Below, in pieces: positions 1-64,000 of a DNA stretch of 64,000 nt. The notes under the pieces are model-generated. The model had not been told where the DNA came from. It ran no database searches and saw nothing but the letters and a program-made list of their open reading frames with translations. The translations under genes were made by a program, and so were the position numbers. Numbering within the stretch: position 1 is the first letter of the stretch; the number at the start of each line of letters is the position of its first letter. The stretch comes from Vulcanimicrobiota bacterium (GTDB lineage: Bacteria; Vulcanimicrobiota; Vulcanimicrobiia; Vulcanimicrobiales; Vulcanimicrobiaceae): positions 1-64,000 of the forward strand of contig OY968762.1 of NCBI GenBank assembly GCA_963695225.1, given 5' to 3'.

Positions 1-1643
1 GCGTCGCGGACTTCCGAGGTGCGGCCAAGCTTTCACGCGAGCCTCACGAACCCGGCCGAGCTCCGCGCGGCGGAGCAAATGAGCGAGGCGTTCGGGCAAG
101 CCGGCGACGAGTACAGCGCGTCGAGTGGACGTCGACGGCAGTCGTCGTGCGAGCGGAAGACGCGCGCGAGGTCAGCGGCGCAGCGCAGGCGATCGTGGAT
201 GCCCTCGCCGCGTGCGGCTTCTCGGCGACGATCGCCAAAGCCGAAGCCGCCGACGCCTGGCTTGCGACCCTCCCCGGGCAGCGCCGCTACGGGATGCGCA
301 CCCATCCGATCGACGCGCTGACGACCGCAAAGGCGCTCCTGCCCTTGCACGAGCAGGCGAAGGGGCCGCGCCACAACGACTCGGAGTCCTTCCCCGCCGA
401 ACTCGACGTTCCGTGCGTCTCGTACGGATTGACTCGCGGCAATTCACCGCGTCGGCTTCATCTCAACGTTGCCGACGTCTTCCACGGCATCTCCTGCGGT
501 CGCACTCGTTCGGGAAAGAGCGTGCGCACTTCGTATCTCGCGGGCATGTTCCGCGGACGCCTGCCGCTCGCATCGGTGACGTTGATCGATCGCGGGCTCT
601 CGGCGAGGCCCACCTGCCTCATGCTCGACGGGACCTGCTACGACGTGCTCGGTGCCAACTCGCCGGGCTTCGCCCTCTTCGCCGACGCTCATCGCGAAGA
701 CGACGAGGCGCGCGAACTCCTCACGATCCTCGAAGAGATGTGCGAGCTGCAAGGCGTCGCCGTCACGCCGCTCCGCCGCGTCGCGCTCCTCGAGGCAATC
801 CGCACCGTCGCGTCATGGCCGCAGAGAGAGCGGAACCTCTTCGCCTTTGCCGAGATTCTCGGCGGGGGCGACGACGGCTATGTGCTCAAGCCGGCGATTG
901 CCGCCTACGGCCCGGAGGGCGTGCTCGGCGACCTGTTCGATCGGGCGCAGGACTCGTTCGAAACCAACCGCTTCAACGTCATCGACATTGCCCACGTCTC
1001 GAGCCTGGGAGCGAAGTTCCTGATCCCAGTGCTGCGCGTCATCTTCTGGCGGCTCGGCGCCCATGAGCGACGGCTCAAGCGCGAGCTCGGCGACGACCTG
1101 CACTCCCTCTATTTCGTCGACGAGGCGCACGCGGTCCTGAGGCATCCGATCGGCGCGACATGGGTCCTCGAGCAGCAAAAGGAGGGGCGCAAGCACAACC
1201 GCGGCCTCTGGCTGGTCTCCAATTCCGTCGAGGACTTCGCCAGCGTGCCGCGGCTCGACGACTTGCTCAAAGCCTCGCAGCTCCGCATGTATGCCCACGA
1301 TCCCGGCGCGCTCGACCCGGCGACGTCCGCGTTTTACGCGCAGCTGGGGCTACCGCGCCAAGGAATCGAGATGCTGCCCACGATCGGGCAACGCGCAATC
1401 GTTCTGCACGCGCCCGAGGCGGACGCCCTCTGCGAAGTCGATCTGCAGCTCGACGAGGATGTCCTCGCCGTGCTGGGCTCGAGTCGAACGAACACACTCG
1501 TCGATCGATTCCGTGAGCTCTACCCGGTCGAGCGGGATGGGCCGCAGCGGTGGAAGGTCGAGATGCTGCGCGCGAACCCGTCATCGCTGGTGCGCGCCGC
1601 TGCGGCACGATTCGAAACAATTCTGCACGAAAAGGAGAGATGA
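1..1643 (+). CDS. trbE: VirB4/TrbE-family conjugative ATPase, 5' truncated by window edge
   Basis: Walker A GRTRSGKS, Walker B YFVDEAH, TrbE-like AWLATLPG and EGRKHN motifs; frame is open to the window edge upstream of the tracked start at 147. Confidence 0.85.
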   Translation, partial: VADFRGAAKLSREPHEPGRAPRGGANERGVRASRRRVQRVEWTSTAVVVRAEDAREVSGAAQAIVDALAACGFSATIAKAEAADAWLATLPGQRRYGMRTHPIDALTTAKALLPLHEQAKGPRHNDSESFPAELDVPCVSYGLTRGNSPRRLHLNVADVFHGISCGRTRSGKSVRTSYLAGMFRGRLPLASVTLIDRGLSARPTCLMLDGTCYDVLGANSPGFALFADAHREDDEARELLTILEEMCELQGVAVTPLRRVALLEAIRTVASWPQRERNLFAFAEILGGGDDGYVLKPAIAAYGPEGVLGDLFDRAQDSFETNRFNVIDIAHVSSLGAKFLIPVLRVIFWRLGAHERRLKRELGDDLHSLYFVDEAHAVLRHPIGATWVLEQQKEGRKHNRGLWLVSNSVEDFASVPRLDDLLKASQLRMYAHDPGALDPATSAFYAQLGLPRQGIEMLPTIGQRAIVLHAPEADALCEVDLQLDEDVLAVLGSSRTNTLVDRFRELYPVERDGPQRWKVEMLRANPSSLVRAAAARFETILHEKER

Positions 1644-1645
1644 CT

Positions 1646-2212
1646 ATGCGTCTGCGCAGAGCCTACGCGATCGTCGGTTTAGCGGGTCTCACCATCGGCC
1701 TGGCGCTGCCCGCGTCAGCCGATCTCTTGACTATCCCGAGCATGATCCCAGACATATGTGCCTTCGGCCACTGCATACAATTCACACAGTCGGCGGCTTT
1801 GGCGTCAGTTCAGCAGGTTATCGGGCAGATCCAGCAGCTCAAGAACGAGGCGCAGAACCTCGCGACCTTACCTCGCTCATATCAGAACGCCGAGGGCGAC
1901 CTCAACGCGATCCTCGGCACCGGCAAGAGCATCGCGAGAGAGATCGCGGCAATTACGGCAGCCCAAGGCATCTCTGACCAGGCGGAGCAGGATGCCGCTG
2001 AAGCCGCGCGTCTTAACGGACTCGCGAGGATCGCTAACGGCCAGCAGCAACAGGCGATTGCGACCAATAGCTACCTTTCGCAACTAAATGAAACCGCCCA
2101 GAAGCAGCTGCTCCTTTCAAGCGCGCAGCAGACCCAGTCCGCGGCAACGATGGACGACCTCGTTCAAGCCGCGCACTCTCTTTCGCTGCCCTACGATGGG
2201 CCGGAGCCGTAA
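1646..2212 (+). CDS. Secreted TrbJ/VirB5-like protein
   Basis: AGGAG RBS 8 nt upstream; signal peptide ending ALPASA; QIQQLKNEAQNLATLP is TrbJ-like; lies between virB4 and virB6. Confidence 0.65.
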   Translation: MRLRRAYAIVGLAGLTIGLALPASADLLTIPSMIPDICAFGHCIQFTQSAALASVQQVIGQIQQLKNEAQNLATLPRSYQNAEGDLNAILGTGKSIAREIAAITAAQGISDQAEQDAAEAARLNGLARIANGQQQQAIATNSYLSQLNETAQKQLLLSSAQQTQSAATMDDLVQAAHSLSLPYDGPEP

Positions 2213-2215
2213 GTC

Positions 2216-2458
2216 ATGACGAATACCTGGCGCACGATCCTCTGGGCCACAGCCACCGTGACTGCGTGCATTGGAACGTCAGCCGCCGTGCACCACGCAG
2301 ATGAGGTTCGCATGGTCACGCTAACTGCGAAAGTGTCTGTGCTCAGCTCTCAATGTGACGCGATTCGGCTAAAGCAAGCCCAGGACGCGCTGACGATGCG
2401 GCATCTCGTTGAAGCCGCGCACTCTCTCTCGCAGCCGTATCATGGACCGGAGCCGTAA
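2216..2458 (+). CDS. Small secreted/membrane protein sharing its C-terminal 21 aa with the upstream TrbJ-like protein
   Basis: Tightly packed in operon (stop overlaps next ATG); hydrophobic N-terminus; duplicated tail AAHSLSxPYxGPEP. Confidence 0.6.
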   Translation: MTNTWRTILWATATVTACIGTSAAVHHADEVRMVTLTAKVSVLSSQCDAIRLKQAQDALTMRHLVEAAHSLSQPYHGPEP

Positions 2459-3459
2459 TGAATCGCGTCCTGCTCGCGCAAGCCACGACCATTCCGACTC
2501 CGCCCTTTGGCGACTGGCTGAACGGATTCGTCGACCAAGTAACCGGTGATGTCAATCCGTGGCTTGCGAACGCCCAACTCATCATGCACGCGCTTTTCGC
2601 CGTGTTCCTGATCCTGGTAGTCGTCTTCGCTCTCGCGCGCCGCGCCGTGCAGGATCAGTCCATTGCCGGATGGGGGCACGCGCTGCCACTGATCCTCATG
2701 GACTTACTCCCACCGTTTCTTATCGTCTACGCGGCGCCGGCGTTCGTCCTCAACACGCTCTCTGTCGGGCTTGGCCTCGGCTCGTCGATCACCGGCTACG
2801 ACATGACCGGACCGTCGGCGATGGCAGGAGCATTCGAGAAATGCATGCGGAGCATGTTGGGTGCGCCGTTCTCGCAGCTTGTCACGACGATGACGCAGCC
2901 GCCGAGCTTTTCATGGCAATATCTCTCAGACCTGACGGCGGTTCCAGCTCTGGCGCAAGCCGGACTGGCTGAAGAGATCGCCGCTTTCTTCCTCTGTGTG
3001 CTTTTCGTCTTACCGACGGCGTGTCTGTGCACGCTGACGTTGGTTTTCGTGGAAGTTGACGCGCTTGTGGTTACGCCGTTTGCGCTCGTCCTGGTGGCCT
3101 TTTGCCTCGGCGGCGTGGGTGGAAGTCTCTGGGAGGGGGCACTGCACGCATGGGTGCGCCGGGTCTTCCGCCTAGCCGTTGCGCTAGGCATAGCCGTTAT
3201 AGCAATGATCGCTATCGGACACGTCAACGATAGTATCGCGGCGCTCAACCCGCTTGACTACAAGACGACGCTCTATGGGTGGCTCGTCGACGTGCTGGAA
3301 ATCGTCGTCGTCGGCGGACTCACGGCTGCTATCCCTTTTGCGCTGGACGCCGGCATTTCTGGCGCGTTCGCCTTCGGCGCGGGTGTCCCCAAGGTCAATA
3401 TCTCCCGCGACGTCTACGGAGCCACGGCAAGAGTGCTCATGCGTCGGTTCGCGAGATGA
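2458..3459 (+). CDS. TrbL/VirB6-like polytopic membrane protein
   Basis: Several hydrophobic helices; position after the TrbJ-like gene in a T4SS operon. Confidence 0.65.
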   Translation: MNRVLLAQATTIPTPPFGDWLNGFVDQVTGDVNPWLANAQLIMHALFAVFLILVVVFALARRAVQDQSIAGWGHALPLILMDLLPPFLIVYAAPAFVLNTLSVGLGLGSSITGYDMTGPSAMAGAFEKCMRSMLGAPFSQLVTTMTQPPSFSWQYLSDLTAVPALAQAGLAEEIAAFFLCVLFVLPTACLCTLTLVFVEVDALVVTPFALVLVAFCLGGVGGSLWEGALHAWVRRVFRLAVALGIAVIAMIAIGHVNDSIAALNPLDYKTTLYGWLVDVLEIVVVGGLTAAIPFALDAGISGAFAFGAGVPKVNISRDVYGATARVLMRRFAR

Positions 3460-3632
3460 TGCGGTTTCTGGTCGAGCTTGTTCGCACGGTCCTCGATGTG
3501 CGCGACGAGCACAAGCGTCGTGGGAAGGCCAGGCAGCATCCAATGGACGATCCGGCCGTTCCCCGCGCGCCCTCCGATCCCCTGAGCCTGCCGACACGAG
3601 GCGATATTCTTGGCCGACGCATCGAGCCATAA
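3456..3632 (+). CDS. Small hypothetical protein
   Basis: ATGA overlap with the previous stop; fills the operon gap. Confidence 0.4.
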   Translation: MMRFLVELVRTVLDVRDEHKRRGKARQHPMDDPAVPRAPSDPLSLPTRGDILGRRIEP

Positions 3633-3644
3633 GAGAGGGACCTA

Positions 3645-4472
3645 ATGAGCGCTCGTGCAGATCTTTCCGCCGTTGGACGTTACCTTGACGCGCAACAGAA
3701 TGACCTCGTCGATGGAGGCGGTCGCTCCCGGCGGCCCACGATTCATAAGGTATCGGCGTATAATCCCGCTCGTTCGGAGGCGTGGTGCGGTTACGATCCG
3801 GGCAGCGGCGAGTATTTCGGTCGCGTGCGGGACCATCGCGGTTGGGTCTATCGCGAGCGAACGGCTGACCTGCTAGCGCTCGTGCGCGGCCTTCGGCAGT
3901 ATGCTCACATCCCGCCGGCTGCCGTGGAGGTCTTGCGCGCTGAGCGCGTGTGCCGCGACAACCTCCCGCTTTCCGGAAAAGAGGTTGATTGGACCGACCA
4001 CGTCCGGCTGCGAGTCGACCACGTGCTCGAAGGGATCGCGCTCGATCGGCTCCCCGAGCTTGACCGGGAAGCCCTCGAGCGTCACATCTCCCCCCTGCGA
4101 GCCGTAGAGGGACACGGAATGCGGATCATCGGCACCTTCGACCATGATGCGCGGATGCGCACGCTAGGGGACGACGGCCGGGAATACATGGTCGAGGCGA
4201 AGCGGTTCCCGCTGCTTGCACAGTTCAATGCCGATGGTCGGCTCGTCGACGCGGCGATCGTCTTCGACGTTGCCGGCGATGGAAAGACGCGCTACCTGGC
4301 ACAGTACATCGACGCCGCGCACATTCAGACGCTCTCGCAAGCCGGGAAGCTGCATCTCGAGCCCGGCGTCGAGCTCTCGCCGGCGACGCTCGGCCGGACG
4401 CAGGACCTTACGCCGGAACCGGACGACGAGCTCTCGCAACGGCGCGCGCAAAGCCAAGGGATGCGCCGGTGA
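3645..4472 (+). CDS. Two-domain hypothetical protein: N-terminal G[YW]D..[YF]F domain plus shared C-terminal candidate T4SS-substrate domain
   Basis: GAGG RBS; GTGA overlap with virD4; N-domain aligns with ORF 22323-22595 and C-domain aligns with the C-terminus of ORF 7880-9355. Confidence 0.8.
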   Translation: MSARADLSAVGRYLDAQQNDLVDGGGRSRRPTIHKVSAYNPARSEAWCGYDPGSGEYFGRVRDHRGWVYRERTADLLALVRGLRQYAHIPPAAVEVLRAERVCRDNLPLSGKEVDWTDHVRLRVDHVLEGIALDRLPELDREALERHISPLRAVEGHGMRIIGTFDHDARMRTLGDDGREYMVEAKRFPLLAQFNADGRLVDAAIVFDVAGDGKTRYLAQYIDAAHIQTLSQAGKLHLEPGVELSPATLGRTQDLTPEPDDELSQRRAQSQGMRR

Positions 4473-6739
4473 AGAAAGGGTTCGAGCTCTACCAGCTCCC
4501 TCGCACCGTCGGTGATGGCCGCCTACATCCATTCGCGATCCTCGCAGTCGTGCTCGCGATCGTCGGCACGAACTTAGTCGCGAACGAAGTGGTCGCGATC
4601 GCGCTGCGTTACAATCCGACGCTTGGCCATGCGGTCTTTAGTGTCGGCCCGCTGCGCGTCTATGCCCCGTGGGCGTGGCTCGTGTGGGGATGGATGTTCC
4701 TTAACCCGCTCAGCGGCTACGACTACGCGCATCACGCCGGCCGTTGGCCGGACGTCGTCTACGCCGTGTATTGGCGCCTGCCCTACGTTTTCGGCGCGGG
4801 TGCGATCGCAACGATCGTCGCGCCGATCGCAGCGCAGCTCATTTTTGGGCGCCGGCGCCAGGATGTCGGCGAGCTCGTCGACTCGGCGCACTTCGCCGAC
4901 ACGGCCGAGTTGCGTGAAGCCGGCCTACTCACGGCCGCCGCGGGGCCGATCATTGGCGCGTGGCCGTCGGGACCATTCGGACTCTGGCGCAAGCCACTCC
5001 GCTATGCTGAGGCGCTCGGCATAAACTACATCGGGCCGAGCGGTGACGGCAAGAGCAGCTTCCTTCTCATCTCCAACCTGCTCGTACCGTTGCGCGACAG
5101 GCGCGCGCGCGCCTGGGATAGTCGCCGCCGGCGAGCCGAGACGTGGGGCGAGGAGCCGAGTTGGGTCATCTTCGATCCGACCGGCGAACTGTTCGAGAAG
5201 ACCTCACGCTATCAGCGGGATATCCTCGGCAAGCAGGTTTTCCGGCTCGATCCGCTTTCGAGCGGCGACGGTCTTGCGAAGTGGAACCCCTGTTGGTCCA
5301 TCGCGCTCGGCACCGACCGCGAGCAGCAGGGATGCCGCCGCGTGCTCACCGACATCATCGACCCGCAGGGACGCGGGCTCGTCACGTATTGGGACCGCGA
5401 GTCCTGCGCCTTCGGCGACGCGCTGATCGCGTTCATCGGCTACCAGAGCCTTTACATGAATGACCCCACGCTCTTTTCGCTGCCGGGACTGACCGATTAC
5501 ATCTCGCAGTTCGACACGATCGAGGACCTTTGTGACGACGTCATGGGGACGTACCACGACCCGCACGGCGTCTTCGGATGGACGACAGCCGACGGAAAGC
5601 CGACGAAGTACCGGTCATGGATTGTCGACGCCACCCGCATTATGCGGAACAAGGGCGACTCGCCCGAGGAGCGGCGAGGCGTCTTTTCGAGCCTCGTCCA
5701 GCACCTTTCGCTGTACCGCGATCCCGTGCTGCGGCGCAACGTTTGCGAGAGCTCCTTTAGCTTCGCGGCACTTGCGAACAGTGCGCGCGCCGGCGTCGTC
5801 TACATCGCCGCGCATCCGATGGACATTCCAATCTTGCAGCCGTACCTGCGCACCGTCACCCGAGCCGCGCTGCGCGAACTCATCGGCAAGACGAGGACCG
5901 ACGGCGACGGCCGCACCGTGCGCGACAATGTGCGCGCCACGATCCTCGCGCTCGACGAGGCCGCCGTTCTCGGTAGGCTCGACGAACTCGAGCTCGTCGG
6001 TGGGTACCTCCGTAAGTTCGGCGTGATTTTGTGGCTCTTTTGGCAGGCCACGAATCAGCTTACACGCCTGTACCCGGAGGAGTCGTTCAGCGAAAATCTG
6101 GGCGTCCACATCTGGGGTCGGCCCCAGACGCCGAAGGCGGCCGAGCCGATAAGCGAATCGCTGGGGCAGTTCTCGACGCTGCTCACTCGCACGACGTCCT
6201 CCGGAAGTCGATGGAGCGCGACACCGCTCGATCACGTCTCTGCGAACGCCGATGTCACGACGCGCCAACTCCTCACGGTCAACGAAGTGTTGCGTCTGCC
6301 CCCGTCCCAGATTCTGATTCGCTGCGCCGGCTTGCTCATCCGAGCGCACAAGTACTTCTTCTTTCGGCAGCCGCAGCTTCGCCGGCGCGCCAAGATGGGC
6401 GCCGTCGAGCGCTCGGACGTCGCGACGACCGAGCCGCTCTTTCACACGGTCTTGCGTTCCGAGCTCGGCGAGGCGCGCTTCAAGCGTCTGCTGCAAAGGC
6501 CGGCTGCACCCGACCTGCGGCCGCCGCCGCGGCCGCCGAAGCCGTCACCCACGCCGGAGCAGGCCGCGCAACTCGCTGCCGCCGCCGCAATCCGGGCTGT
6601 AACTGCGGCCGCCAAGGTCGTTGCCTCAGCGCAGCAGCCAACGAACGGCTCCGCGGCGCCTCCGCCGGCGGTTGCAGACGGAGTCGACGCGGTCGACGCG
6701 TTCCGGCAGCTCCAGGAGCGTCGCAGTGTGGGAAACTAG
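4469..6739 (+). CDS. traG: VirD4/TraG type IV coupling protein
   Basis: N-terminal TM helices with VYAPWAWLVW, SAHFA motif, Walker A GPSGDGKS, IFDPTGEL, Walker B LALDEAAVLG. Confidence 0.9.
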   Translation: MKKGFELYQLPRTVGDGRLHPFAILAVVLAIVGTNLVANEVVAIALRYNPTLGHAVFSVGPLRVYAPWAWLVWGWMFLNPLSGYDYAHHAGRWPDVVYAVYWRLPYVFGAGAIATIVAPIAAQLIFGRRRQDVGELVDSAHFADTAELREAGLLTAAAGPIIGAWPSGPFGLWRKPLRYAEALGINYIGPSGDGKSSFLLISNLLVPLRDRRARAWDSRRRRAETWGEEPSWVIFDPTGELFEKTSRYQRDILGKQVFRLDPLSSGDGLAKWNPCWSIALGTDREQQGCRRVLTDIIDPQGRGLVTYWDRESCAFGDALIAFIGYQSLYMNDPTLFSLPGLTDYISQFDTIEDLCDDVMGTYHDPHGVFGWTTADGKPTKYRSWIVDATRIMRNKGDSPEERRGVFSSLVQHLSLYRDPVLRRNVCESSFSFAALANSARAGVVYIAAHPMDIPILQPYLRTVTRAALRELIGKTRTDGDGRTVRDNVRATILALDEAAVLGRLDELELVGGYLRKFGVILWLFWQATNQLTRLYPEESFSENLGVHIWGRPQTPKAAEPISESLGQFSTLLTRTTSSGSRWSATPLDHVSANADVTTRQLLTVNEVLRLPPSQILIRCAGLLIRAHKYFFFRQPQLRRRAKMGAVERSDVATTEPLFHTVLRSELGEARFKRLLQRPAAPDLRPPPRPPKPSPTPEQAAQLAAAAAIRAVTAAAKVVASAQQPTNGSAAPPPAVADGVDAVDAFRQLQERRSVGN

Positions 6740-7748
6740 CGTCCGCCTCGAGCGCGAGCGGAGCCGGGAACTGGCGCACGGTGCGTTGCTCGATCGGCTC
6801 CTCGGGCCGCTCGCGCAATACCTTGGCGACCCGCTGACGCAGAACGTCAACGTCAACGCCGACGATGCCATCGTTGTCGAGCACGGCGAGCGAGGAAGAT
6901 TCTATGCCTCCGAGACGATGAGTTGCCGCGAGCGGCAATCCCTCGTGACATACCTTGCGGGTCGCAACGATCGCGAGATTCATCGCCTCTGCGCCACCCT
7001 CGAGTGCGACCTGCCGGAATACGACACACGGGTGCAAGCCTATTGCGCGCCCGCCGGCGAGGCATGGGAGATTATGCTCCGACGCCACGCCGCTCGCATC
7101 TTCACGCTCGACGACTACGTCGAGCAAGGGCGCATGACGCCGACGCAGAGGAACGCGATCGCCGCCGCGATCGCCGCGAAGGCGAACCTGTTTATCGGCG
7201 GTGCGTTCAACACCGGCAAGACAACGCTCCTCAACGCCTGTCTAGCGGAGGCCGCGCGCGTCTACCCGGGCGATCGGCTCGCCGTGGTGCAAGACCGGCG
7301 CGAGCTGAAGCCCTCTCACCGCGATCGCATTATGCTCTTCGCCCGATTCGAACAGCTGCGTCACGACGCGCATGGGAACCGCTCGCGCTATATCTACGAC
7401 TTCGGTGACGCGCTCGAGGGACTCGCACGCAGCAGCGCCGATGCCCTCGCGTGGGGCGAGATCCGAGATCCGCGGTCAGCGATCGGCATAACGCTTGCGC
7501 TCAATCTTGGCCTCTCCGGGCTGATGAGCACGATACATGCCGACTCCGGCGTGGCGATCCTCGAGCGAATCGAAGAACTGCTCACCGAGGGCGGCCGCGT
7601 GCCGCAGCGCAGTCGCATTGCGCGCGCGGTCAATTTCCTAGTCCACATGAGCCTCAACCGCGTAACCGGCAGACGCCGGGTTGGTGAAGTTCATCGCGTC
7701 GCCGGCGTCGACCGGGCGGGCAACTACGTTCTTGAGGCGGTCGCCTAA
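6726..7748 (+). CDS. trbB: TrbB/VirB11-family secretion ATPase
   Basis: AGGAG 7 nt before GTG 6726; LGPLAQYLGDP, Walker A GAFNTGKTTLLNA, GEIRD, STIHA. Confidence 0.85.
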   Translation: MWETSVRLERERSRELAHGALLDRLLGPLAQYLGDPLTQNVNVNADDAIVVEHGERGRFYASETMSCRERQSLVTYLAGRNDREIHRLCATLECDLPEYDTRVQAYCAPAGEAWEIMLRRHAARIFTLDDYVEQGRMTPTQRNAIAAAIAAKANLFIGGAFNTGKTTLLNACLAEAARVYPGDRLAVVQDRRELKPSHRDRIMLFARFEQLRHDAHGNRSRYIYDFGDALEGLARSSADALAWGEIRDPRSAIGITLALNLGLSGLMSTIHADSGVAILERIEELLTEGGRVPQRSRIARAVNFLVHMSLNRVTGRRRVGEVHRVAGVDRAGNYVLEAVA

Positions 7749-7779
7749 GAGCACCTAACGCACATGGAGATGTTCTATC

Positions 7780-7887
7780 ATGGCTGCCTATAATCGCGTT
7801 ATCATTGTCGGAAACCGTACGCGGGATCCTAAGATCCGCTGCGTCGACGGCGGCGGGAAGGCCGGAGGCGTGGTCGCTAGTGCTTGA
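7780..7887 (+). pseudogene. ssb: Truncated single-stranded DNA-binding protein (N-terminal fragment)
   Basis: Translates MAAYNRVIIVGNRTRDPKIR, the SSB N-terminal pattern (NRVI.VG..TRDP..R); stops after 35 codons; GGAG RBS upstream. Confidence 0.7.
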
Positions 7888-9355
7888 CTCTCAGCCGTCG
7901 GACCTCATCTTCCTCACAACACAACAGCTCGCCGACTTTGCACGCGCGGTCGGCAGGGCATCCGCGGACGAAGCCGCGGAGAAAGTGTTGAAAGGCCTTC
8001 AAGCCGAGGGAAGGCTCAAGCCACAAGAGACAACGACGATAGCGGTCGGTCCCCTTCTCATCGACCTTGCTGGTCAGGAAGCCAGCATCGACGGCGAGCG
8101 GCTGCAAACGACGCCGCGGGAATTCGCCTTGCTGGCCGCTCTCGCGCGTCACGCAGGTCAGGTCCTCACGCGTGACAAGCTGCTGGACCTGGTGCATCCC
8201 GATCCGGGCGCTCCCAACAGCGATCGCATAATCGACGTGTTTGTGCTACGGCTCCGCAAGGCGCTGGGTGAGCACGGGGCGATGATAGAGACGATTCACG
8301 GGTCCGGCTACAAGCTAAGGCGACCACAATTGGGCCAGCGAGCTGTTGAAGGGGGCGTGCTAACGCAACGCCCGGAGGCACGGATCATCGGTGAATTCGT
8401 GCAGGACGCCGGCGTCGCAGGGCTACGCACGAAGGATGGTCGAGGGTACGAGGTTCTAAACCTTAAAACCGATCAGGATGAGCGTCGCCGAGAAGCGGCC
8501 CTCTCGGTCGGAGCCGCCACGCATCGAGTCCGCGAGACGACTTATCCAACGTTGACGAAAAAGGAGCTCGTCGATTTTGCCCGTGCAGTCGGCTTGGAAT
8601 CCGCGGACAAAGCCGCGGCGAAAGTCTTGGGAGGCCTTAAGCCGGCGGAGAGACTCGAGCCGCCCGAGGTAACGACGATAGCAGTCGGTCCACTTGTCGT
8701 CGACCTCGTAGGTCACGAAGCCAAAATCGAGGGCGAGCGCCTTCAGTTGAAGCCGAAGGAGTTCGCATTGTTGGCGGTCCTGGCACGTCATGTGGGTCAG
8801 GTCCTCCCGCGTACCAGGCTCGTCGAGCTCATTTATCCTGATCCCGGTGCTGTCAAGGACGACCGGACAATCGACGTGCATGTCGCAAAGCTGCGCAAAG
8901 CGTTGGGCGAGCACGCAGCGCTGGTCGAGACCAGTCCCGGCTTGGGCTACAAGCTGATGCGGCCACAGTCCGAACAACGCCACGAAGCACGAGTTATCGG
9001 AGAGTTCGTACAGGAGACCGGCATCGCAACGCTCCGCGCCGAGGACGGTCGAGCGTATGACGTCGTTCCGAATCGCTATCCGCTCGTCGCGGAGATCGAC
9101 CGAGATGGGCAGCTTCAGAAAGCCGCTATCATGCTCGATGTCACCGATCGTGATACCGGTAAACAGAAGTACCTCGCGCAGTTCATCGGGACCGGCGAGA
9201 TACAAAGCCTAGCTCAAGCCGGAAAGCTGCAACTCGAGCCCGGTATCGAGACACTGCTGCTCACACGAGGCCGCGGGCATGGCTCGAGACTTGAAGCGGA
9301 ACCGCTGCAAGATCCGCCTGAGCAGCGCCGCTCGGCGAGCCGTCGGCTTCGTTGA
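7880..9355 (+). CDS. Protein with two tandem OmpR/PhoB-type winged-helix domains (no receiver domain) plus the shared C-terminal domain
   Basis: Two copies of PxEFALL..LARH.GQVL.R..L...DR.IDV.V..LRKALGE....ET..G.GYKL; GGAGG before GTG 7880; start uncertain (7805 alternative). Confidence 0.85.
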   Translation: MLDSQPSDLIFLTTQQLADFARAVGRASADEAAEKVLKGLQAEGRLKPQETTTIAVGPLLIDLAGQEASIDGERLQTTPREFALLAALARHAGQVLTRDKLLDLVHPDPGAPNSDRIIDVFVLRLRKALGEHGAMIETIHGSGYKLRRPQLGQRAVEGGVLTQRPEARIIGEFVQDAGVAGLRTKDGRGYEVLNLKTDQDERRREAALSVGAATHRVRETTYPTLTKKELVDFARAVGLESADKAAAKVLGGLKPAERLEPPEVTTIAVGPLVVDLVGHEAKIEGERLQLKPKEFALLAVLARHVGQVLPRTRLVELIYPDPGAVKDDRTIDVHVAKLRKALGEHAALVETSPGLGYKLMRPQSEQRHEARVIGEFVQETGIATLRAEDGRAYDVVPNRYPLVAEIDRDGQLQKAAIMLDVTDRDTGKQKYLAQFIGTGEIQSLAQAGKLQLEPGIETLLLTRGRGHGSRLEAEPLQDPPEQRRSASRRLR

Positions 9356-9365
9356 GGACTGACGA

Positions 9366-9611
9366 TTAGATAGCGCGCAGGGTCGCGGCCGCCAAGACCT
9401 TATAGCGTGCCGCCGTCTCAGCGAAGATGACCTCCGCGGCGCGTTCGAGCACCGCCGGCTCGACGAGGTCGCCGATCGTCTCACGCAGCGCGATCGGGAC
9501 GGCGGCCTGCATCGCGCGAAAGACATCATCGGGGAGTTGCCCGATGACGCTAATTACGTGCTTGACGTCCTCGGCGGTCGCCAGCGCCTTGGGATCGAGA
9601 GTTTGGTCCAT
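9366..9611 (-). CDS. Hypothetical protein, 81 aa
   Basis: ATG start with GAGGA upstream; plausible helical protein. Confidence 0.55.
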   Translation of the reverse strand: MDQTLDPKALATAEDVKHVISVIGQLPDDVFRAMQAAVPIALRETIGDLVEPAVLERAAEVIFAETAARYKVLAAATLRAI

Positions 9612-9790
9612 TGAGTTATCCTCGCCCAGAGATTTGACCTAGAAATCACTAGGATGTTTCATTGTTGCTTCCGTCGTCCCATTCGCTAAGGTTGCACCTC
9701 GCTGGTTCTTGGTCTCTCGCGGAGACAGCAGGTGGTCTTGACCGACTTGTAAGCGTGTTCGTGAACGTAATTCTCTCTGCTGTCTCTTCT

Positions 9791-10936
9791 TAGACAGATA
9801 TCTCGGTCTGTCTACTGTCTTATCCGACATTGTCGGTTGGCTCTTGCCGACAAGAAGAATCGGTAACGGTCCGACTTGGTCTGTCAGTTGGATGCATAAA
9901 AGAGCCCGACACTGCTTGGTGTGTCAGGCTCTGTGCTGGTCGGTATGGTGACGGGCCGGCCTAGCTGGGCGGTGCTCCAAACCGCGCTCGGCAGAAGGCG
10001 ATCATTCCCTTTGAGGAGACGCCGTGACGCCTTAGTCCGGCGAGGTCGAGGGGGCTGCCGCCCGCTGCATGGTCCTCAAAGAGCCGAGCGACCTCCGCCT
10101 GATCGCCCGGTGCGAGCTTGGCGAACGCACGGGCGAATTGTCCGGCGCCGTCATCCTCGTCTGCTCGCGTCCAGATCCAATCTTCGCGAAAAGCTGTGCG
10201 GATCAACGCGATGGGCTTCCGCGCCGGTTTTCGACTCTGCGTGCCACAGAAGCGCGGGTCGGTAACGATGCGTTGGAGTTCACTCTCGGCAGCCCCGAGG
10301 TCACCGCCAACGTGTTCCAGGCACCTCCGGTAGAACTCATCGCAGATTTTTGCCGCCTGGCCAACAGTCGTTCCAGGTTCGCTTCGCCGCGCAAGCTCAA
10401 GGACACGGTCCGTCGCCCACCTTCGGACTTCGAATGCCTGGTCTGGTCGAGACAACTGACCGACTGTGTCGGTCAGTTTCGAAGATGCCGACTGCGCGAA
10501 GCGTCCGGCATCGTCGGTCGGTTGGACGCGTTGACTCACGCCGGACGGTCCGGTGTTCTCGATCGGTTTTGACGAGGCGGCATGCGACTGTAGCGGAGCA
10601 TCGGAAACATGCTGCTCAGAAGTCGATTGCCTTGCGAACGTCTCGACGACGAGGGTAGCGGTAATAGGGGTCTGTTGGATTGAAGCGACGACGACGGCGC
10701 CTATCAGGGCGCTCTCGAGCTCAGCGGCTCCGGTGACCTGCAATTCGCTCGCGATCGCCCGTAGGACCTCAGGCGCGACGGTGACATCGTTGAGCCTCAC
10801 GATTCCGTTGAGGATCATCAGCCTTGCCTCGAAGTCACTTTCCGGCGGTATGTCGTCCACGCTCGGAACCGTCCGACAAGGCCGGGCGGTTTGCGACGTC
10901 TCCGCCTCCGGAAGTGACCGACTACGTCGGACAGTT
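9791..10936. repeat. Dispersed 25-bp palindrome family AACnGWCCGAC-N3-GTCGGWCnGTT (iteron/operator-like)
   Basis: Copies at 9865, 10454 (perfect arms), 10499, 10544, 10867, 10912; weaker copy at 9818; separate IR TAGACAGA/TCTGTCTA at 9791-9814. Confidence 0.75.
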
Positions 10937-11535
10937 CCCGGCTCTCGGACGGCCTCTTCGAGCGCAAATGCTGTTTGCAGTTCATTCTTCTGCACAGCGC
11001 GCATGCCGGCGGCGCCCGTCGGGACGCGCTTGGGCCGCTGGATCATTGAGAGCGGCACGCATTCCTCGTCGCGCAGGTCCTGGCACCGGAGGATGATGTA
11101 GCGGTTACGGCGGCCTCGAGTGTGCGCAACCTGGATCAAGGCATGAGCTCGTCCGCAGTGCCAGCATGGATGCGGCCGAGCGCACTCCTTCGCGAGTCCC
11201 TGTATGGTCTCGTACGTCCAACCGTAGTCGGCGACGAAATCGCCGGCGCAGAGGTTGTGCGGCCGGAAGGGCGTCTGCCCTTCACGTTCGGATTGGCTCA
11301 CACGACGGCCGTCGGTAGCCAAACCTTGGCGCGAAATGATGACGCTGTAGAAGTAGGCGGCCGCCGGCGAGAGCTCAGAGCCGATCCTTCCCCTGCCGTC
11401 TGGGCCGATGCGCGAGAGTTCAGTGTAGACGGGCACGAATGGTTGATGGCGACGATCTAGGAAGCATCGCGGCGGGTCGACGGAAGCGAGGTGCCGCGTT
11501 CCGAGCGTCGTAGTCCGATCGACGGCGGCGTTCAT
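9961..11535 (-). CDS. Candidate replication initiator: N-terminal winged-helix-like region with CWHC, low-complexity linker, helical C-terminus
   Basis: AYFYSVII...YGWTYETIQ...GRRNRYII resembles Rep/replisome-organizer HTHs; embedded palindromic repeats; start at 11535 inferred from an ATGA overlap with a small upstream ORF. Confidence 0.5.
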   Translation of the reverse strand: MNAAVDRTTTLGTRHLASVDPPRCFLDRRHQPFVPVYTELSRIGPDGRGRIGSELSPAAAYFYSVIISRQGLATDGRRVSQSEREGQTPFRPHNLCAGDFVADYGWTYETIQGLAKECARPHPCWHCGRAHALIQVAHTRGRRNRYIILRCQDLRDEECVPLSMIQRPKRVPTGAAGMRAVQKNELQTAFALEEAVREPGTVRRSRSLPEAETSQTARPCRTVPSVDDIPPESDFEARLMILNGIVRLNDVTVAPEVLRAIASELQVTGAAELESALIGAVVVASIQQTPITATLVVETFARQSTSEQHVSDAPLQSHAASSKPIENTGPSGVSQRVQPTDDAGRFAQSASSKLTDTVGQLSRPDQAFEVRRWATDRVLELARRSEPGTTVGQAAKICDEFYRRCLEHVGGDLGAAESELQRIVTDPRFCGTQSRKPARKPIALIRTAFREDWIWTRADEDDGAGQFARAFAKLAPGDQAEVARLFEDHAAGGSPLDLAGLRRHGVSSKGMIAFCRARFGAPPS

Positions 11536-11750
11536 AGCTCGCGCTTCAGCTCCTCCGCTTGGGTGTCGGCGAGCCGCCGCAGCGTGTTGGTCGCACGATC
11601 CCGCGCGATCATCATGCCTTCGGGCGCGACCGCTTGCGCCGATATCCGTGTACGCCACTTCCGAGTCACCGCGTGGAACGCTCGTCACAAGCTCCACGCG
11701 ATGCTCGTCACCCTTAAGCGTTCCATCTTACTTCGAATCGTGCAGGCGAT

Positions 11751-12218
11751 TTACACGCCGTCTCCGTTTACCGGTGGAAGCTTGACCAGCTTGTAGCCCA
11801 CCCCGCGAATCGTCTCGATAAGACCAGCGTTTCTCCCTAACTTCAGCCGAAGCCGCCGTATGTGAACGTCGAGTGTGCGGTCGCTTTCGAGATTCTCGCA
11901 ATTAGGCCAGACGAGCTCGAGCAGGCGTCGGCGCGCCAGCACCTTGCCGGTGTTCCGTGCGAGAACGTTGAGCAGCGCGAACTCCCTTGGCTTCAGGGGA
12001 AGACGGTGCCCCTCAACGTGCGCCTCATAGGCCTCCACGCTCACCGTCAAAGGTCCCGTAACGATGGTGGCAGCGACATCCAAGTTCGCCGGCGTTCGCG
12101 GGTCCCTCGCCACGCGCGCTTTGGCGATAACGCCTTCTGCGAAAGCCTCCAGCTCCGCTTGTGTCAAGACGATCAGTTCGGCCGCAGCCGCTCCAAAGTG
12201 ACCGAGAGACTTTGACAT
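11751..12218 (-). CDS. Stand-alone OmpR/PhoB-type winged-helix regulator lacking a receiver domain
   Basis: KPREFALLNVLARNTGKVL...DRTLDVHIRRLRLKLG...IETIRGVGYKL; GGAGG before ATG 12218. Confidence 0.85.
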   Translation of the reverse strand: MSKSLGHFGAAAAELIVLTQAELEAFAEGVIAKARVARDPRTPANLDVAATIVTGPLTVSVEAYEAHVEGHRLPLKPREFALLNVLARNTGKVLARRRLLELVWPNCENLESDRTLDVHIRRLRLKLGRNAGLIETIRGVGYKLVKLPPVNGDGV

Positions 12219-12434
12219 ATACTGTGCCTCCGCGTGAGCGTCGCGACAGCGATCGAAGACCGTTGCGGCCGCGCCGCCGATGCGTTTCATCAGCGCGACG
12301 CCGGCAGGTGGGGATGTCGCCTCGTCAGGCTTTGCGTCAATCATCCGCTATGCAAAAAAACACGTTGGTATCGCGCGGCTAACGCCGCAGTTAAATCGCC
12401 GCGCTACACTTCACTTCAGAAAGGAGCACCAGCG

Positions 12435-12608
12435 ATGGAAACGGATCATTCCGAGCTTGCGCGTTGGCATGAAGCGCTGGCCGAACTCGTCGCCCTGGAT
12501 CTCGTGGAAGAGGTCGTCCTTCCGGGCGAGACCGAGCCACGATATCGTGTCTCGTTTTCCCTGGCGGACCGTCCAGCAGAAAATTCGCGTCGCAATCCAG
12601 AGAGTTGA
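12435..12608 (+). CDS. Small hypothetical protein (57 aa)
   Basis: Strong AAGGAG RBS; LAELVALDLVEE...RYRV resembles a winged-helix wing. Confidence 0.45.
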   Translation: METDHSELARWHEALAELVALDLVEEVVLPGETEPRYRVSFSLADRPAENSRRNPES

Positions 12609-13049
12609 CCAGGATGCGTACAGACGTCCAGGGCGATGCACGCAGCGGCTTTGGGCCCCGACAGGTTTGTCGCCGTTCGCACTGTGGCGAGCAGCGGATG
12701 TGATCGCAACGGAGATCGCAAAGTGGCGGCGGGTGCTGCATGAAAGTTGCTCGCTCTTCGTTATCATCTGAGTGCGGAACTAGGACGGGTAGGCTGCCTA
12801 ACTGCTTCATCGGTGGTTGAGAACGAACAGACGTAAGGTATGCCGTGAAACACGCCGACCGAGCTCAGCTCAGTGCCTTAGGTGAGATTGCGGGATGCAG
12901 AGGGTAACGAAGTCTCGCACGGGTGCGGCGGCGTCTTGCGGTTTGTCGAGCATCTCATCGGAATTTTCGAAAAAGCCGACCGCAGTGCGCACTGGCAATG
13001 AATGGCGCACTAAGGTTGCGGGTCTACAGCCCGTGCTGGTTGCGAAAGG

Positions 13050-13204
13050 TCAGAACGGCCTTGGGCGGATCTTGCCGCGCGGCGACCGCGCAGTAAGCGA
13101 CCTCGACCGGTCGAAGTCCCGCAATATCTCGAACTTCCTGGCTGGGCACGCGCTGGATGGGAACAGCGCCCGGAACTCCGGCGGGATGGGACCTTGAGAG
13201 TCAT
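13050..13204 (-). pseudogene. Frameshifted fragment resembling the actinobacterial AICE 'plasmid replication, integration and excision activator' (Pra-like)
   Basis: GGAGG-ATG at 13204; after a 1-nt shift reads QGPIPPEFRALFP...FEILRDFDRS; family recalled from memory, not searched. Confidence 0.45.
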
Positions 13205-13414
13205 TGCGCCTCCATTGGATGACAAACGCGCTTAGGCGGCGGCAAGCACTATTAATGCGTTACTAGCAGTATTTGTGCTACTGCCCGCAGTATGAGGCCT
13301 GTAAGTGCCGCAGTCAAGGCTTGCCAGCAATAAAACTGCGGATGTCGCACCCTAGTAGTAGCGGTGCGAGAGCCCGTAAGCTGGAATGGCGTCTATGAGC
13401 TGCAGGAGGTTGGG

Positions 13415-13762
13415 ATGGGACACGACGCCAGGCCGTTCGCCCTGGTCGTGCGCTTCACGGTGCGCCCAGGAGCCGAGGCGGAATTTGACGCCCTCGTGGC
13501 CGAGACGGTCGCGGGAATCCGCCACCACGAGCCCGGCACTCTTATCTATGCCTGCCACACCGTGCACAGCCAACCGCGCCAGCGGATCTTCTACGAGCTG
13601 TATCAGGACCGGGGCGCTTTTGAGGCGCACGAGCAGAGTGCGCATACTCGCCGGTTTCTCGCCAAACGCGACGCGCTGCTAGAGGCTACCGAGGTGGACT
13701 TCCTGGCCTTCACCGACGGCAAGACCCCGATTACGGCGCAGGTGGCCGGCCGAGATGGCTGA
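13415..13762 (+). CDS. Antibiotic biosynthesis monooxygenase (ABM/quinol monooxygenase) family
   Basis: AGGAGG RBS; VVRFTVRPG..EPGTLIY..FYELYQDRGAFEAH. Confidence 0.85.
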   Translation: MGHDARPFALVVRFTVRPGAEAEFDALVAETVAGIRHHEPGTLIYACHTVHSQPRQRIFYELYQDRGAFEAHEQSAHTRRFLAKRDALLEATEVDFLAFTDGKTPITAQVAGRDG

Positions 13763-14969
13763 TGCCCAGCTGGTCGGCGAGCGGATCGCCTACCACCGCA
13801 AACGGCTGGGACTATCCCAGGTCGAGTTCGCCGGGCTGGTCGGCCGGTCTGACAGTTGGGTATCCCAGGTCGAGCGCGGCGTCCGTCCTGTCGACCGGAT
13901 GTCGGTTCTGCAGCGAGTCGCCGATGTGCTTAGCGTGACGGTCGCCGAGCTGCGAGGTAACGGAGAGGCAAGCGATGTTAACGCGCGGCCGGAGGCCCTC
14001 GACACGATCAGACTTGCATTGACCGGGCATCCCGCGATCGCGCAACTGCTAGGAACGGCCACTGTCACCGCGCCCGCGCAACAGATGGAGACCTTGCGCC
14101 GCCAGCGCGCCGGCATCTGGGAACTAGTCCACGCTAGCCGCTACGGCGACGTGGCGCCCATCCTGGCCGCGCTTATTCCCAGCCTGGAGACCGCCGTCCG
14201 CACAGCGAGCAGCGAGCAGGCCGAGGCACGTGAGCTGCTTGGCGACACCTATCAAGCCGTCGCTGCCTTGATGGTAAAGATCGGCGAAACGGACGCGGCC
14301 TGGATTGCGGCCGACAGGGCCGGGTTCTGCGCCGAAGCGGCCGGGTCACCGCTCGCTGTCGCGGCTAGCATGTTCCGCATGGCGCACGTGTTCTTGGCCT
14401 TGGGCCAGATTGACCAGGCCCACCACGTGGCCACCAGCACCGCCGTAGCCCTGCAGCCGAAGGTCGCCGCAGACGCACGACCGGAGATACTTTCGCTTTA
14501 CGGGGCATCTCATCTAATTCTGGCCGTTGCCGCCGCGCGAGACAACAACCGCAGCGAAGCCCACGACCATCTGGACATTGCCCGGAAAATCGCCGAGCAA
14601 CTCGGCGAGGACCGCGACGACTACGGCACTGAGTTCGGTCCTGCCAACGTCGCCGTCCACGAAATCAGCGTCGCCGTCGAACTCGGCGACGCCGGGAGGG
14701 CCATCGAGCTAGCTCAGCAGGTCAGCCCTACGAACCTTTCACCCGAACGGCAGGCCCGGTATCAACTGGACTTGGCGCAGGCCTATGCCATGCGGCGGCA
14801 GATCGGCGAGGCCCTCCGCGCGCTTCAAGAAGCCGAGCGCATCGCACCAGAGGAAGCCCGCGTCCACTACGTCGGCCGCGCCGTCGCCCGCGATCTGCTT
14901 CAGCTATCCGGCGTGCGGTCACGGCCCGAGCTCCGCGACCTCGCGGAACGATTCGGCGTACTGCCCTAA
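13755..14969 (+). CDS. XRE-family HTH regulator with TPR-like C-terminal domain (actinobacterial type)
   Basis: GERIAYHRKRLGLSQVEFAGLVGRSDSWVSQVERG; EFGPANV, ERQARY motifs. Confidence 0.9.
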   Translation: MADAQLVGERIAYHRKRLGLSQVEFAGLVGRSDSWVSQVERGVRPVDRMSVLQRVADVLSVTVAELRGNGEASDVNARPEALDTIRLALTGHPAIAQLLGTATVTAPAQQMETLRRQRAGIWELVHASRYGDVAPILAALIPSLETAVRTASSEQAEARELLGDTYQAVAALMVKIGETDAAWIAADRAGFCAEAAGSPLAVAASMFRMAHVFLALGQIDQAHHVATSTAVALQPKVAADARPEILSLYGASHLILAVAAARDNNRSEAHDHLDIARKIAEQLGEDRDDYGTEFGPANVAVHEISVAVELGDAGRAIELAQQVSPTNLSPERQARYQLDLAQAYAMRRQIGEALRALQEAERIAPEEARVHYVGRAVARDLLQLSGVRSRPELRDLAERFGVLP

Positions 14970-15039
14970 CTTCGCCCCCAACGGCGTCGATTACGTCTCG
15001 GCGTATGTCGATCGTCGCTCTCATCGCAGGAGTCTTCTG

Positions 15040-15312
15040 GATCGCGGCGCTCGCCACGCTCAGCGTCTCAGCGAAACTCTCCCTTCCGGATTCGGTTCGG
15101 GGGCCTTTCGAAAAAGCGAGTTGGCCGCGCTCGACGTCGAGGACCTCCGCTTTACGTCGGCCGGGCTCTACGTCTGGGTCGCGGTTGCCAAGAACGATCC
15201 GGGGAAGAAGGTGCGCGAGCCCTACGTGCCGCGGCTATCCAAGACGGAGTTGTGCGCGGTCGCGGCGCTGGAGGCGTGGCTCGATGTTGTCGGCGCTCGT
15301 AGACAACGTTAG
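15040..15312 (+). pseudogene. Internal fragment of a tyrosine recombinase
   Basis: GFGSGAFRKSELAALDVEDL...AKNDP...CAVAALEAWL (box I Arg and Lys); no start codon and no HxxR/Tyr motifs. Confidence 0.75.
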
Positions 15313-15428
15313 CCCGAAACAACTGTCTTGCTTCTCGGCGGGGTCCTCGGCGGCATAATCAGGATATGTTATTCGGATTGAGGCGGCGTTCTGGGCGGCA
15401 GCGCAAGTTCAACGGCGCGGACTCGAAT

Positions 15429-16265
15429 TTAGGACGGAACAGTCATTCTGCTCTCGGCTATTGTCCGTAAGTGAATCATTGCCCGCTGTAGCGAATCCAA
15501 TGTCGGACGTGAATGAAAAGCGTCGTCGAGTAGCGGCAAGAAAGGACCGCCATCAATAGATAGCGCGCGGATATCGTCCAGCGATCGCTGCAGCCTCTGA
15601 TGAAAATTGTGAGACGACTCCTTGCTGTACGCTACAGCGATCCGGATGTCTTCGAGCATCTGCAAGTTACGCGTCCGCTCAACCTCACCTAATTCGGGCC
15701 GCCTTTCGATCGCTGAGCCCTCGGCTCGGAGCTCACGCAGAAACCCCTCTATCTCTAAGCAGAGAGCGAGGGCGCGGTCGCGTGCGTCTAATATGTCGGT
15801 ATGGCGAAGTCGCGAGTTTTCTGCTTGACTTTCTTCTAGACGCTGGCGCAACTCTGCATAACGGCGCTCCTCCTGAGTTGCTCTCTCCCTGCCCACGCGC
15901 TCCTGAGCGCGTGCACCTCTCTCCCCAACAACGATAGCCCACAAACCGCAAAGCACGATAACGACACCGCTGCAAACCTGAAGCACTTGCCCGGATGTTA
16001 CGAAGCCTACGGAACCAAGCATCGCGATAATCACGATAGGCGTGTTTTCCGATCGTTGGACTTTGCGCGTCGCGACGAGTAAAACCAGCGCCGCCAGTAC
16101 TGCTCCGCCAGTCCACCAAAGCCAGGTTGTCGAGACAGAGGCGTTGTTTTGCGGACCACCCACCTCAGAGGAGGTGCGTGGTATCGGCCGCTCGTCGGTA
16201 GCTCGCGCGGCCGGGGTACACTTGGGCGCAGGCGACTGCATATCACTAACGTACCGCTCGCCCAC
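15429..16265 (-). CDS. Hypothetical membrane protein with coiled coil; start uncertain
   Basis: Three hydrophobic segments followed by a charged helical region. Confidence 0.45.
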   Translation of the reverse strand: MGERYVSDMQSPAPKCTPAARATDERPIPRTSSEVGGPQNNASVSTTWLWWTGGAVLAALVLLVATRKVQRSENTPIVIIAMLGSVGFVTSGQVLQVCSGVVIVLCGLWAIVVGERGARAQERVGRERATQEERRYAELRQRLEESQAENSRLRHTDILDARDRALALCLEIEGFLRELRAEGSAIERRPELGEVERTRNLQMLEDIRIAVAYSKESSHNFHQRLQRSLDDIRALSIDGGPFLPLLDDAFHSRPTLDSLQRAMIHLRTIAESRMTVPS

Positions 16266-16546
16266 TGGCTATGCCTATTAGATGTAACCTCGGAGTACGT
16301 CGGACCGACCGACAAAAAAAGGCTACGGTTGCCCGTAAAACTCCGGCGATCGCCTGCACATGGCGCCCAAAGACGCAATGCGGCTCTCGCGCTCGACGCT
16401 GCGCCGGCGGTTCGCCGCGATCGTGAGCTGCCATTCAATTACCGGGCTGGGGGCGGCCACGGAGTCGAAGCGCCGGCGGGATCCGCGATCTACACGTTCG
16501 CTCACTCAGCGGGTTGCGATTGCTTTTGCGCCGTATTGAAGGCTTA

Positions 16547-17189
16547 TGTTCCTCGGACGCTATTCTTGACCGCGTCTACCGCGCTACGCGCTTTCGTCAC
16601 CAATCCGCCGCAGCCAGACGACTCTGCTCGCTGGGCGCTGTACACGCTCGATGCGACTATTGTTGCTGTTGTCGTTGGCATTGCCGGTGCGTTCGCTGGT
16701 ATCTGGCTTCTACGGCTTAACCTTCTGAAGCCGCGTATCACAGTCACTCTTTGGGAGCGCTTCCGTGCGCTGAACTTCACGGCGGTGTCGTATCAGTACG
16801 GCCTGCCTCGAGCACCCGTCATGTTCGTTCCCGAGTTGCAAGTCAACAACGACGGAGAGGCAGCGGCGAAATCCGGATACTACGTCACGCTGTGGTTGCC
16901 AAAGGCATATACGTTCGAGCCAGCTTCGTTAACCACGAACGGTTGGTCGCTCTTCACGATGAAAGAGTCGTTCAATTCGGAGCCTTCCGAGCACTATTGG
17001 CGGATCGATCGATTCGTGGCCGAGCCGCTCTTCGTCGGGCATCCTGTACGTGTGTCATCATTTTCAATCATATCCGAAGAGGGCGAAGGTGACTTGCACA
17101 TGCGATGGCGCGTTTCATACGAAGGGGGTCAGGCGCCGCCGACCGGCATCGAACCCGGTCGCATTGACTTCGGAGTTCGGTTGCCCTGA
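16547..17189 (+). CDS. Hypothetical membrane-anchored beta-rich protein; start not resolved (approximate)
   Basis: One TM helix (IVAVVVGIAGAFAGIWLL) followed by an Ig-like pattern (LQVNNDGEAAA...VTLWLP). Confidence 0.45.
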
Positions 17190-18182
17190 GAATCACGCGC
17201 TCGTCGGTCGTCGCGCGGTGACGCCCTTTTTCGACTTTTAGCGATGGCGAGCACTTACTCGGCACAGAGTAGGTCGAAGACCTTGCGCACCGTTGTTGCG
17301 TCTTGCGCAAGGCCCAGGAGCGTCAGACCCGTTAACGGTCATTTTCAGGTGGACTAACCTTTGCAATGCCACGGCTCGCGGGGTCACGGAACGGGTCGGT
17401 ACCGGGCTGGGCCTCAGGTATGACTAGAGCCCTGAGCAATCGCTCCGGGCTCCGTCAGTCAGATTAGAGGTCACCCTGCGGCGCTTGCGCGCCCTCGAAC
17501 TATTTCTGCCCCGGTTCGAGCCTACGACACCACCCACGAGAGGTGGTTAACAATCGGGCAGGGACGGTCGCGTTCAAAAAGTGGGTCAACGGATCGCCCT
17601 CCTTTTCGGTACGCAATCATTTACGCTTCCAGGCCCCTGTAAGTTAGCGCGATTGAGCCTTCATGCCCCAGCTTCACCAGCCCCTGTTCTAGAGCATAAG
17701 GATCTGTGGGATGGAACCTGCCAGCCGGGAGGCACCTTCACTCGGCGGCCAGGAACGACCAATCCCGCGGACGGAGCGCCCTATGGAACCCGATGCTCTC
17801 CGTCTCGAACGAAATGGGGTCAGGTTACGCCGAGCCCACGAATTCTGCGAGGATCAGAAGGTGCTCGCGCCAGCCGAAAGGGCCGTGACGGCGCTGATCT
17901 CGTCGTCGCCGTGAAGGCGTGCCGTTGCTGCTTTGAGGATGCCAGACGTTTGGCACACCGGTGCTGGATGATGGGCCCGCTTGGCCGGCGAGAGATTGCT
18001 GCTCTGAACAGCTCATCGCGGCGCAAACCTGCGGAAGAGCCGGCCGCACCTTACCGTCCCGGATACGGGCTCTTGAAAAGACTCGCGGCGCAGGTGTCAC
18101 GATTGACCACTTCGCGATGACCTCTCTGTGAGGGCCAAGTTCCAGGTCGGACCCGGATTCACGCAAAGCTCAGAGAAAGACC

Positions 18183-18614
18183 GTGATGCACACGACGATT
18201 CAAATCGAAATCAATGGCCATCCCCACGAGATCCACCACACCGCCCGTACCGGAGCCGAAATCAAGGCCCTCGTCGACGAGGAGCACGGGGAACTGTTCC
18301 GCCTCGACGGCCATGAGCGTCATCCCGTCGGCGATGACGAGATCGTGCATTTGCGCGAGCGCGAGCGCTTCGAAATCGTCCACCGTCACCACCACGTCTC
18401 GATCCGCATCGAGGTCGACGGCGACCCGTACATCTCGCACCACGAGGTCCGCACGGGCGCCGAAATCAAGACGCTCGCGCACCGCCCGCCCGGCAACCTG
18501 CTGTACCGCCTCCGGCCGGACGGCCGGCGCATCAAGATCGGCGACGACGAGCCGGAGCACCTCGAGGAGGGCGAGCGCTTCATAACGGTCCCGCCAGTGG
18601 GCCACGCGAGTTGA
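18183..18614 (+). CDS. Multi-ubiquitin-domain protein (two beta-grasp repeats; BubA/BilA-like)
   Basis: Two repeats I.I.G.....RTGAEIK.L....L[FY]RL....[VI]GDDE..HL...ERF. Confidence 0.85.
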   Translation: MMHTTIQIEINGHPHEIHHTARTGAEIKALVDEEHGELFRLDGHERHPVGDDEIVHLRERERFEIVHRHHHVSIRIEVDGDPYISHHEVRTGAEIKTLAHRPPGNLLYRLRPDGRRIKIGDDEPEHLEEGERFITVPPVGHAS

Positions 18615-18958
18615 GCCCCGCCGAGGAGCGAACGCTCGAGACCGCGTTTGGCCCCGGCGTCCGCGAAGTGGTCGACGACTGTCGTCGCCTCATTATCCTG
18701 CCGATCGTGACGCTCCCCGCCGGTTCGAAGCCGGCGGCGGCGTTCGCGATCTACCACGCGTCGGCGCACGGCGGCTATTCGACCCGGCTCTTTTTCGAAA
18801 CGCCTATCTGCGGCGCGAACGGCGTCACGCTGCCGACGGTGACTGAAGTGCTCTGCGGACGCACGATGTTCGCCGCGAGCTACAACGGCGTTCCGGCCGA
18901 CCTGCCGCCGCACCAGGGAATCCTGGCGCACCTGCGCCTCTACGAGGCCGCACCATGA
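18611..18958 (+). CDS. Divergent prokaryotic E2-like protein
   Basis: TTGA overlap with the Ubl gene; VTLPAG, YSTRLFF, GRTMFAASY, ILAHLR; sits between Ubl and JAB genes. Confidence 0.6.
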   Translation: MSPAEERTLETAFGPGVREVVDDCRRLIILPIVTLPAGSKPAAAFAIYHASAHGGYSTRLFFETPICGANGVTLPTVTEVLCGRTMFAASYNGVPADLPPHQGILAHLRLYEAAP

Positions 18959-19527
18959 TCGACGCCGCTCTCCGATTCGTGACCTGGATGTTTGGGCCAG
19001 CGCAGCCGAGGGCGACGGCGACGGCGTCGGCCAAGGCCGAGCCCGACCGGCACCGGCTGCATATTCCGCGGTCGGTCATCCACGAGCTGCGCGAAGTAAC
19101 ACGCCCGAATCGGCATCGGCTTGAACCGCTCGCGTTTCTCCGGGTTCGTTTTGCGTCGGAAGATAGCCGAACAGTGGTCGTCGCCATCGGCGTTCTTCCA
19201 TTCCCCGATGAGGCGTACGTCGACGGACCCGCTGGCGCGAATTTCAGCACCGAGTGGGCGATAGACGTGGCGAACGAGGCCGCATCCGGCAACATCGGCT
19301 TGATGCTCGTCCACTCGCATGGCGGCCTCGGCATGCCGATGTTCAGCGGCGTCGATGCGCGCACCAACCGATCGATCATGGCGATGCTTGCCGTGGGCGT
19401 CGAGACGGCGCCTTTCGGTGCGGTCGTCCTGAGCGGCACTGACGCCCGCTGCGTTCTCGCGGTCCACGGCAGCTTGACCGACATGAAGGTCGTCGTCGTG
19501 CCGGACTGCTTCGGCGAACTGCGGTGA
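18955..19527 (+). CDS. JAB/MPN metallopeptidase
   Basis: HSH-x8-S-x2-D (HSHGGLGMPMFSGVD) with upstream Glu (RLEPLAF). Confidence 0.8.
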   Translation: MIDAALRFVTWMFGPAQPRATATASAKAEPDRHRLHIPRSVIHELREVTRPNRHRLEPLAFLRVRFASEDSRTVVVAIGVLPFPDEAYVDGPAGANFSTEWAIDVANEAASGNIGLMLVHSHGGLGMPMFSGVDARTNRSIMAMLAVGVETAPFGAVVLSGTDARCVLAVHGSLTDMKVVVVPDCFGELR

Positions 19528-19531
19528 GCGC

Positions 19532-20335
19532 ATGAACACGATGAGCCGCATGAGCTTTCTCGGCAACGGCCTGACCTGGCTGCGGGAAGCCACGGTCACC
19601 GTCCTCGGCGCTGGTGGCGGGGGGTCCCACCTCGCCCAGCAGGTCGCGCATCTAAGCGTCGGGCGGCTCGCCCTAGTCGACTTTGACCCGCTCGAAGACC
19701 ACAACGTCAACCGCGTCGTCGGAGCCAGCTATGGGGACGTCGGTGAGTTGAAGGTCGAGCTGCTCGCCGAGCGCTTCCGAGACCTCGGAACCCGAGTCAT
19801 CCCCGTGCCCCACAAGGCGGAGTCCCGTGAAGGTCGCCGCTGGATCGAGCAAAGCGATGTCGTCTGCGGCGCAGTCGACGGCGCGCGCGCCAGAAACAAC
19901 ATCGAAGGCTTTTGCCGAGCGGCCCTCGTGCCATATATCGACATCGGCCTGAAGATCCACGTCGCCGGCGACGAAACGACGATCCTGGCGATCGGCGGCC
20001 AGATCGTGACATCGGTTCCGGGCGGTCCGTGCCTCCGGTGCGCCGAGGTGGTCACGGACGAAGCGCTGCTGCTTGACCGTCAGGAATATCTTGCGGGGCG
20101 CCCCGAGCAGCAGGTTGTCTCGCTGAACGGCATCCTCGCGTCACAGGCCGTGAGCGGGATGCTCAGCCTCATGACCGGCTACGCGCCAGGCTTCCCGGTC
20201 CCGGCAGTCATCCGGTATGATGGCCTCACGCACACCATGAAACCGGACCCGTACATTCACGCCCCGTGTCCGCATTATACGCTCGATGCCGCGGGCTGGC
20301 GGACCATCCTCCCGCCGCGGATCGCCGCCGCGTGA
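19532..20335 (+). CDS. ThiF/E1-like adenylyltransferase
   Basis: GAGGGGS nucleotide-binding loop, VDFD, NVNR, GAVD, PCLRC. Confidence 0.92.
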   Translation: MNTMSRMSFLGNGLTWLREATVTVLGAGGGGSHLAQQVAHLSVGRLALVDFDPLEDHNVNRVVGASYGDVGELKVELLAERFRDLGTRVIPVPHKAESREGRRWIEQSDVVCGAVDGARARNNIEGFCRAALVPYIDIGLKIHVAGDETTILAIGGQIVTSVPGGPCLRCAEVVTDEALLLDRQEYLAGRPEQQVVSLNGILASQAVSGMLSLMTGYAPGFPVPAVIRYDGLTHTMKPDPYIHAPCPHYTLDAAGWRTILPPRIAAA

Positions 20336-20895
20336 CGAATACGTCGACCGTCGTCGAGATTCTCGACGAAGCAAGAATTACCGGCGACTACGACCGCCTG
20401 ATGCGGTTGCTCTACGCTTTCCTGCTCGGCGACGTCCCCAGCAAAGACGAGATCATTCAGGAAGCACTTATCGAAATCGCAAAGAAGCTTCGCAACGGTG
20501 AGCCCAGCTTTCTCCTAGCACCGAAGCTGCGGGGCATCCTGAACATGTGCGCTCGGCGCCGTCGGAGCGAGCAAGAGCGAGCCGAGAGTCGCCTCGGCGA
20601 CACCGGCTACGAAGTCTACGACGTCGTCGCGCCCGAGACGTCCGACCCCGCCGTAATCCTCGTTCGACTGGAGGACATGGATGAAAAGATCGCGTTGCTA
20701 CGCGAGTTGCGCGACTCGAATGGGCGCTATTTCGAGGCTCTCGTCGCCGACGCTCAAGAGGTCCCTATCCCCGAGCATTTCAGAGCAAAGTTCGGGGAGA
20801 CGGTTACACCAGAGAATTCGCGCAAAATTCGCGAGCGTGCCAAACATAAACTCAGCACGAGCTTGAAGGCCCTCCGGAAGGACTCGTCGACATGA
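20332..20895 (+). CDS. Divergent ECF sigma-factor-like protein
   Basis: GTGA overlap; region-2-like DEIIQEALIEI and region-4-like TPENSRKIRERAKHKL; 187 aa. Confidence 0.6.
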   Translation: MTNTSTVVEILDEARITGDYDRLMRLLYAFLLGDVPSKDEIIQEALIEIAKKLRNGEPSFLLAPKLRGILNMCARRRRSEQERAESRLGDTGYEVYDVVAPETSDPAVILVRLEDMDEKIALLRELRDSNGRYFEALVADAQEVPIPEHFRAKFGETVTPENSRKIRERAKHKLSTSLKALRKDSST

Positions 20896-21326
20896 AGCCT
20901 CGCGACGAAATGACCGCGCTTGCGGCTGACTACATCAAGAATCGCGATACCATTGCCGAGCACGTCGGAGACGCGTTCGCGAACATCCCGCGGGCGCCGC
21001 TGGCGGCGCTCATTGACGACTTCCTGAAAACATCGCCAAGAATTGACATCGCGCCGGTCCTCAAGAAGATCGCGGACACTAACCAAGGCCAGCTCGAAGA
21101 CCTCAATTCGCCCGAGTTCCGCTCGTACCTCATTGCATCGTGCGGTACTAACGACATCCAGCTACGGAGCATCATCGGCACGCTCCTCCACTTCAATTCG
21201 TTCAGCATGACAAAGATGGATGCGGGTAGGCAGGTCACCATCGCCGCGCGCGACGAAAGCAACAGCGGGCAGAAGATCGCGACACTGAGCGAGCTCCTCG
21301 AGCAACGAGAGAAGCGTATCAGGTGA
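20892..21326 (+). CDS. Hypothetical protein, candidate anti-sigma and peptidase substrate
   Basis: Translationally coupled on both sides; TIAAR motif near the C-terminus. Confidence 0.6.
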   Translation: MKPRDEMTALAADYIKNRDTIAEHVGDAFANIPRAPLAALIDDFLKTSPRIDIAPVLKKIADTNQGQLEDLNSPEFRSYLIASCGTNDIQLRSIIGTLLHFNSFSMTKMDAGRQVTIAARDESNSGQKIATLSELLEQREKRIR

Positions 21327-21913
21327 GCCGCTTCATGTCGCACCCATCGAGGCCGAACCCGGTCGCCCTTGCGGACGAGACGCTGAGGCGTTCTGGCCAG
21401 CCGCGCTTGCCGAACGGTCGGGCTATCGACGTTGAGCGGATCGCGCGCGAGTTCTGCAAAGTCGAGCCAATGTTCATTCCCGATCTCAGCCTCGCCGGCA
21501 AGCCGCTCCTCGGGCTCTTCAGTCCAACGTTGAACGCCATCATGGTTGACAGCAGCCAAATCGAGGTGCGGCAGCGGTTCACGGTTGCTCACGAAATCGG
21601 GCATGTGCGACTCGAACACGGCCAAGGGAACGCGGCGTCGCTGTTCGGGCTCGATGAACCCGAAGTGTTCGCCTGCACGGAAGACGACCAGAACCTCGAC
21701 GCCATGGACGAGGCGCGGGCGGAATCGAAAGCCAGGCTGCGACGCGTCAAGGAGATTCGGGCGAACAAGTTCGCCGCTCATTTGTTAATGCCCGACGGGC
21801 TCGTGCGAGATGTCTGGCGGGAAGAACACGGCGACCGAGATCGCGTCGCACATGCCTTGATGGTCTCAAAAGAAGCCCTCGGATACCGTCTTGGCAGCCT
21901 CGGCCTCTCCTAG
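21323..21913 (+). CDS. ImmA/IrrE-family zinc metallopeptidase
   Basis: RQRFTVAHEIGH and EIRANKFAAHLLMP. Confidence 0.92.
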   Translation: MSRFMSHPSRPNPVALADETLRRSGQPRLPNGRAIDVERIAREFCKVEPMFIPDLSLAGKPLLGLFSPTLNAIMVDSSQIEVRQRFTVAHEIGHVRLEHGQGNAASLFGLDEPEVFACTEDDQNLDAMDEARAESKARLRRVKEIRANKFAAHLLMPDGLVRDVWREEHGDRDRVAHALMVSKEALGYRLGSLGLS

Positions 21914-22322
21914 AAAAACCGTCAAGAAAACGCGTGCTTCCATTTCGAATCGGGCAATCAGTCGGCCGGCGTAATGAGCCTTTCCTCTAAGCGGCGACTC
22001 ATCAGGTCAGAGATGGATGTTTAGAAACTGCAGGACGACGCCAATCAATGCTGCTAGAGTCCCGAGGATTGCACACCGGCGCAAGCAGGTTAATAGCCAC
22101 AGACGCGCACCGGATGGCCTTGATTACAGTAGTAGTACGCACTATCCCCGGAACGTGGAACGCTCTCCCACTTCTGAGCTCGAGGCGCTCAAATGATGAT
22201 TCGCCCAGAGGCCGAGGCCATATTTCAGGCGGTTCCCAGAGCGCGCGCCTTGCCGACAGAGGCGTCGCATTATGGCGGCAGAAACGTACACGCTTAGCCC
22301 TGCTCGATTCGGAGACAAGCCA

Positions 22323-22595
22323 TTGAGTCGCCACACCCTTATAGCTAAGAGTGCGAAGTACGAAGTCGTTATCGGATGGGACCGAGCCCTTGAGAACTTC
22401 TTCGCAGTCGTCGAAGAGGATGGCGTTGTGATCGAGTGGATCTCAGGCGAACCCTCGCCCGAAGATGTCGCGCTGCGCCTCGCTCCCTGGGCAGCCGTAC
22501 CAGAAGCGGTTATCGAGGCCCTTCGTCGGGACCGCGGCGAGGATGAAGTGAACACGTTTGTCGACCACAGGGTCGGCCTTCCCCCGTTGGCCTAG
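22323..22595 (+). CDS. Small hypothetical protein (GWD..FF motif), paralog of the N-domain of 3645-4472
   Basis: GGAG RBS before TTG 22323; internal homology. Confidence 0.7.
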   Translation: MSRHTLIAKSAKYEVVIGWDRALENFFAVVEEDGVVIEWISGEPSPEDVALRLAPWAAVPEAVIEALRRDRGEDEVNTFVDHRVGLPPLA

Positions 22596-22638
22596 TTGAG
22601 CCGCGGCCGCGGCCGCGTTAGAATCGAACTAGTGTTCG
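22596..22638 (+). promoter_or_regulatory. Sigma70 promoter with adjacent LexA (GAAC-N4-GTTC) box
   Basis: TTGAGC-17bp-TAGAAT (22596-22624) followed by CGAACTAGTGTTCG (22625-22638), then GGAGGGAG-ATG. Confidence 0.75.
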
Positions 22639-22655
22639 TAGACGGAGGGAGTACG

Positions 22656-22851
22656 ATGCCAAACCGCCGCGCCTCGATAGTCGCCACCGCGACAATGATG
22701 GTGCGATCTGCGCCAAGCGCAATGCTACGCTCGTGCCTACGCTTCGGAAGACCGGGGGCGATGATTTCCTAGGGGATTTTCCGAAGCGATACGACTCTTG
22801 GCTCGGTCTTCGACTAAGACGGATGCTGATTCGCTTAAGAGGCACTCTTGA
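22656..22851 (+). pseudogene. Frameshifted small hypothetical gene under the SOS promoter
   Basis: Strong RBS; protein-like text LDSRHRDNDGAI.AKR.ATLVPTLRKT.GDDF / FRSDTTLG is split over different frames. Confidence 0.5.
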
Positions 22852-23064
22852 AACACCACCGGCGCCTGGGAATTGGCCTGGAACCCGTTAGCGACGCAGC
22901 TTGTCCCGTCGCTCGCGGTGGCGTAGAAGATCAATAAGAGGTAGGTCAAACCGACATTCGTGTCACTAGCCCAACGAAATCCGCGAACACCTGTGCCGGA
23001 ACGAAGACGACGACGCCGGCGACCGCGACATGCGGGCAATGAATCGTCATGACATGAGGAGCGC

Positions 23065-24642
23065 ATGAACGCGACTGGCACTCACAAGATTACTCCGTCG
23101 AACCCACGCATCGCATCTCTCCTGACGGACGTATCGCGTGGGAACATAAAGATCCCAGTGTTTCAGCGAGATTTCGTATGGCTCGATGACCAGATAATGA
23201 GTCTGCTGGATTCCATCTACCGTGGGTACCCCGTTGGCTCGCTGCTTCTCTGGTCTACGAAAGAGCGACTCGTGCACGACAGAAGCGTTGGCGGATTTGT
23301 TCTACCTGACACACCGGAGGACTACCCGGTAAATTACGTTCTCGACGGTCAACAACGGCTGACGACGCTCTATGGTGTCTTTAATTCCGACGCCAGAACG
23401 GATGACCCGGAGTTGTCTGGCCGATTCAACGTCTGCTTCGTTCCTGCGGACGAGACGTTTATGCACGCGTCGGTGGCGGACCCGGCGAAGTCCATAAACC
23501 TGCACGTTATCTTGGACACGACTCGCCTCTTACCCGAACTGGCGCGGTTTTCGGACGAGGACAAGAAGAAGATCGCCTATTTGACCGAGCGATTCAAGGA
23601 CTACGAGTTTCCCGTCGTGACGATCCGGGACCGGACGAATCAAGAAGTGTGTAGGGTGTTCCAACGGATCAATTCGTCAGGAACTAGCCTCAGTACGCTG
23701 GAGCTATTGGCGGCATGGACGTGGTCGGAAGAGTTCGATCTACGGGCTGAAATCGAGACGCTGTTGGATAGGCTCAGCGACAAAGGCTACGGCGAACTCG
23801 ACGACAACCTTCTAATGCGTTGCCTCGCCTCGATTGTGCTTGGCTCGATTGATGCCGATGCGTTGGTCGACGCAGCGCCCGACAAATTGATTCAGGGAAT
23901 GTCAACCCTAAAGCAGGCGGCCTTTGCCACGGTTGATTTTCTCGACAAGGAACTCAAGATCAAGAACCTCGTGTTCCTGCCATTTCCAATTATGCTTGTC
24001 CCGCTCGTCAACTTTTTCTCCAAAACACTGAAGCCGACCGCCGCCCATCTTGCCGGACTACGGAAGTGGTTCTGGTATTGCTCCTTCACGCAACGATACA
24101 AAGCGGGCACCAATACATTGGTGATGGAGGATTTAAGAAACATGGCAAGGCTTGCGGAGGGCGAGGCGGTCTTCGACGCACTAAGCCCGAGTGTCGACAC
24201 TGCGCTCTTTCGAAAGACGTGGCGGATCAACTCCACGGCGGCGAAGGCGACTATTTGCCTTCTTGCGCAGTCCCATCCGCGAAGTTTTCTTAACGGGGCT
24301 CCAGTTGACCTCGGAAGTGCATTGGCTGCCTATAACGCACGCGAATTCCACCACATCTATCCGAAGGGGTTTCTGGCCAACATCGGCATCCCATTTCACG
24401 AATCGAACGTAATCGCAAACGTGTGTCTTTTAACGTCCGCTGACAATCGCACAATCAGCGATCGTGACCCCGTGAACTATCTCGCCGAGCTTCCTGCGGC
24501 TCTTCGAACACAGATCTTAGAGTCGGCACTTATCCCCGCGGTCGCTGGCGATGGGTCAAAACCATATGCTGAGTTCCTTTCCCTTCGGGCGGAGGCGCTT
24601 GCAGCAGCAGCGTCGCGCCAAATCAGTACTGGTTCGGCATAA
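23065..24642 (+). CDS. DUF262 (GmrSD/ParB-like) protein with C-terminal HNH-like domain
   Basis: IPVFQRDFVW, GYPVGSLLLW, VLDGQQRLTTL, FQRINSSG, EFHHIYPK..N....N. Confidence 0.9.
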   Translation: MNATGTHKITPSNPRIASLLTDVSRGNIKIPVFQRDFVWLDDQIMSLLDSIYRGYPVGSLLLWSTKERLVHDRSVGGFVLPDTPEDYPVNYVLDGQQRLTTLYGVFNSDARTDDPELSGRFNVCFVPADETFMHASVADPAKSINLHVILDTTRLLPELARFSDEDKKKIAYLTERFKDYEFPVVTIRDRTNQEVCRVFQRINSSGTSLSTLELLAAWTWSEEFDLRAEIETLLDRLSDKGYGELDDNLLMRCLASIVLGSIDADALVDAAPDKLIQGMSTLKQAAFATVDFLDKELKIKNLVFLPFPIMLVPLVNFFSKTLKPTAAHLAGLRKWFWYCSFTQRYKAGTNTLVMEDLRNMARLAEGEAVFDALSPSVDTALFRKTWRINSTAAKATICLLAQSHPRSFLNGAPVDLGSALAAYNAREFHHIYPKGFLANIGIPFHESNVIANVCLLTSADNRTISDRDPVNYLAELPAALRTQILESALIPAVAGDGSKPYAEFLSLRAEALAAAASRQISTGSA

Positions 24643-24837
24643 GTACGGAGTTGCAGGGCGCCCGTGTTGACGGATGCGTGAGCCACTCGATCATGATACT
24701 TGCGTGTAAATGAGGCCGGCTTGGCGCCGCGTTCCGCGATGCGCTCTTCGCAACATGTGGAGCGCCTGGGCGAGGACCGGAGTGGGCAATGGAGTTGCTT
24801 CCATGCCGACCGAGGCTAACAGGCGCAAATTTTGCGT

Positions 24838-24851
24838 CGAACGTATGTTTG
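24838..24851 (+). promoter_or_regulatory. Possible second LexA box upstream of the methyltransferase
   Basis: CGAACGTATGTTTG (one mismatch to CGAAC-N4-GTTCG), 7 nt before GATAAT. Confidence 0.45.
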
Positions 24852-24945
24852 CCCACAAGATAATGTGGAAGATGCGTGGAAACCCGTGGATCACCCGTGG
24901 GTCGCACTGCCCCGCTTGCCGGAGGATACTGCCATAGCCGTCGCG

Positions 24946-26358
24946 ATGCGTGTCGAGCCTTCAGATGTTCGTCCCCGCCGGGGGCACCGGCGGCCGGTAG
25001 GGATCGATCTCTTCGCAGGAGTCGGCGGCCTGTCGCTCGGCTTCGAACAAGCCGGCTTCGACGTCGTCGCATCTGTCGAATACGATCCTGTGCACGCCGC
25101 CGTCCATGAGTTCAATTTCCCGCTCACGAAGGTGGTCTGTTCGGACATCGGCTGCCTGTCGGCCGAGCGGCTCTTGGCGGCTGCGCGCGAAGGCTTTGTC
25201 CGACACGGCCACTCTGCCGAGGACTGGAACCCCGCCGAGATTGACGTTGTTTTTGGCGGCCCGCCGTGCCAGGGCTTCTCAACGATCGGCAAGCGCGACC
25301 CGTCCGACGACCGCAACAAACTAGGCTATAAGTTCGCTGACCTAATTGGCGCAATCAGACCGCGCTACTTTGCCATGGAGAACGTGCCGGGAATGGCTGC
25401 CGGTGGACACGCGAGCATTCTCGCGCGGCTCATTGCCCGCTTTCGTAAGCATGGTTACGAAGTCGCCGTGCAACTAGAAGAGGTTCGGAGGCAGGCGATC
25501 CTCAACGCCGCAGACTTCGGCGTCCCTCAGGATCGGCGTCGACTCATCTTGCTCGGCGCCCGGGAAGGACAGCCGCTGCCATCGTATCCGGCGCCGACGG
25601 TACGGCCGGCCTCGAAGCGCTCTGGCGACCAGCGCGTTACGGACCCGTCCGACGTCTTGTCGCCGGGCCCAACGGTCGGGGACGCTCTGCTCGATCTCCC
25701 CGATCTTGATGGCTTCGACGAGCTAATTTCGACCGACGAAGTTGCGCTGAGGGCCCGGCAGTTCGAGCGATTAACGCGGCTCGCGTCCGACTACGTCCGC
25801 CGATTGCGCGGCATGGACGAAGATCCCTACGATTTGTCACATCGACGGCTATGGGCGCCGCGCGTGCTGACGTCGTCGATGCGTACCGTTCATACTGCCG
25901 AGTCGATTCATCGCTTCGCCTCGACCCGGCAAGGAGATACCGAGCCGATTTCGCGCTTCTATCGTCTGGACGCTCGTGGGTTATGCAACACACTTCGCGC
26001 GGGCACGGGCAGCGAACGCGGTGCTTACACTTCCCCGCGCCCCATCCATCCGACGCTTGATCGGGTGCTCTCCGTTCGCGAGGCCGCTCGGCTGCACTCG
26101 TTTCCCGACTGGTTCCGATTGCACAGGACGAAATGGAATGGTTTCCGGAGCATCGGGAACGCAGTTCCGCCGCTGCTCGGGCGGGCTATCGGTCGAGCGA
26201 TTGTCGAAGCGCTGGACGTCGAGCCGATTCGCCCGGCGCAAGAGATCGCGCTTGGTAATCCGGTCTTGCTTGGCTTGAACCGGCTTCAAGCGGCTGCATA
26301 CTTCGATGCTGACGAGCGGTTTATCCCGAAGGTCCGCAAGCGTCTGACGGTGGTATAA
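24946..26358 (+). CDS. DNA cytosine-C5 methyltransferase
   Basis: IDLFAGVGG, GGPPCQGFS, MENVPG, GVPQDRRR, REAARLHSFPD, IGNAVPP; start approximate. Confidence 0.95.
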   Translation: MRVEPSDVRPRRGHRRPVGIDLFAGVGGLSLGFEQAGFDVVASVEYDPVHAAVHEFNFPLTKVVCSDIGCLSAERLLAAAREGFVRHGHSAEDWNPAEIDVVFGGPPCQGFSTIGKRDPSDDRNKLGYKFADLIGAIRPRYFAMENVPGMAAGGHASILARLIARFRKHGYEVAVQLEEVRRQAILNAADFGVPQDRRRLILLGAREGQPLPSYPAPTVRPASKRSGDQRVTDPSDVLSPGPTVGDALLDLPDLDGFDELISTDEVALRARQFERLTRLASDYVRRLRGMDEDPYDLSHRRLWAPRVLTSSMRTVHTAESIHRFASTRQGDTEPISRFYRLDARGLCNTLRAGTGSERGAYTSPRPIHPTLDRVLSVREAARLHSFPDWFRLHRTKWNGFRSIGNAVPPLLGRAIGRAIVEALDVEPIRPAQEIALGNPVLLGLNRLQAAAYFDADERFIPKVRKRLTVV

Positions 26359-27191
26359 TGGCGAAGCCAGCAAAGGCGGGCATGTATGCCGCCGTGATCG
26401 ACCGGTTGTTCTTTTCCCGATATGAAGCCGGAAAGACGGAACTTGATTTCGACCGTGCCGAAATCGATTCGACGGCCCGCGAACTTGGTCTGGACGTCGC
26501 GAAGAACCTCGGAGACTTAGTCTACTCATTTAAGTTTCGGCGCGACTTGCCGGCCGCGATCCGGGCCACCGCACCGGAAGGCTTGGAATGGCGGCTTACC
26601 AACAGCGGTCGAGCGCGATACAAGTTCATTCTGGGGCCACAATTCCGGGTCGAACCCGACGCGACGCTGGCGGAAACGAAGATACCGGATGCAACCCCTG
26701 GTATCATCGCCAAATACGCACTCTCAGACGAGCAAGCGCTATTAGCGAAGCTGCGCTACAATCGTCTAGTCGATATTTTTACGGGTGTGACATGCTATTC
26801 GCTGCAGAATCATCTACGCACGAGCGTTCTCGTCGACGCTGAGACTAGCGAGACGATGCAGATCGAGACAGACGAGATCTACGTCGGCGTTGATCGAAGG
26901 GGCGCGCACTACGTATTCCCAGTCCAGGCGAAAGGCGGGAGCGATAAGATCGCCATTCAGCAGATCGAGCAAGACGTGCTGCTCTGCCAACAGAAGTTTC
27001 ATGAACTCATTTGCGTCCCAATCGCGGCGCAGTTCATGTCCGGCGATGTAATAGTGCTCTTCGCGTTCGAGTCGTCAGCGGACGGCCCTCGCAAGAGCGT
27101 GGAGCGCCACTACCGACTCGTCGCCGAGGACGACGTTTCGGACGGCGATCTTAAGACCTATCGCGAACGCCTAGGCTCCGACCGTTTCTAG
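26358..27191 (+). CDS. Putative PD-(D/E)xK restriction endonuclease
   Basis: Coupled to the MTase (TAATG); QIETDEIYVG...PVQAKGG. Confidence 0.75.
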   Translation: MAKPAKAGMYAAVIDRLFFSRYEAGKTELDFDRAEIDSTARELGLDVAKNLGDLVYSFKFRRDLPAAIRATAPEGLEWRLTNSGRARYKFILGPQFRVEPDATLAETKIPDATPGIIAKYALSDEQALLAKLRYNRLVDIFTGVTCYSLQNHLRTSVLVDAETSETMQIETDEIYVGVDRRGAHYVFPVQAKGGSDKIAIQQIEQDVLLCQQKFHELICVPIAAQFMSGDVIVLFAFESSADGPRKSVERHYRLVAEDDVSDGDLKTYRERLGSDRF

Positions 27192-27219
27192 AGCTCGGGC
27201 TCTGGGGCCGAAGGCGCGT

Positions 27220-27852
27220 TTGACCGCGCGCATGGTCGCGGAACGGGCGAGGTCGTATTTTCTCGCCGAGGGTCGCGAGTTTCCGTGGCGTGCGGCGCGC
27301 AACCCGTTCCATCTCGCGATTGCCGAAATACTCTTGCAGAGGACGCGCGCTCAAAGCGTCATCCCGACATACTCGGCGATGATTGCTCGTTACCCAACAC
27401 CGTCGGCGCTGGGTGGGGCGTCTCTCCTGGAACTTGAGACGGCGCTGCTGCCTCTCGGGCTCTCAAAGAAGCGAGCTAGGCAACTCGTTGGGATGGGCGC
27501 CGCGGCACGCGATCTCGGCGAAACGATTTTCGGGGATTGGCGGGCATTGCTGACTGATGTTCCTGGGCTAGGTGCATATGCTGCGCGCGCGATTGCGTGT
27601 TTCGGGGGAGGCGAGCCCGTTGGGATCGTGGACGCGAACATCGCGCGAATTTTGCGGCGTGTCTTCCGCATACGCACGACCGATCCACGCGCCGCCGCCT
27701 ATCAGTGCCATGCCGATGAGGTGGCCGTCGCTGCTGTCGATCCACGGGCGACAAACTTCGGTTTGCTTGATGTCGGCGCGGTAGTATGTGCTCCGAGACC
27801 GATGTGTGATCGCTGCCCATTCGCCGATTTCTGCCCACGCTATGGCGTATGA
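27220..27852 (+). CDS. HhH-GPD DNA glycosylase with 4Fe-4S motif (Mig/short MutY-like)
   Basis: FPWR, AEILLQRT, VPGLGAYAA, VDANIAR, C-x5-C-x2-C-x5-C; 210 aa with no MutT-like tail. Confidence 0.85.
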   Translation: MTARMVAERARSYFLAEGREFPWRAARNPFHLAIAEILLQRTRAQSVIPTYSAMIARYPTPSALGGASLLELETALLPLGLSKKRARQLVGMGAAARDLGETIFGDWRALLTDVPGLGAYAARAIACFGGGEPVGIVDANIARILRRVFRIRTTDPRAAAYQCHADEVAVAAVDPRATNFGLLDVGAVVCAPRPMCDRCPFADFCPRYGV

Positions 27853-28058
27853 AGCGCTCTCGGACCGAACATTGAGTCTCATATTCGTCATCGTGGGCAT
27901 CGTCGTCTGCGGCGCGAGAATCTGGTACGGTTTCGAACAGCGGGAATTGAAGGCCATCAAGCGTTTGAGTTTCAGTTGCTCAGAGGTGTCTCGTCGAGGC
28001 GCGGCGTCCAGTTGAAAAGAAGCTCGAAGACCGTGGTCTCTTGCGGCGACCCGCTTGG

Positions 28059-28268
28059 TTAAGGGTTTGGCGTGAAGAGGTCCGCCTCGGCAACTCCCAA
28101 CGCGACGGCTATCTTCGCAAGGGAGACCTTGGATGGCGGATGTTTCCCGCGCTCCAGCTCCGCTACGAGAGCCTGGCTAACGCCGGCCTTTGTGGCAAGG
28201 CCACGTTGCGTCAGTTTTAGAAAGCTACGATGCTCGGCGAGGAGTTTCGGGTCGAATATTGATTCCAT
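28059..28268 (-). CDS. XRE-family HTH regulator
   Basis: LTQRGLATKAGVSQALVAELERGKHPPS...KIAVALGV. Confidence 0.85.
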   Translation of the reverse strand: MESIFDPKLLAEHRSFLKLTQRGLATKAGVSQALVAELERGKHPPSKVSLAKIAVALGVAEADLFTPNP

Positions 28269-28744
28269 CCCCGCTTCGATCCGGCATGTGGCTCGCCCAG
28301 ACCTCCATCCCGGACGAGCTTATGCCGCCCGGTCTGCTCGGAGGCGGCGAAGAGTACCTCGGGCGGCGGATGAATCGGTATTGGCTCTGCCGGTGAGCCC
28401 CTTGCGCCCCGCCCTCCCGCTGACTTTCACGGAGCTATCAGCAGCGGCGCCTCGAGCGCAAGGAGTAACGCAAAATGGCCTCGATTATCTCGATCCGCGA
28501 CGACCGCACGAGGTTCTGCGAGCTCGGCATGATGGCGAACAAGGGCGCCTGGAACGCCGTAACGCAATCTGGATGTTCAGTAGCGCGAGCAATTGCGCAA
28601 ACGCGCTCTGCGAGTTGTACGCCGCGACGCGGCCGAGCCTGAACCAACGCGAGCAGGTTCTCGCGATGGCCGCGGAAGGCACAGGCGTGATCGTGAGTCC
28701 CTCTACTTCATTGAACGCCCCAAACGGGAGAGGCGAATGAACGA

Positions 28745-29857
28745 ATGAGCGTCTACAAACGCAAGTCCGGTCAGTGGGCCGTGCGAGTCGACGTCGATCG
28801 CGACGCCGACGGTCGCCGTGTCCGCAAGAACCTCGGCACGTTCCCTACGCGAAAGGCGGCCGAGTCGGCAGAGCGCAAGGCACTCGAAGCGCGGGATCGC
28901 GGAGTCGACTTCGATCTAGCGGCGCTTACAGTCGGTGAAGCCTGCGACCGATTCCTCGATCGGTGCCGGGCGAAAAATCTGGCCCCGGCCAGTTTGACCC
29001 GCTACGCCGAGCACTTCCGGGACCTCAGTGCAATCCGGGACGCGCCTATCGGCCGGCTCACGCACGGCCAGGTGTGCAGAGTCTACCAGGCCGCCGCCGC
29101 ACGAAACCTCTCGCCGAAGTCCCTGCGGGTCCTCCACGGCGCGCTCCGCGCCGTGGTCGCCTGGGCCGTCCCCGAATCGCCCAGCATGCGTGCCTTGACA
29201 CTAGCCGCCCGCGACCTGCCGAGTGTCCCGAAAACCTTGGCGCGGGCGCTCGACGAGGGCGAGGTGCAGCGTCTCCTTGCCGCCGCCGCCGCGACCCCCT
29301 GGGAGGCGTTCCTCGTGCTGGCGATCTGCACCGGGGCGCGGCGATCGGAGCTTGCGGCCCTGCGTTGGGACGACATCGACTTTGCGCATCGGACGGCCAA
29401 GATCGCGCGCTCCTTGGCGTTCGACGTGCAGGGCGACCTCGCCGAAAAGTCTACGAAGACCGGGACCGAGCGCTTCGTCTCACTGAACGTCCTCGCTCTC
29501 GATACGCTCCGCGCACACCGGGCAAACCAAGCCGAAGAGCGCCTGCGCGCCGGACCGGCCTACGAAGCGAACAATCTCATCTTCGCCGACCCGGTAGGAC
29601 GGCCGTGGAACCCCCACTCGATCTCAAACGCGTTCGCTCGACTAGCCAAGCGTGCGGGTGTTTGCGGACGCTTACACGACTTGAGGCACAGTTGCGCGAG
29701 CTGGCTGTTGCAGGGCGGAACCGACGTTCGGACCGTTGCGGGGATCCTCGGCCACAGCACTCCGGTCACGACCCTCGGCACCTACGCCCACGTCATGCCC
29801 GGAGCACAGGCGCAGGCCGTCGAGCAGATCGCCGATCGCCTCCGCCGGCGCCCGTAA
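28745..29857 (+). CDS. int: Tyrosine integrase with N-terminal arm-binding domain
   Basis: TGARRSEL, TKTG, HDLRHS, LGHS, TYAH; complete catalytic set. Confidence 0.95.
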   Translation: MSVYKRKSGQWAVRVDVDRDADGRRVRKNLGTFPTRKAAESAERKALEARDRGVDFDLAALTVGEACDRFLDRCRAKNLAPASLTRYAEHFRDLSAIRDAPIGRLTHGQVCRVYQAAAARNLSPKSLRVLHGALRAVVAWAVPESPSMRALTLAARDLPSVPKTLARALDEGEVQRLLAAAAATPWEAFLVLAICTGARRSELAALRWDDIDFAHRTAKIARSLAFDVQGDLAEKSTKTGTERFVSLNVLALDTLRAHRANQAEERLRAGPAYEANNLIFADPVGRPWNPHSISNAFARLAKRAGVCGRLHDLRHSCASWLLQGGTDVRTVAGILGHSTPVTTLGTYAHVMPGAQAQAVEQIADRLRRRP

Positions 29858-29870
29858 GCGCCACGGAGAG

Positions 29871-29901
29871 CGGTGACCATTCGGTGACCATACGGGTCAC
29901 C
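29871..29901. repeat. Integrase arm-type sites
   Basis: CGGTGACCAT twice in direct orientation plus inverted GGTCACC; related GGTGGCCATTCGG at 30079-30091; copy at 38365-38395. Confidence 0.65.
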
Positions 29902-30004
29902 AAAGGCGGTTACTGGACGGTACGAGACGAGCCGCGATGTCGCGCAAACCCTTACGGGTCGGGCTTCTTCGACACAAGGTGCTACGGAACGACACCGCTA
30001 CCCT

Positions 30005-30028
30005 CGAGTTCGAGTCTCGGTCATCCCA
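30005..30028 (+). repeat. att core: 3' end of a tRNA (T-arm plus acceptor strand)
   Basis: CGAG-TTCGAGT-CTCGG-TCATCCC-A; identical copy at 38499-38522. Confidence 0.85.
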
Positions 30029-30413
30029 TTGAAAGAACCTTAATTTGATAGGATTCTTTGAGTAAGGCAAGCGTGCGAGGTGGCCATTCGGCGGTGCATC
30101 CATGGCAATCTCTTGGTTAAACCCAAGCTAGGACGTTTGTGCGATTGTCGATTCTGGTATTGTTACTGACCCGAATCCGAGAAGTTTGGAGTAACTAAGC
30201 TGGATTGGAAAATAGGGCCTACGGTTGCCGCTTTAGCGCAGGATACGAAACCAAACGGTGATCGAAAAGATCGTTGGGGCCTACTACTGAGAAGTCGGGT
30301 CACCGATCTACGACACCTGCAGACCGCCAAGATAGTGGCATGAAAGGACCTCGCCCAGTCATTCACGATTACGGCAACTACGCAGGGAATCGGCGAAGAC
30401 GGGTTGGGCTTGA

Positions 30414-31244
30414 ATGACGAAGAGTGAAGCACGCGAACTTTCAAAGTTGATTGCGTCCTATTCGAAGGATGCGACGGCATGGCAAGTCGACCGCCTCTCA
30501 CAGGGCAAGAAGCTGAAGGAATTCCACACATGGGCTGATGGCAAAGCTTTGATCTCTGCGGATCGCGTACGTCACTCGGACGGGACAGGGTTGTATTTTC
30601 TGCTTATCGATTGGAAGAAAAATGACGAATGGTACTGCGTCATATATCCGGAAGACAAAGCAGGTCCGCTAGCTGAGATCTGGGAGATCGAAGGCGACGG
30701 CTCTTCGAAGAGACTCACATGGAAATACAAGCCGACAAAACAAGACGACCGGAATTCCGAACGACGAAACATTTTCGAGAAATTGGTTGGCAGCACGAGC
30801 GTCGAAATCAGACTCCCGCGGGAACCGGCTCTGGTCCAGAACTTCCTAGACGCGGTCTTCCGGCTTGTCGCCAGCCGGATTCAAGCGGATAGCCTGTCAA
30901 GCATAGATTCGGAGGATGAGGAGTTTCCGGAAGGGGCGACGCTGGAGCGCAGGCACGTAGCGCGAGAACGCAATCGTAAACTCATTCTCGCGGCGAAGCA
31001 GCGGGCACGTGATAGGGGATCGGTCGCTTGTCAAGTCTGTGGATTCGATTTTGAAATGCGTTACGGTGAGATCGGCGCAGGATTTATTGAGGCTCACCAC
31101 ACCGTCCCACTGAGCGAACTCGATAATGAGACTCGGACCCGCGTGGAAGATCTGGCGTTGGTATGCTCCAATTGCCACAGGATGCTTCATCGGCGCCGGC
31201 CGTGGTTAAGCATGGATGGGTTGACAAGACTGCTGAAGCAATGA
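30414..31244 (+). CDS. HNH endonuclease (McrA-like C-terminus)
   Basis: CQVCGFDF...IEAHHTVPL...LVCSNCHRMLH; lower GC than flanks. Confidence 0.9.
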   Translation: MTKSEARELSKLIASYSKDATAWQVDRLSQGKKLKEFHTWADGKALISADRVRHSDGTGLYFLLIDWKKNDEWYCVIYPEDKAGPLAEIWEIEGDGSSKRLTWKYKPTKQDDRNSERRNIFEKLVGSTSVEIRLPREPALVQNFLDAVFRLVASRIQADSLSSIDSEDEEFPEGATLERRHVARERNRKLILAAKQRARDRGSVACQVCGFDFEMRYGEIGAGFIEAHHTVPLSELDNETRTRVEDLALVCSNCHRMLHRRRPWLSMDGLTRLLKQ

Positions 31245-31329
31245 GCAGCGGGTAAGGCTCAAAGCGGTTGCACAACCGACCGCTGGGGCCCCGGTGGTTA
31301 CGCCAACGGGCGTTTTGATTCGATTCCCA

Positions 31330-34300
31330 TTACTGTGGTCCAAAGGCTTCCTCGGCGCTGCGAATTGAATGCTCCGCACGCCGCTGTCCCATCCGCCGTA
31401 GGCCCTCGAAGAACCGTCGCACGTAGGGCGACAGCCCTTCGCGCTGCAGCGCCGCATCTCCAATCGCTGTGAGGCGCAAATCGCTCGGGGCGGGCTCGTA
31501 ATGACCCACGGCTTCAGCGCCCGAAACCAAGGCATTCGTAATTGGTCCTTCGAGCCGGCTACCGAGGTCTTCGCTCGAGGCGTATGCGCGCTCGAGAATG
31601 CGGATGACGTAGTCCACGTCCGTGGTCAGCATTTCGTGGGGAACGTGGCGCAGCCAGGAGACCCCAACCTGTTGCCCTTCGACGTCAGCGTCATCGAGTG
31701 CAGCCTCGACCATGCGTTTGACGATGTCTGGTGCGGCTTCCCCAACGCGGCCGACGAGGAGTGCCACCCGATCGCACTCGCGATGCGTCAGACCCTTCCT
31801 GTGCGACAGCGCAAGCAATTCTTGCTCGAATGACGGCGATTCGAGAAGTGCCTGAATGAGTTCGTCGAACTCACGACCGACGTAGGGAATAGCGTGGTAC
31901 GAGCGTTCGTCCGGCCCGTCGAAGATCCGCGCCCCGAAAAGAGTCAGCACAATTGAAGAGCGCGTCGGGGCGATTTTGCTGAGGAAGCTGAGCGGCCAAT
32001 ACTCGAGGTCTGGAACACGCGCGAGCTTGCTCACCAGTGCCTCGAGGATTGCGTGGTCTGCGTGATCGATACCCGAAGGTAACGCCATGAAAATGCGGTT
32101 AGCGAGCTGCGCATCATCATCGATGTTCGTCGTCAGGGCGAGCGCCACGATGCGGTCAGGATAGCGCCTCTTAAAAAAGAGCAAATTGTGGGCTGCCGCG
32201 CGTCGCACCTCGAGCCGGGGATCTGACAGCAGTCGCGCAAATAGGCGCTGCCGCATCTCGCCGTCACGGTCGTCCGAACCGACGCGAAGCGGAAGGGCGT
32301 TTGAGACCCCTATTGCAGCTTCGATGCTCCCTTGATTGAGGACGCGGTGCGCGAACGCCTCGCCGCTCGCTGGGTCACGCTCGAGCCTCGTCGCGACGAA
32401 GGGGGCGATGCCTTGCAAATACCTTGGGTCACCGCGCTCGAGGATCGCTTCGCCGAGCGAATCGCTGAGATCCGGCCGCAAACGCGAAATTTCCCAAAAG
32501 ATGTGCCATGGCGTCCCGCCAAGACCGGCGCGCCCGATCGCGTCGAGGCGCGCAGCGAGGTCCTCCAAGAGGCCGTTCGGTTCGGGGAACTCCGCGACTA
32601 GCTGCTCTGTGGTGCGCTCGAGAAACGCTGCGCGCCGCTGCTCGCCGACGGCTGGATCCTCGGTACGGAGGTCGACGAACGTGTCGAAGACGAGGAAGCT
32701 GTCGATCATGGCGCGGTATCGGTTGCGCTCGGCGGTTGGAGCAAGCCGATCCAGAATCGATCCGGCGCGCTCGAGAACGAGTCGTGTCCTGCCGTACTGC
32801 GCGTAGAAGCCCAAGGAGTGGAAAATACGCAGCTCGCGGATTGGCCATGCGCCGCCTACAATGATGCGGTCGAAGGCGTCGAACGCCATCGCCCGCTCGC
32901 GATCCCAGGATGCGATGGTTTCGAGTGTCGGCTCAACAATCTGGTTTTCCGGGTCGCGCAATAGGTCAACGAGCAGCTTGATGGCGCGGTCTGCACGGCG
33001 ATCATCGGGTCCCAAAGCGCTCGCGGCGACCATAGAGATGGTGCGGTCACGCAGCAGTCGCACCGAGTCAACGGCTAGCACCGTCCGATGAATCGTGAGT
33101 TGTGTCGCGCGCGAGAGCATCGAAGAAACGTCCCGCTTGAGGACGGGGGCGACGAGGTCCAAGAGTGAGTGCTGGGGAGTGTCACGTTCGCCGCGATCAA
33201 GGAGAGCGCCAACGGCATCGACAATTCTCGCAGCCAGTCCGGAGCCGACGCCGATTTCGTACGCAGCGAGATCGGTGATGAGACGTAACGGATCCTCACG
33301 GCTATGGTTGGTGTCGCTTTCTTTCCCCAGGTGCCACAAGAGCTGGACGCACCGCGCGACGAGGTTTGGCGATCCGAGCATCACGAACCTTAGAACGCCC
33401 GGAATTTCGCGCAGTACGTCATCGTGAGTGAGCACGAAGCCGGCGTTGAAGAAGGGTTGCGTGTCCTCGTTCGTCGCAGGATGAGCGACGAGGTACGTGA
33501 CGAGTTCGTAGACGTCATCGGGCTTATAGAAACCGAGCTCGTTGAGGCTTTCGAGGAACTGCGCACGAACTAAACTGTTCGCCGACTTGACGATCTCTTG
33601 CACGTGATACCACGCGGGCGTGAAGACATCGGGGCCGTCGGTTGTGCGGGACTCGAGGTCGGCGATCGCAATGTTTCGTAAGAGTTGCGCGTTGAGTGGA
33701 AAATGTTCGAGGAGCCGCAGATGAAAAGCCGTTTGTCGTCCGCGGACGACGAGGGCTTCGAGAAGGATCGATTGTCGGAGCATCTCCGGCGCGATGAGGT
33801 ACTGAAATCCCCGGCGGACCAGGACCCCCGCGTCGTCGAGTGCGTCTAGCGCGCGGAGAAGACGGTCAACGTCCATGTCAACCGCCGCGGCGGCACCGGC
33901 AAGCCACACCTCGTCCTCGATCTTCGCCGGGCCGAGTGCGGCAAGCAGCTGAAGGGTCGCCTTTACATCGTCTTTCGGCACGTCGTCGGAGACGCGACCA
34001 GTAGCGATCTCCCGGTACAGTGAACGGACGAGGTCGCGGACGTCTGCGTTGCTCTTCAGATCGCTGGGGTTGCTGCGTTGGTCTCGCAACAGCCGGGTCG
34101 TGAGAATCGTGTCGAGCGGGGTATCGATCGCGAACTTGACGATTGCTTCCTCAACGTGAGGGTCTTCGTTGCCAAGGACTTGTCGCACGAGCGCGATCGT
34201 GGGCTCGCGTGTTAAGGGTCGCAGCGGGATCGGCCGAACCTCGTCGGGTGCAAAACCCGCCTGTACGACGCTGTCGTACAGTAACGTGGTAGAGGACGGG

Positions 34301-35205
34301 CCCGTTAGGAGGATCTTGAGCTCGGGCATTCGGAGCGCGTGGGTAAGCAGCGCCTGGAGACCATCGACATCCGGCGCGTCATCGACGACGAGCAGACCAG
34401 GCCCAAACCGCAGTTCCCGCAAGGCCTCGGAGGTGACGGCCATGCCCGGTACGTGAAAGACTGTGGAGCGGCCCGGGATCGGAGTCGCGGTCAGGTCGTA
34501 GGCCGTTTTCGTCTTCCCAATGCCGATCGGGCCTGTCACGATCGCGACCCGCTCGCCTGAAGCGAGGAATGACCTCAACTCGTCGAGCGCAGCCGGCGAT
34601 CCGACGCGGGTCCACGCATGATTGATGGGCCGAGCGGGATCTACAAAAGGTTCGAAGTACGCGTCGTGCCCGATGAACGTTGTTACGCGGCCACGGCCGA
34701 GGAACGGCGCAACGAAGCTCGCACCAAGATTCCGTTCGATGTAGTCGGCGGCTTCATCGTGCGGAAGCTCGCGGACCGCGTCGCTGAGACGCACTTGGTC
34801 CCAGAGTTCCCACTTCGCGTGCTTACCGAGTTCCGTGCGCGCGCCGACCGTCGCTCGTTGCGAGAGCGCGAGGATGTACCCGTCGGCTCGGTACGTCGCC
34901 TGCGCGACAGCCTTCGCGACGTCCCTCGCTCCGAAGTTTGCTACCTTTTTTGCTTGAATCCCGAGATGACCGCGCTCATCCGAATCAGCGCGGATATCTA
35001 TGCCTGCTTGATCATCGCCCGAGACGCCATGAAATTCGACGTTGGTATAGCCACCAACGCGACGAAAGAGGTCACGGACCGCCTCTTCGAACCAGGGCCA
35101 GGGCTGATTCGGATCGTTGAACGGTAGGTAAGGAATGCGGGGTCGAATCGGCAGGGCACCGACGTCGTGCGTCGGCCTCGAACGATCGGGATTGTGGGTG
35201 CTCAC
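31330..35205 (-). CDS. Mrr-like nuclease + STAND NTPase + helical-repeat protein (Avs/NLR-like defence)
   Basis: FEEAVRDL..DQAGIDI..GIQAKK; Walker A GPIGIGKT; Walker B LLVVDDA; long helical C-terminus; 1291 aa. Confidence 0.8.
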   Translation of the reverse strand: MSTHNPDRSRPTHDVGALPIRPRIPYLPFNDPNQPWPWFEEAVRDLFRRVGGYTNVEFHGVSGDDQAGIDIRADSDERGHLGIQAKKVANFGARDVAKAVAQATYRADGYILALSQRATVGARTELGKHAKWELWDQVRLSDAVRELPHDEAADYIERNLGASFVAPFLGRGRVTTFIGHDAYFEPFVDPARPINHAWTRVGSPAALDELRSFLASGERVAIVTGPIGIGKTKTAYDLTATPIPGRSTVFHVPGMAVTSEALRELRFGPGLLVVDDAPDVDGLQALLTHALRMPELKILLTGPSSTTLLYDSVVQAGFAPDEVRPIPLRPLTREPTIALVRQVLGNEDPHVEEAIVKFAIDTPLDTILTTRLLRDQRSNPSDLKSNADVRDLVRSLYREIATGRVSDDVPKDDVKATLQLLAALGPAKIEDEVWLAGAAAAVDMDVDRLLRALDALDDAGVLVRRGFQYLIAPEMLRQSILLEALVVRGRQTAFHLRLLEHFPLNAQLLRNIAIADLESRTTDGPDVFTPAWYHVQEIVKSANSLVRAQFLESLNELGFYKPDDVYELVTYLVAHPATNEDTQPFFNAGFVLTHDDVLREIPGVLRFVMLGSPNLVARCVQLLWHLGKESDTNHSREDPLRLITDLAAYEIGVGSGLAARIVDAVGALLDRGERDTPQHSLLDLVAPVLKRDVSSMLSRATQLTIHRTVLAVDSVRLLRDRTISMVAASALGPDDRRADRAIKLLVDLLRDPENQIVEPTLETIASWDRERAMAFDAFDRIIVGGAWPIRELRIFHSLGFYAQYGRTRLVLERAGSILDRLAPTAERNRYRAMIDSFLVFDTFVDLRTEDPAVGEQRRAAFLERTTEQLVAEFPEPNGLLEDLAARLDAIGRAGLGGTPWHIFWEISRLRPDLSDSLGEAILERGDPRYLQGIAPFVATRLERDPASGEAFAHRVLNQGSIEAAIGVSNALPLRVGSDDRDGEMRQRLFARLLSDPRLEVRRAAAHNLLFFKRRYPDRIVALALTTNIDDDAQLANRIFMALPSGIDHADHAILEALVSKLARVPDLEYWPLSFLSKIAPTRSSIVLTLFGARIFDGPDERSYHAIPYVGREFDELIQALLESPSFEQELLALSHRKGLTHRECDRVALLVGRVGEAAPDIVKRMVEAALDDADVEGQQVGVSWLRHVPHEMLTTDVDYVIRILERAYASSEDLGSRLEGPITNALVSGAEAVGHYEPAPSDLRLTAIGDAALQREGLSPYVRRFFEGLRRMGQRRAEHSIRSAEEAFGPQ

Positions 35206-35816
35206 CGGTCCTCCAAGTGGAGTGAGGACACGTCGACGCCGCCACGGTCTAAGAGCTCGCCCATGCGCTGCGCAAAGGCCGGCGCATGTCGGGCCAGCCG
35301 GTCGAGGACTGAATGGTGCGTCATCAGGGGTCTCTTAAGTGATGCCGCTTGCTCGAAGATACGGCGAGCGATGCGAACCTCGTTCCCGGGCCCCGCTTCG
35401 ACCAGCTCCGTCAGAAAGCGGTCCGCATTCAGCGGGCGGATTCGCCGTGGCAGCAACGCCTCGAGCGGAAAGTCCCGCACGTTCTGCGTGACGAGCAGGT
35501 CGGCGTCACTGCGAATCCCGGCGGCGAGGACGTGGCGATCCTTCGCATCGTTTCCCAAGCGGGGGATGAGAGACTCGTAGTCTTCGGTTAGAGCCTCCGG
35601 GAAAGCGTCGTTCATCAACGTGATGCGTCGCAGGGCTTGGGCCGGCGAGCAAAGTCCGTCGTCGACGAGGTTGCAACGAACCTCCTCGAGGATCTGCGGC
35701 GACCACCGCGGCAGATACAGGCCCAGCTCGGCAAGTGAGAGGAGTGTATCGCACAGCGGCATCGGGATGAGCACGTCCGCATCGAGGAGGGCGACAATCT
35801 CCTTAGCTAGGCTCAT
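35202..35816 (-). CDS. PIN-domain toxin
   Basis: ALLDADVL, WSPQILEE, DAKDRHVLAA, LVTQNVRDFP. Confidence 0.9.
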   Translation of the reverse strand: MSLAKEIVALLDADVLIPMPLCDTLLSLAELGLYLPRWSPQILEEVRCNLVDDGLCSPAQALRRITLMNDAFPEALTEDYESLIPRLGNDAKDRHVLAAGIRSDADLLVTQNVRDFPLEALLPRRIRPLNADRFLTELVEAGPGNEVRIARRIFEQAASLKRPLMTHHSVLDRLARHAPAFAQRMGELLDRGGVDVSSLHLEDR

Positions 35817-36246
35817 CGTAGGCGCCGAGCTCAACGCTCTGCTCGTGTAGTTCGCCCAGCGCGCTGCGCCGTCGACGATCGCGGCGCTCCTTGTAGGCGA
35901 GGACGTCGCCGAGCGTGACGCGATGATGGGTGCCGACCTTCAGCGCATTCAACTCGCCCGCGGCGACCAGGCGCCGCACGAACTCCCGCGAGACGCCCAG
36001 TACGCTGCCCACCTCTCGGAGGGATAGCTGCCGATCACTCGGGACGATGTGGACGCTGGCACCGCGGTCCAAGTGCGCGATGATGTTGCGCAAGGCCACA
36101 ACGATCGATTCGGGCAGGACGGCCGGCTCCCCGCCGACCTGCAACGTCACCACGCTGCCGGAACGCGGTTCGGCGAGGAGGAGGTACTTCAGGCGAGTGA
36201 CGGTCGCCCGGTCGGCTGGCAAAGCGGCGAGATGATCGAGGGGCAT
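35803..36246 (-). CDS. Excisionase-type HTH protein, likely antitoxin of the PIN gene
   Basis: LSLREVGSVLGVSREFVRRLVAAGEL..KVGTHHRV..DVLAYK. Confidence 0.88.
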   Translation of the reverse strand: MPLDHLAALPADRATVTRLKYLLLAEPRSGSVVTLQVGGEPAVLPESIVVALRNIIAHLDRGASVHIVPSDRQLSLREVGSVLGVSREFVRRLVAAGELNALKVGTHHRVTLGDVLAYKERRDRRRRSALGELHEQSVELGAYDEPS

Positions 36247-36437
36247 GCAACCATTTTAGTCCATCAAGTGCTATAACTGCAACCACCGCCGTATTCTGCT
36301 CGAGGGAGCGGATCCACGGAGCTTCTCGGTGGCCGCTTCGGGCGATCGTGCCATCGCTTTGGAGCCGATGACCAGTAAGTTCATTAGTTATCGGATTGCT
36401 ATTTACAGCTATGCGATACCTGTGCTACCATGGTCCC

Positions 36438-37112
36438 ATGGCGAAATTGAGCGTGACGCTGGCCGAGGGCGCAGATAGAGCGCTTCGAGCTCTCGCCCTT
36501 GAGCATGGGACGAATCACTCTGTCGTGACTGAGGCGGCTGTCATGCACCTTGCGCATCTCCCGGCATTTGAGAGAGAACGTTTAATCCGCGGTATTCACG
36601 CCAGCAAAAAAGCGTATACGCGGGGCAGATGGCGCGCAGCGTTCTGGGATGCGGTGTATGACGAATTTTGGTTCGCTCAAGAGTTGCGAAGCGGTCGGCT
36701 CAGCGATTATACGCCCTTGACCTTTGCCGGTTTCCAAATCTGGTTTCAGACCGATAGAGTGGCTGAGCCGGATCCGGAAGACGCTCCTTTCTACGTGCAG
36801 GTCATGGCGAACCCAAACGAGCAACGATTGTCCCCCAAAGACACGCGACATCAATTCACGTTTTCGCGAGACCTCTCCCCGTACGACGCCGCGCTCGAAG
36901 TCGCAAACTTTATTCGGGATCGGGTTTCCGCTCTAGGTACGCTTGAGATCGTTGAACTCCCAGGCGGGGGAAGGGCACTACTCGATCATGCTGGTCCGCA
37001 TTGGATGGCGCAGCCAGAAATCGATCCAACACGGTTGCCAATAGCTGTAAACGGCGAAACCGGATCTTTCATTTTGGAATATCGCTACGTCTTGCGACGG
37101 CGACAAACTTAG
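36438..37112 (+). CDS. Hypothetical protein with ribbon-helix-helix-like N-terminus
   Basis: MAKLSVTL..ADRALRALA..HG.NHS.V.EAAV; TGcTACCAT just upstream of the ATG. Confidence 0.6.
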   Translation: MAKLSVTLAEGADRALRALALEHGTNHSVVTEAAVMHLAHLPAFERERLIRGIHASKKAYTRGRWRAAFWDAVYDEFWFAQELRSGRLSDYTPLTFAGFQIWFQTDRVAEPDPEDAPFYVQVMANPNEQRLSPKDTRHQFTFSRDLSPYDAALEVANFIRDRVSALGTLEIVELPGGGRALLDHAGPHWMAQPEIDPTRLPIAVNGETGSFILEYRYVLRRRQT

Positions 37113-37189
37113 GGCCAGGACCTACCGGCGCTGCATTACGCCGGGAGCGGCGGCATGGAGACCTGGAAAATGAATGAACGCTTGCGATG

Positions 37190-37876
37190 CTACCAGCCTA
37201 CGGGCTTCTTGATGGTCTTGCCTTGCGCGTCGATGAGGACGCTTGGGAACTGTGCTGCAGCCAAATGTTCTTCCCTAATATCGCGCGAAAACTTCGCGAT
37301 CTTGCGCAATGTGATGCTTTGTTTCGCCTGTGGTGCCGGTCCAGGACGTCCGGTAATGCGATGCTGACAGTCAGCCGTGCTCTGCGAATGAGGGTTGAAG
37401 ATGCCGACCGGAATATTCAACTCCTTGTTGATGATTCGCACAGGCTCTGCGAGATCAGAGTCGTTCGTAACAACGATGAGCTGATCGCAATCGTTGCGGA
37501 AAGCATCGACAAGCATGTGCGTTGCGATATTGACGTCGGAGCCTTTCTCTTCCATTTTCACGACCTGAACCGTAGCGGGACCGCCGACGGGTGGATTGGC
37601 AAGCCGCATGCGCGGTTTGCTCTCCAGAAAATGGCCATAGTGAACGGTGAGGTTCGGGATTGTTTCGAGCGCGCGAATGAAGAACTGCTGCCGGTTGGCC
37701 ATATGGGGGTCGGCGGGCGTCGATTTTACGAGTGCCGTAAAATAGCGAATCCGGTTGATGCTAAGTCCTGGGAGAACTTCTAGGCAGAGCTTCGCAACGT
37801 CGAGCCATTTGTATGGCGTGCCCTTGACGGCACCGTAATAGAGATTGAAGCCGTCGATGTAGATATTGGTGCGAAT
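37190..37876 (-). CDS. NYN (LabA/DUF88, PIN-like) ribonuclease with probable ATT start codon
   Basis: Frame open 58 codons upstream of the tracked ATG: IRTNIYIDGFNLYYG...EEKGSDVNIA...VTNDSDL; AGGAG 7 nt before ATT. Confidence 0.85.
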   Translation of the reverse strand: MRTNIYIDGFNLYYGAVKGTPYKWLDVAKLCLEVLPGLSINRIRYFTALVKSTPADPHMANRQQFFIRALETIPNLTVHYGHFLESKPRMRLANPPVGGPATVQVVKMEEKGSDVNIATHMLVDAFRNDCDQLIVVTNDSDLAEPVRIINKELNIPVGIFNPHSQSTADCQHRITGRPGPAPQAKQSITLRKIAKFSRDIREEHLAAAQFPSVLIDAQGKTIKKPVGW

Positions 37877-37890
37877 TCCCAGGCTCCTAG

Positions 37891-37948
37891 AAAAAGCAAA
37901 GCCGCCTTGCGGCGGCTCGCACCCTCGCTCCGAAGATTGAGGGGGGAT
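37891..37948 (-). ncRNA. Candidate ~60-nt leader/antitoxin RNA: UUCG hairpin plus intrinsic terminator
   Basis: CCCUC-AA-UC-UUCG-GA-GC-GAGGG then AGCCGCC-GCAA-GGCGGCU-UUGCUUUUU; TGcTATCCT upstream. Confidence 0.5.
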
Positions 37949-38192
37949 ACCTTTAGGATAGCAGCCTCGTCAAGGCGGGTCCTTAAGGTTAAAGGTGGCT
38001 CCTTTCCGGCGGGTGACCCGGACACGTGTCTGGGCAAAGGAAAAAGAGGCATTGGAGATTGGGTAATCTGGCCAATTCGGGCCAGGGCGCCAACCTTCGA
38101 GGCTTGACATCGGGTGATACCCTGAGAAACTTGGCCGCCGGCCGGTAACCGGAGGCGGGTTGACTATCTTACCTGAGGAACAAGCGCATCAG

Positions 38193-38351
38193 ATGAGTCG
38201 CGTTGAAGACTTAAGAGAGAACGCGACCGTTCGCGGGATTTTGCCTAGCGGTCTCGTCACCGTGGTCAGTACGAAGTGGTATGGGTCGGCCGCCCTAGCT
38301 CAGGCGCAGGCCGTCGAGCAGATCGCCGATCGCCTCCGCCGGCGCCCGTAG
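38193..38351 (+). pseudogene. Chimeric remnant: helicase-like N-terminus fused in frame to integrase C-terminus
   Basis: MSRVEDLRENATVRGILPSGLVTVVSTKWYGS followed by AQAQAVEQIADRLRRRP, identical to the integrase tail. Confidence 0.7.
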
Positions 38352-38522
38352 GGGCCACGGAGAGCGGTGACCATTTGGTGACCATACGGGTCACCAAAGG
38401 CGGGTACTGGACAATACCAGACGAGCCGCGATGTCGCGCAAACTCCTACGCGGCGGGCTTCTTCGACACCAGGCGCTACGGAACGACACCGCTACCCTCG
38501 AGTTCGAGTCTCGGTCATCCCA
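38301..38522 (+). repeat. 222-bp direct repeat of 29807-30028
   Basis: Manual comparison: 13 mismatches, no gaps. Confidence 0.95.
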
Positions 38523-38646
38523 GCGAAAACCCGCGGGCCGGCGACCTTCGCTTTTCGGTTCGCGAAAACGAGAGGATGCGGGCTCTTCGGGCCCCAAGCA
38601 TGAGGGGTTTGTCTAGGCAAATCAGCTTGCTTTCGGAGATCCCTCC

Positions 38647-39435
38647 TTGAAGATCGTGGTAACCGTCAAACTGGTTCCGGATACGAATGCGGACAAGCGC
38701 TTCGATCCGGCGACCAATCGCCTGGTGCGCGCGGGCGTCGAAACCGTCCTCAACCCTTTCGATGAATTCGCGATCGAAGCGGCGTTGCAACTCAAAGAGA
38801 AACTCGGGGCCGATACGACCGTGACCGTCTGCGCGATGGCTCCCGAAACCGGAAAGGAAATCGTTCGCAAAGCTCTCGCGATGGGCGCCGACGACGCGAT
38901 CGTCGTGAGCGACAGTGCCCTCGAGGGGAGCGATCTCTGGACGACGGCGTCGGTCTTGGCGCATGCGATCAAGAAGAACGGTTTCGACCTCGTCCTATGC
39001 GGCACGCAATCGACCGACGCGAACACGGGCAATCTGCCCGGCCAACTCGCAGAGTTGCTCGGCGTCCCGGGCGTGACGAACGTTCGCAAGCTCGAGCTTG
39101 CGGGCAACGCGGTGAGCGCCGAGCGCGAGACCGACAACGGCTATCAAAAGATCGTCGCGGAGTTGCCGGCGCTCGTCAGCGTCACGAAATCGATCAACAC
39201 GCCGCGGTATCCCGCGCTTAAAGGCATCATGGGCGCGAAGAAAAAGCCGATCGCGATCTGGCCGGTCGCCGAACTCGGCCTCGACCATCCCGTCGGCGCC
39301 GCCGGCGCCAAGACGGAGGTCACGAACCTCGCCCCTGCGCCCGCCCGCGGGAAAGGCCGGACGGTCGCCGTCGCCGACGGTGCCGAAGGCGCCAAAGTCA
39401 TCGTTGAGTTCTTGAAAGAGAAGAAGCTACTCTAA
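38647..39435 (+). CDS. etfB: Electron transfer flavoprotein beta subunit
   Basis: KLVPDT, LNPFDEFAIEAAL, ALAMGAD, PRYPAL. Confidence 0.95.
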   Translation: MKIVVTVKLVPDTNADKRFDPATNRLVRAGVETVLNPFDEFAIEAALQLKEKLGADTTVTVCAMAPETGKEIVRKALAMGADDAIVVSDSALEGSDLWTTASVLAHAIKKNGFDLVLCGTQSTDANTGNLPGQLAELLGVPGVTNVRKLELAGNAVSAERETDNGYQKIVAELPALVSVTKSINTPRYPALKGIMGAKKKPIAIWPVAELGLDHPVGAAGAKTEVTNLAPAPARGKGRTVAVADGAEGAKVIVEFLKEKKLL

Positions 39436-40403
39436 TGCGCGACGTCATCGTCTTCATCGAACACAAAGGCGGCGTTCCCCGCCGCGTCTCCCTCGAACTC
39501 GCGACCAAGGCGGCCGACGTCGCCAAGGCGCTCGGCGGCAAGGCGCACGCAGTCGTCTTGGGCGCGGGGGCACAGAGCGTCGCCACGGCGCTCGCGGCCT
39601 ATCCGCTCGACGCGATCCACGTCACCGAAGACGCGGACGTCGATGCGTTCCTGGTCGATCCGGCCGTCGATTACCTCGAAGCGGTCGCGCGCGCGACCGG
39701 CCCCGCGCTCGTCCTCGCCCCGAACACGATGCTCGGACGCGACGTCGGCAGCCGGCTCGCGGCACGTTTGGGCGCCGGGATGAGTTCCGACGTGACCGAA
39801 CTGGACGTCACGGGCTCGAACGTGCTGAGCGTTTCCCCGAAGCTCGGCGGGCTCACGATCACGACGTGCTCCTTCAAGAGCGACTACGGCGTGGCCGTCG
39901 TCCGGCCGAACACGTTCAAGGCGGTTCCCGGAGCGGGCGCGGGCGAGATCGTCGCGCTGGCCAAGCCCGAAGGCAAAACCTATCGCATGAAGGTCGAGGC
40001 CGAGGTCGAGGAGGCTGCGGCGGAACTCGGAGTCGAGGAAGCGTCGACCGTCGTCGCCGGAGGGCGCGGCGCGGGTGGGCCGGAGCCGTTCCACACGATT
40101 CTCAAGGATCTGGCGGACGCTCTCGGTGGCGCGGTCGGCGCCTCGCGCGCGGCCGTCGATGCGGGTTGGATCACGCACGCGCATCAAGTCGGGCAGACCG
40201 GGAAGACGGTCAGCCCGCAACTCTATATCGCCTGCGGCATCTCGGGGGCGATCCAACACAAGGTCGGGATGCGCACTAGCGGCACGATCGTCGCGATCAA
40301 CAAGGACGGCAACGTCCCGATCGCCGACTTCGCCGACCTGCTCGTCGTCGGGGATCTCTTTGCGATCGTCCCCGAACTCACTAAAGCCGTGCGCGGCAAC
40401 TGA
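39435..40403 (+). CDS. etfA: Electron transfer flavoprotein alpha subunit
   Basis: GASRAAVDAGW, QVGQTGK, GISGAIQH, AINKD. Confidence 0.95.
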   Translation: MRDVIVFIEHKGGVPRRVSLELATKAADVAKALGGKAHAVVLGAGAQSVATALAAYPLDAIHVTEDADVDAFLVDPAVDYLEAVARATGPALVLAPNTMLGRDVGSRLAARLGAGMSSDVTELDVTGSNVLSVSPKLGGLTITTCSFKSDYGVAVVRPNTFKAVPGAGAGEIVALAKPEGKTYRMKVEAEVEEAAAELGVEEASTVVAGGRGAGGPEPFHTILKDLADALGGAVGASRAAVDAGWITHAHQVGQTGKTVSPQLYIACGISGAIQHKVGMRTSGTIVAINKDGNVPIADFADLLVVGDLFAIVPELTKAVRGN

Positions 40404-40435
40404 CGCACGCATTCGTTCGGAATAGGAACTGCATC

Positions 40436-41977
40436 TTGAGGAACTCCGTTCGCGCGCTCGGCGGCGCGCTCATCGCATTCGCTCTGCTGCTCTGCGGCGC
40501 GCAAGGCGCCGTCGCAAAGAAAGCCGAGCCTGCACCGACGGCCTCGGCAAGTTCGTCGCCGGCGCCGCTGCCGACCGCAACGCCGGAGGCTCCCGAGGTC
40601 GCGATTCCGCGCCTCGAGGCGAAGCTCAAAGCCTCTCCGGACGATCGCGAAGCGCTGCTCGATCTCTCGGGATATTACTTGCAGGTCGGCCGCCCCGACA
40701 AGGCGGTCGTGCTGACCCAGAAGCTGCTCTCGCTCGGGCAGAAGACGGCCCAAGTCTATTTCCTCGACGGAGCCGCGAACGAGCAACTCGGAAAGGTGAA
40801 AGAGGCGACCGCCTCTCTCGAGCAAGCCTCGAACCTCGAACCGACGAACTCGCAGGTTCTGCTGACGTTGACGGATCTCTACCTGCGCACGAACCGCGCC
40901 TCCGACGCCGAGCGCGTCGCGAAGCGCGCGACGACGTTCAACGCGACCGACAAGCGCGCGTTCCTGAACTACGCGCTCGTGCTCTCGCAAGAGAAAAAGT
41001 ACGACGAAGCGCGCGCGCAGTTCGAAGCGGCGGCGAAACTGGACCCGAAGGATGCGTCGCCGTTGATTCTCGAAGCGCGCTCCTACATCGATCAAAAGAA
41101 CTATGCGGTCGCCGCGACGACCTTCGACCGCGCGCTCGCGGTCGAACCGGGAAGCCCGGACGCGCTGCTCGGCAAGGCGCGCCTGCTCGCGATCCAGCAC
41201 GACGTGAAGGGCGCGGTCGCGGTCTACGAGCAGCTCGTTACGGCGCTCGCCGAGCCGGGCGAAAAGGCCGCCGTCGTCGATGAGGAAGCCTCGTTCTACG
41301 CGAGCGAAAAGATGACGGCGGAGGCCGAGAACACGTACAAGCGCGCGATCTCGAGCTATCCGAGCGTCAGCGGAACCCACGTCGCGCTCGGCGATTACTA
41401 CGCGCGCTCGAACAAGGCCAAGGAGGCCGAGGCGGAATGGACCGCGGCGCTCGGCGACAAGAAGGACAACCCGGCCGCGCTCGCGCGCCTCGGCGATCTC
41501 TACTTGAGCCGGACCGATGCGAACAGAGCGATCGACTCCTACAAACGCCTCACCGAGCTCACGCCGGGAGACCCGGCCGCGCTCGTGCGCCTCGGGCAGG
41601 CCTACGCGCTCGCGCATCAGTTCGACAAGGCGCGCGACTCGTTCCGCCGCTCGTTCGACGTCGCGCGGACCCCGCAGGCGCTCGCCGGCCTTGGAGCCGC
41701 GGATTACGAGTTGCACAACTACAAGGAAGCGGCTGAGATCTTCGACGCGCTCGACCGAGACGTCCCTGATTTCCTCAAAGCGAGCCCGCAGTTCTACATG
41801 GTCATGGGCAAGTGCTACGCCGAGACGAATCAGAAGCCGAAGGCGAAATCGGCGTACGAACGTTTCCTTCCTTACATAAGCAAGGACACGAAAGCGACGG
41901 CCGAAGTCAAGAAGATGATCGCCGCGCTGGGCCCCGTCTCGGCGGCGACCGCCAAGCCCGCGCCGAAGAATAAGTAG
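40436..41977 (+). CDS. Exported tetratricopeptide-repeat protein
   Basis: Signal peptide and many TPR units. Confidence 0.88.
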   Translation: MRNSVRALGGALIAFALLLCGAQGAVAKKAEPAPTASASSSPAPLPTATPEAPEVAIPRLEAKLKASPDDREALLDLSGYYLQVGRPDKAVVLTQKLLSLGQKTAQVYFLDGAANEQLGKVKEATASLEQASNLEPTNSQVLLTLTDLYLRTNRASDAERVAKRATTFNATDKRAFLNYALVLSQEKKYDEARAQFEAAAKLDPKDASPLILEARSYIDQKNYAVAATTFDRALAVEPGSPDALLGKARLLAIQHDVKGAVAVYEQLVTALAEPGEKAAVVDEEASFYASEKMTAEAENTYKRAISSYPSVSGTHVALGDYYARSNKAKEAEAEWTAALGDKKDNPAALARLGDLYLSRTDANRAIDSYKRLTELTPGDPAALVRLGQAYALAHQFDKARDSFRRSFDVARTPQALAGLGAADYELHNYKEAAEIFDALDRDVPDFLKASPQFYMVMGKCYAETNQKPKAKSAYERFLPYISKDTKATAEVKKMIAALGPVSAATAKPAPKNK

Positions 41978-41989
41978 ACGGAGCGCGCA

Positions 41990-43006
41990 TTGCTCGTCGT
42001 CTATGACGATTGCTACACCGAGCATCTCTCCGGGATAGCCCACCCAGAGTCGCCGGATCGCGTCAGCGCGATCATCTCGCACCTCGAATCGGAAGGGCTG
42101 TTGAATTCCCGGATCGGCGCGCGCGACGCGGAGGATCATGAGATCCTCCGCGTTCACTCCGTCGATTACCTCGAGAAGGTCAAACGCGAGGTCGGCGCGC
42201 TCGGCGAAACCGACGTGGACACGCTCTCGACGGGCGATACGATCATCGACGCGTCGTCGTTGCGGGTCGCGCGGCGCTCGGCGGGCGGGACGCTCGCGGC
42301 GATGGAGTACGCCGTCGCCAACGACACCGCGGCTTTCGCGATCGTCCGCCCGCCGGGGCATCACGCGGAACCGCGTCACGGCATGGGCTTTTGCGTCTTC
42401 AACAACGTCGGCATCGCGGCGCGCGCGTATGCGGAGCAAGCCCGCGATCGCGCGCTCGTGATCGATTTCGATTACCATCATGGGAACGGAACGCAGGCGA
42501 TGGCGAGGGCCGGCGTCTCGTTCATTTCGACCCACGCCTCGCCCGCGTATCCGGGGACGGGCGACGTCGCCGAGAACCGGCTCGCCTTCGACGGTGCGAT
42601 CGTCAACTGTCCGCTTCCGGCCGGCGGCTACCCCACCGAAGCGTTCCTCGCGACCTGGCAATCGCTGATGGAAGGGGTCGCGGAGCACGTGCACCCGGGC
42701 CTCCTCCTCGTCAGCGCCGGTTACGACTTCGCGGCCGGAGATCCGGTAGGAGATCTCGGTATCGACGGCCCGCTCGCCGCGCGCGAGTTGGCGCGGATGA
42801 TTCGCGAGTTGGCGGACCGCTTCACGAAGGGGCGCGTCGTCTACAGCTTGGAAGGCGGGTACGATCCGCCGATCCTCGCGGCGTGCGTGGCCGAGACCGT
42901 GCGCGTGCACGATGCGGCTACGCGCGAGGTCGGCGCGTTCGCGATGAAGTCGATTCCGAAGGCGCAGCGGGCCGTGCTCGATCAGGTCGCCGCTTGGATG
43001 TGGTGA
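41990..43006 (+). CDS. Histone deacetylase family protein
   Basis: [41 protein letters not shown]. Confidence 0.95.
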
Positions 43007-43458
43007 TCTTCGTCCTGCGCGTTGCGCTGGGCGCCGTGTTTCTCGCCGCGGGGCTGCTGAAAGTGTCGCACCCGGAATTCCTCGCGGCGACGATCGCCGC
43101 ATTCCGCATCTTGCCGGAGGCGGTCATCGCGCCGCTTGCGGTCGCGTTGCCCTACTTCGAGATGATCCTCGGCGGCTACCTTATCGTGGGGCTGTTCACA
43201 CGCGTCGCCGCCCTCGTTGCGGCGGCGCAGCTGGCCGCGTTTGCGGCCGCGATCGCATCGGTCGTCGTGCGCGGAATCCCGACCTCGTGCGGTTGCTTCG
43301 GTCCGAGCGACACGGCGCCGGCGAGCTGGGTCGACGTGGCGCGCGATCTCGCCCTGGCGGCGGTCGCGATCCTCATCGCCCTGCGCGCACCGGGGATCCT
43401 GGCGCTCGACGGGCGCCTCGCTTCCAAGAGTTTACCGACCGCGGAGGGAATGGAATAG
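43003..43458 (+). CDS. MauE/DoxX-family membrane protein
   Basis: [25 protein letters not shown]. Confidence 0.85.
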
Positions 43459-43459
43459 C

Positions 43460-44056
43460 ATGGCACAGCGACGGCCGGCGCCCGGAGCCGGCAACAACCG
43501 GAAGACCATCGTCTACGCATCGTTCGGCATCCTTGCGGTTCTCTTGATCGTCGCGGTGGCGTACGCTTCGCGCATGCCGAAGATCGCGTCGGTCGCGCCG
43601 ACCTCCGCGCAACTGACCGTGGGGCAGGCCGCTCCGCAGTTCGCGTTGCCGACGACGGACGGCGTCTTCGATCTCTCGAAGGCCGCCGGGCAGCCGGTCC
43701 TGCTCGAAGTTTTCGCAACCTGGTGCCCGCACTGCCAACGCGAGACCGCGACGCTCAACGCGATCTACGACGCATACAAGGACAAGGTGCACATCGTCGC
43801 GGTCTCCGGCAGCCAATACGGCGTCGACGGCAGCACGCCCGAATCGCAGGCAGACGTCGTGAGCTTCGTGCAGAAGTACAACGTGCGCTATCCGGTGGCG
43901 TTCGACCCGACGCTCGACGTCGGGAACAAGTACCTGCAGGGCGGCTTCCCGACGATCGTGCTGATCAGTAAAGACGGGAAAGTGTTGAAGTTCCGCGACG
44001 GCGAGATCCCGCGAGCGGAGATCGAAAAGGACCTCAACGACGCGCTGAAGGGTTAG
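43460..44056 (+). CDS. TlpA-family thiol-disulfide oxidoreductase
   Basis: Membrane anchor; FATWCPHC; GFPT. Confidence 0.9.
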   Translation: MAQRRPAPGAGNNRKTIVYASFGILAVLLIVAVAYASRMPKIASVAPTSAQLTVGQAAPQFALPTTDGVFDLSKAAGQPVLLEVFATWCPHCQRETATLNAIYDAYKDKVHIVAVSGSQYGVDGSTPESQADVVSFVQKYNVRYPVAFDPTLDVGNKYLQGGFPTIVLISKDGKVLKFRDGEIPRAEIEKDLNDALKG

Positions 44057-45108
44057 GGAATGACGCTGGTCGCGATGCGCCCGAGCTCCGCCCGGGAGAG
44101 GTCGCCGATCAGCGTCAACGTCAACTGCTTTTCCTTCCAGGCGATGAGCGTCGAAGCACCGTGCTCGATCACTTTGCCTTCGTCTTCGCCGAGTTTGATC
44201 GTGCGCGGCTTGTCGGCGCCGAAATCGGCTTCGGCGCCGGCGGCGTTTTCGAACAGCGAGAGCGTTCTCAGTCCGTCGGAGTAATTGAGGTGGACGGTCT
44301 TGGTGCCGTTCACGGTCTCGACGGACGCACCGACGAGCGCGAAGCCCTCGGGCAGGTCGGCGGGGCTCGCAGGCTTGAAGCCGGCTTCGCGAGCGACGCG
44401 ATCGGTGTCGAGCGAGGGCGGCTCGCGATCGGCCTCCGTCACTTCCGAGTACCCCTCGGGAACGTTCGTCGAGAAGATCTCGTCCGGTATCTTCTGCGTG
44501 TAGCGTAGCTCGGCAAAGCGCGACGAGGTTGCGATCGAGCCGTCGGCGTGGAACGTTTCCTTGCGCAGGACGAGCTTCGTCTCGGCGTCGATCCATACGC
44601 GCGCGACGCGCTCGCCCGTGTAGTTGTTGATCAACACGAGCGACTTCGTCGGCCGTCCCGCGACGATCTCGCCGCCTGCGGGGACGGCGCGATAGTTCGC
44701 GTAGAGCAAGCCCAGCGTATTCCCCCCCGCGAGGTTGACGTCGAGCAGCGGATTGTTCGACGTCGTGACGCGCTCGCGGCGCGTGTCGAACTGCCAGGTC
44801 GTCGTCGAGCGAGTGATGATGTAGTCGCCGTAGAGCGCTTCGGGGGCGAGGTACCAGCGTCGAGTGCGGTCGGGCGCGCGATGCTCGATCCTCACGATCG
44901 TTGCGTTCGCCTTGCTCGCGCTGAAGCGGATCGTTTCGAGCTGGCCGACGTACGAAACGGAGCGGGAGGCGCCGATGCTCTCCCGCAGGAGGTCGGCCGG
45001 GCTCTCCGCGGCGGGGGCGGCGAACGCGGGTGCCGCGCCGGCGCAGAACGCCGCCGCGGCGAGGAGCGCCGTTCGCGCCGCGCCGGAGAGAGCGCTAGCG
45101 CACGACAT
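44053..45108 (-). CDS. MucB/RseB-like periplasmic sigma-E regulator
   Basis: Signal peptide; VAGRPT..RVWIDAETKLVLR; YSDGLRTLSLFE; third gene of the ECF operon. Confidence 0.8.
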   Translation of the reverse strand: MSCASALSGAARTALLAAAAFCAGAAPAFAAPAAESPADLLRESIGASRSVSYVGQLETIRFSASKANATIVRIEHRAPDRTRRWYLAPEALYGDYIITRSTTTWQFDTRRERVTTSNNPLLDVNLAGGNTLGLLYANYRAVPAGGEIVAGRPTKSLVLINNYTGERVARVWIDAETKLVLRKETFHADGSIATSSRFAELRYTQKIPDEIFSTNVPEGYSEVTEADREPPSLDTDRVAREAGFKPASPADLPEGFALVGASVETVNGTKTVHLNYSDGLRTLSLFENAAGAEADFGADKPRTIKLGEDEGKVIEHGASTLIAWKEKQLTLTLIGDLSRAELGRIATSVIP

Positions 45109-45637
45109 CAAGGGTGCCGGGTTCCACCGCTGCTTCCGATTCGAGATCTGCGCTCTCGCTCTGCGAGGCCGAATCGTACGACGTTTCGATCGTCGTCGCC
45201 GGCAGGCTCCGCTCCGCGAGCGGGTTCTGCAATTGCTCGGCCTCGTGCTGCTCGATGTAGTAGGATGCTGCGATCGCCGGTGCCGCGTGGCTCGGCGCGA
45301 GCGGCGAGAACGGGCTCGCGAAATAAAACGCGACCGCGGCCGCGGCTGCGAGCGGGAACGCCACGATCGGGCGCAGGAACGAGCGAAGCCGGTCGATCGG
45401 CTGCGGCGTTTGGGCGCGCACCGCCTCCCAGATCTTCGCTTTGACCATCGGCGGAAGCTCGCGTTCGTCCCGGGCTGCAACGGCGCGCAACGCGTCGCCG
45501 AGCGCGCGCTCGCGGTCGAGTTCGGTCGCGCATGCCGGGCACGTCGCGACGTGTTGATGCACGAGCGAATCGGACGCGGGGTCCAGCTCGTCGTGCAGAT
45601 AGTCGATCAGCGTTTCGTGTGAGATGTGGTCGGTCAT
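45095..45637 (-). CDS. Zinc-finger (ZAS, HxxxCxxC) anti-sigma factor
   Basis: HVATCPAC plus a TM helix. Confidence 0.88.
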   Translation of the reverse strand: MTDHISHETLIDYLHDELDPASDSLVHQHVATCPACATELDRERALGDALRAVAARDERELPPMVKAKIWEAVRAQTPQPIDRLRSFLRPIVAFPLAAAAAVAFYFASPFSPLAPSHAAPAIAASYYIEQHEAEQLQNPLAERSLPATTIETSYDSASQSESADLESEAAVEPGTLDVVR

Positions 45638-46203
45638 GAGCGTTCTTGGGCCTGGAGGAGGAGCTTCCGGAGGAGCGCTCGCGCGCGATGGAGCCGCGAT
45701 CTCACCGTTCCGATCGAGCACTCCGTCATATCCGCGATCTCCTGATAGCTATAGTTTTCGATGTCCGCGAGAATGACGACCTGACGCTGCTCTGAAGAGA
45801 GCATCGCGAGCGCCTTAGAGAGGGATTCGCCGAGCTGGCCTTCGATGAGGTCGTCTATCGGCGTCTCGGCTAAGGGCCGCTGCCCCCCGTAAGCCTGCGG
45901 GGCGTTGTCTTCCGGGATCTCCTCATAGAAACGTCCTTTTCGCCGCCGAAGTTCATCGCGGTGAAGGTTTGTGACGATCCGGTAGATCCACGAGACGAAG
46001 CTCGTCCCCGGCTGGAAGGAGCGCCAGGCGCGGTAGACCCGTAGGAAGGCGTCCTGCGTCAGATCGCGGGCGTCGGCCTCGTTGTTCGTCAGCCGGTAAG
46101 CGAAGTTGTACGTCGCCTTGCCGTATTGCTCGATCGCCCGTTCGAGGAACGCCGCCTGTTCGGGCGACGGGGGCGGATCCGGCGCACGAGGGGCTCCCAT
46201 CAA
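45634..46203 (-). CDS. ECF RNA polymerase sigma factor
   Basis: DARDLTQDAFLR, SWIYRI, SYQEIA..GTVRSRLHRAR. Confidence 0.95.
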   Translation of the reverse strand: MMGAPRAPDPPPSPEQAAFLERAIEQYGKATYNFAYRLTNNEADARDLTQDAFLRVYRAWRSFQPGTSFVSWIYRIVTNLHRDELRRRKGRFYEEIPEDNAPQAYGGQRPLAETPIDDLIEGQLGESLSKALAMLSSEQRQVVILADIENYSYQEIADMTECSIGTVRSRLHRARALLRKLLLQAQERS

Positions 46204-46346
46204 GCGACTTCTTTTGCCATGGGCGGCAGGGCTACTGCCGGTTCGTGGAACTCGGCACGCTGAGGTAACTCAAACACTTGACACGAACACGGCTCTTAGG
46301 GAAGCCTAGTGAAGTAAGCGCAGTGCAGCGAAATCTAAGGAGAAAC

Positions 46347-47630
46347 TTGGCCGTCCATCCGACGACCCTCGAACCGGCATCTGCCGAACCGGCGAAACGG
46401 CGGTCGGTCCTAGCACGATACCTCGCCGTTCTGGGACCAGGCTTGATCGTCGCGTTCGCCGATACCGAAGCGGGCAGCATCACCACGGCGGCGACCTCCG
46501 GGGCTCAGTTCGGGATGAAGCTCGTACTCTTGCAGATCCTGCTGATCGTGCCGCTGTTCGTCGTTCAGGAGATGACGGTCCGGCTGGGGATCGTCACGAA
46601 GAAGGGGCACGCGCAGCTCATTCGCGAGCACTACGGCATGGGCTGGGCGTGGGTCTCCCTCGGGACGATGCTCGTCACGAACCTGGCCGCGCTCGTGACC
46701 GAGTTCATCGGGATCGCGGGAGCCGCGCTGATCTTCGGCGTCAATCCGACGCTGCTCGTCCTGACCGCCGCCGCCGTCATCATCGCCGTCTCGCTCGGCG
46801 GGGCATACAAGCGCGCGGAGATCGCGGCGCTCGGGCTGTGCTTGCTCGAACTGCTCTTCATTCCGGCAGCGTTTGCGGCGCATCCGGACCCGATGCTGCT
46901 CGTCCGCGAGGGCCTCTTCGGATCGCAGCCGCTCGGCGATCGAGCGTACCTCTTGCTCGTCGCGGGGAACATCGGGGCGGTCATCATGCCTTGGATGATC
47001 TTCTACCAGCAGAGCGCCGTCGTCGACAAGGGGCTGCGCCTGCGCGATCTCGCCTTCGCGCGCCTCGATACGGTCTTCGGCGCGGTGATGACGCAGATCA
47101 TCATGATCGCGGTCGTCGTCACCACGGCGGCGACGCTCTTCGTGCGCGGGATCTCCGTCTCGGACGCAGCGCATGCGGCCCTGGCGCTCGAGCCGTTGAT
47201 CGGGCACCTCGCCGGGATCATCTTCGGCGCCGCCTTGATCGGGGCGGCGCTGCTCGGCGCGTTCGTCGTTTCGCTGGCGACCGCGTGGGCGTTCGGAGAG
47301 GCGTTCCAGTGGCGCTGCTCGCTCAATTACGGCTGCTTCGACGCAAAGCGCTTCTACGGATTCTTCGTCGTGTGCGTGCTCGCTGCCGCCGGGATCACCT
47401 TGATCCCGGGGCTCCCGCTCGTGCGCGTCACCGTGCTCGTGATGGCCTTCAACGCGCTCGTCCTTCCGATCGTGCTCGGGTTCTTGCTGATCATGGCGAA
47501 CGATCGAAACATCCTGGGCAAGCGCGTCAACTCGCCGCTCGGGAACGCGATCGCGCTCGGGGTCTCGTTCGTCTGCGTCGCGCTCGGCCTTTGGTATGGG
47601 TTCCTAACACTCTCCGGTCAGGCGGGCTGA
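46347..47630 (+). CDS. NRAMP-family divalent metal transporter
   Basis: GPGLIVAFADTEAGSI, QEMTVRLG, IGAVIMPWMIF; AAGGAG before TTG. Confidence 0.9.
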   Translation: MAVHPTTLEPASAEPAKRRSVLARYLAVLGPGLIVAFADTEAGSITTAATSGAQFGMKLVLLQILLIVPLFVVQEMTVRLGIVTKKGHAQLIREHYGMGWAWVSLGTMLVTNLAALVTEFIGIAGAALIFGVNPTLLVLTAAAVIIAVSLGGAYKRAEIAALGLCLLELLFIPAAFAAHPDPMLLVREGLFGSQPLGDRAYLLLVAGNIGAVIMPWMIFYQQSAVVDKGLRLRDLAFARLDTVFGAVMTQIIMIAVVVTTAATLFVRGISVSDAAHAALALEPLIGHLAGIIFGAALIGAALLGAFVVSLATAWAFGEAFQWRCSLNYGCFDAKRFYGFFVVCVLAAAGITLIPGLPLVRVTVLVMAFNALVLPIVLGFLLIMANDRNILGKRVNSPLGNAIALGVSFVCVALGLWYGFLTLSGQAG

Positions 47631-47663
47631 CCCCGGCGAAGAGTTAGCTTGCTCGCGTGGCCC

Positions 47664-47814
47664 GCGTCCGGAGCGGGGCGGGGTTCCTCCGCGGGGACGC
47701 CCGCGATTTCGCATCCATGCGAAATCGCTACTCGTGCACTTGCCCGCTCCCGCCATCGTGGCTCCGCGGGCAAGCTGCACGCCCCGCGGAGAAACCCCGC
47801 CCCGCTCCGGACGC
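47664..47814. repeat. REP/MITE-like palindromic element
   Basis: 33-bp inverted arms (32/33 match) enclosing two inner hairpins. Confidence 0.8.
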
Positions 47815-48116
47815 TGCCTGCATTCCGTGGTCAACCGGGGCGCTACCCGGGTCAGCTGAGCTCGTTCGAAGGGTGAGCTAGCCGAAGGGCCCCTGCGGGT
47901 GTGAGCGCGGTCACTTTTTCGGGGGGCGGGAGCCGGGGGGGTTGCCGGCCTGGCGGGGCGCCGCGATAGGGCTACGAGGGAGGCCCGGCCTGGGCTGAGG
48001 TTCGCGGGAGCGGGCTGCTCGGGTAGGCAGCTTTCTCCTCCAAGGGACTCCGGCGCGGCTCCGAAAAGCTGGCCCCACCGGGGCTATACACCCGCCGCCC
48101 CACCCCGAGCGAGGTC

Positions 48117-48671
48117 ATGCGACAACCTTCGAGCAGCCGCCCAACGACTGAGAATTCCGACGACGCCGGTCTCATCGTCGCGTTGCTCACGCGCTTTCCG
48201 GAGATCGCGACGTTGACCGCGTATCCGCTCGAAGGTACGTTGGAGCTTTCGTTCGTCGTCCGCGAACGGCTCGATCGGAAAGCGGAAGCGAGCTTGCGCG
48301 AGAGCGTCGGCGAGCACGTGCGTTCCTTGCTCGAACTGCACGGCGAGGCGCCGTCCCGGTCGGACGTCTTGCTGGAACGGGACGATCACTTGAGCTTCGT
48401 GCAGATCGTGCGCGACGCTGCGACCGTCACGCGCGAAGAACTCGGCGTGCTGACGGCGCTCTTGCGCGATCGCTTCGGCGAGCGGCTCGTGATGGGTCCG
48501 TCCGCCGACGTCGAGGATGAAGATCCGGCCGCGCAGGACGAGCTGGTCGACGTCGCGCTCGAGGCCCTGCGCGACCCCGAACAAAAGAAGAGCCTCGTCG
48601 GCTACCGCGAGGAGAGGGGCGTCCTCGTCTACTACATGCGCGCGCGGCGCCGTAAGGCGAGAGGACGATGA
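48117..48671 (+). CDS. Hypothetical protein
   Basis: GAGG RBS; host-like codon usage; apparent operon with the PHP gene. Confidence 0.7.
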   Translation: MRQPSSSRPTTENSDDAGLIVALLTRFPEIATLTAYPLEGTLELSFVVRERLDRKAEASLRESVGEHVRSLLELHGEAPSRSDVLLERDDHLSFVQIVRDAATVTREELGVLTALLRDRFGERLVMGPSADVEDEDPAAQDELVDVALEALRDPEQKKSLVGYREERGVLVYYMRARRRKARGR

Positions 48672-48701
48672 ACGCGGCTTCACGGTGGTGAAGAGCCGCG
48701 C

Positions 48702-49514
48702 ATGATCGTCGACTTCCACAGCCACACGCTCGAGAGCGACGGGACGCTGAGCCCGCAGGAACTCGGCGCGGCGATGCGCGCGCGCGGGGTCGAGATGTTC
48801 TCGATCACGGATCACGACACGCTCGGCGCGTACCGCACGCTCGGCGACGCCGGCGGCTCCGCGAAGCTGCTGACCGGGATCGAAATCAACACGACATATA
48901 GAGGAAACGAAGTCCACATCCTCGGCTACCGTTTGCCGCTGGAGGGAGAGTCGCAGTTGCACGAGCTGCTCGCCGCGAACCGGCAAGCTCGCGAGCGGCG
49001 CGTCGGCATGATGGTGGCGCAGTTGCGCGAGGCGGGCATCCCGCTCGAACTCGATGCGGTTCGCGCGGAAGCGGTCGCGAGCGATTCGATGGGCCGCCCG
49101 CACGTCGGGATGGCGCTCGTGCGCGGGGGCTTCGTCGGCTCGATCGAAGCGGCGTTTCGCGAACTGCTCGGGCGGGGAAAGCCGGGCTACGTGCCGTCGC
49201 ATCACGTGACGCCGCAGGTTGCGATCGCGGTGATCCGGCGCTCCGGCGGAATCCCGGTCCTCGCGCATCCGGGCCGGCTGAACGATTACTCGCTGATCGA
49301 CGAACTCGCGCCCGCGGGTCTACGCGGGTTGGAAGTCTTCTATCCGACGCACGATCGCAATCAGATCGCCCACTTTCGTAAGAAGGCGGCGCAGCTCAAA
49401 CTCGTCGCGACCGCGGGCTCCGATTTCCACGATATCCGCTGGAACAAGGGCGGAGTCGGCATCGAAATCGAGGAGCGCGACATAGCGCCGTTCCTCGAAC
49501 TCGCCTTCGCCTGA
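48702..49514 (+). CDS. PHP-domain metal-dependent phosphoesterase
   Basis: DFHSHT.ESDG, ITDHDT, GRPH, LAHP, GSDFH. Confidence 0.92.
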   Translation: MIVDFHSHTLESDGTLSPQELGAAMRARGVEMFSITDHDTLGAYRTLGDAGGSAKLLTGIEINTTYRGNEVHILGYRLPLEGESQLHELLAANRQARERRVGMMVAQLREAGIPLELDAVRAEAVASDSMGRPHVGMALVRGGFVGSIEAAFRELLGRGKPGYVPSHHVTPQVAIAVIRRSGGIPVLAHPGRLNDYSLIDELAPAGLRGLEVFYPTHDRNQIAHFRKKAAQLKLVATAGSDFHDIRWNKGGVGIEIEERDIAPFLELAFA

Positions 49515-49522
49515 GGCCCATG

Positions 49523-51567
<2,045 letters not shown>

Positions 51568-51570
51568 GCA

Positions 51571-52800
51571 ATGGGACACCGTAGACTCTTCACCTCGGAA
51601 TCGGTCACCGAGGGCCATCCGGATAAGCTCGCCGACCAGATCTCGGACGCCGTCCTCGACGCGATCCTCAAGGACGACCCGCACGGTCGCGTCGCGTGCG
51701 AGACGTTCGCGATCACCGGCCAGATCCACATTGCGGGCGAGATCTCGACGAAAACCTACATCGACATCCCGAAGATCGTGCGGAACACGATCCGCGAAGT
51801 CGGCTACACGAAATCGTCGGTCGGGTTCGACGCCGAAACGTGCGGCGTCTCCGTCTCCGTCGACGAACAGTCGGCCGATATCGCGCTCGGCGTCGATAAG
51901 TCGTACGAAGCGAAGGCGACCGGCCACGACGATCCGTTCGAGCTGACCGGCGCGGGCGACCAAGGGATGATGTTCGGCTACGCGTGCCGCGAGACGGATG
52001 CGCTGATGCCGCTGCCGATCACGCTCGCGCACGATCTCACCCGGCAACTCGCGGCAGCGCGCAAGAACGGTGAGATCTCGTACCTTCGCCCCGACGGCAA
52101 GAGCCAGGTGACCGTGGAGTACGACGGCCACCGCCCGATTCGCGTCGACGCCGTCGTCATCTCGACGCAGCACGATCCTGACGTTTCGCTCGACGTCATC
52201 CGCCGCGAAATTCGCGAACGATTGATCGATCACGTGATTCCGCAGTCGCTGCGCGACAAGGACTTGCGCGTCTACATCAATCCGACGGGACGTTTCGTCA
52301 TCGGCGGCCCCAAGGGCGACGCCGGCCTGACCGGGCGTAAGATCATCGCCGACACGTACGGCGGGATGGCGCGGCACGGGGGCGGTGCGTTCTCCGGGAA
52401 GGACCCGACGAAGGTCGACCGCTCCGGTGCCTATGCGGCGCGCCACGTCGCGAAGAACGTCGTGGCGGCGGGCTTGGCGGATCGCTGCGAAGTGCAGGTC
52501 GCGTATGCGATCGGCGTCGCTCGCCCCGTCAGCGTGCTCGTCGAAACGTTCGGGACGTCGAACGTCGACGAAGGGAAGATTGCGAAGCTCGTGCAGCAGC
52601 ACTTCGACCTGCGTCCGGCGGCGATCATCCACAACCTGGATCTGCTCCGGCCGATCTACCAGCAGACCGCTTCATACGGGCACTTCGGGCGGATCGATCT
52701 CGACCTGCCGTGGGAGCGCCTCGACAAGGCGCAGGAACTCCGCGAAGCCGCGGGACTCAAAGGCGATTTCGCCAACGAGCTCGTGACGATCGCCGGCTGA
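51571..52800 (+). CDS. metK: S-adenosylmethionine synthetase
   Basis: [28 protein letters not shown]. Confidence 0.98.
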
Positions 52801-52840
52801 GGCCGAAAATGCAGCCGACGGAGAGGGGTGCCGCGTAGCG

Positions 52841-53710
52841 GTGCCCCTCTCCGTCCTTTCGCTGGTCTTCCTTTCGGCGCTGCTGCACGCGACCTGGAAC
52901 CTTTATGCGAAGCGCTCCTCCGGCGGCTTCGTCTTCGTATGGCTGACGAACCTCGTCGCCGTGGCGTGGCTTGTCCCGCTCGCGTCTTGCCTGCTCTACG
53001 GCGAGCGAGCGGCGATCCTCGCGCACCTGCCCGCACTGATGCTCGCGGCCGCGCTGACGAGCACGTTCCATCTGAGCTATACGCTCATGCTGTTGCGCGC
53101 CTACCGCAGCGGAGATCTCTCGGTCGTCTACCCGGTCGTGCGCGGAACGGGGCCGCTGCTCTCGGCGATCGTCGGGGTCGCCGCGTTCCGGGAACCGGCG
53201 AACGCGTTCACCATCGCGGGGACGATCATGATCGTCGGAGCGAGCTTCGCGATCGGAATCGACCGGCGCGCACGAGAGCAGGGGCACGTCGCCGGGGCGT
53301 TCGCGTTCGGCGTCCTCACCGGAGCGATGCTGTCGTGCTACACGCTCTGGGATAAGTTCGCGGTATCGAACCTCGGCTTCGCCCCGCTCGCCTACTTTGC
53401 CGCGAACATCGCGATCCAGACGCTCGTCTCGGCGCCGCTCGCGCTGCGCGAAGGGGGAAGGCCGCTCGCGGAATGGCGCGCGAACCGCACGCAGGTTCTC
53501 GTCGTCGGGATCCTGAGCCCGCTTGCGTACCTGTTGATCCTGTTCGCCCTCGCCGCTGCGCCCGTCAGCCTCGTCGCGCCCATGCGCGAGCTGAGCATCG
53601 TGATCGCGGTCGTGCTCGGCCGGATCGTCCTAGCGGAGCCGGTCGGACGCCGGCGAGCGATCGCGGGCGTCGTGATCGCGCTCGGCGTCATCGCGCTCTC
53701 GCGCGGTTGA
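52841..53710 (+). CDS. EamA/DMT-family transporter
   Basis: SALLHATWN, AYRSGDLSVVYP, MRELSIV; about 10 TM helices. Confidence 0.9.
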   Translation: MPLSVLSLVFLSALLHATWNLYAKRSSGGFVFVWLTNLVAVAWLVPLASCLLYGERAAILAHLPALMLAAALTSTFHLSYTLMLLRAYRSGDLSVVYPVVRGTGPLLSAIVGVAAFREPANAFTIAGTIMIVGASFAIGIDRRAREQGHVAGAFAFGVLTGAMLSCYTLWDKFAVSNLGFAPLAYFAANIAIQTLVSAPLALREGGRPLAEWRANRTQVLVVGILSPLAYLLILFALAAAPVSLVAPMRELSIVIAVVLGRIVLAEPVGRRRAIAGVVIALGVIALSRG

Positions 53711-53723
53711 CGCGCTCGCGCGT

Positions 53724-55025
53724 TCAGCGGCGCTCGAAATTGCGGGGCAAGCCCGACCATGCGCCGTCGTAATCGGCCTGCAATAGCGACGTCTCCAGCG
53801 CGAAGCGCGTCGGCGCTATCGGGAGCCGCGTCTCGAACATGAAGGCGAGCGTCCCTGCGAGGTATTCCGGCACGAGCTCGGCCTTCGCCGCCGCATCGTA
53901 GGCGCCGGCGTCCGGGCCGTGCGCCGCCATGCAGTTGTGCAGGCTCCCGCTGCCCGGCAGGAACCCTTCGAGCTTCGCCTCGTACGTGCCGCGGATGAGC
54001 CCCATGTACTCGCTCATCACGTTGCGATGGAACCAGGGCGGGCGGAACGTGTGTTCCGCGACGGCCCAGCGCGGCGGGAAGATGACAAAATCGACGTTCG
54101 CGGTCCCCGCGAGCGGCGACGGCGAGGTCAGGACCGTGAAGATCGAAGGGTCCGCATGATCGTAGCTGACGGTGTTCACGGCCATGAAGAGCGAGAGATC
54201 GTACTTGTACGGCGCGTAGTTGCCGTGCCACGCGACGACGTCGAGCGGCGAGCGATCGTACTCGGCGGCCCATAGGTTCCCCGCGAACTTCACGACGACG
54301 TGCACGGGCTCTTCACGATCCTCGAACGCGGCGACGGGAGCCAAGAAATCGCGCGGATTCGCGAGGCCGTTCGCGCCGATGGCCCCGAGTTCGGGGAGGC
54401 GGAAGAGCGGGCCGTAGTTCTCGCAGAGGTAGCCGCGGGCGCTGCCGTCGGGGAGTTCGACGCGGAACTTCACGCCCCGCGGGATGACGCAGCACTCGCC
54501 CGGCGAGAGCGAGAGAATCCCGAACTCGGTCGGAATCCGCAGGCGCCCCTCCTGCGGGAGGATCAGGAGTTCGCCGTCGGCGTTCGAGAAGAAGCGGTCG
54601 TACATCGAGGCGCTTGCGGCGTAGAGGTGGATCGCCGCCCCCGATTGCGCACGCACGTCGCCGTTCCCGCCGAACGTGACGAGCGAATCGACGAAGTCCT
54701 TATCTTCGCTGCCGAAGGGGAGCGGATTCCAGCGCAGGCGGTTCGGCGGCAGTTCGACGTCGTCGAACGGTGCGCTGCAGAGAAGCCCGTTCTCGATGCG
54801 CGAGTAGGCGGCGTGCGCCGCCGAGGGCCGGATGCGATAGAGCCACGAGCGGCGGTTCTCCGCCCGCGGGGCCGTGAACGCCGTCCCGCTGAGCTGCTCC
54901 GCGTAGAGTCCGAGCGGAGCTTGCTGCGGCGAGTTTTGACCGGAGGGGAGAGCCCCTTCGATCGCCTCGCTCGCATGGTGGTTCGCGAATCCGGCCAGGT
55001 AAGGGGCCGTGCGTTCGAGCCTCAT
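53724..55025 (-). CDS. hmgA: Homogentisate 1,2-dioxygenase
   Basis: [38 protein letters not shown]. Confidence 0.97.
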
Positions 55026-55114
55026 ACGTTCCGCCTTCCAGGGAAAGCGCGTCCGCGAACCTTTTCACGGGGCGTGCGGCGCAGCCCCGTCGCCCGCCGG
55101 GATCGGCGCCGCGG

Positions 55115-55147
55115 AAAAAGGCCCGGATGCGCTCTGCATCCGGGCCT
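55115..55147 (-). terminator. Intrinsic terminator after the aldehyde dehydrogenase gene
   Basis: 12-bp stem AGGCCCGGATGC/GCATCCGGGCCT with a U-tract on the minus strand. Confidence 0.7.
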
Positions 55148-55171
55148 CGCGGCTTTCTGGCGCGCTGCGTG

Positions 55172-56716
55172 CTAGAAGAAGCCCATCGCCTTGGGGCTGT
55201 AGCTGACCAGCGCGTTCTTCGTTTGCTGATAGTGGTCCAGCGCGTTGCTGTGGGTCTCGCGCCCGATCCCCGATTGCTTGTAGCCGCCGAACGCCGCGTG
55301 AGCTGGATAGAGGTGGTAGCAGTTAATCCAGACGCGACCCGCCTGGATGCCGCGAGCGAGACGATAGTTGCGATTCGAATCGCGGCTCCACACGCCGGCG
55401 CCGAGGCCGTAGAGCGTGTCGTTGGCGATCTGGAGCGCCTCGGCTTCGTCCTTGAACGTCGTTACGGAGACGACCGGCCCGAAGATCTCCTCTTGGAAGA
55501 TGCGCATCTTGTTGTTGCCGCTGAAGACCGTCGGCTTGACGTAGAAGCCTTCCCGAAATTCGCCGCCGAGCACGTTGCGCTCGCCGCCCGTCAGGACCTT
55601 CGCACCCTCGTTCTTCCCGATCTCGATGTACGAGAGGATCTTTTCGAGCTGCTCGCTCGAGGCTTGCGCGCCGAGCATCGTCGCGGGGTCGAGCGGGCTC
55701 CCTTGCTTTACGAGCGCGACGCGCGCGAGAGCTCGCTCCATGAACTTGTCGTAGATCGATTCTTGGATGAGCACGCGAGACGGACACGTGCAGACCTCGC
55801 CCTGATTGAGCGCGAACATCGTGAAGCCTTCGAGCGCCTTATCGAAGAAGTCGTCATCCTCGGCGCAGACGTCGGCGAAGAAGATGTTCGGCGACTTCCC
55901 GCCGAGTTCGAGCGTCACCGGGATCAGGTTCTGCGCGGCATAGCCCATGATCAAGCGGCCGGTCGAGGTTTCCCCGGTGAACGCGATCTTCGCGATCCGC
56001 GGGCTCGAGGCGAGCGGCTTGCCCGCTTCCAAGCCGTAACCGTTGACGACGTTCAGGACGCCGGGCGGGAGCAGGTCCGCGATCAGTTCCATCCAGAGCA
56101 TGACGGAGGCCGGCGTCTGTTCGGCCGGCTTGAGGACGACGCAATTTCCTGCGGCGAGCGCCGGCGCGAGTTTCCAGGTCGCCATCAGAACGGGGAAGTT
56201 CCACGGGATGATCTGCCCGACGACGCCGAGCGGCTCGTGGAAGTGGTACGCGATCGTGTTGTGATCGATCTCGCTGATCCCGCCCTCTTGCGCGCGGATC
56301 GCGGCTGCGAAGTAGCGGAAGTGATCGATCGCGAGCGGGATGTCGGCGGCCGTCGTTTCGCGGATCGGCTTGCCGTTGTCGATGGTCTCGGCGAGAGCGA
56401 GGACGTCGAGCTTCGCTTCCATCCGGTCGGCGATCTTGTTGAGGATGTTGGAGCGTTCCGTCGCCGTGGTGCGGCCCCACTTTTCGCGGGCGGCGTGCGC
56501 CGCATCGAGCGCGAGCTCGATGTCTTCGGCCGTGGAACGGGCGACTTCGCAGAACGGCATCCCGACGATCGGGCTGACGTTCGGGAAGTATTCTCCCTTC
56601 ACGGGCGGGGTCGATTTGCCGCCGATGAAGTTGTCGTAACGCTGTCGATAAGGACTCTTGATTCCGAGCTTGTCGAAATCGTAGAACGTGGCGCGTTCCA
56701 GCTCTGCAATGCTCAC
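55172..56716 (-). CDS. aldB: Aldehyde dehydrogenase (AldB/AcoD-like)
   Basis: [40 protein letters not shown] before GTG. Confidence 0.9.
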
Positions 56717-57022
56717 GGTTCTCTCCTGTCGTCCTAGGTGGGTACAGCGGCCGCCCCTGCAATGAGGCGTAGGCTTGCCTCGGTGCGGCGCTCTCGTGAC
56801 CGAGAAGGCGGCTTCGCTGTAGGAAAAGTCGTACCCCCCGATGCTGGGATGAGAATCCATCCGGAGGATAATAGTTCCGACGACCATACGGCCCGAGAGT
56901 GCCGGACGGAGTTCCAACCCAACCAGGCCGTATGCGCGACACCGCCGCAGGCTTCGCGGGGGAGGGTGCGCGGCGGGCGCGTTGAAGCTGGGCTAGTCGC
57001 CGGGGGCGACGGGAGCGATCGT

Positions 57023-57098
57023 TCCCGAATAGCTCAGTTGGTAGAGCAGCTGACTGTTAATCAGCGGGTCGTTGGTTCGAGTCCAACTTCGGGAGCCA
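57023..57098 (+). tRNA. tRNA-Asn(GTT)
   Basis: TCCCGAA/TTCGGGA acceptor stem, GCTGA-CTGTTAA-TCAGC anticodon arm, T-loop TTCGAGT, encoded CCA; 76 nt. Confidence 0.97.
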
Positions 57099-57106
57099 TG
57101 TCTGAG

Positions 57107-57141
57107 GAAACCCCGTGGATCCAAGCGTTTCACGGGGTTTC
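57107..57141 (+). terminator. Hairpin immediately after tRNA-Asn
   Basis: GAAACCCCGTG/CACGGGGTTTC 11-bp stem. Confidence 0.55.
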
Positions 57142-57328
57142 TGATCTTTTCGCGAATGCGTTTGCAATCCGCGCACACAGTTGCGCATCCAGTTGACCCG
57201 CGGACGGTCACCTTGGATCGACAGCCGGCGTCATAGCCGTTGAGCGTTCCGGCGCGATAGGCGCCCCAGATCACCGCGGAGCACTAAGGCAGCCCGGCGT
57301 GGGGGCTTCTGGCCTTAGCAGGGGCGTA

Positions 57329-57413
57329 TGTTCATAAATACGTGTCGCTGGGAACTTCATGTGTTCATATATATATGCTATACTGCATATTGTCAGGACA
57401 TTTATATATGAAC
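57329..57413 (+). promoter_or_regulatory. AT-rich promoter/operator of the XRE-Fic pair
   Basis: TGcTATACT (-10 at 57379-57384) between inverted GTTCATATATA (57363) and TATATATGAAC (57403); third half-site at 57330. Confidence 0.6.
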
Positions 57414-57887
57414 GCAAGTCAAGCTGCCCTTGCCCGCAAGCAATTGGAACGGCGCCTTGCGCCCCTCAGGGAGATGACGCTCGTTGCTCCTCCAAGAGGC
57501 TGGATCAAGGCCATTCGGGAGTCCTTGGGCATGACTGCTCGCCAACTCGCCGCCCGTATGGGCGTCGCACCCTCGCGCATCCCGGTCATCGAAAAAGCGG
57601 AAGTCACCGGCTCGACCACGTTGAGGACGCTGCGGCAGGCTGCCGCAGCCATGAACTGTGCCTTCGTCTATGCATTCGTGCCGATAGAACCGCTCGACGA
57701 GGTACTGCGCGAGCGCGCGATGCACAAGGTGCGGAAGGACGTCTCGCGCCTCGATCACACCATGCGCCTTGAAAACCAGGCACTGCTCTCATCCGATCTC
57801 GACGCTGAGCAAGAGCGCACGATCGACCTCATCCTATCCGGCTCTCTACGGGGCTTGTGGGACGAGGAACTGGACCATCATGCCTGA
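57408..57887 (+). CDS. Mobile mystery protein A (XRE HTH)
   Basis: PPRGWIKAIRESLGMT..QLA.RMGV; TMRLENQ. Confidence 0.9.
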   Translation: MNASQAALARKQLERRLAPLREMTLVAPPRGWIKAIRESLGMTARQLAARMGVAPSRIPVIEKAEVTGSTTLRTLRQAAAAMNCAFVYAFVPIEPLDEVLRERAMHKVRKDVSRLDHTMRLENQALLSSDLDAEQERTIDLILSGSLRGLWDEELDHHA

Positions 57888-58470
57888 TCCTCTGCTGGAT
57901 CGTGACGATGACGCGAATACGCCCCTCACCGTCGAAGAGCGCGAAGCGCTTATCCCGTCCTACATCACGTTGCGACACGAGCTGAATGAAGCCGAACAGG
58001 TCAATATCGGCGCGGCTCTACGCTGGGCCGATGCGCGTAGGCGCGATGTCCTCGATCGAGATTTTCTGAGCGAACTGCACCGACGGATGTTCGGAGACGT
58101 GTGGCGTTGGGCGGGGCATTATCGTACGACCGCCCGCAATATCGGCGTCGAGGTCCATCGGATCGCCATGGACGTGCAGCAAGCCATCGACGATGCGCGA
58201 TACTGGGTCGAACATGCTAGCTATCCGCCCGACGAAATCGCCGTGCGGTTCAGCCACCGCCTCGTTGCCATTCATCCTTTCCCGAATGGAAACGGGCGCT
58301 TTTCGCGCCTTGTCGGCGATCTTCTCGCCGGCCAGCTCGGACAGGCGCCCTTCACCTGGGGACGAGTGAACTTGGTCAATGCCGGGGAGACCCGTGCGCG
58401 ATACATAGAGACTCTACGAGCCGCCGACAATCACGATATCGGACCGTTACTGCTCTTTGCTCGGTCCTGA
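57880..58470 (+). CDS. Mobile mystery protein B (Fic domain)
   Basis: LHRRMFGDVWRWAG; HPFPNGNGRFSR. Confidence 0.92.
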   Translation: MPDPLLDRDDDANTPLTVEEREALIPSYITLRHELNEAEQVNIGAALRWADARRRDVLDRDFLSELHRRMFGDVWRWAGHYRTTARNIGVEVHRIAMDVQQAIDDARYWVEHASYPPDEIAVRFSHRLVAIHPFPNGNGRFSRLVGDLLAGQLGQAPFTWGRVNLVNAGETRARYIETLRAADNHDIGPLLLFARS

Positions 58471-58696
58471 GCGTTCGGGCAAGAAGCTAGCCGCCATCAG
58501 GCGATTAGGTTTGCTCAGCACATGCGAAGGCGTATTGAGTGCCTGGAGCTGAAATGTACAAAGAGAAGACCTGCGGCCGTGGTGATCTGAGATCACCATT
58601 TCGCGCCAGCGGAGATCTTCGACGCGATTGGCTGGGAACGCGGACTGCCGGAGACCATTCGCTTCGATCATGGAGCCTCTCCGATTCGGCACCGCT

Positions 58697-58925
58697 CTAA
58701 CGCTCGGCCGCCTGCTCGCCGCGTGCGGCGTTCGGTAGCAGCAGCGTGACCAAGAAGAACACCGGGATGAGCGCATACACGACGACTGCCGCCATCGGTT
58801 CCACGAGCGCCAGTGCGCCGGCCAGCGGATAGCCGGCGATACTCACGAGCGCGCGACGTGCCCCTGCGCTCATGTAGAGCATCGCGCGCTCATCCTCACC
58901 GAAGACGACGACGGGACGGCGCACG
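58697..58925 (-). pseudogene. Small membrane-protein ORF or C-terminal remnant
   Basis: Two short hydrophobic helices; no clear start. Confidence 0.25.
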
Positions 58926-58928
58926 CGT

Positions 58929-59726
58929 TCAGCGCGGTTCCACGTACAGAGCTTGGTTTGCGACGCCGAGGTAGCCGCGGGCATCCGCGAGCGAGGCGTG
59001 CGTCACGCCGACGCCGTCGTCGCTCAACGTAGTCCGCGCGCTCATGAACGTCCAGTCGCCTTCCGGGTAGCGGTGCAGCGCAACCGAGAGCGAGGGCGGC
59101 ACAAACAGCCAATCCCGGAACGGCAATTCCGGGCTCATCCCGTTCGCGGAATCGACGGCGATGAGGAGCCGGTCGATCGGCCTGAGCGGCACGCCTTCGA
59201 CGAGCGGAACGCGCACCCGCGTCCACACTTGCGACGGGCCTACGCCGGCGAGCCCCGTACCGCAGACGAAACGCCACTCGATGGCCGCGCCGTAGCCGAA
59301 CTCGTGGAACGAACCGTGCGCCTCATGCGGGGGCAGCGCGGGAACCTCGCCGGGCTCGCTGATCCCGGGCGGCACGCTTCCGCGCGCCTGCACGGCGACG
59401 CGCCAAATGCGCGCGACGACGACGTCCCGGCCGCGAGCTTCGAGGATCCCCTCGAGCAACTCGACGCGCCTGCCGGGGCGCACCACGCGCGTCCGGACGC
59501 GACAGACGTCTCTCGGGATGCCGCCCAGGAAATCCACGGCGATGCGGGCGATCCGCATCGAATCCCGCGGATGATCTTCCACGAGCGCCCACGCCAGCAG
59601 GGCCGTCGCAGGCCCGCCGTGCTGCAGATCTCGATCCCAGGGGCTCATCGTCGCTTCGGTCGCCCGAAAGACGTCCACCTCGACGCGTTCGTAGAACGCC
59701 TTGGGTCCGGCTGCGGCTGCACTCAT
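58929..59726 (-). CDS. Double hot-dog thioesterase family protein
   Basis: SPW...QHGGP, VVRPGRRVEL, DSANG. Confidence 0.85.
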   Translation of the reverse strand: MSAAAAGPKAFYERVEVDVFRATEATMSPWDRDLQHGGPATALLAWALVEDHPRDSMRIARIAVDFLGGIPRDVCRVRTRVVRPGRRVELLEGILEARGRDVVVARIWRVAVQARGSVPPGISEPGEVPALPPHEAHGSFHEFGYGAAIEWRFVCGTGLAGVGPSQVWTRVRVPLVEGVPLRPIDRLLIAVDSANGMSPELPFRDWLFVPPSLSVALHRYPEGDWTFMSARTTLSDDGVGVTHASLADARGYLGVANQALYVEPR

Positions 59727-59811
59727 CCGGCTTTGGTTGGGCGTCCGGGCCCCGAACCTTCCCGGGGCTGCGCCGGGAGGCCGCCGTTCGAACGCGCGTG
59801 AAACACTGCGC

Positions 59812-60732
59812 ATGCTTCGAGCGCTGCTCATATCGCTCTGTCTTCTTGGCGTGCCTGCGGCCGCGCTCGCGCAGGCCGGTCCCGCGGCGCCCGCGGCAAC
59901 CGTCACGCCCGCTGCCTCCGTCACGCTTGCCGAACCCGCAGAACCTGCCGAGCCCGGACCGTGGGCGGTCCCGGCGAGCGTCATGCTGCCGCGACGGATC
60001 CCCGCGGAGCCGATCGGCGACTGGGCGCCCGCCGACGGCCGAGACACGATCTCGCTCGACGTCGACGGCGTGACGTTGCGCGGGTTCTCGTATGCCGGTA
60101 GCGACCCGGCGATGCCGACGCTGCTGTTCTTCGAAGGCGATCGGGGACGGGACGGCGCCTGCGACGCATTCTTCCGAGCGATCGCGAAGCTCGGGCCGCG
60201 CGTCGTCGTTTTCGACTACCGCGGCTACGGATTCAGCGCAGGCACACCCGACGTTTCGACATTCGAAAGCGACGGATTGCGCATCTTCGATTCGCTCTCC
60301 GCAGGCGGTACGTCGCGCGTTGCGGTGATGGGATACTCGCTCGGCACAGGTATAGCAACCTCGATCGCGCTGCGAAGGACGACCGTCGGGTTGCTTCTTG
60401 CGTCGCCGTTCGCGAGCGCGAAGGAAGTGTTGCCCGTCTACATGTCGGCGCTGAGCGTGCCTGCGCGCGACGTGCGGTACGTGATGCCGTCATACGGTTT
60501 CGCCGAACTCACCGACAACGCGAAGCGCGTTGCGAAGACGCAGGTACCGCTGCTTGTCATTCACGGATCGGACGATACGATCGTTCCGGTCGCTCAAGGG
60601 CGTGAAGTTTTCGAAGCAAGCCGCGCTGCAACGAAACGCATGGTCGAAGTTCTCGGGGCGAGGCACGACGACGTGCTCGGCTCGCCCGCAACGCTATACG
60701 CGATCGAGCGATTCCTCGCACTCTTGCGCTGA
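59812..60732 (+). CDS. Exported alpha/beta hydrolase
   Basis: Signal peptide; DYRGYG, GYSLG, IHGSDD, GARHDD. Confidence 0.88.
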   Translation: MLRALLISLCLLGVPAAALAQAGPAAPAATVTPAASVTLAEPAEPAEPGPWAVPASVMLPRRIPAEPIGDWAPADGRDTISLDVDGVTLRGFSYAGSDPAMPTLLFFEGDRGRDGACDAFFRAIAKLGPRVVVFDYRGYGFSAGTPDVSTFESDGLRIFDSLSAGGTSRVAVMGYSLGTGIATSIALRRTTVGLLLASPFASAKEVLPVYMSALSVPARDVRYVMPSYGFAELTDNAKRVAKTQVPLLVIHGSDDTIVPVAQGREVFEASRAATKRMVEVLGARHDDVLGSPATLYAIERFLALLR

Positions 60733-61018
60733 GGTATCGCCGGAGCGGGGCGCGCTGCGATCGTTTGGTCGGCGGAACTGCGGACTAAGGTTTGCGACTT
60801 CGTGCGTGCCGGAACCGATGTTGCACGACGCGCGTCGAATCTCGCATCCGGAGATTTTCCACGAGTTCGGGTTCTCCCGGAATTGTGCGCGACGGCCAAC
60901 ATGGCACTCACGCTCCGCGTGGTCGCCGAGTTCGCCGCATGAGAGTGATACGCTCGACCGACGGGCGGCTGGGACTCGTGTTGCCTTCGGAAACTCATTT
61001 TGCGTTTGGAGATGAATC

Positions 61019-61225
61019 ATGGAGAATGTCAGCCGCCGTACGGCATCGGGAATTAGCGATAGCGTCCCATCGGATCCCGGTTTCGGTTTCCTGTTCACGA
61101 TCGTTGGGATCGTGCAGATTGTAACGATCGTATGCGTTTTCGTCTCGGTCGGGCGGCACACCGTTTCCGATCGGCCGCCGCAGATTAGTTCTCAGCCGAG
61201 TTATTCGGTAACCACGGGCGCGTAG
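61019..61225 (+). CDS. Small single-TM protein
   Basis: GGAG RBS; paralogous to 61591-61932. Confidence 0.55.
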   Translation: MENVSRRTASGISDSVPSDPGFGFLFTIVGIVQIVTIVCVFVSVGRHTVSDRPPQISSQPSYSVTTGA

Positions 61226-61590
61226 CGCGCATCGCAGGGCGCGCAACGATCAAGCACGATCCTCGACGTTCGCGGGTGGAGGGCTGCGTCGCGTGTTCGC
61301 ATTACCGCGCGGGCGCCGCACCTGCGAGCGATGAGCTGAGCTAGCGCTTTAGACGAGCGAGCGAGGGACCGGTACTGCGCGCGGGAACCGGCCGCCCGCC
61401 GGGCGCGTCAAAGTTGCGTCTCCGAGAAACTCTCCGGCGACGTCGCCTTCCGGAGGTATCGCGAAAAGCGAGCTTCGGGATTCGGTGATCTCGCTCGAAC
61501 CCTCGTTGCCGGGCTTGCAAGCGCGGCGACGCGGAGTTTCGCGCTCGTCGCGAGCGTTCGGAACCTTCTGCACCCCCAGGGAGAATTCCG

Positions 61591-61932
61591 ATGCAAGCTA
61601 CTCAAACCGTTCCTCAGTTCGGAGCCCGCAAGAGCGAACCGTCGTTGGCTCCGTTTTTCGGTCTTGTAGGGATCGTCACGCTCGCGATCCTCGTAATGAT
61701 GTTCATCGCGATGCAACGCCACCTCGTCTCCGATCAGCCGGCGCAGACCAGCTCGCTCGCGAGCTATCTGGAAACGAGCGATCCGGCGGCATACCAGCTG
61801 CTGCTCACGCACCCTGGCCGCGGCGGGACGATGCAGTGCCAATTCGCCGGCGCCAACCCCATGTACGCCGTTAAGTCCAACACCGCGGTTGACTCGGATC
61901 AGTTGGTTTGCGTTCAGCCCTCGGCGCTCTGA
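61591..61932 (+). CDS. Small single-TM protein with two Cys in the C-terminal part
   Basis: GGAG RBS; paralogous to 61019-61225. Confidence 0.6.
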   Translation: MQATQTVPQFGARKSEPSLAPFFGLVGIVTLAILVMMFIAMQRHLVSDQPAQTSSLASYLETSDPAAYQLLLTHPGRGGTMQCQFAGANPMYAVKSNTAVDSDQLVCVQPSAL

Positions 61933-61940
61933 GGATAGTT

Positions 61941-62642
61941 ATGTTGCGGACGGCGCCGTTCACGCGAGGGCGCGCGCCGTTCGGAGCAGCCTCGCACGCG
62001 AAGCCGCGGAGCCGATTTTCGATCGCGGTCGGTCGCGCTCTCGCAGGCGCGGCGATCGCTTGCTTTCTATTTGGAAATGAGACTATGGCAGCGGAAGAGC
62101 CGTCATTCAAGACCATCGTGCATGAGGGCGCGTTCGAGGTTCGCGATTATCCTTCGCTCGTCGTCGCCGAGGTTACCGTCGGCGGTAATCGCTGGCAGGC
62201 TGCGAGTGCCGGCTTCCGCCTGCTCGCAGGCTATATCTTCGGCGGCAACAGACAACGCCGGAGTATTGCCATGACGGTGCCCGTCGAGCAAGTGCCCGCC
62301 GGTGAGAAGATCGCGATGACGGCTCCGGTCACTCAGGCTCCAAGCGGCGATGGCTGGATCGTTCGGTTCATCATGCCGAGGGAGTATACGCTGGAGACGC
62401 TACCCGAACCGGATGATCCACGCGTGCATTTGAGGGAGCTCCCGGCGGCGCGCTTGGCCGTCCTCAGATTCTCGGGGCTCGCGCGCGAACGGGCCGTCGA
62501 GGCGAAGACCTCGGAACTCGAAGCACTTGTTGCGGCGCATCACCTGCGTGCTCTCGGGAGCGCGTCGCTCGCTCAATACGATCCGCCCTGGACGCTTTGG
62601 TTCATGCGGCGGAACGAGGCGATGATTTCCGTCGCGCACTGA
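61941..62642 (+). CDS. SOUL heme-binding protein
   Basis: FEVRDYP, GFRLLAGYIFGGN, KIAMTAPV, YDPPWT..FMRRNE. Confidence 0.92.
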   Translation: MLRTAPFTRGRAPFGAASHAKPRSRFSIAVGRALAGAAIACFLFGNETMAAEEPSFKTIVHEGAFEVRDYPSLVVAEVTVGGNRWQAASAGFRLLAGYIFGGNRQRRSIAMTVPVEQVPAGEKIAMTAPVTQAPSGDGWIVRFIMPREYTLETLPEPDDPRVHLRELPAARLAVLRFSGLARERAVEAKTSELEALVAAHHLRALGSASLAQYDPPWTLWFMRRNEAMISVAH

Positions 62643-62668
62643 GAGCGCAGCTCGAATCTGTCGACCGA

Positions 62669-63064
62669 TCAGCTCGTTTGCGGGCTCGTGCAGTATTTGC
62701 ACCTTTTCGCGGCGAGCGGAATCTCGCTCGCGCACTCCGGGCAGATCTTCGTATCGGGGACGGCGGCAACGGGCTTGGGCTTGAGGCGTTCCATCGGCGC
62801 GACGACGGCGAAGTAGACGACCATCGCGACGATCAGGAACGATATCAGCGCGTTGATGAAATTCCCGATCGGGAAATGCGTTCCGTTCAAATCGAAGCCG
62901 ACGGTGGAGAAGTCGGGTTTTCCTATGAGTGCGGCGATGAACGGCGTGAGCACGTCCTTGACGGCGGACGCGACGACCGCGCTGAACGCAGCCCCGATGA
63001 CGACGGCGACCGCCAGATCGGCGACGTTGCCGCGCATGATGAAGTCCCGAAAACCTTTGAGCAC
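62669..63064 (-). CDS. mscL: Large-conductance mechanosensitive channel with C-terminal zinc ribbon
   Basis: FRDFIMRGNVADLAVAVVIGAAF; GNFINALISFLI; CPEC..CKYC. Confidence 0.93.
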   Translation of the reverse strand: MLKGFRDFIMRGNVADLAVAVVIGAAFSAVVASAVKDVLTPFIAALIGKPDFSTVGFDLNGTHFPIGNFINALISFLIVAMVVYFAVVAPMERLKPKPVAAVPDTKICPECASEIPLAAKRCKYCTSPQTS

Positions 63065-63156
63065 CGAGGCCTCCCTTTCTTTCTCGAGGATTTGAACCGG
63101 CCACGTTTATCGCAAGTTGCATGCCTTCGGAGAACGCGAATGCCTCGACGATCCCC

Positions 63157-63567
63157 TCACCGGCCGGCGCCGATGCGGTACGCGAGCCAGGCGGCCGCGG
63201 CGAACGAGATCGCGCCGCCGATCTTCACGCCCGCATCCGTCGCGGAGGCGTGATCGCCGGACCACGGCAAGGCGGAGATTGCCGTCAACAGCAGGGCGAG
63301 CCAGACGGATCCGACGGCGTAGAACGCGATCCAGAAGCCCGGCGGCTTCACCCACTTCTTGCGCTTCGCGCGGACCTCGTAGATCGTCCGGAAGAGCGGC
63401 CACGACTCGGCGGCGGCGAGGAAGGCCGGGATGCCGAGCCACCCTGCGGCCGAACGATGCCCGACGAGCATCCACCAGACGAGCCAGACGCCGAACCCGG
63501 CGGCCAAGCGCAGGTACGGCGGCGCTGCGCGGGGCTTGGGCGGATGCGGGCTCGTCCGTTTGGCCAT
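63157..63567 (-). CDS. Hypothetical membrane protein
   Basis: About four hydrophobic helices; AAGGA RBS. Confidence 0.55.
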   Translation of the reverse strand: MAKRTSPHPPKPRAAPPYLRLAAGFGVWLVWWMLVGHRSAAGWLGIPAFLAAAESWPLFRTIYEVRAKRKKWVKPPGFWIAFYAVGSVWLALLLTAISALPWSGDHASATDAGVKIGGAISFAAAAWLAYRIGAGR

Positions 63568-63662
63568 GCGCGTTCCTTCATGTCGCAGGGTCGTCAATCT
63601 TTGGAACCGGCGAACGGCCTTGCCAGCGGAACGGGCGGCGCCGTCGCGAAATGCCGACGAGA

Positions 63663-64000
63663 ATGAATTACTTCGGATTCGCCCGGAGTGCGGCCGCCTT
63701 TGCGGGTGCGGCGCTCCTGTGTTGTTCTGCGGCGCCGGCTCCGGCGGTAAGCTCCGCGGGTCCCGCCGCCTCGCTGCTCGCCTTCGATTGGACGCCGACG
63801 CCGCAGCAGATCGCGACCTCGTGTTCGGCGTCCATCGCCCGGGTCAAGCGACGCGCCGGTGCGATCTCGCGGGTCCCGAACGGGCATCGAACGTTCGATT
63901 CGGTCGTCCTCGCGCTCGAAAACGCGACCGCTGACTTCAGCGACGAACTGACGGCGCAGGCGTTCCTGTTCAACGTGGCGCCCAGCGCCCAGGTGCGCGC
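63663..64000 (+). CDS. Exported protein, probably the N-terminus of an M3-family oligopeptidase (runs off window; missing from the ORF track)
   Basis: Open frame from ATG 63663: signal peptide then RTFDSVVLALEN...FLFNVAPSAQVR. Confidence 0.65.
   Translation, partial: MNYFGFARSAAAFAGAALLCCSAAPAPAVSSAGPAASLLAFDWTPTPQQIATSCSASIARVKRRAGAISRVPNGHRTFDSVVLALENATADFSDELTAQAFLFNVAPSAQVR

Follow-up and report, generated by a model that had tools for sequence, protein, structure and literature searches.

The last three genes of a seven-gene operon in the window (the whole 64,000-nucleotide stretch of DNA analysed here) probably form a self-amplifying on-switch for the operon that carries them, a reading to which we give a probability of roughly 0.58. 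In the proposed circuit, a 144-aa partner protein would hold an ECF-fold sigma factor inactive, and a zinc peptidase would cleave this partner at AA|R. ClpXP would then take up the partner through its newly exposed AA end, and the sigma, once released, would transcribe the entire operon from a conserved TGTCAC-N17/18-GACCT motif. Because the triad forms the 3′ end of the same operon, such a circuit would be a positive loop. The reading builds on gene order, conservation, active-site residues and motifs, on a modelled fold and complex, and on analogy for the cut, the degron and promoter use. It supports in part the original prediction, which had described a damage- or infection-triggered positive switch for a ubiquitin-like conjugation cassette.

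The operon consists of seven consecutive genes on the forward strand, and all open reading frames and junctions match the 4-nt overlaps and single 4-nt gap first described. From gene 1 to gene 7, the junctions are TTGA, ATGA, a 4-nt gap (19528–19531), GTGA, ATGA and GTGA. A profile of the partner gene matched 13 metagenome loci, three genome loci and 8 of 401 phylum genomes, this genome included. One match (L016, Lachnospiraceae, E = 6e-4) sits within a rhomboid-like membrane protein and was rejected as chance. Once this match and the duplicates (G164, the same as L001, and G126, equal to L015) were dropped, 20 other distinct loci were left. The seven-gene order is kept in all 20, up to contig ends, so the arrangement in the window is not a chance one. 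The 4-nt overlaps are kept in most related loci, with short gaps instead in the most distant. The sigma gene lies 5′ of the partner gene in 19/19 loci with room, the peptidase gene 3′ of it in 19/19 (one frameshifted, one internally deleted and one cut by a contig end), and the E1 gene 5′ of the sigma gene in 18/18. A survey of the cargo accompanying the triad, proposed with the original prediction, returned Bub-like genes every time in this lineage and no other cargo. The triad genes co-diverge with E1 (Spearman 0.70–0.91 over 10 loci, which are related rather than independent).

An E2 profile matched 11 of the 401 phylum genomes, three beyond those matched by the partner profile. In G149 the extra match is what remains of a Ubl and E2, in G024 it is a decayed copy whose sigma is reduced to an 80-aa stub, and in G103 it belongs to a four-gene operon accompanied by a divergent XRE and ImmA pair. 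We found no partner homologue at 79 viral-contig ImmA loci or at 15 other ImmA places in the phylum; one apparent sigma match at these places was a wrong-frame 60-aa ORF. Plasmid sequences gave no match for the sigma protein, and the three plasmid ImmA matches inspected were XRE pairs. The cassette lies among restriction genes inside an integrative conjugative element, with VirD4 at 4469–6736, VirB11 at 6621–7745 and an integrase at 28745–29857. There were no Rfam matches within 8000–40000 of the window.

Genes 1 to 4 make up the cargo. Gene 1 (18183–18614) encodes a BubA-like Ubl (PF14452, E = 6.8e-10, in two stretches) with two beta-grasp repeats, a C-terminus of Gly plus three residues, and a His-rich composition (18/143 residues, counted by eye). 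Gene 2 (18611–18958) encodes a diverged, BubB-like E2-like protein that gave no Pfam or PDB match and matched two BubB-like proteins weakly by profile (42% probability and E = 2.7e-4, over just the N-terminal 74 columns). Its Ser90, placed by eye at the catalytic position, is invariant in 11/11 sequences; His107 is also invariant, and there is no invariant Cys. Gene 3 (18955–19527) encodes a stand-alone, BubC-like, JAB-like peptidase with a weak PF14464 match (E = 0.039) and an HSH motif. Gene 4 (19532–20335) encodes a stand-alone BubD-like E1 of 267 aa with a single adenylation domain (ThiF, E = 7.4e-28), whose best solved relative is Citrobacter BubCD (E = 2.9e-15 with a single sequence, 8.9e-24 with a profile). 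E1 Tyr186, invariant in 13/13, aligns with the BubCD crossover Tyr (near chain position 372, which would be Y370 if a tag shifts the numbering).

By sequence, the cargo thus appears to combine a crossover Tyr in E1 with Ser in place of the catalytic Cys in E2. It does not fit Bil, as there is no IAD-AAD-CYS E1 and the E2 lacks an invariant Cys. The Ubl, Ser-type E2, JAB and Tyr-type E1 are shared with Type I/II Bub operons as reported (Ye et al., PMC11601596; bioRxiv 10.1101/2024.11.21.623966). Unlike those operons, this one has four separate genes and no fusion: neither the JAB-E1 (Type I) nor the E2-E1 (Type II) form is present, and the ORFs are separate in the window and in intact homologues. 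BubE (DUF6527) is also missing from the operon and the genome; PF20137 had no match in the G000, G164, G120 and G165 genomes, and its match in G145 is at a separate, canonical Bub locus. In further contrast to Type I/II, the E2 lacks the S-x-H histidine and the E1 keeps CxxC and a C-terminal Cys. We call the cargo Bub-like: it would work in the manner of a Bub operon, but two defining features of Types I and II are missing. A point against the on-switch is that, in the literature available to us, phage blocking has not been demonstrated for any Bub operon.

Gene 7 (21323–21913) encodes an M78 (ImmA/IrrE/CapP) zinc peptidase, in line with the HEXXH assignment first made for it. It matched PF06114 (E = 1.7e-16; 60.6 bits, cut-off 22) and PADLOC capP (E = 2.6e-17). 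The HExxH motif is HEIGH (residues 90–94), and His90, Glu91, His94 and the third ligand, Glu144, are invariant in 17/17 intact peptidases, leaving the M78 active site complete. The peptidase profile matched 19 of the 401 phylum genomes. Seven places reached E ≤ 2e-48, namely six triads and a truncated orphan in G059; the rest were at 5e-22 or weaker. In a peptidase tree, 11 triad-type sequences fell on one side of a branch and 16 others on the other, with support of 90/94, below the starred level.

The protein is 196 aa long and ends just past an HTH-like tail, with no C-terminal GAF domain. All 17 aligned family members are of similar length (180–205 aa). Single-stranded DNA is reported to stimulate IrrE and CapP through a peptidase-GAF groove (Calloji et al. 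2026, PMC13228613), and ssDNA is reported not to stimulate GAF-less ImmA. Because gene 7 lacks this ssDNA-sensing domain, its trigger should not act through GAF-groove sensing of the CapP/IrrE kind, which argues against the ssDNA-dependent cleavage expected originally. Instead, Cys118, invariant in 17/17 intact peptidases and followed by acidic residues, is a candidate cysteine switch from its sequence context. Its C-x-x-D-D spacing equals that of CapP C114/D117/D118, in a loop found in about a third of CapP proteins.

The likeliest trigger is DNA damage or stress from infection, relayed by this cysteine switch; it is the least certain step of the circuit. DNA damage is favoured because of the peptidase family and the genomic context. 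The same cysteine could instead respond to a change in metal or redox state, or to the Ubl system itself if the triad is a conjugation target, which is compatible with the other steps of the on-switch. Such a trigger would be consistent with the missing GAF domain, the invariance of Cys118, the His-rich Ubl, the co-transcription and co-divergence of the triad with E1, and the SOS-independent activation of MpaR reported in one condition (PMC6872733). We consider it the less likely source of the signal, as Bub operons are, in published accounts, commonly paired with DNA-damage regulators (CapW, CapH/CapP, CapK/CapS) and the cassette sits in a conjugative element among restriction genes.

Gene 5 (20332–20895) encodes a protein predicted to fold like a divergent ECF-type sigma factor, as the original prediction had proposed. 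The AF2 model (mean pLDDT 83.8) contains only a sigma2 domain (about residues 1–90) and a sigma4 domain (about 118–185) with a short linker between them, the ECF architecture. Residues 1–94 matched sigmaE region 2 (Z = 6.5, rmsd 3.8, 92 aligned) and residues 118–181 matched SigW sigma4 (Z = 7.2, rmsd 2.1, 58 aligned). The top rows of both structure searches were sigma factors nearly throughout, at middling individual scores (Z ≤ 7.2; best Foldseek E = 0.07, none below 0.001). Profile matches were weak. The protein from the window had no significant Pfam match and no sigma family among its Pfam results, and it missed the cut-off of a curated ECF profile (TIGR02989, E = 0.025; 14.5 bits against 124.55). 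Seven of 14 homologues matched TIGR02989 weakly, and the best NCBIfam match across the family was SigJ (E = 6.5e-7). A profile search of 1.84 billion representatives returned 30 matches, and among the weakest is a canonical ECF that carries both Sigma70_r2 and r4 domains. As the window's own protein lacks a significant Pfam match, its identity as a sigma follows from the family-level matches and the fold; polymerase binding and transcription initiation are predictions from these. Shiga-toxin-family matches to one sigma homologue (E = 0.03) were treated as chance. In the ESM Atlas, clusters resembling gene 5 at 0.96–0.97 occur in several phyla, one with 16% Sigma70_r2, which we take as no more than a lead.

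Gene 6 (20892–21326) encodes the partner, which comprises predicted sigma-binding helices (residues 4–36), a helical core with an invariant NQG, a linker with an invariant AAR, and a C-terminal helix. The model (pLDDT 68.9) is helical up to residue 109, followed by a low-confidence linker (110–129) and the last helix. Complex prediction for the sigma/partner pair, one of the checks originally suggested, favoured binding. The median score over three runs was 0.83, while the highest among three controls was 0.00; the value may partly reflect likeness, because solved structures include many sigma/anti-sigma complexes. The score mark is reached by 116/157 solved complexes and 2/215 mismatched pairs, a calibration that is only rough here because we used our own alignments. 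The three runs shared at least 92% of contacts, with partner pLDDT of at least 76. In the predicted interface, partner residues 4–36 and 62–83 pack against sigma2 and the first helices of sigma4, which places N-terminal helices on the co-encoded sigma2 and sigma4 as for an anti-sigma. These models suggest that the partner is a soluble anti-sigma factor that holds the sigma inactive. It had no significant Pfam, PHROG or PDB match. The best thioredoxin match to the partner profile (E = 0.06) was treated as chance, and the partner's ESM Atlas entry was uninformative (recognition 2216).

The candidate cut site is TIAAR (21237–21251, forward strand; residues 116–120). The original prediction had pointed to this motif; it is present, but its Thr is unique to the window copy (1/37 homologues), and the invariant form is (I/V/M/A/L)AAR. 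We observed a hydrophobic residue followed by AAR in 37/37 partner homologues (I 29, V 3, M 2, A 2, L 1), 22–25 residues before the C-terminus in the 36 complete ones. For MpaR, a DUF955/M78 protease, cleavage was mapped between Ala and His of TIAAHID (TIAA|HID; Argov et al., PMC6872733). CapH is cut at F82|R83 and requires the Arg (Lau 2022, bioRxiv 10.1101/2022.04.27.489752), and DdrO at L106|R107 and ImmR at F95|M96 (PMC12828697, PMC6868357), so that CapH and DdrO are both reported to be cleaved directly before Arg. The equivalent cut here would be A119|R120, leaving an IAA C-terminus. Such an end would resemble the degrons through which CalpT and RseA give up their sigma: in CalpT, sigma is reported to stay bound after cleavage until the LAA degron is degraded (bioRxiv 10.1101/2024.05.08.593097), and RseA uses a VAA end with ClpXP (bioRxiv 10.1101/491043). 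The host genome has clpX, and its tmRNA tag ends in LAA. That the peptidase acts on an anti-sigma, as first proposed, is consistent with a non-XRE partner predicted to bind the sigma, and its cleavage at the motif is a proposal from these precedents.

The AAR (118–120) lies outside the predicted sigma interface and inside the low-confidence linker, so cleavage alone should not release the sigma directly. A second, degradation step is probably needed. In three of the four M78 cuts mapped so far, P1 is a large hydrophobic residue (F, L, F), which means that another site could be used here, and a cut before the AA would yield no degron. In an alternative reading, the peptidase would free the sigma with no degron step, through a cut at another point of the linker, through loss of the C-terminal helix, or through binding without cleavage in the manner of Rir. 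CapH and DdrO are reported to be inactivated through loss of a C-terminal dimerisation helix, the amphipathic helix after the partner's AAR is conserved and possibly dimerising, and Rir, an M78 protein, is described as inhibiting with no detectable cleavage, which also weighs against the on-switch as a whole. We regard release with no degron as unlikely, since both alanines are invariant in 37/37 homologues while their neighbours vary, as fits a terminal AA degron, and since the predicted interface is wholly N-terminal and should be spared by a distal cut. A further point against the on-switch is the G165 locus, which keeps six genes intact while its peptidase is deleted to 91 aa, without HEXXH.

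A different role for the partner, as a DNA-binding repressor or co-regulator of unrecognised fold beside a sigma that activates separately or is carried along in degenerate form, appears improbable. The characterised M78 substrates described in the literature available are HTH repressors without exception. For the partner core (residues 36–110), the structure matches were all generic helical ones, including homeodomains at Z of about 5, and among four genes compared the sigma evolves fastest (median identity 0.24 vs 0.57 for E1). Yet HTH_3 and HTH_31 matched 0/32 partner members at E 0.1, and comparison of the partner profile with 20 XRE proteins (hhalign) gave 0.3% probability. The structure matches were confined to residues 34–114, and a truncated XRE domain was not supported by structure search or hhalign. 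The description of a soluble protein of 144 aa with no obvious HTH therefore held, its length being exact. The strong predicted binding to the sigma and an upstream motif that is two-box, non-palindromic and spaced like an ECF promoter also argue for the anti-sigma reading.

This upstream motif marks a predicted private promoter at 18076–18132 (forward strand), found in upstream regions and by genome scan. It comprises an A-tract (18076–18079), a −35-like TGTCAC (18095–18100), a −10-like GACCT (18119–18123) and an RTGAA-like box (18128–18132). A reporter stretch of 18.0–18.18 kb had been proposed, and the boxes (18095–18132) lie inside it. The general form is YGTCAC-N17/18-GACCT-N4-RTGAA, often with an A-tract 5′ of the boxes. 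It first came to notice in an inspection by eye; with a seed taken from the window, each region was then given a leave-one-out score against 150 random genome windows. Nine of 12 regions beat all 150 random windows, in a test made slightly lenient by site positions set with all sequences. The motif was not significant in L011 (7/150 windows), L029 (16) and L028 (79), and these three regions weigh against the on-switch, as does the motif's origin in inspection by eye and seeding from the window. Conservation is highest within the boxes and low in the spacer and flanks. With a matrix from eight other loci, the site in the window ranked first in the 2.98-Mb genome (27.8 against 22.3 for the next). 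In the held-out G149, the best site (19.5) lies 57 nt before the Ubl gene. The motif had no site upstream of three CapH/CapP-type operons (L159, L141, L032) and was absent from the sister four-gene operon of G103. There was no sigma-70 consensus upstream of the operon in the window. A conserved leader ORF from the motif's RTG was rejected, as the frame differs between loci (by eye). From its sequence, we predict that TGTCAC-N17/18-GACCT is the private ECF-type promoter of the seven-gene operon. That a host factor such as an ECF41-like sigma reads it, with the encoded sigma serving other targets or acting as a toxic RNA-polymerase decoy, is very unlikely: TGTCACA is a demonstrated ECF41 −35 box (PMC3426412) and freed CalpS is reported to be toxic and to arrest E. 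coli growth (bioRxiv 10.1101/2024.05.08.593097), but the −10 box is unlike the ECF41 CGTC, the motif tracks triad-type operons and not CapH/CapP ones, and the next two genome matches lie inside coding regions, so no wider regulon is seen.

The triad is real and conserved, and is a variant of known protease-gated regulators; the mechanism itself is probable. With CapH and CapP it shares an M78 peptidase with a cysteine switch, a small partner with a near-C-terminal motif ending in Arg, and a position beside a Bub-type operon. It differs from them in the absence of GAF, in a partner with no detectable HTH, in predicted positive control through a sigma, and in regulators that close the 3′ end of one shared transcript instead of being divergent. 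CalpL-CalpT-CalpS and Csx29-Csx30-CASP-sigma (PMC10028731) likewise unite a protease, an anti-sigma and an ECF-like sigma in a defence-linked setting, and in CalpT cleavage is reported to bare the LAA degron required for sigma release (bioRxiv 10.1101/2024.05.08.593097). In contrast to these, the protease here is an M78 zinc peptidase and not SAVED-Lon or TPR-CHAT, there is no CRISPR link or cyclic-nucleotide sensor, and a candidate cognate promoter motif precedes the triad's own operon. MpaR with its cI-like repressors and ImmA/ImmR also have short GAF-less M78 peptidases on mobile elements, and in the MpaR system the TIAA|x motif likewise precedes an acidic linker and a last helix (PMC6872733; PMC12828697). 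The substrate here is instead a predicted anti-sigma, not an XRE repressor, and, so far as is visible, the switch does not serve to derepress a prophage or ICE.

The original statement that no example of this arrangement had been described does not hold. Triads with other proteases have been characterised, and one sentence of Lau et al. 2022 (10.1101/2022.04.27.489752) mentions, with no experiment, 24 CBASS capH/capP systems with an adjoining sigma-70-family gene. Our literature search, with subscription journals mostly outside its scope, turned up no experimental study of a triad of M78 peptidase, anti-sigma and sigma, and the main text of the ECF reclassification paper, as far as available, contains no DUF955, IrrE, ImmA or M78. 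New here are the MpaR-type site with its degron model, the in-phylum promoter control, and the unfused, BubE-less operon. We tentatively suggest, as slightly less likely than not, that this is a class of signalling not yet characterised: a zinc protease of the ImmA family would have shifted from cleaving repressors to uncovering a ClpXP degron on an anti-sigma, and a private sigma would thereby drive a positive-feedback loop over a third, BubE-less Ser/Tyr Ubl architecture.

To our knowledge, CapW, CapH/CapP as well as CapK/CapS are DNA-damage controllers of immune operons that all act by derepression. If the on-switch reading is true, an immune operon would here be controlled by activation with a dedicated sigma. 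Because the cut site, degron, switch cysteine and promoter are all named, each step can be tested by point changes in E. coli. The circuit, if true, would also account for the sigma genes beside capH/capP, which have been mentioned yet not studied, and would give a handle on the timing of Bub-like operon expression. The sigma and its motif may also be of use as an orthogonal sigma/promoter pair.

We observed that the cassette, a seven-gene operon encoding a ubiquitin-like protein (Ubl), E2, JAB and E1 followed by the sigma-like, predicted anti-sigma and M78 peptidase triad (window 18183-21913), also occurs in a mobile or defence context in relatives. Neighbours of the further copies at loci L027, L028, L029, L014, L005 and L030 include a McrBC/LlaJI-like system, T4SS genes, KwaB, an Mrr nuclease, integrases and Fic.

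In the window, genes downstream of the triad (23065-27852) encode a GmrSD-like protein, a C5 methylase, a type II restriction enzyme and an HhH-GPD glycosylase. Proteins with OmpR-type DNA-binding domains are encoded at 7805-9355, where the product carries two such domains, and at 11751-12344; neither gave a receiver-domain match. An ABM-domain gene lies with an XRE-TPR regulator at 13364-14969, a type more common in actinobacteria.

The integrative conjugative element (ICE) carrying the cassette spans ~53 kb, and the contig origin falls within it. Its T4SS genes at window 1-6809 recur with 95% identity at the extreme contig end of the 2.98-Mb host genome, G000 (2972713-2979520), which may be a genuine duplication or a circular overlap that contains errors and was left untrimmed. 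Attachment-like repeats were located at window 30005-30091, window 38297-38528 and G000 2956123-2956209. The repeat core is similar to a tRNA 3' end, and by eye the left copy resembles the 3' half of a tRNA-Leu that is split by an intron; tRNA-Leu(UAA) was absent from the ARAGORN tRNA list. A second island of 8.5 kb, flanked by two 232-nt repeats, contains HNH, a 1291-aa Mrr-type protein and PIN.

The window Ubl (18183-18614) is rich in histidine (18 of 143 residues, counted by eye), a feature common to most homologues, and metal binding is possible. Directly upstream of Ubl, two distant loci share an unannotated gene of ~510 aa (L015 5634-7183; L029 11002-12540). Its product had no Pfam match at 1e-6, and a Gln...Cys pattern seen by eye in its sequence is suggestive of a cysteine peptidase.

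In L029 (genome G165), an internal deletion removed the HExxH motif and left a peptidase of only 91 aa (7718-7990); the remaining six cassette genes are all open. In L159 (genome G103), an unfused Ubl-E2-JAB-E1 operon laid out as in the window (5359-8613) is accompanied by a divergent XRE and ImmA pair. This pair controls the L159 operon, the regulator module having been exchanged relative to the window cassette.

Follow-up and report, generated by a model that had tools for sequence, protein, structure and literature searches.

A real and widespread small-RNA/NYN module, apparently uncatalogued, is carried by the Vulcanimicrobiota contig OY968762.1, the first 64,000 nucleotides of which (the window) were analysed here. 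The module combines a gene for a protein with a NYN (PIN-like) fold and a predicted small RNA of about 60 nt with two hairpins. Comparison across homologous loci indicates that the RNA is very probably a trans-acting partner of the NYN protein. The pair is probably an RNA-antitoxin module, in which binding of the RNA would keep a likely toxic NYN ribonuclease inhibited. Protein-binding RNA antitoxins have been described for few toxin folds. If this reading is true, the PIN-fold RNase and its 60-nt RNA would bring a new fold and a new family of RNA to this set, and would provide a function for the very common "NYN domain-containing protein".

The locus in the window

All elements of the module lie on the minus strand. 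The predicted promoter is an extended -10 element, TGc TATCCT (37955..37963), from which transcription would start near 37949. A -35/-10 consensus scan called no promoter at this locus, and TTGACG at 37973 was rejected as a -35 element since its spacer to the -10 is just 7 nt; thus only the extended -10 fits. The closest named relative (L001, 91% identical), a Vulcanimicrobiales MAG, has TGc-TATGAT at the matching position. The whole predicted RNA (37889..37951) is matched by the RNA model R1 with 56 bits, the only match of R1 in the host genome. It comprises an unpaired 5' tail, UAUCCC (37944..37949), and a first hairpin, P1 (37922..37943), with a CCC/GGG base, a 2x2 internal loop in the window copy and a cUUCGg loop. 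A single U separates P1 from the second hairpin, P2 (37896..37920), which has a GCAA loop and serves as the stem of a predicted intrinsic terminator completed by a U-tract of five Ts (37891..37895). At the base of P2, GCGAG pairs with 3' TT-T-GC over a one-base bulge, and this 3' bulge, two pairs above the base, is conserved. The Shine-Dalgarno sequence AGGAG (37884..37888) follows, and then the NYN gene (37190..37876, 228 aa), which ends with a stop at 37190.

The -10 element, P1, AGGAG, the 7-nt gap and ATT are all where an earlier note on this DNA had placed them. Its terminator was borne out as to the GCAA loop and the U-tract ending at 37891, but the hairpin begins at 37920 and not at 37917. 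The window carries one RNA unit and no tandem array. Folded alone, this unit is only moderately better than chance (z -2.7, with 3/200 shuffles equally good). The evidence for its reality is comparative, from covariation among homologs.

Structure and conservation of the RNA

Upstream regions from 80 genome loci and one viral locus align with a common order of elements: TTGACA, about 17 nt, a -10 box, the tail, P1, P2 and a short U-tract. Structural conservation was evaluated in an alignment of 110 NYN-linked copies, hand-picked out of 190 distinct matches by leaving out orphans, loci with short flanks, near-duplicates and a few copies with long inserts. In this alignment 93.1% of cells are paired, and 18/20 pairs show compensatory changes on both sides. 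All pairs of P1 have changed on both sides (9/9), while P2 is 97% paired with 9/11 pairs compensatory. The covariation score was 0.471 compared with 0.213 for shuffled and at most 0.137 for slid alignments; related sequences can beat shuffles, so that the score is not a probability, and the slid controls agree with it. RNAalifold recovered both hairpins unaided. The most conserved sites are the unpaired C preceding P1 (109/110), the tetraloop G and an A-U pair near the base of P2 (108/110), making the C of the C-rich tail that lies beside P1 a candidate protein contact.

The predicted promoter is mostly kept along with the RNA. A -10 box stands at the expected distance in 63/80 upstream-type copies (13/80 control windows) and in 17/21 copies that face the gene (0/21 controls). 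The earlier note had considered that homologs might have ATG starts and no conserved leader, with ATT a decay mutation; its proposed alignment of upstream regions shows instead that the RNA is conserved with covariation, and non-AUG starts recur among the homologs. Searches against Rfam, both at the gathering cut-off and at E <= 10, gave only generic hairpin matches and no family for the window RNA. The abiF family (RF03085) matched neither the window nor the RNA at 15 loci. A pseudoknot between the UUCG loop and CGAG, the sole candidate tested, was rejected, having no pair changed on both sides and a score at shuffle level.

Linkage to NYN genes and orientation

R1 matches lie beside 79 of the 81 NYN loci found by protein search. 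The match is upstream on the same strand in 69 (two of these are weak, at 18-21 bits), convergent downstream in 6 (Streptomycetaceae and an Acidimicrobiia MAG) and divergent in 4. The two misses are a locus with a stop at the gene start (L027) and one at a contig end (L039). Most of the 81 loci are training sequences of R1, and a search from the RNA side was therefore made too. This search, by a degenerate pattern that favours one subgroup, returned at least 2 viral and at least 121 metagenome loci. Among the 123 RNA-found matches listed, 43 lie upstream of a NYN gene, 41 face one, 2 are divergent and 37 have no NYN gene in range; 6 of these 37 have at most 206 nt of downstream sequence, and 41 later loci were available with flanks of about 300 nt only. 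A pattern for P1 only was discarded, as 1/36 of its matches in viral contigs was near NYN and most were chance matches in coding DNA.

In 151 genomes of Dehalococcoidia the RNA model and the protein alignment were searched separately, and genes scoring at least 180 bits were counted as members of the clade. An RNA lies within 400 nt of 32/38 clade genes, upstream in 30 and as a downstream same-strand doublet in 2 (G177, G104). Of the six exceptions, five show a diverged copy upstream (21-41 bits) and one a weak match in convergent position. Counted by genome, RNA and NYN occur together in 29, RNA alone in 9, NYN alone in 1 and neither in 112, counts in which related genomes are not independent. 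Among 151 Streptomyces genomes, the RNA and a clade gene occur together in the seed genome only; other RNA matches reach at most 28 bits, and there is one other NYN gene (110 bits). Among 60 related genomes the protein is present in one (G019, partial), where an upstream RNA match accompanies it, and R1 has five further matches at 27-32 bits.

The RNA also occurs without its usual neighbour. In Dehalococcoidia, 29/70 matches above 30 bits have no clade NYN gene nearby, a count that includes one match near a distant NYN only. These orphans flank unrelated genes, a decayed NYN (L233) or a DUF3800-like gene (L236, with two RNA copies upstream of that gene, which was recognised by reading its sequence). 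Orphans fit the loss of a toxin or the storage of antitoxins, but they also fit a less specific element. Orphan doublets and triplets in which each RNA has its own promoter are found in L236, L226, L218, L220 and L223, and such stacks are possibly stored antitoxins. The gene before the RNAs is the same in L236 and L226, but a DUF3800-like gene follows them in L236 only. In L218 the window-type RNA adjoins a separate DUF3800-IX RNA.

The variety of positions bears on whether the RNA acts in cis or in trans. The conservation of promoter, tail and P1 in copies that point at or away from NYN is best read, on sequence comparison, as the mark of an RNA gene acting in trans, and the occurrence of convergent, divergent, downstream, doublet and array forms likewise points to a trans-acting partner. 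It is unlikely that the RNA is instead a cis attenuator or an autoregulatory leader that the NYN enzyme itself cleaves, or else a portable promoter-terminator cassette, with the other positions being leftovers of rearrangement or terminators only. The upstream layout is the commonest (69/81), orphans precede unrelated genes, and convergent copies, whose ends lie no more than 40 nt from the NYN stop, could terminate the NYN transcript. There is also a 3-bp alternative hairpin spanning the P1/P2 junction that shows some covariation (24 cells, 0/500 shuffles). This hairpin, however, is just 3 bp long with a signal concentrated in one clade, and a cis leader cannot act from convergent or divergent positions. 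Divergent copies are unable to terminate or attenuate NYN, convergent and divergent copies alike retain a P1, a 5' tail and a promoter aimed against or away from NYN, none of which a terminator needs, and the second promoter within doublets would cancel stacked attenuation. A quick tree, which was used for grouping by orientation, start codon and array, gives three changes each to the convergent and the divergent layout. Its well-supported branches force just one convergent origin, and so the layout counts cannot be taken as independent events.

Convergent copies would overlap the 3' UTR of the NYN mRNA, which raises the question of a type I-like antisense RNA pairing with the mRNA through this 3' overlap or, by its C-rich tail, at the ribosome binding site. 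Across 17 convergent loci, pairing of the tail is slightly stronger at the start region of the same locus than at those of other loci (-3.7 vs -3.1 kcal/mol; 0/200 shuffles). These energies are very small, and no preference for the own start was seen in 78 upstream loci (26/200) or in 5 divergent loci (98/200). Upstream and divergent layouts give no overlap, and the RNA is not complementary to the coding sequence of its own NYN gene (7.51 vs 7.48 nt, 90 pairs). Complementarity to the toxin mRNA, by which type I systems are recognised, is thus confined to a possible 3' overlap in the convergent layout, and an antisense mode is very improbable. A 67-nt maximum of antisense complementarity vanished once the comparison was confined to coding sequence.

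More distant NYN/LabA-type genes seem to have C-tract-led small RNAs of their own. By eye, other units of promoter, C-tract hairpin and terminator that R1 does not match are seen upstream of such genes in L253 and L220 (~1690-1760), convergent in L254, L257, L259 and L263, and divergent in L252; inspection of L256, L258, L264 and L265 gave no such unit.

Copy number, arrays and mobile elements

Two promoter-plus-RNA units stand in a row at 4 of the 81 loci (L024, L053, L055, L056), and on small plasmids of E. coli and Klebsiella the RNA forms arrays of 4-5 tandem 33-nt units. A 4.5-kb Klebsiella plasmid (L269) has 3.8 copies of a 33-nt unit, a terminator and then NYN, and another plasmid locus (L276) has 5 tandem units upstream of NYN. 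Sixteen further plasmids carry the L269 array at 95% identity or more, and the array version occurs naturally on 4.6-kb E. coli plasmids. Each unit consists of a C-rich tract and the P1 hairpin. L065, L069 and L277 each have one unit only, with the P1 of L269, and the L269 protein groups with theirs (98% SH-aLRT). On this sequence comparison, the layout that defines type III systems appears to have been reached inside a clade that otherwise has single RNAs, and copy number varies as for an antitoxin.

The module is carried by islands, plasmids and a prophage. Among plasmid records, 452 contain NYN homologs, as do 3 phage records, and a scan of viral proteins gave 1 locus. Ten mobile-element loci were scored with R1. 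A Mycobacterium abscessus prophage has a convergent RNA directly after the NYN stop (64 bits), and on one E. coli and one Leptospira plasmid the RNA lies upstream (36 bits). Of the rest, six scored 16-24 bits (16-22 bits for L270-L274) and one, L275, had no match. Proteobacterial plasmid homologs (L271 and hit H29) are annotated with a C-terminal Xre/MbcA/ParS antitoxin-type domain, yet L271 retains a weak upstream RNA match.

Copy number and layout also bear on whether the RNA could be a positive partner of NYN, such as a cofactor, scaffold or sensor, in a ribonucleoprotein that either is active as a whole or is set off by contact of a phage factor with the RNA. Any obligate RNA-protein pair would fit the positional freedom and sequence conservation seen here, and the DUF3800, drum and skipping-rope RNAs show such a positional pattern with no known function (Weinberg et al. 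2017, PMC5737381). The layout, on the other hand, favours an excess of RNA, with a terminator in front of the gene, weak starts, doublets and arrays, and the RNA has no variable single-stranded segment that could serve as a guide. A positive role is accordingly considered improbable, and inhibition of the NYN protein by the RNA is the preferred reading.

The NYN protein

The window protein has a Pfam NYN match (PF01936, E 5e-9) and no other Pfam domain. It is basic (pI 9.4), with conserved K/R residues, a C-terminal KPxxW motif and acidic active-site residues D8, D114, D139 and D141. In an alignment of 108 of 151 proteins, D8, N11, E110, D114 and D141 show no variation, with D139 at least 90% conserved, in agreement with the earlier note, which had described the catalytic Asp motifs as intact. 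The predicted fold (pLDDT 94) is closest to VPA0982 (2qip; Z 16.5, rmsd 3.0, 156 aligned) and to the NYN domain of MARF1 (5yaa, 6fdl; Z 15.9, rmsd 2.5, 145 aligned), far above the rest, and Foldseek agrees on these nearest folds. Identity to these structures is just 11-19%, and a sequence search of the PDB with the window protein gave nothing significant. The fold and the residues suggest that the protein is a ribonuclease. NCBIfam has no family for it. Homologs fall into 543 clusters at 50% identity (E <= 1e-30). The PADLOC profile HEC-09 (PDLC04163) matches the window protein with 130 bits (E 1.8e-38, profile positions 3-147 of 203).

The start codon

The window gene likely starts with AUU (ATT, 37874..37876), at the Met position of homologs as the earlier note had held; the alternative is an in-frame CUG (37882-37880). 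ATT is 7 nt from the Shine-Dalgarno sequence and CTG 1 nt. AUU is favoured because the spacing of AGGAG to ATG in the host is most often 7 nt (12 cases, against 5 with a spacing of 1, in a crude ORF count) and because host infC (G000 C1 ~2257350, minus strand; L314) appears to use an ATA start after AAGGAG-9 nt, with no in-frame ATG, GTG or TTG within the stretch examined. An AUU start lowers translation.

Evidence from sequencing runs consists of assembled contigs only. A contig of run X1, possibly the source sample, is identical to the window over 37623-37913 (0 differences), and thus ATT is not an assembly error. Contigs of three further runs have no difference listed across the RNA and start region, while an X2 contig differs at 66/712 bases across a wider stretch. 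In an X11 contig, a one-base deletion at 37876 leaves ATT and moves CTG out of frame, though at a depth of 2.2 it may be an error. The one contig from an RNA run, with a depth of 2.2, spans into the promoter.

Start codons were tallied at 142 distinct loci, with 112 upstream-type and 24 convergent or divergent; one row of this tally may come from G019. Upstream-type genes start with ATG in 49 cases, GTG in 15 and TTG in 30; 2 have a distant canonical start and 16 have none. Convergent and divergent loci include none with TTG only, 2 with no canonical start and 1 with a distant canonical start only. In 11 of the 16 non-canonical upstream-type loci, ATT, ATC or ATA lies exactly at the Met position, and 9 of these genes were judged intact. 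Such starts occur in at least three branches of the tree. ATC is the sole near-cognate start available in L004 and L010/L011, where a stop closes the frame 4-5 codons upstream. The recurrence of AUU, AUC and AUA starts explains why annotation pipelines truncate or miss these genes. The earlier note had called the toxin doubly attenuated. This holds for the window lineage but is not general, since 49 of the upstream-type loci have ATG and the convergent and divergent loci lack this terminator in front of the gene.

The same data make decay of the window gene, with ATT as the remnant of a broken start, highly improbable. Frameshifts or truncations do occur in some homologs, and in L001 the place of the window's CTG, two codons upstream, is taken by an in-frame ATG. 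That ATG, however, is only 1 nt behind the Shine-Dalgarno sequence, and ATT is retained both in L001 and in the diverged run contigs. The dN/dS of the window against L001 is 0.078, and seven pairs of AUC/AUU/AUA loci give 0.055-0.089, compared with 0.08 for TTG and ATG pairs; these low values reflect purifying selection. Two loci whose NYN gene is intact and likewise under purifying selection (L112, L130; dN/dS 0.116) carry TCG or TCA in place of the Met codon and lack a canonical start within 14 codons.

Proposed mechanism and comparison with known systems

Under the antitoxin reading, the promoter would yield mostly short, terminated RNA, and rare read-through, together with the AUU start in the window lineage, would keep the enzyme scarce. 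The NYN protein would recognise the C-rich 5' tail and P1, since these are the sole parts repeated in the plasmid arrays. The RNA would bind and inhibit NYN directly, as in type III and AbiF systems. If the RNA supply were lost, either with the element or because a phage shuts off host transcription, the released RNase would arrest growth, resulting in maintenance of the element and possibly in abortive infection.

The layout of promoter, hairpin RNA, terminator and RNase gene is common to the module and AbiF/RCd22, in which a hairpin RNA is the antitoxin of a HEPN Abi_2 toxin and the RNase is reached by read-through (Saunier et al., bioRxiv 2025.04.15.648962). The AbiF RNA, for which the available text of that preprint describes no pseudoknot, is sometimes duplicated and is prophage-borne, and the AbiF line has been linked to the origin of Cas13 (bioRxiv 2025.04.15.648962). 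In contrast to AbiF, the protein here has the NYN/PIN fold and not Abi_2/HEPN, the RNA does not match RF03085, and the RNA may also be convergent, divergent or downstream.

Type III systems (ToxIN, CptIN, TenpIN) have an array of ~33-36-nt repeats in variable number, a terminator and an RNase; their toxins have the MazF/Kid fold and their RNAs are pseudoknots (PMC5086642). The plasmid loci L269 and L276 match this array-terminator-RNase layout exactly. Like type III, the module is a single-gene element on plasmids and prophages with an intrinsic terminator between RNA and NYN (a sequence feature of the window and of the 69 upstream loci). It differs in its NYN fold, its stem-loop RNA, its mostly single unit, as in the window, and its free orientation.

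Freedom of orientation is common to the NYN-linked RNA and the DUF3800-I to -XI, drum and skipping-rope motifs (PMC5737381), for which the module offers a testable model. The partner here is NYN, the RNA is different, and the lone DUF3800-IX match belongs to the separate neighbouring RNA in L218. NYN is unmentioned in the main text of PMC5737381. In a table of PMC8040213, NYN appears 5 times, and the 2 examined cases are neighbours within 5 kb of other motifs; the available text of the Minerva preprint contains NYN 0 times. No description of a NYN-linked RNA was found in the literature searched, a collection with few subscription journals.

HEC-09 belongs to the same protein family by HMM, with a MARF1-like NYN fold and conserved aspartates. 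Payne et al. (bioRxiv 2024.01.29.577857) proposed HEC-09 as a single-gene defence candidate that, cloned with its native promoter region, protected against no phage tested; the terms "ncRNA" and "non-coding" are absent from the main text. This result could reflect a tightly held toxin or the wrong phages. The antitoxin reading, if true, would suggest why HEC-09 seemed inert when cloned with its native upstream region. VPA0982 and MARF1 have the NYN fold in common with the window protein, and no RNA partner has been described for either as far as found.

A wider reading is put forward tentatively, its chances being judged slightly short of even. It holds that the module is the founding member of a third structural class of RNA-inhibited toxin, with the PIN/NYN fold, after MazF-fold type III and HEPN AbiF toxins, spanning Chloroflexota, Acidobacteriota, Actinomycetota, Patescibacteria, Spirochaetota and enteric plasmids; that a series leads from free-standing single RNAs through doublets to a processed array; and that control by RNA may be general for mobile bacterial NYN genes, with orphan stacks as stored immunity.

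Genomic context of the module

The module is the cargo gene nearest the right end of an 8.3-kb region bounded by two repeats. The left copy (29803..30034, 232 nt) contains the 3' end of an integrase gene (28745-29857) and an att-like end; the right copy (38297..38528) is 93% identical and holds a truncated integrase copy at 38297. A third att-like copy is present in the host genome (C1:2956123-2956152). The att-like ends resemble a tRNA T-arm plus CCA, and ARAGORN found no tRNA at the three sites. The repeats and integrase copies suggest tandem accretion of islands across the contig start.

The cargo also includes an HNH gene, an Mrr-domain gene and a PIN_3/HTH_17 pair. A 238-aa ORF (36396-37112, plus strand) that converges on NYN has no Pfam, NCBIfam or PADLOC match, and PADLOC found no Hma system among the five neighbours of the window NYN gene that were scanned. 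The HTH_17 and PIN_3 genes have overlapping ends (35202-36246, minus strand) and are likely a protein-antitoxin pair. A 1291-aa protein (31330-35205, minus strand), whose N-terminal domain is an Mrr-like nuclease and which also has a P-loop-like motif and a weak match to HEAT, has no PADLOC match and is a candidate for defence. Before the integrase gene, at 23065-27852, lie DUF262-like, cytosine methyltransferase, putative endonuclease and HhH-GPD-like genes, as judged by motifs only.
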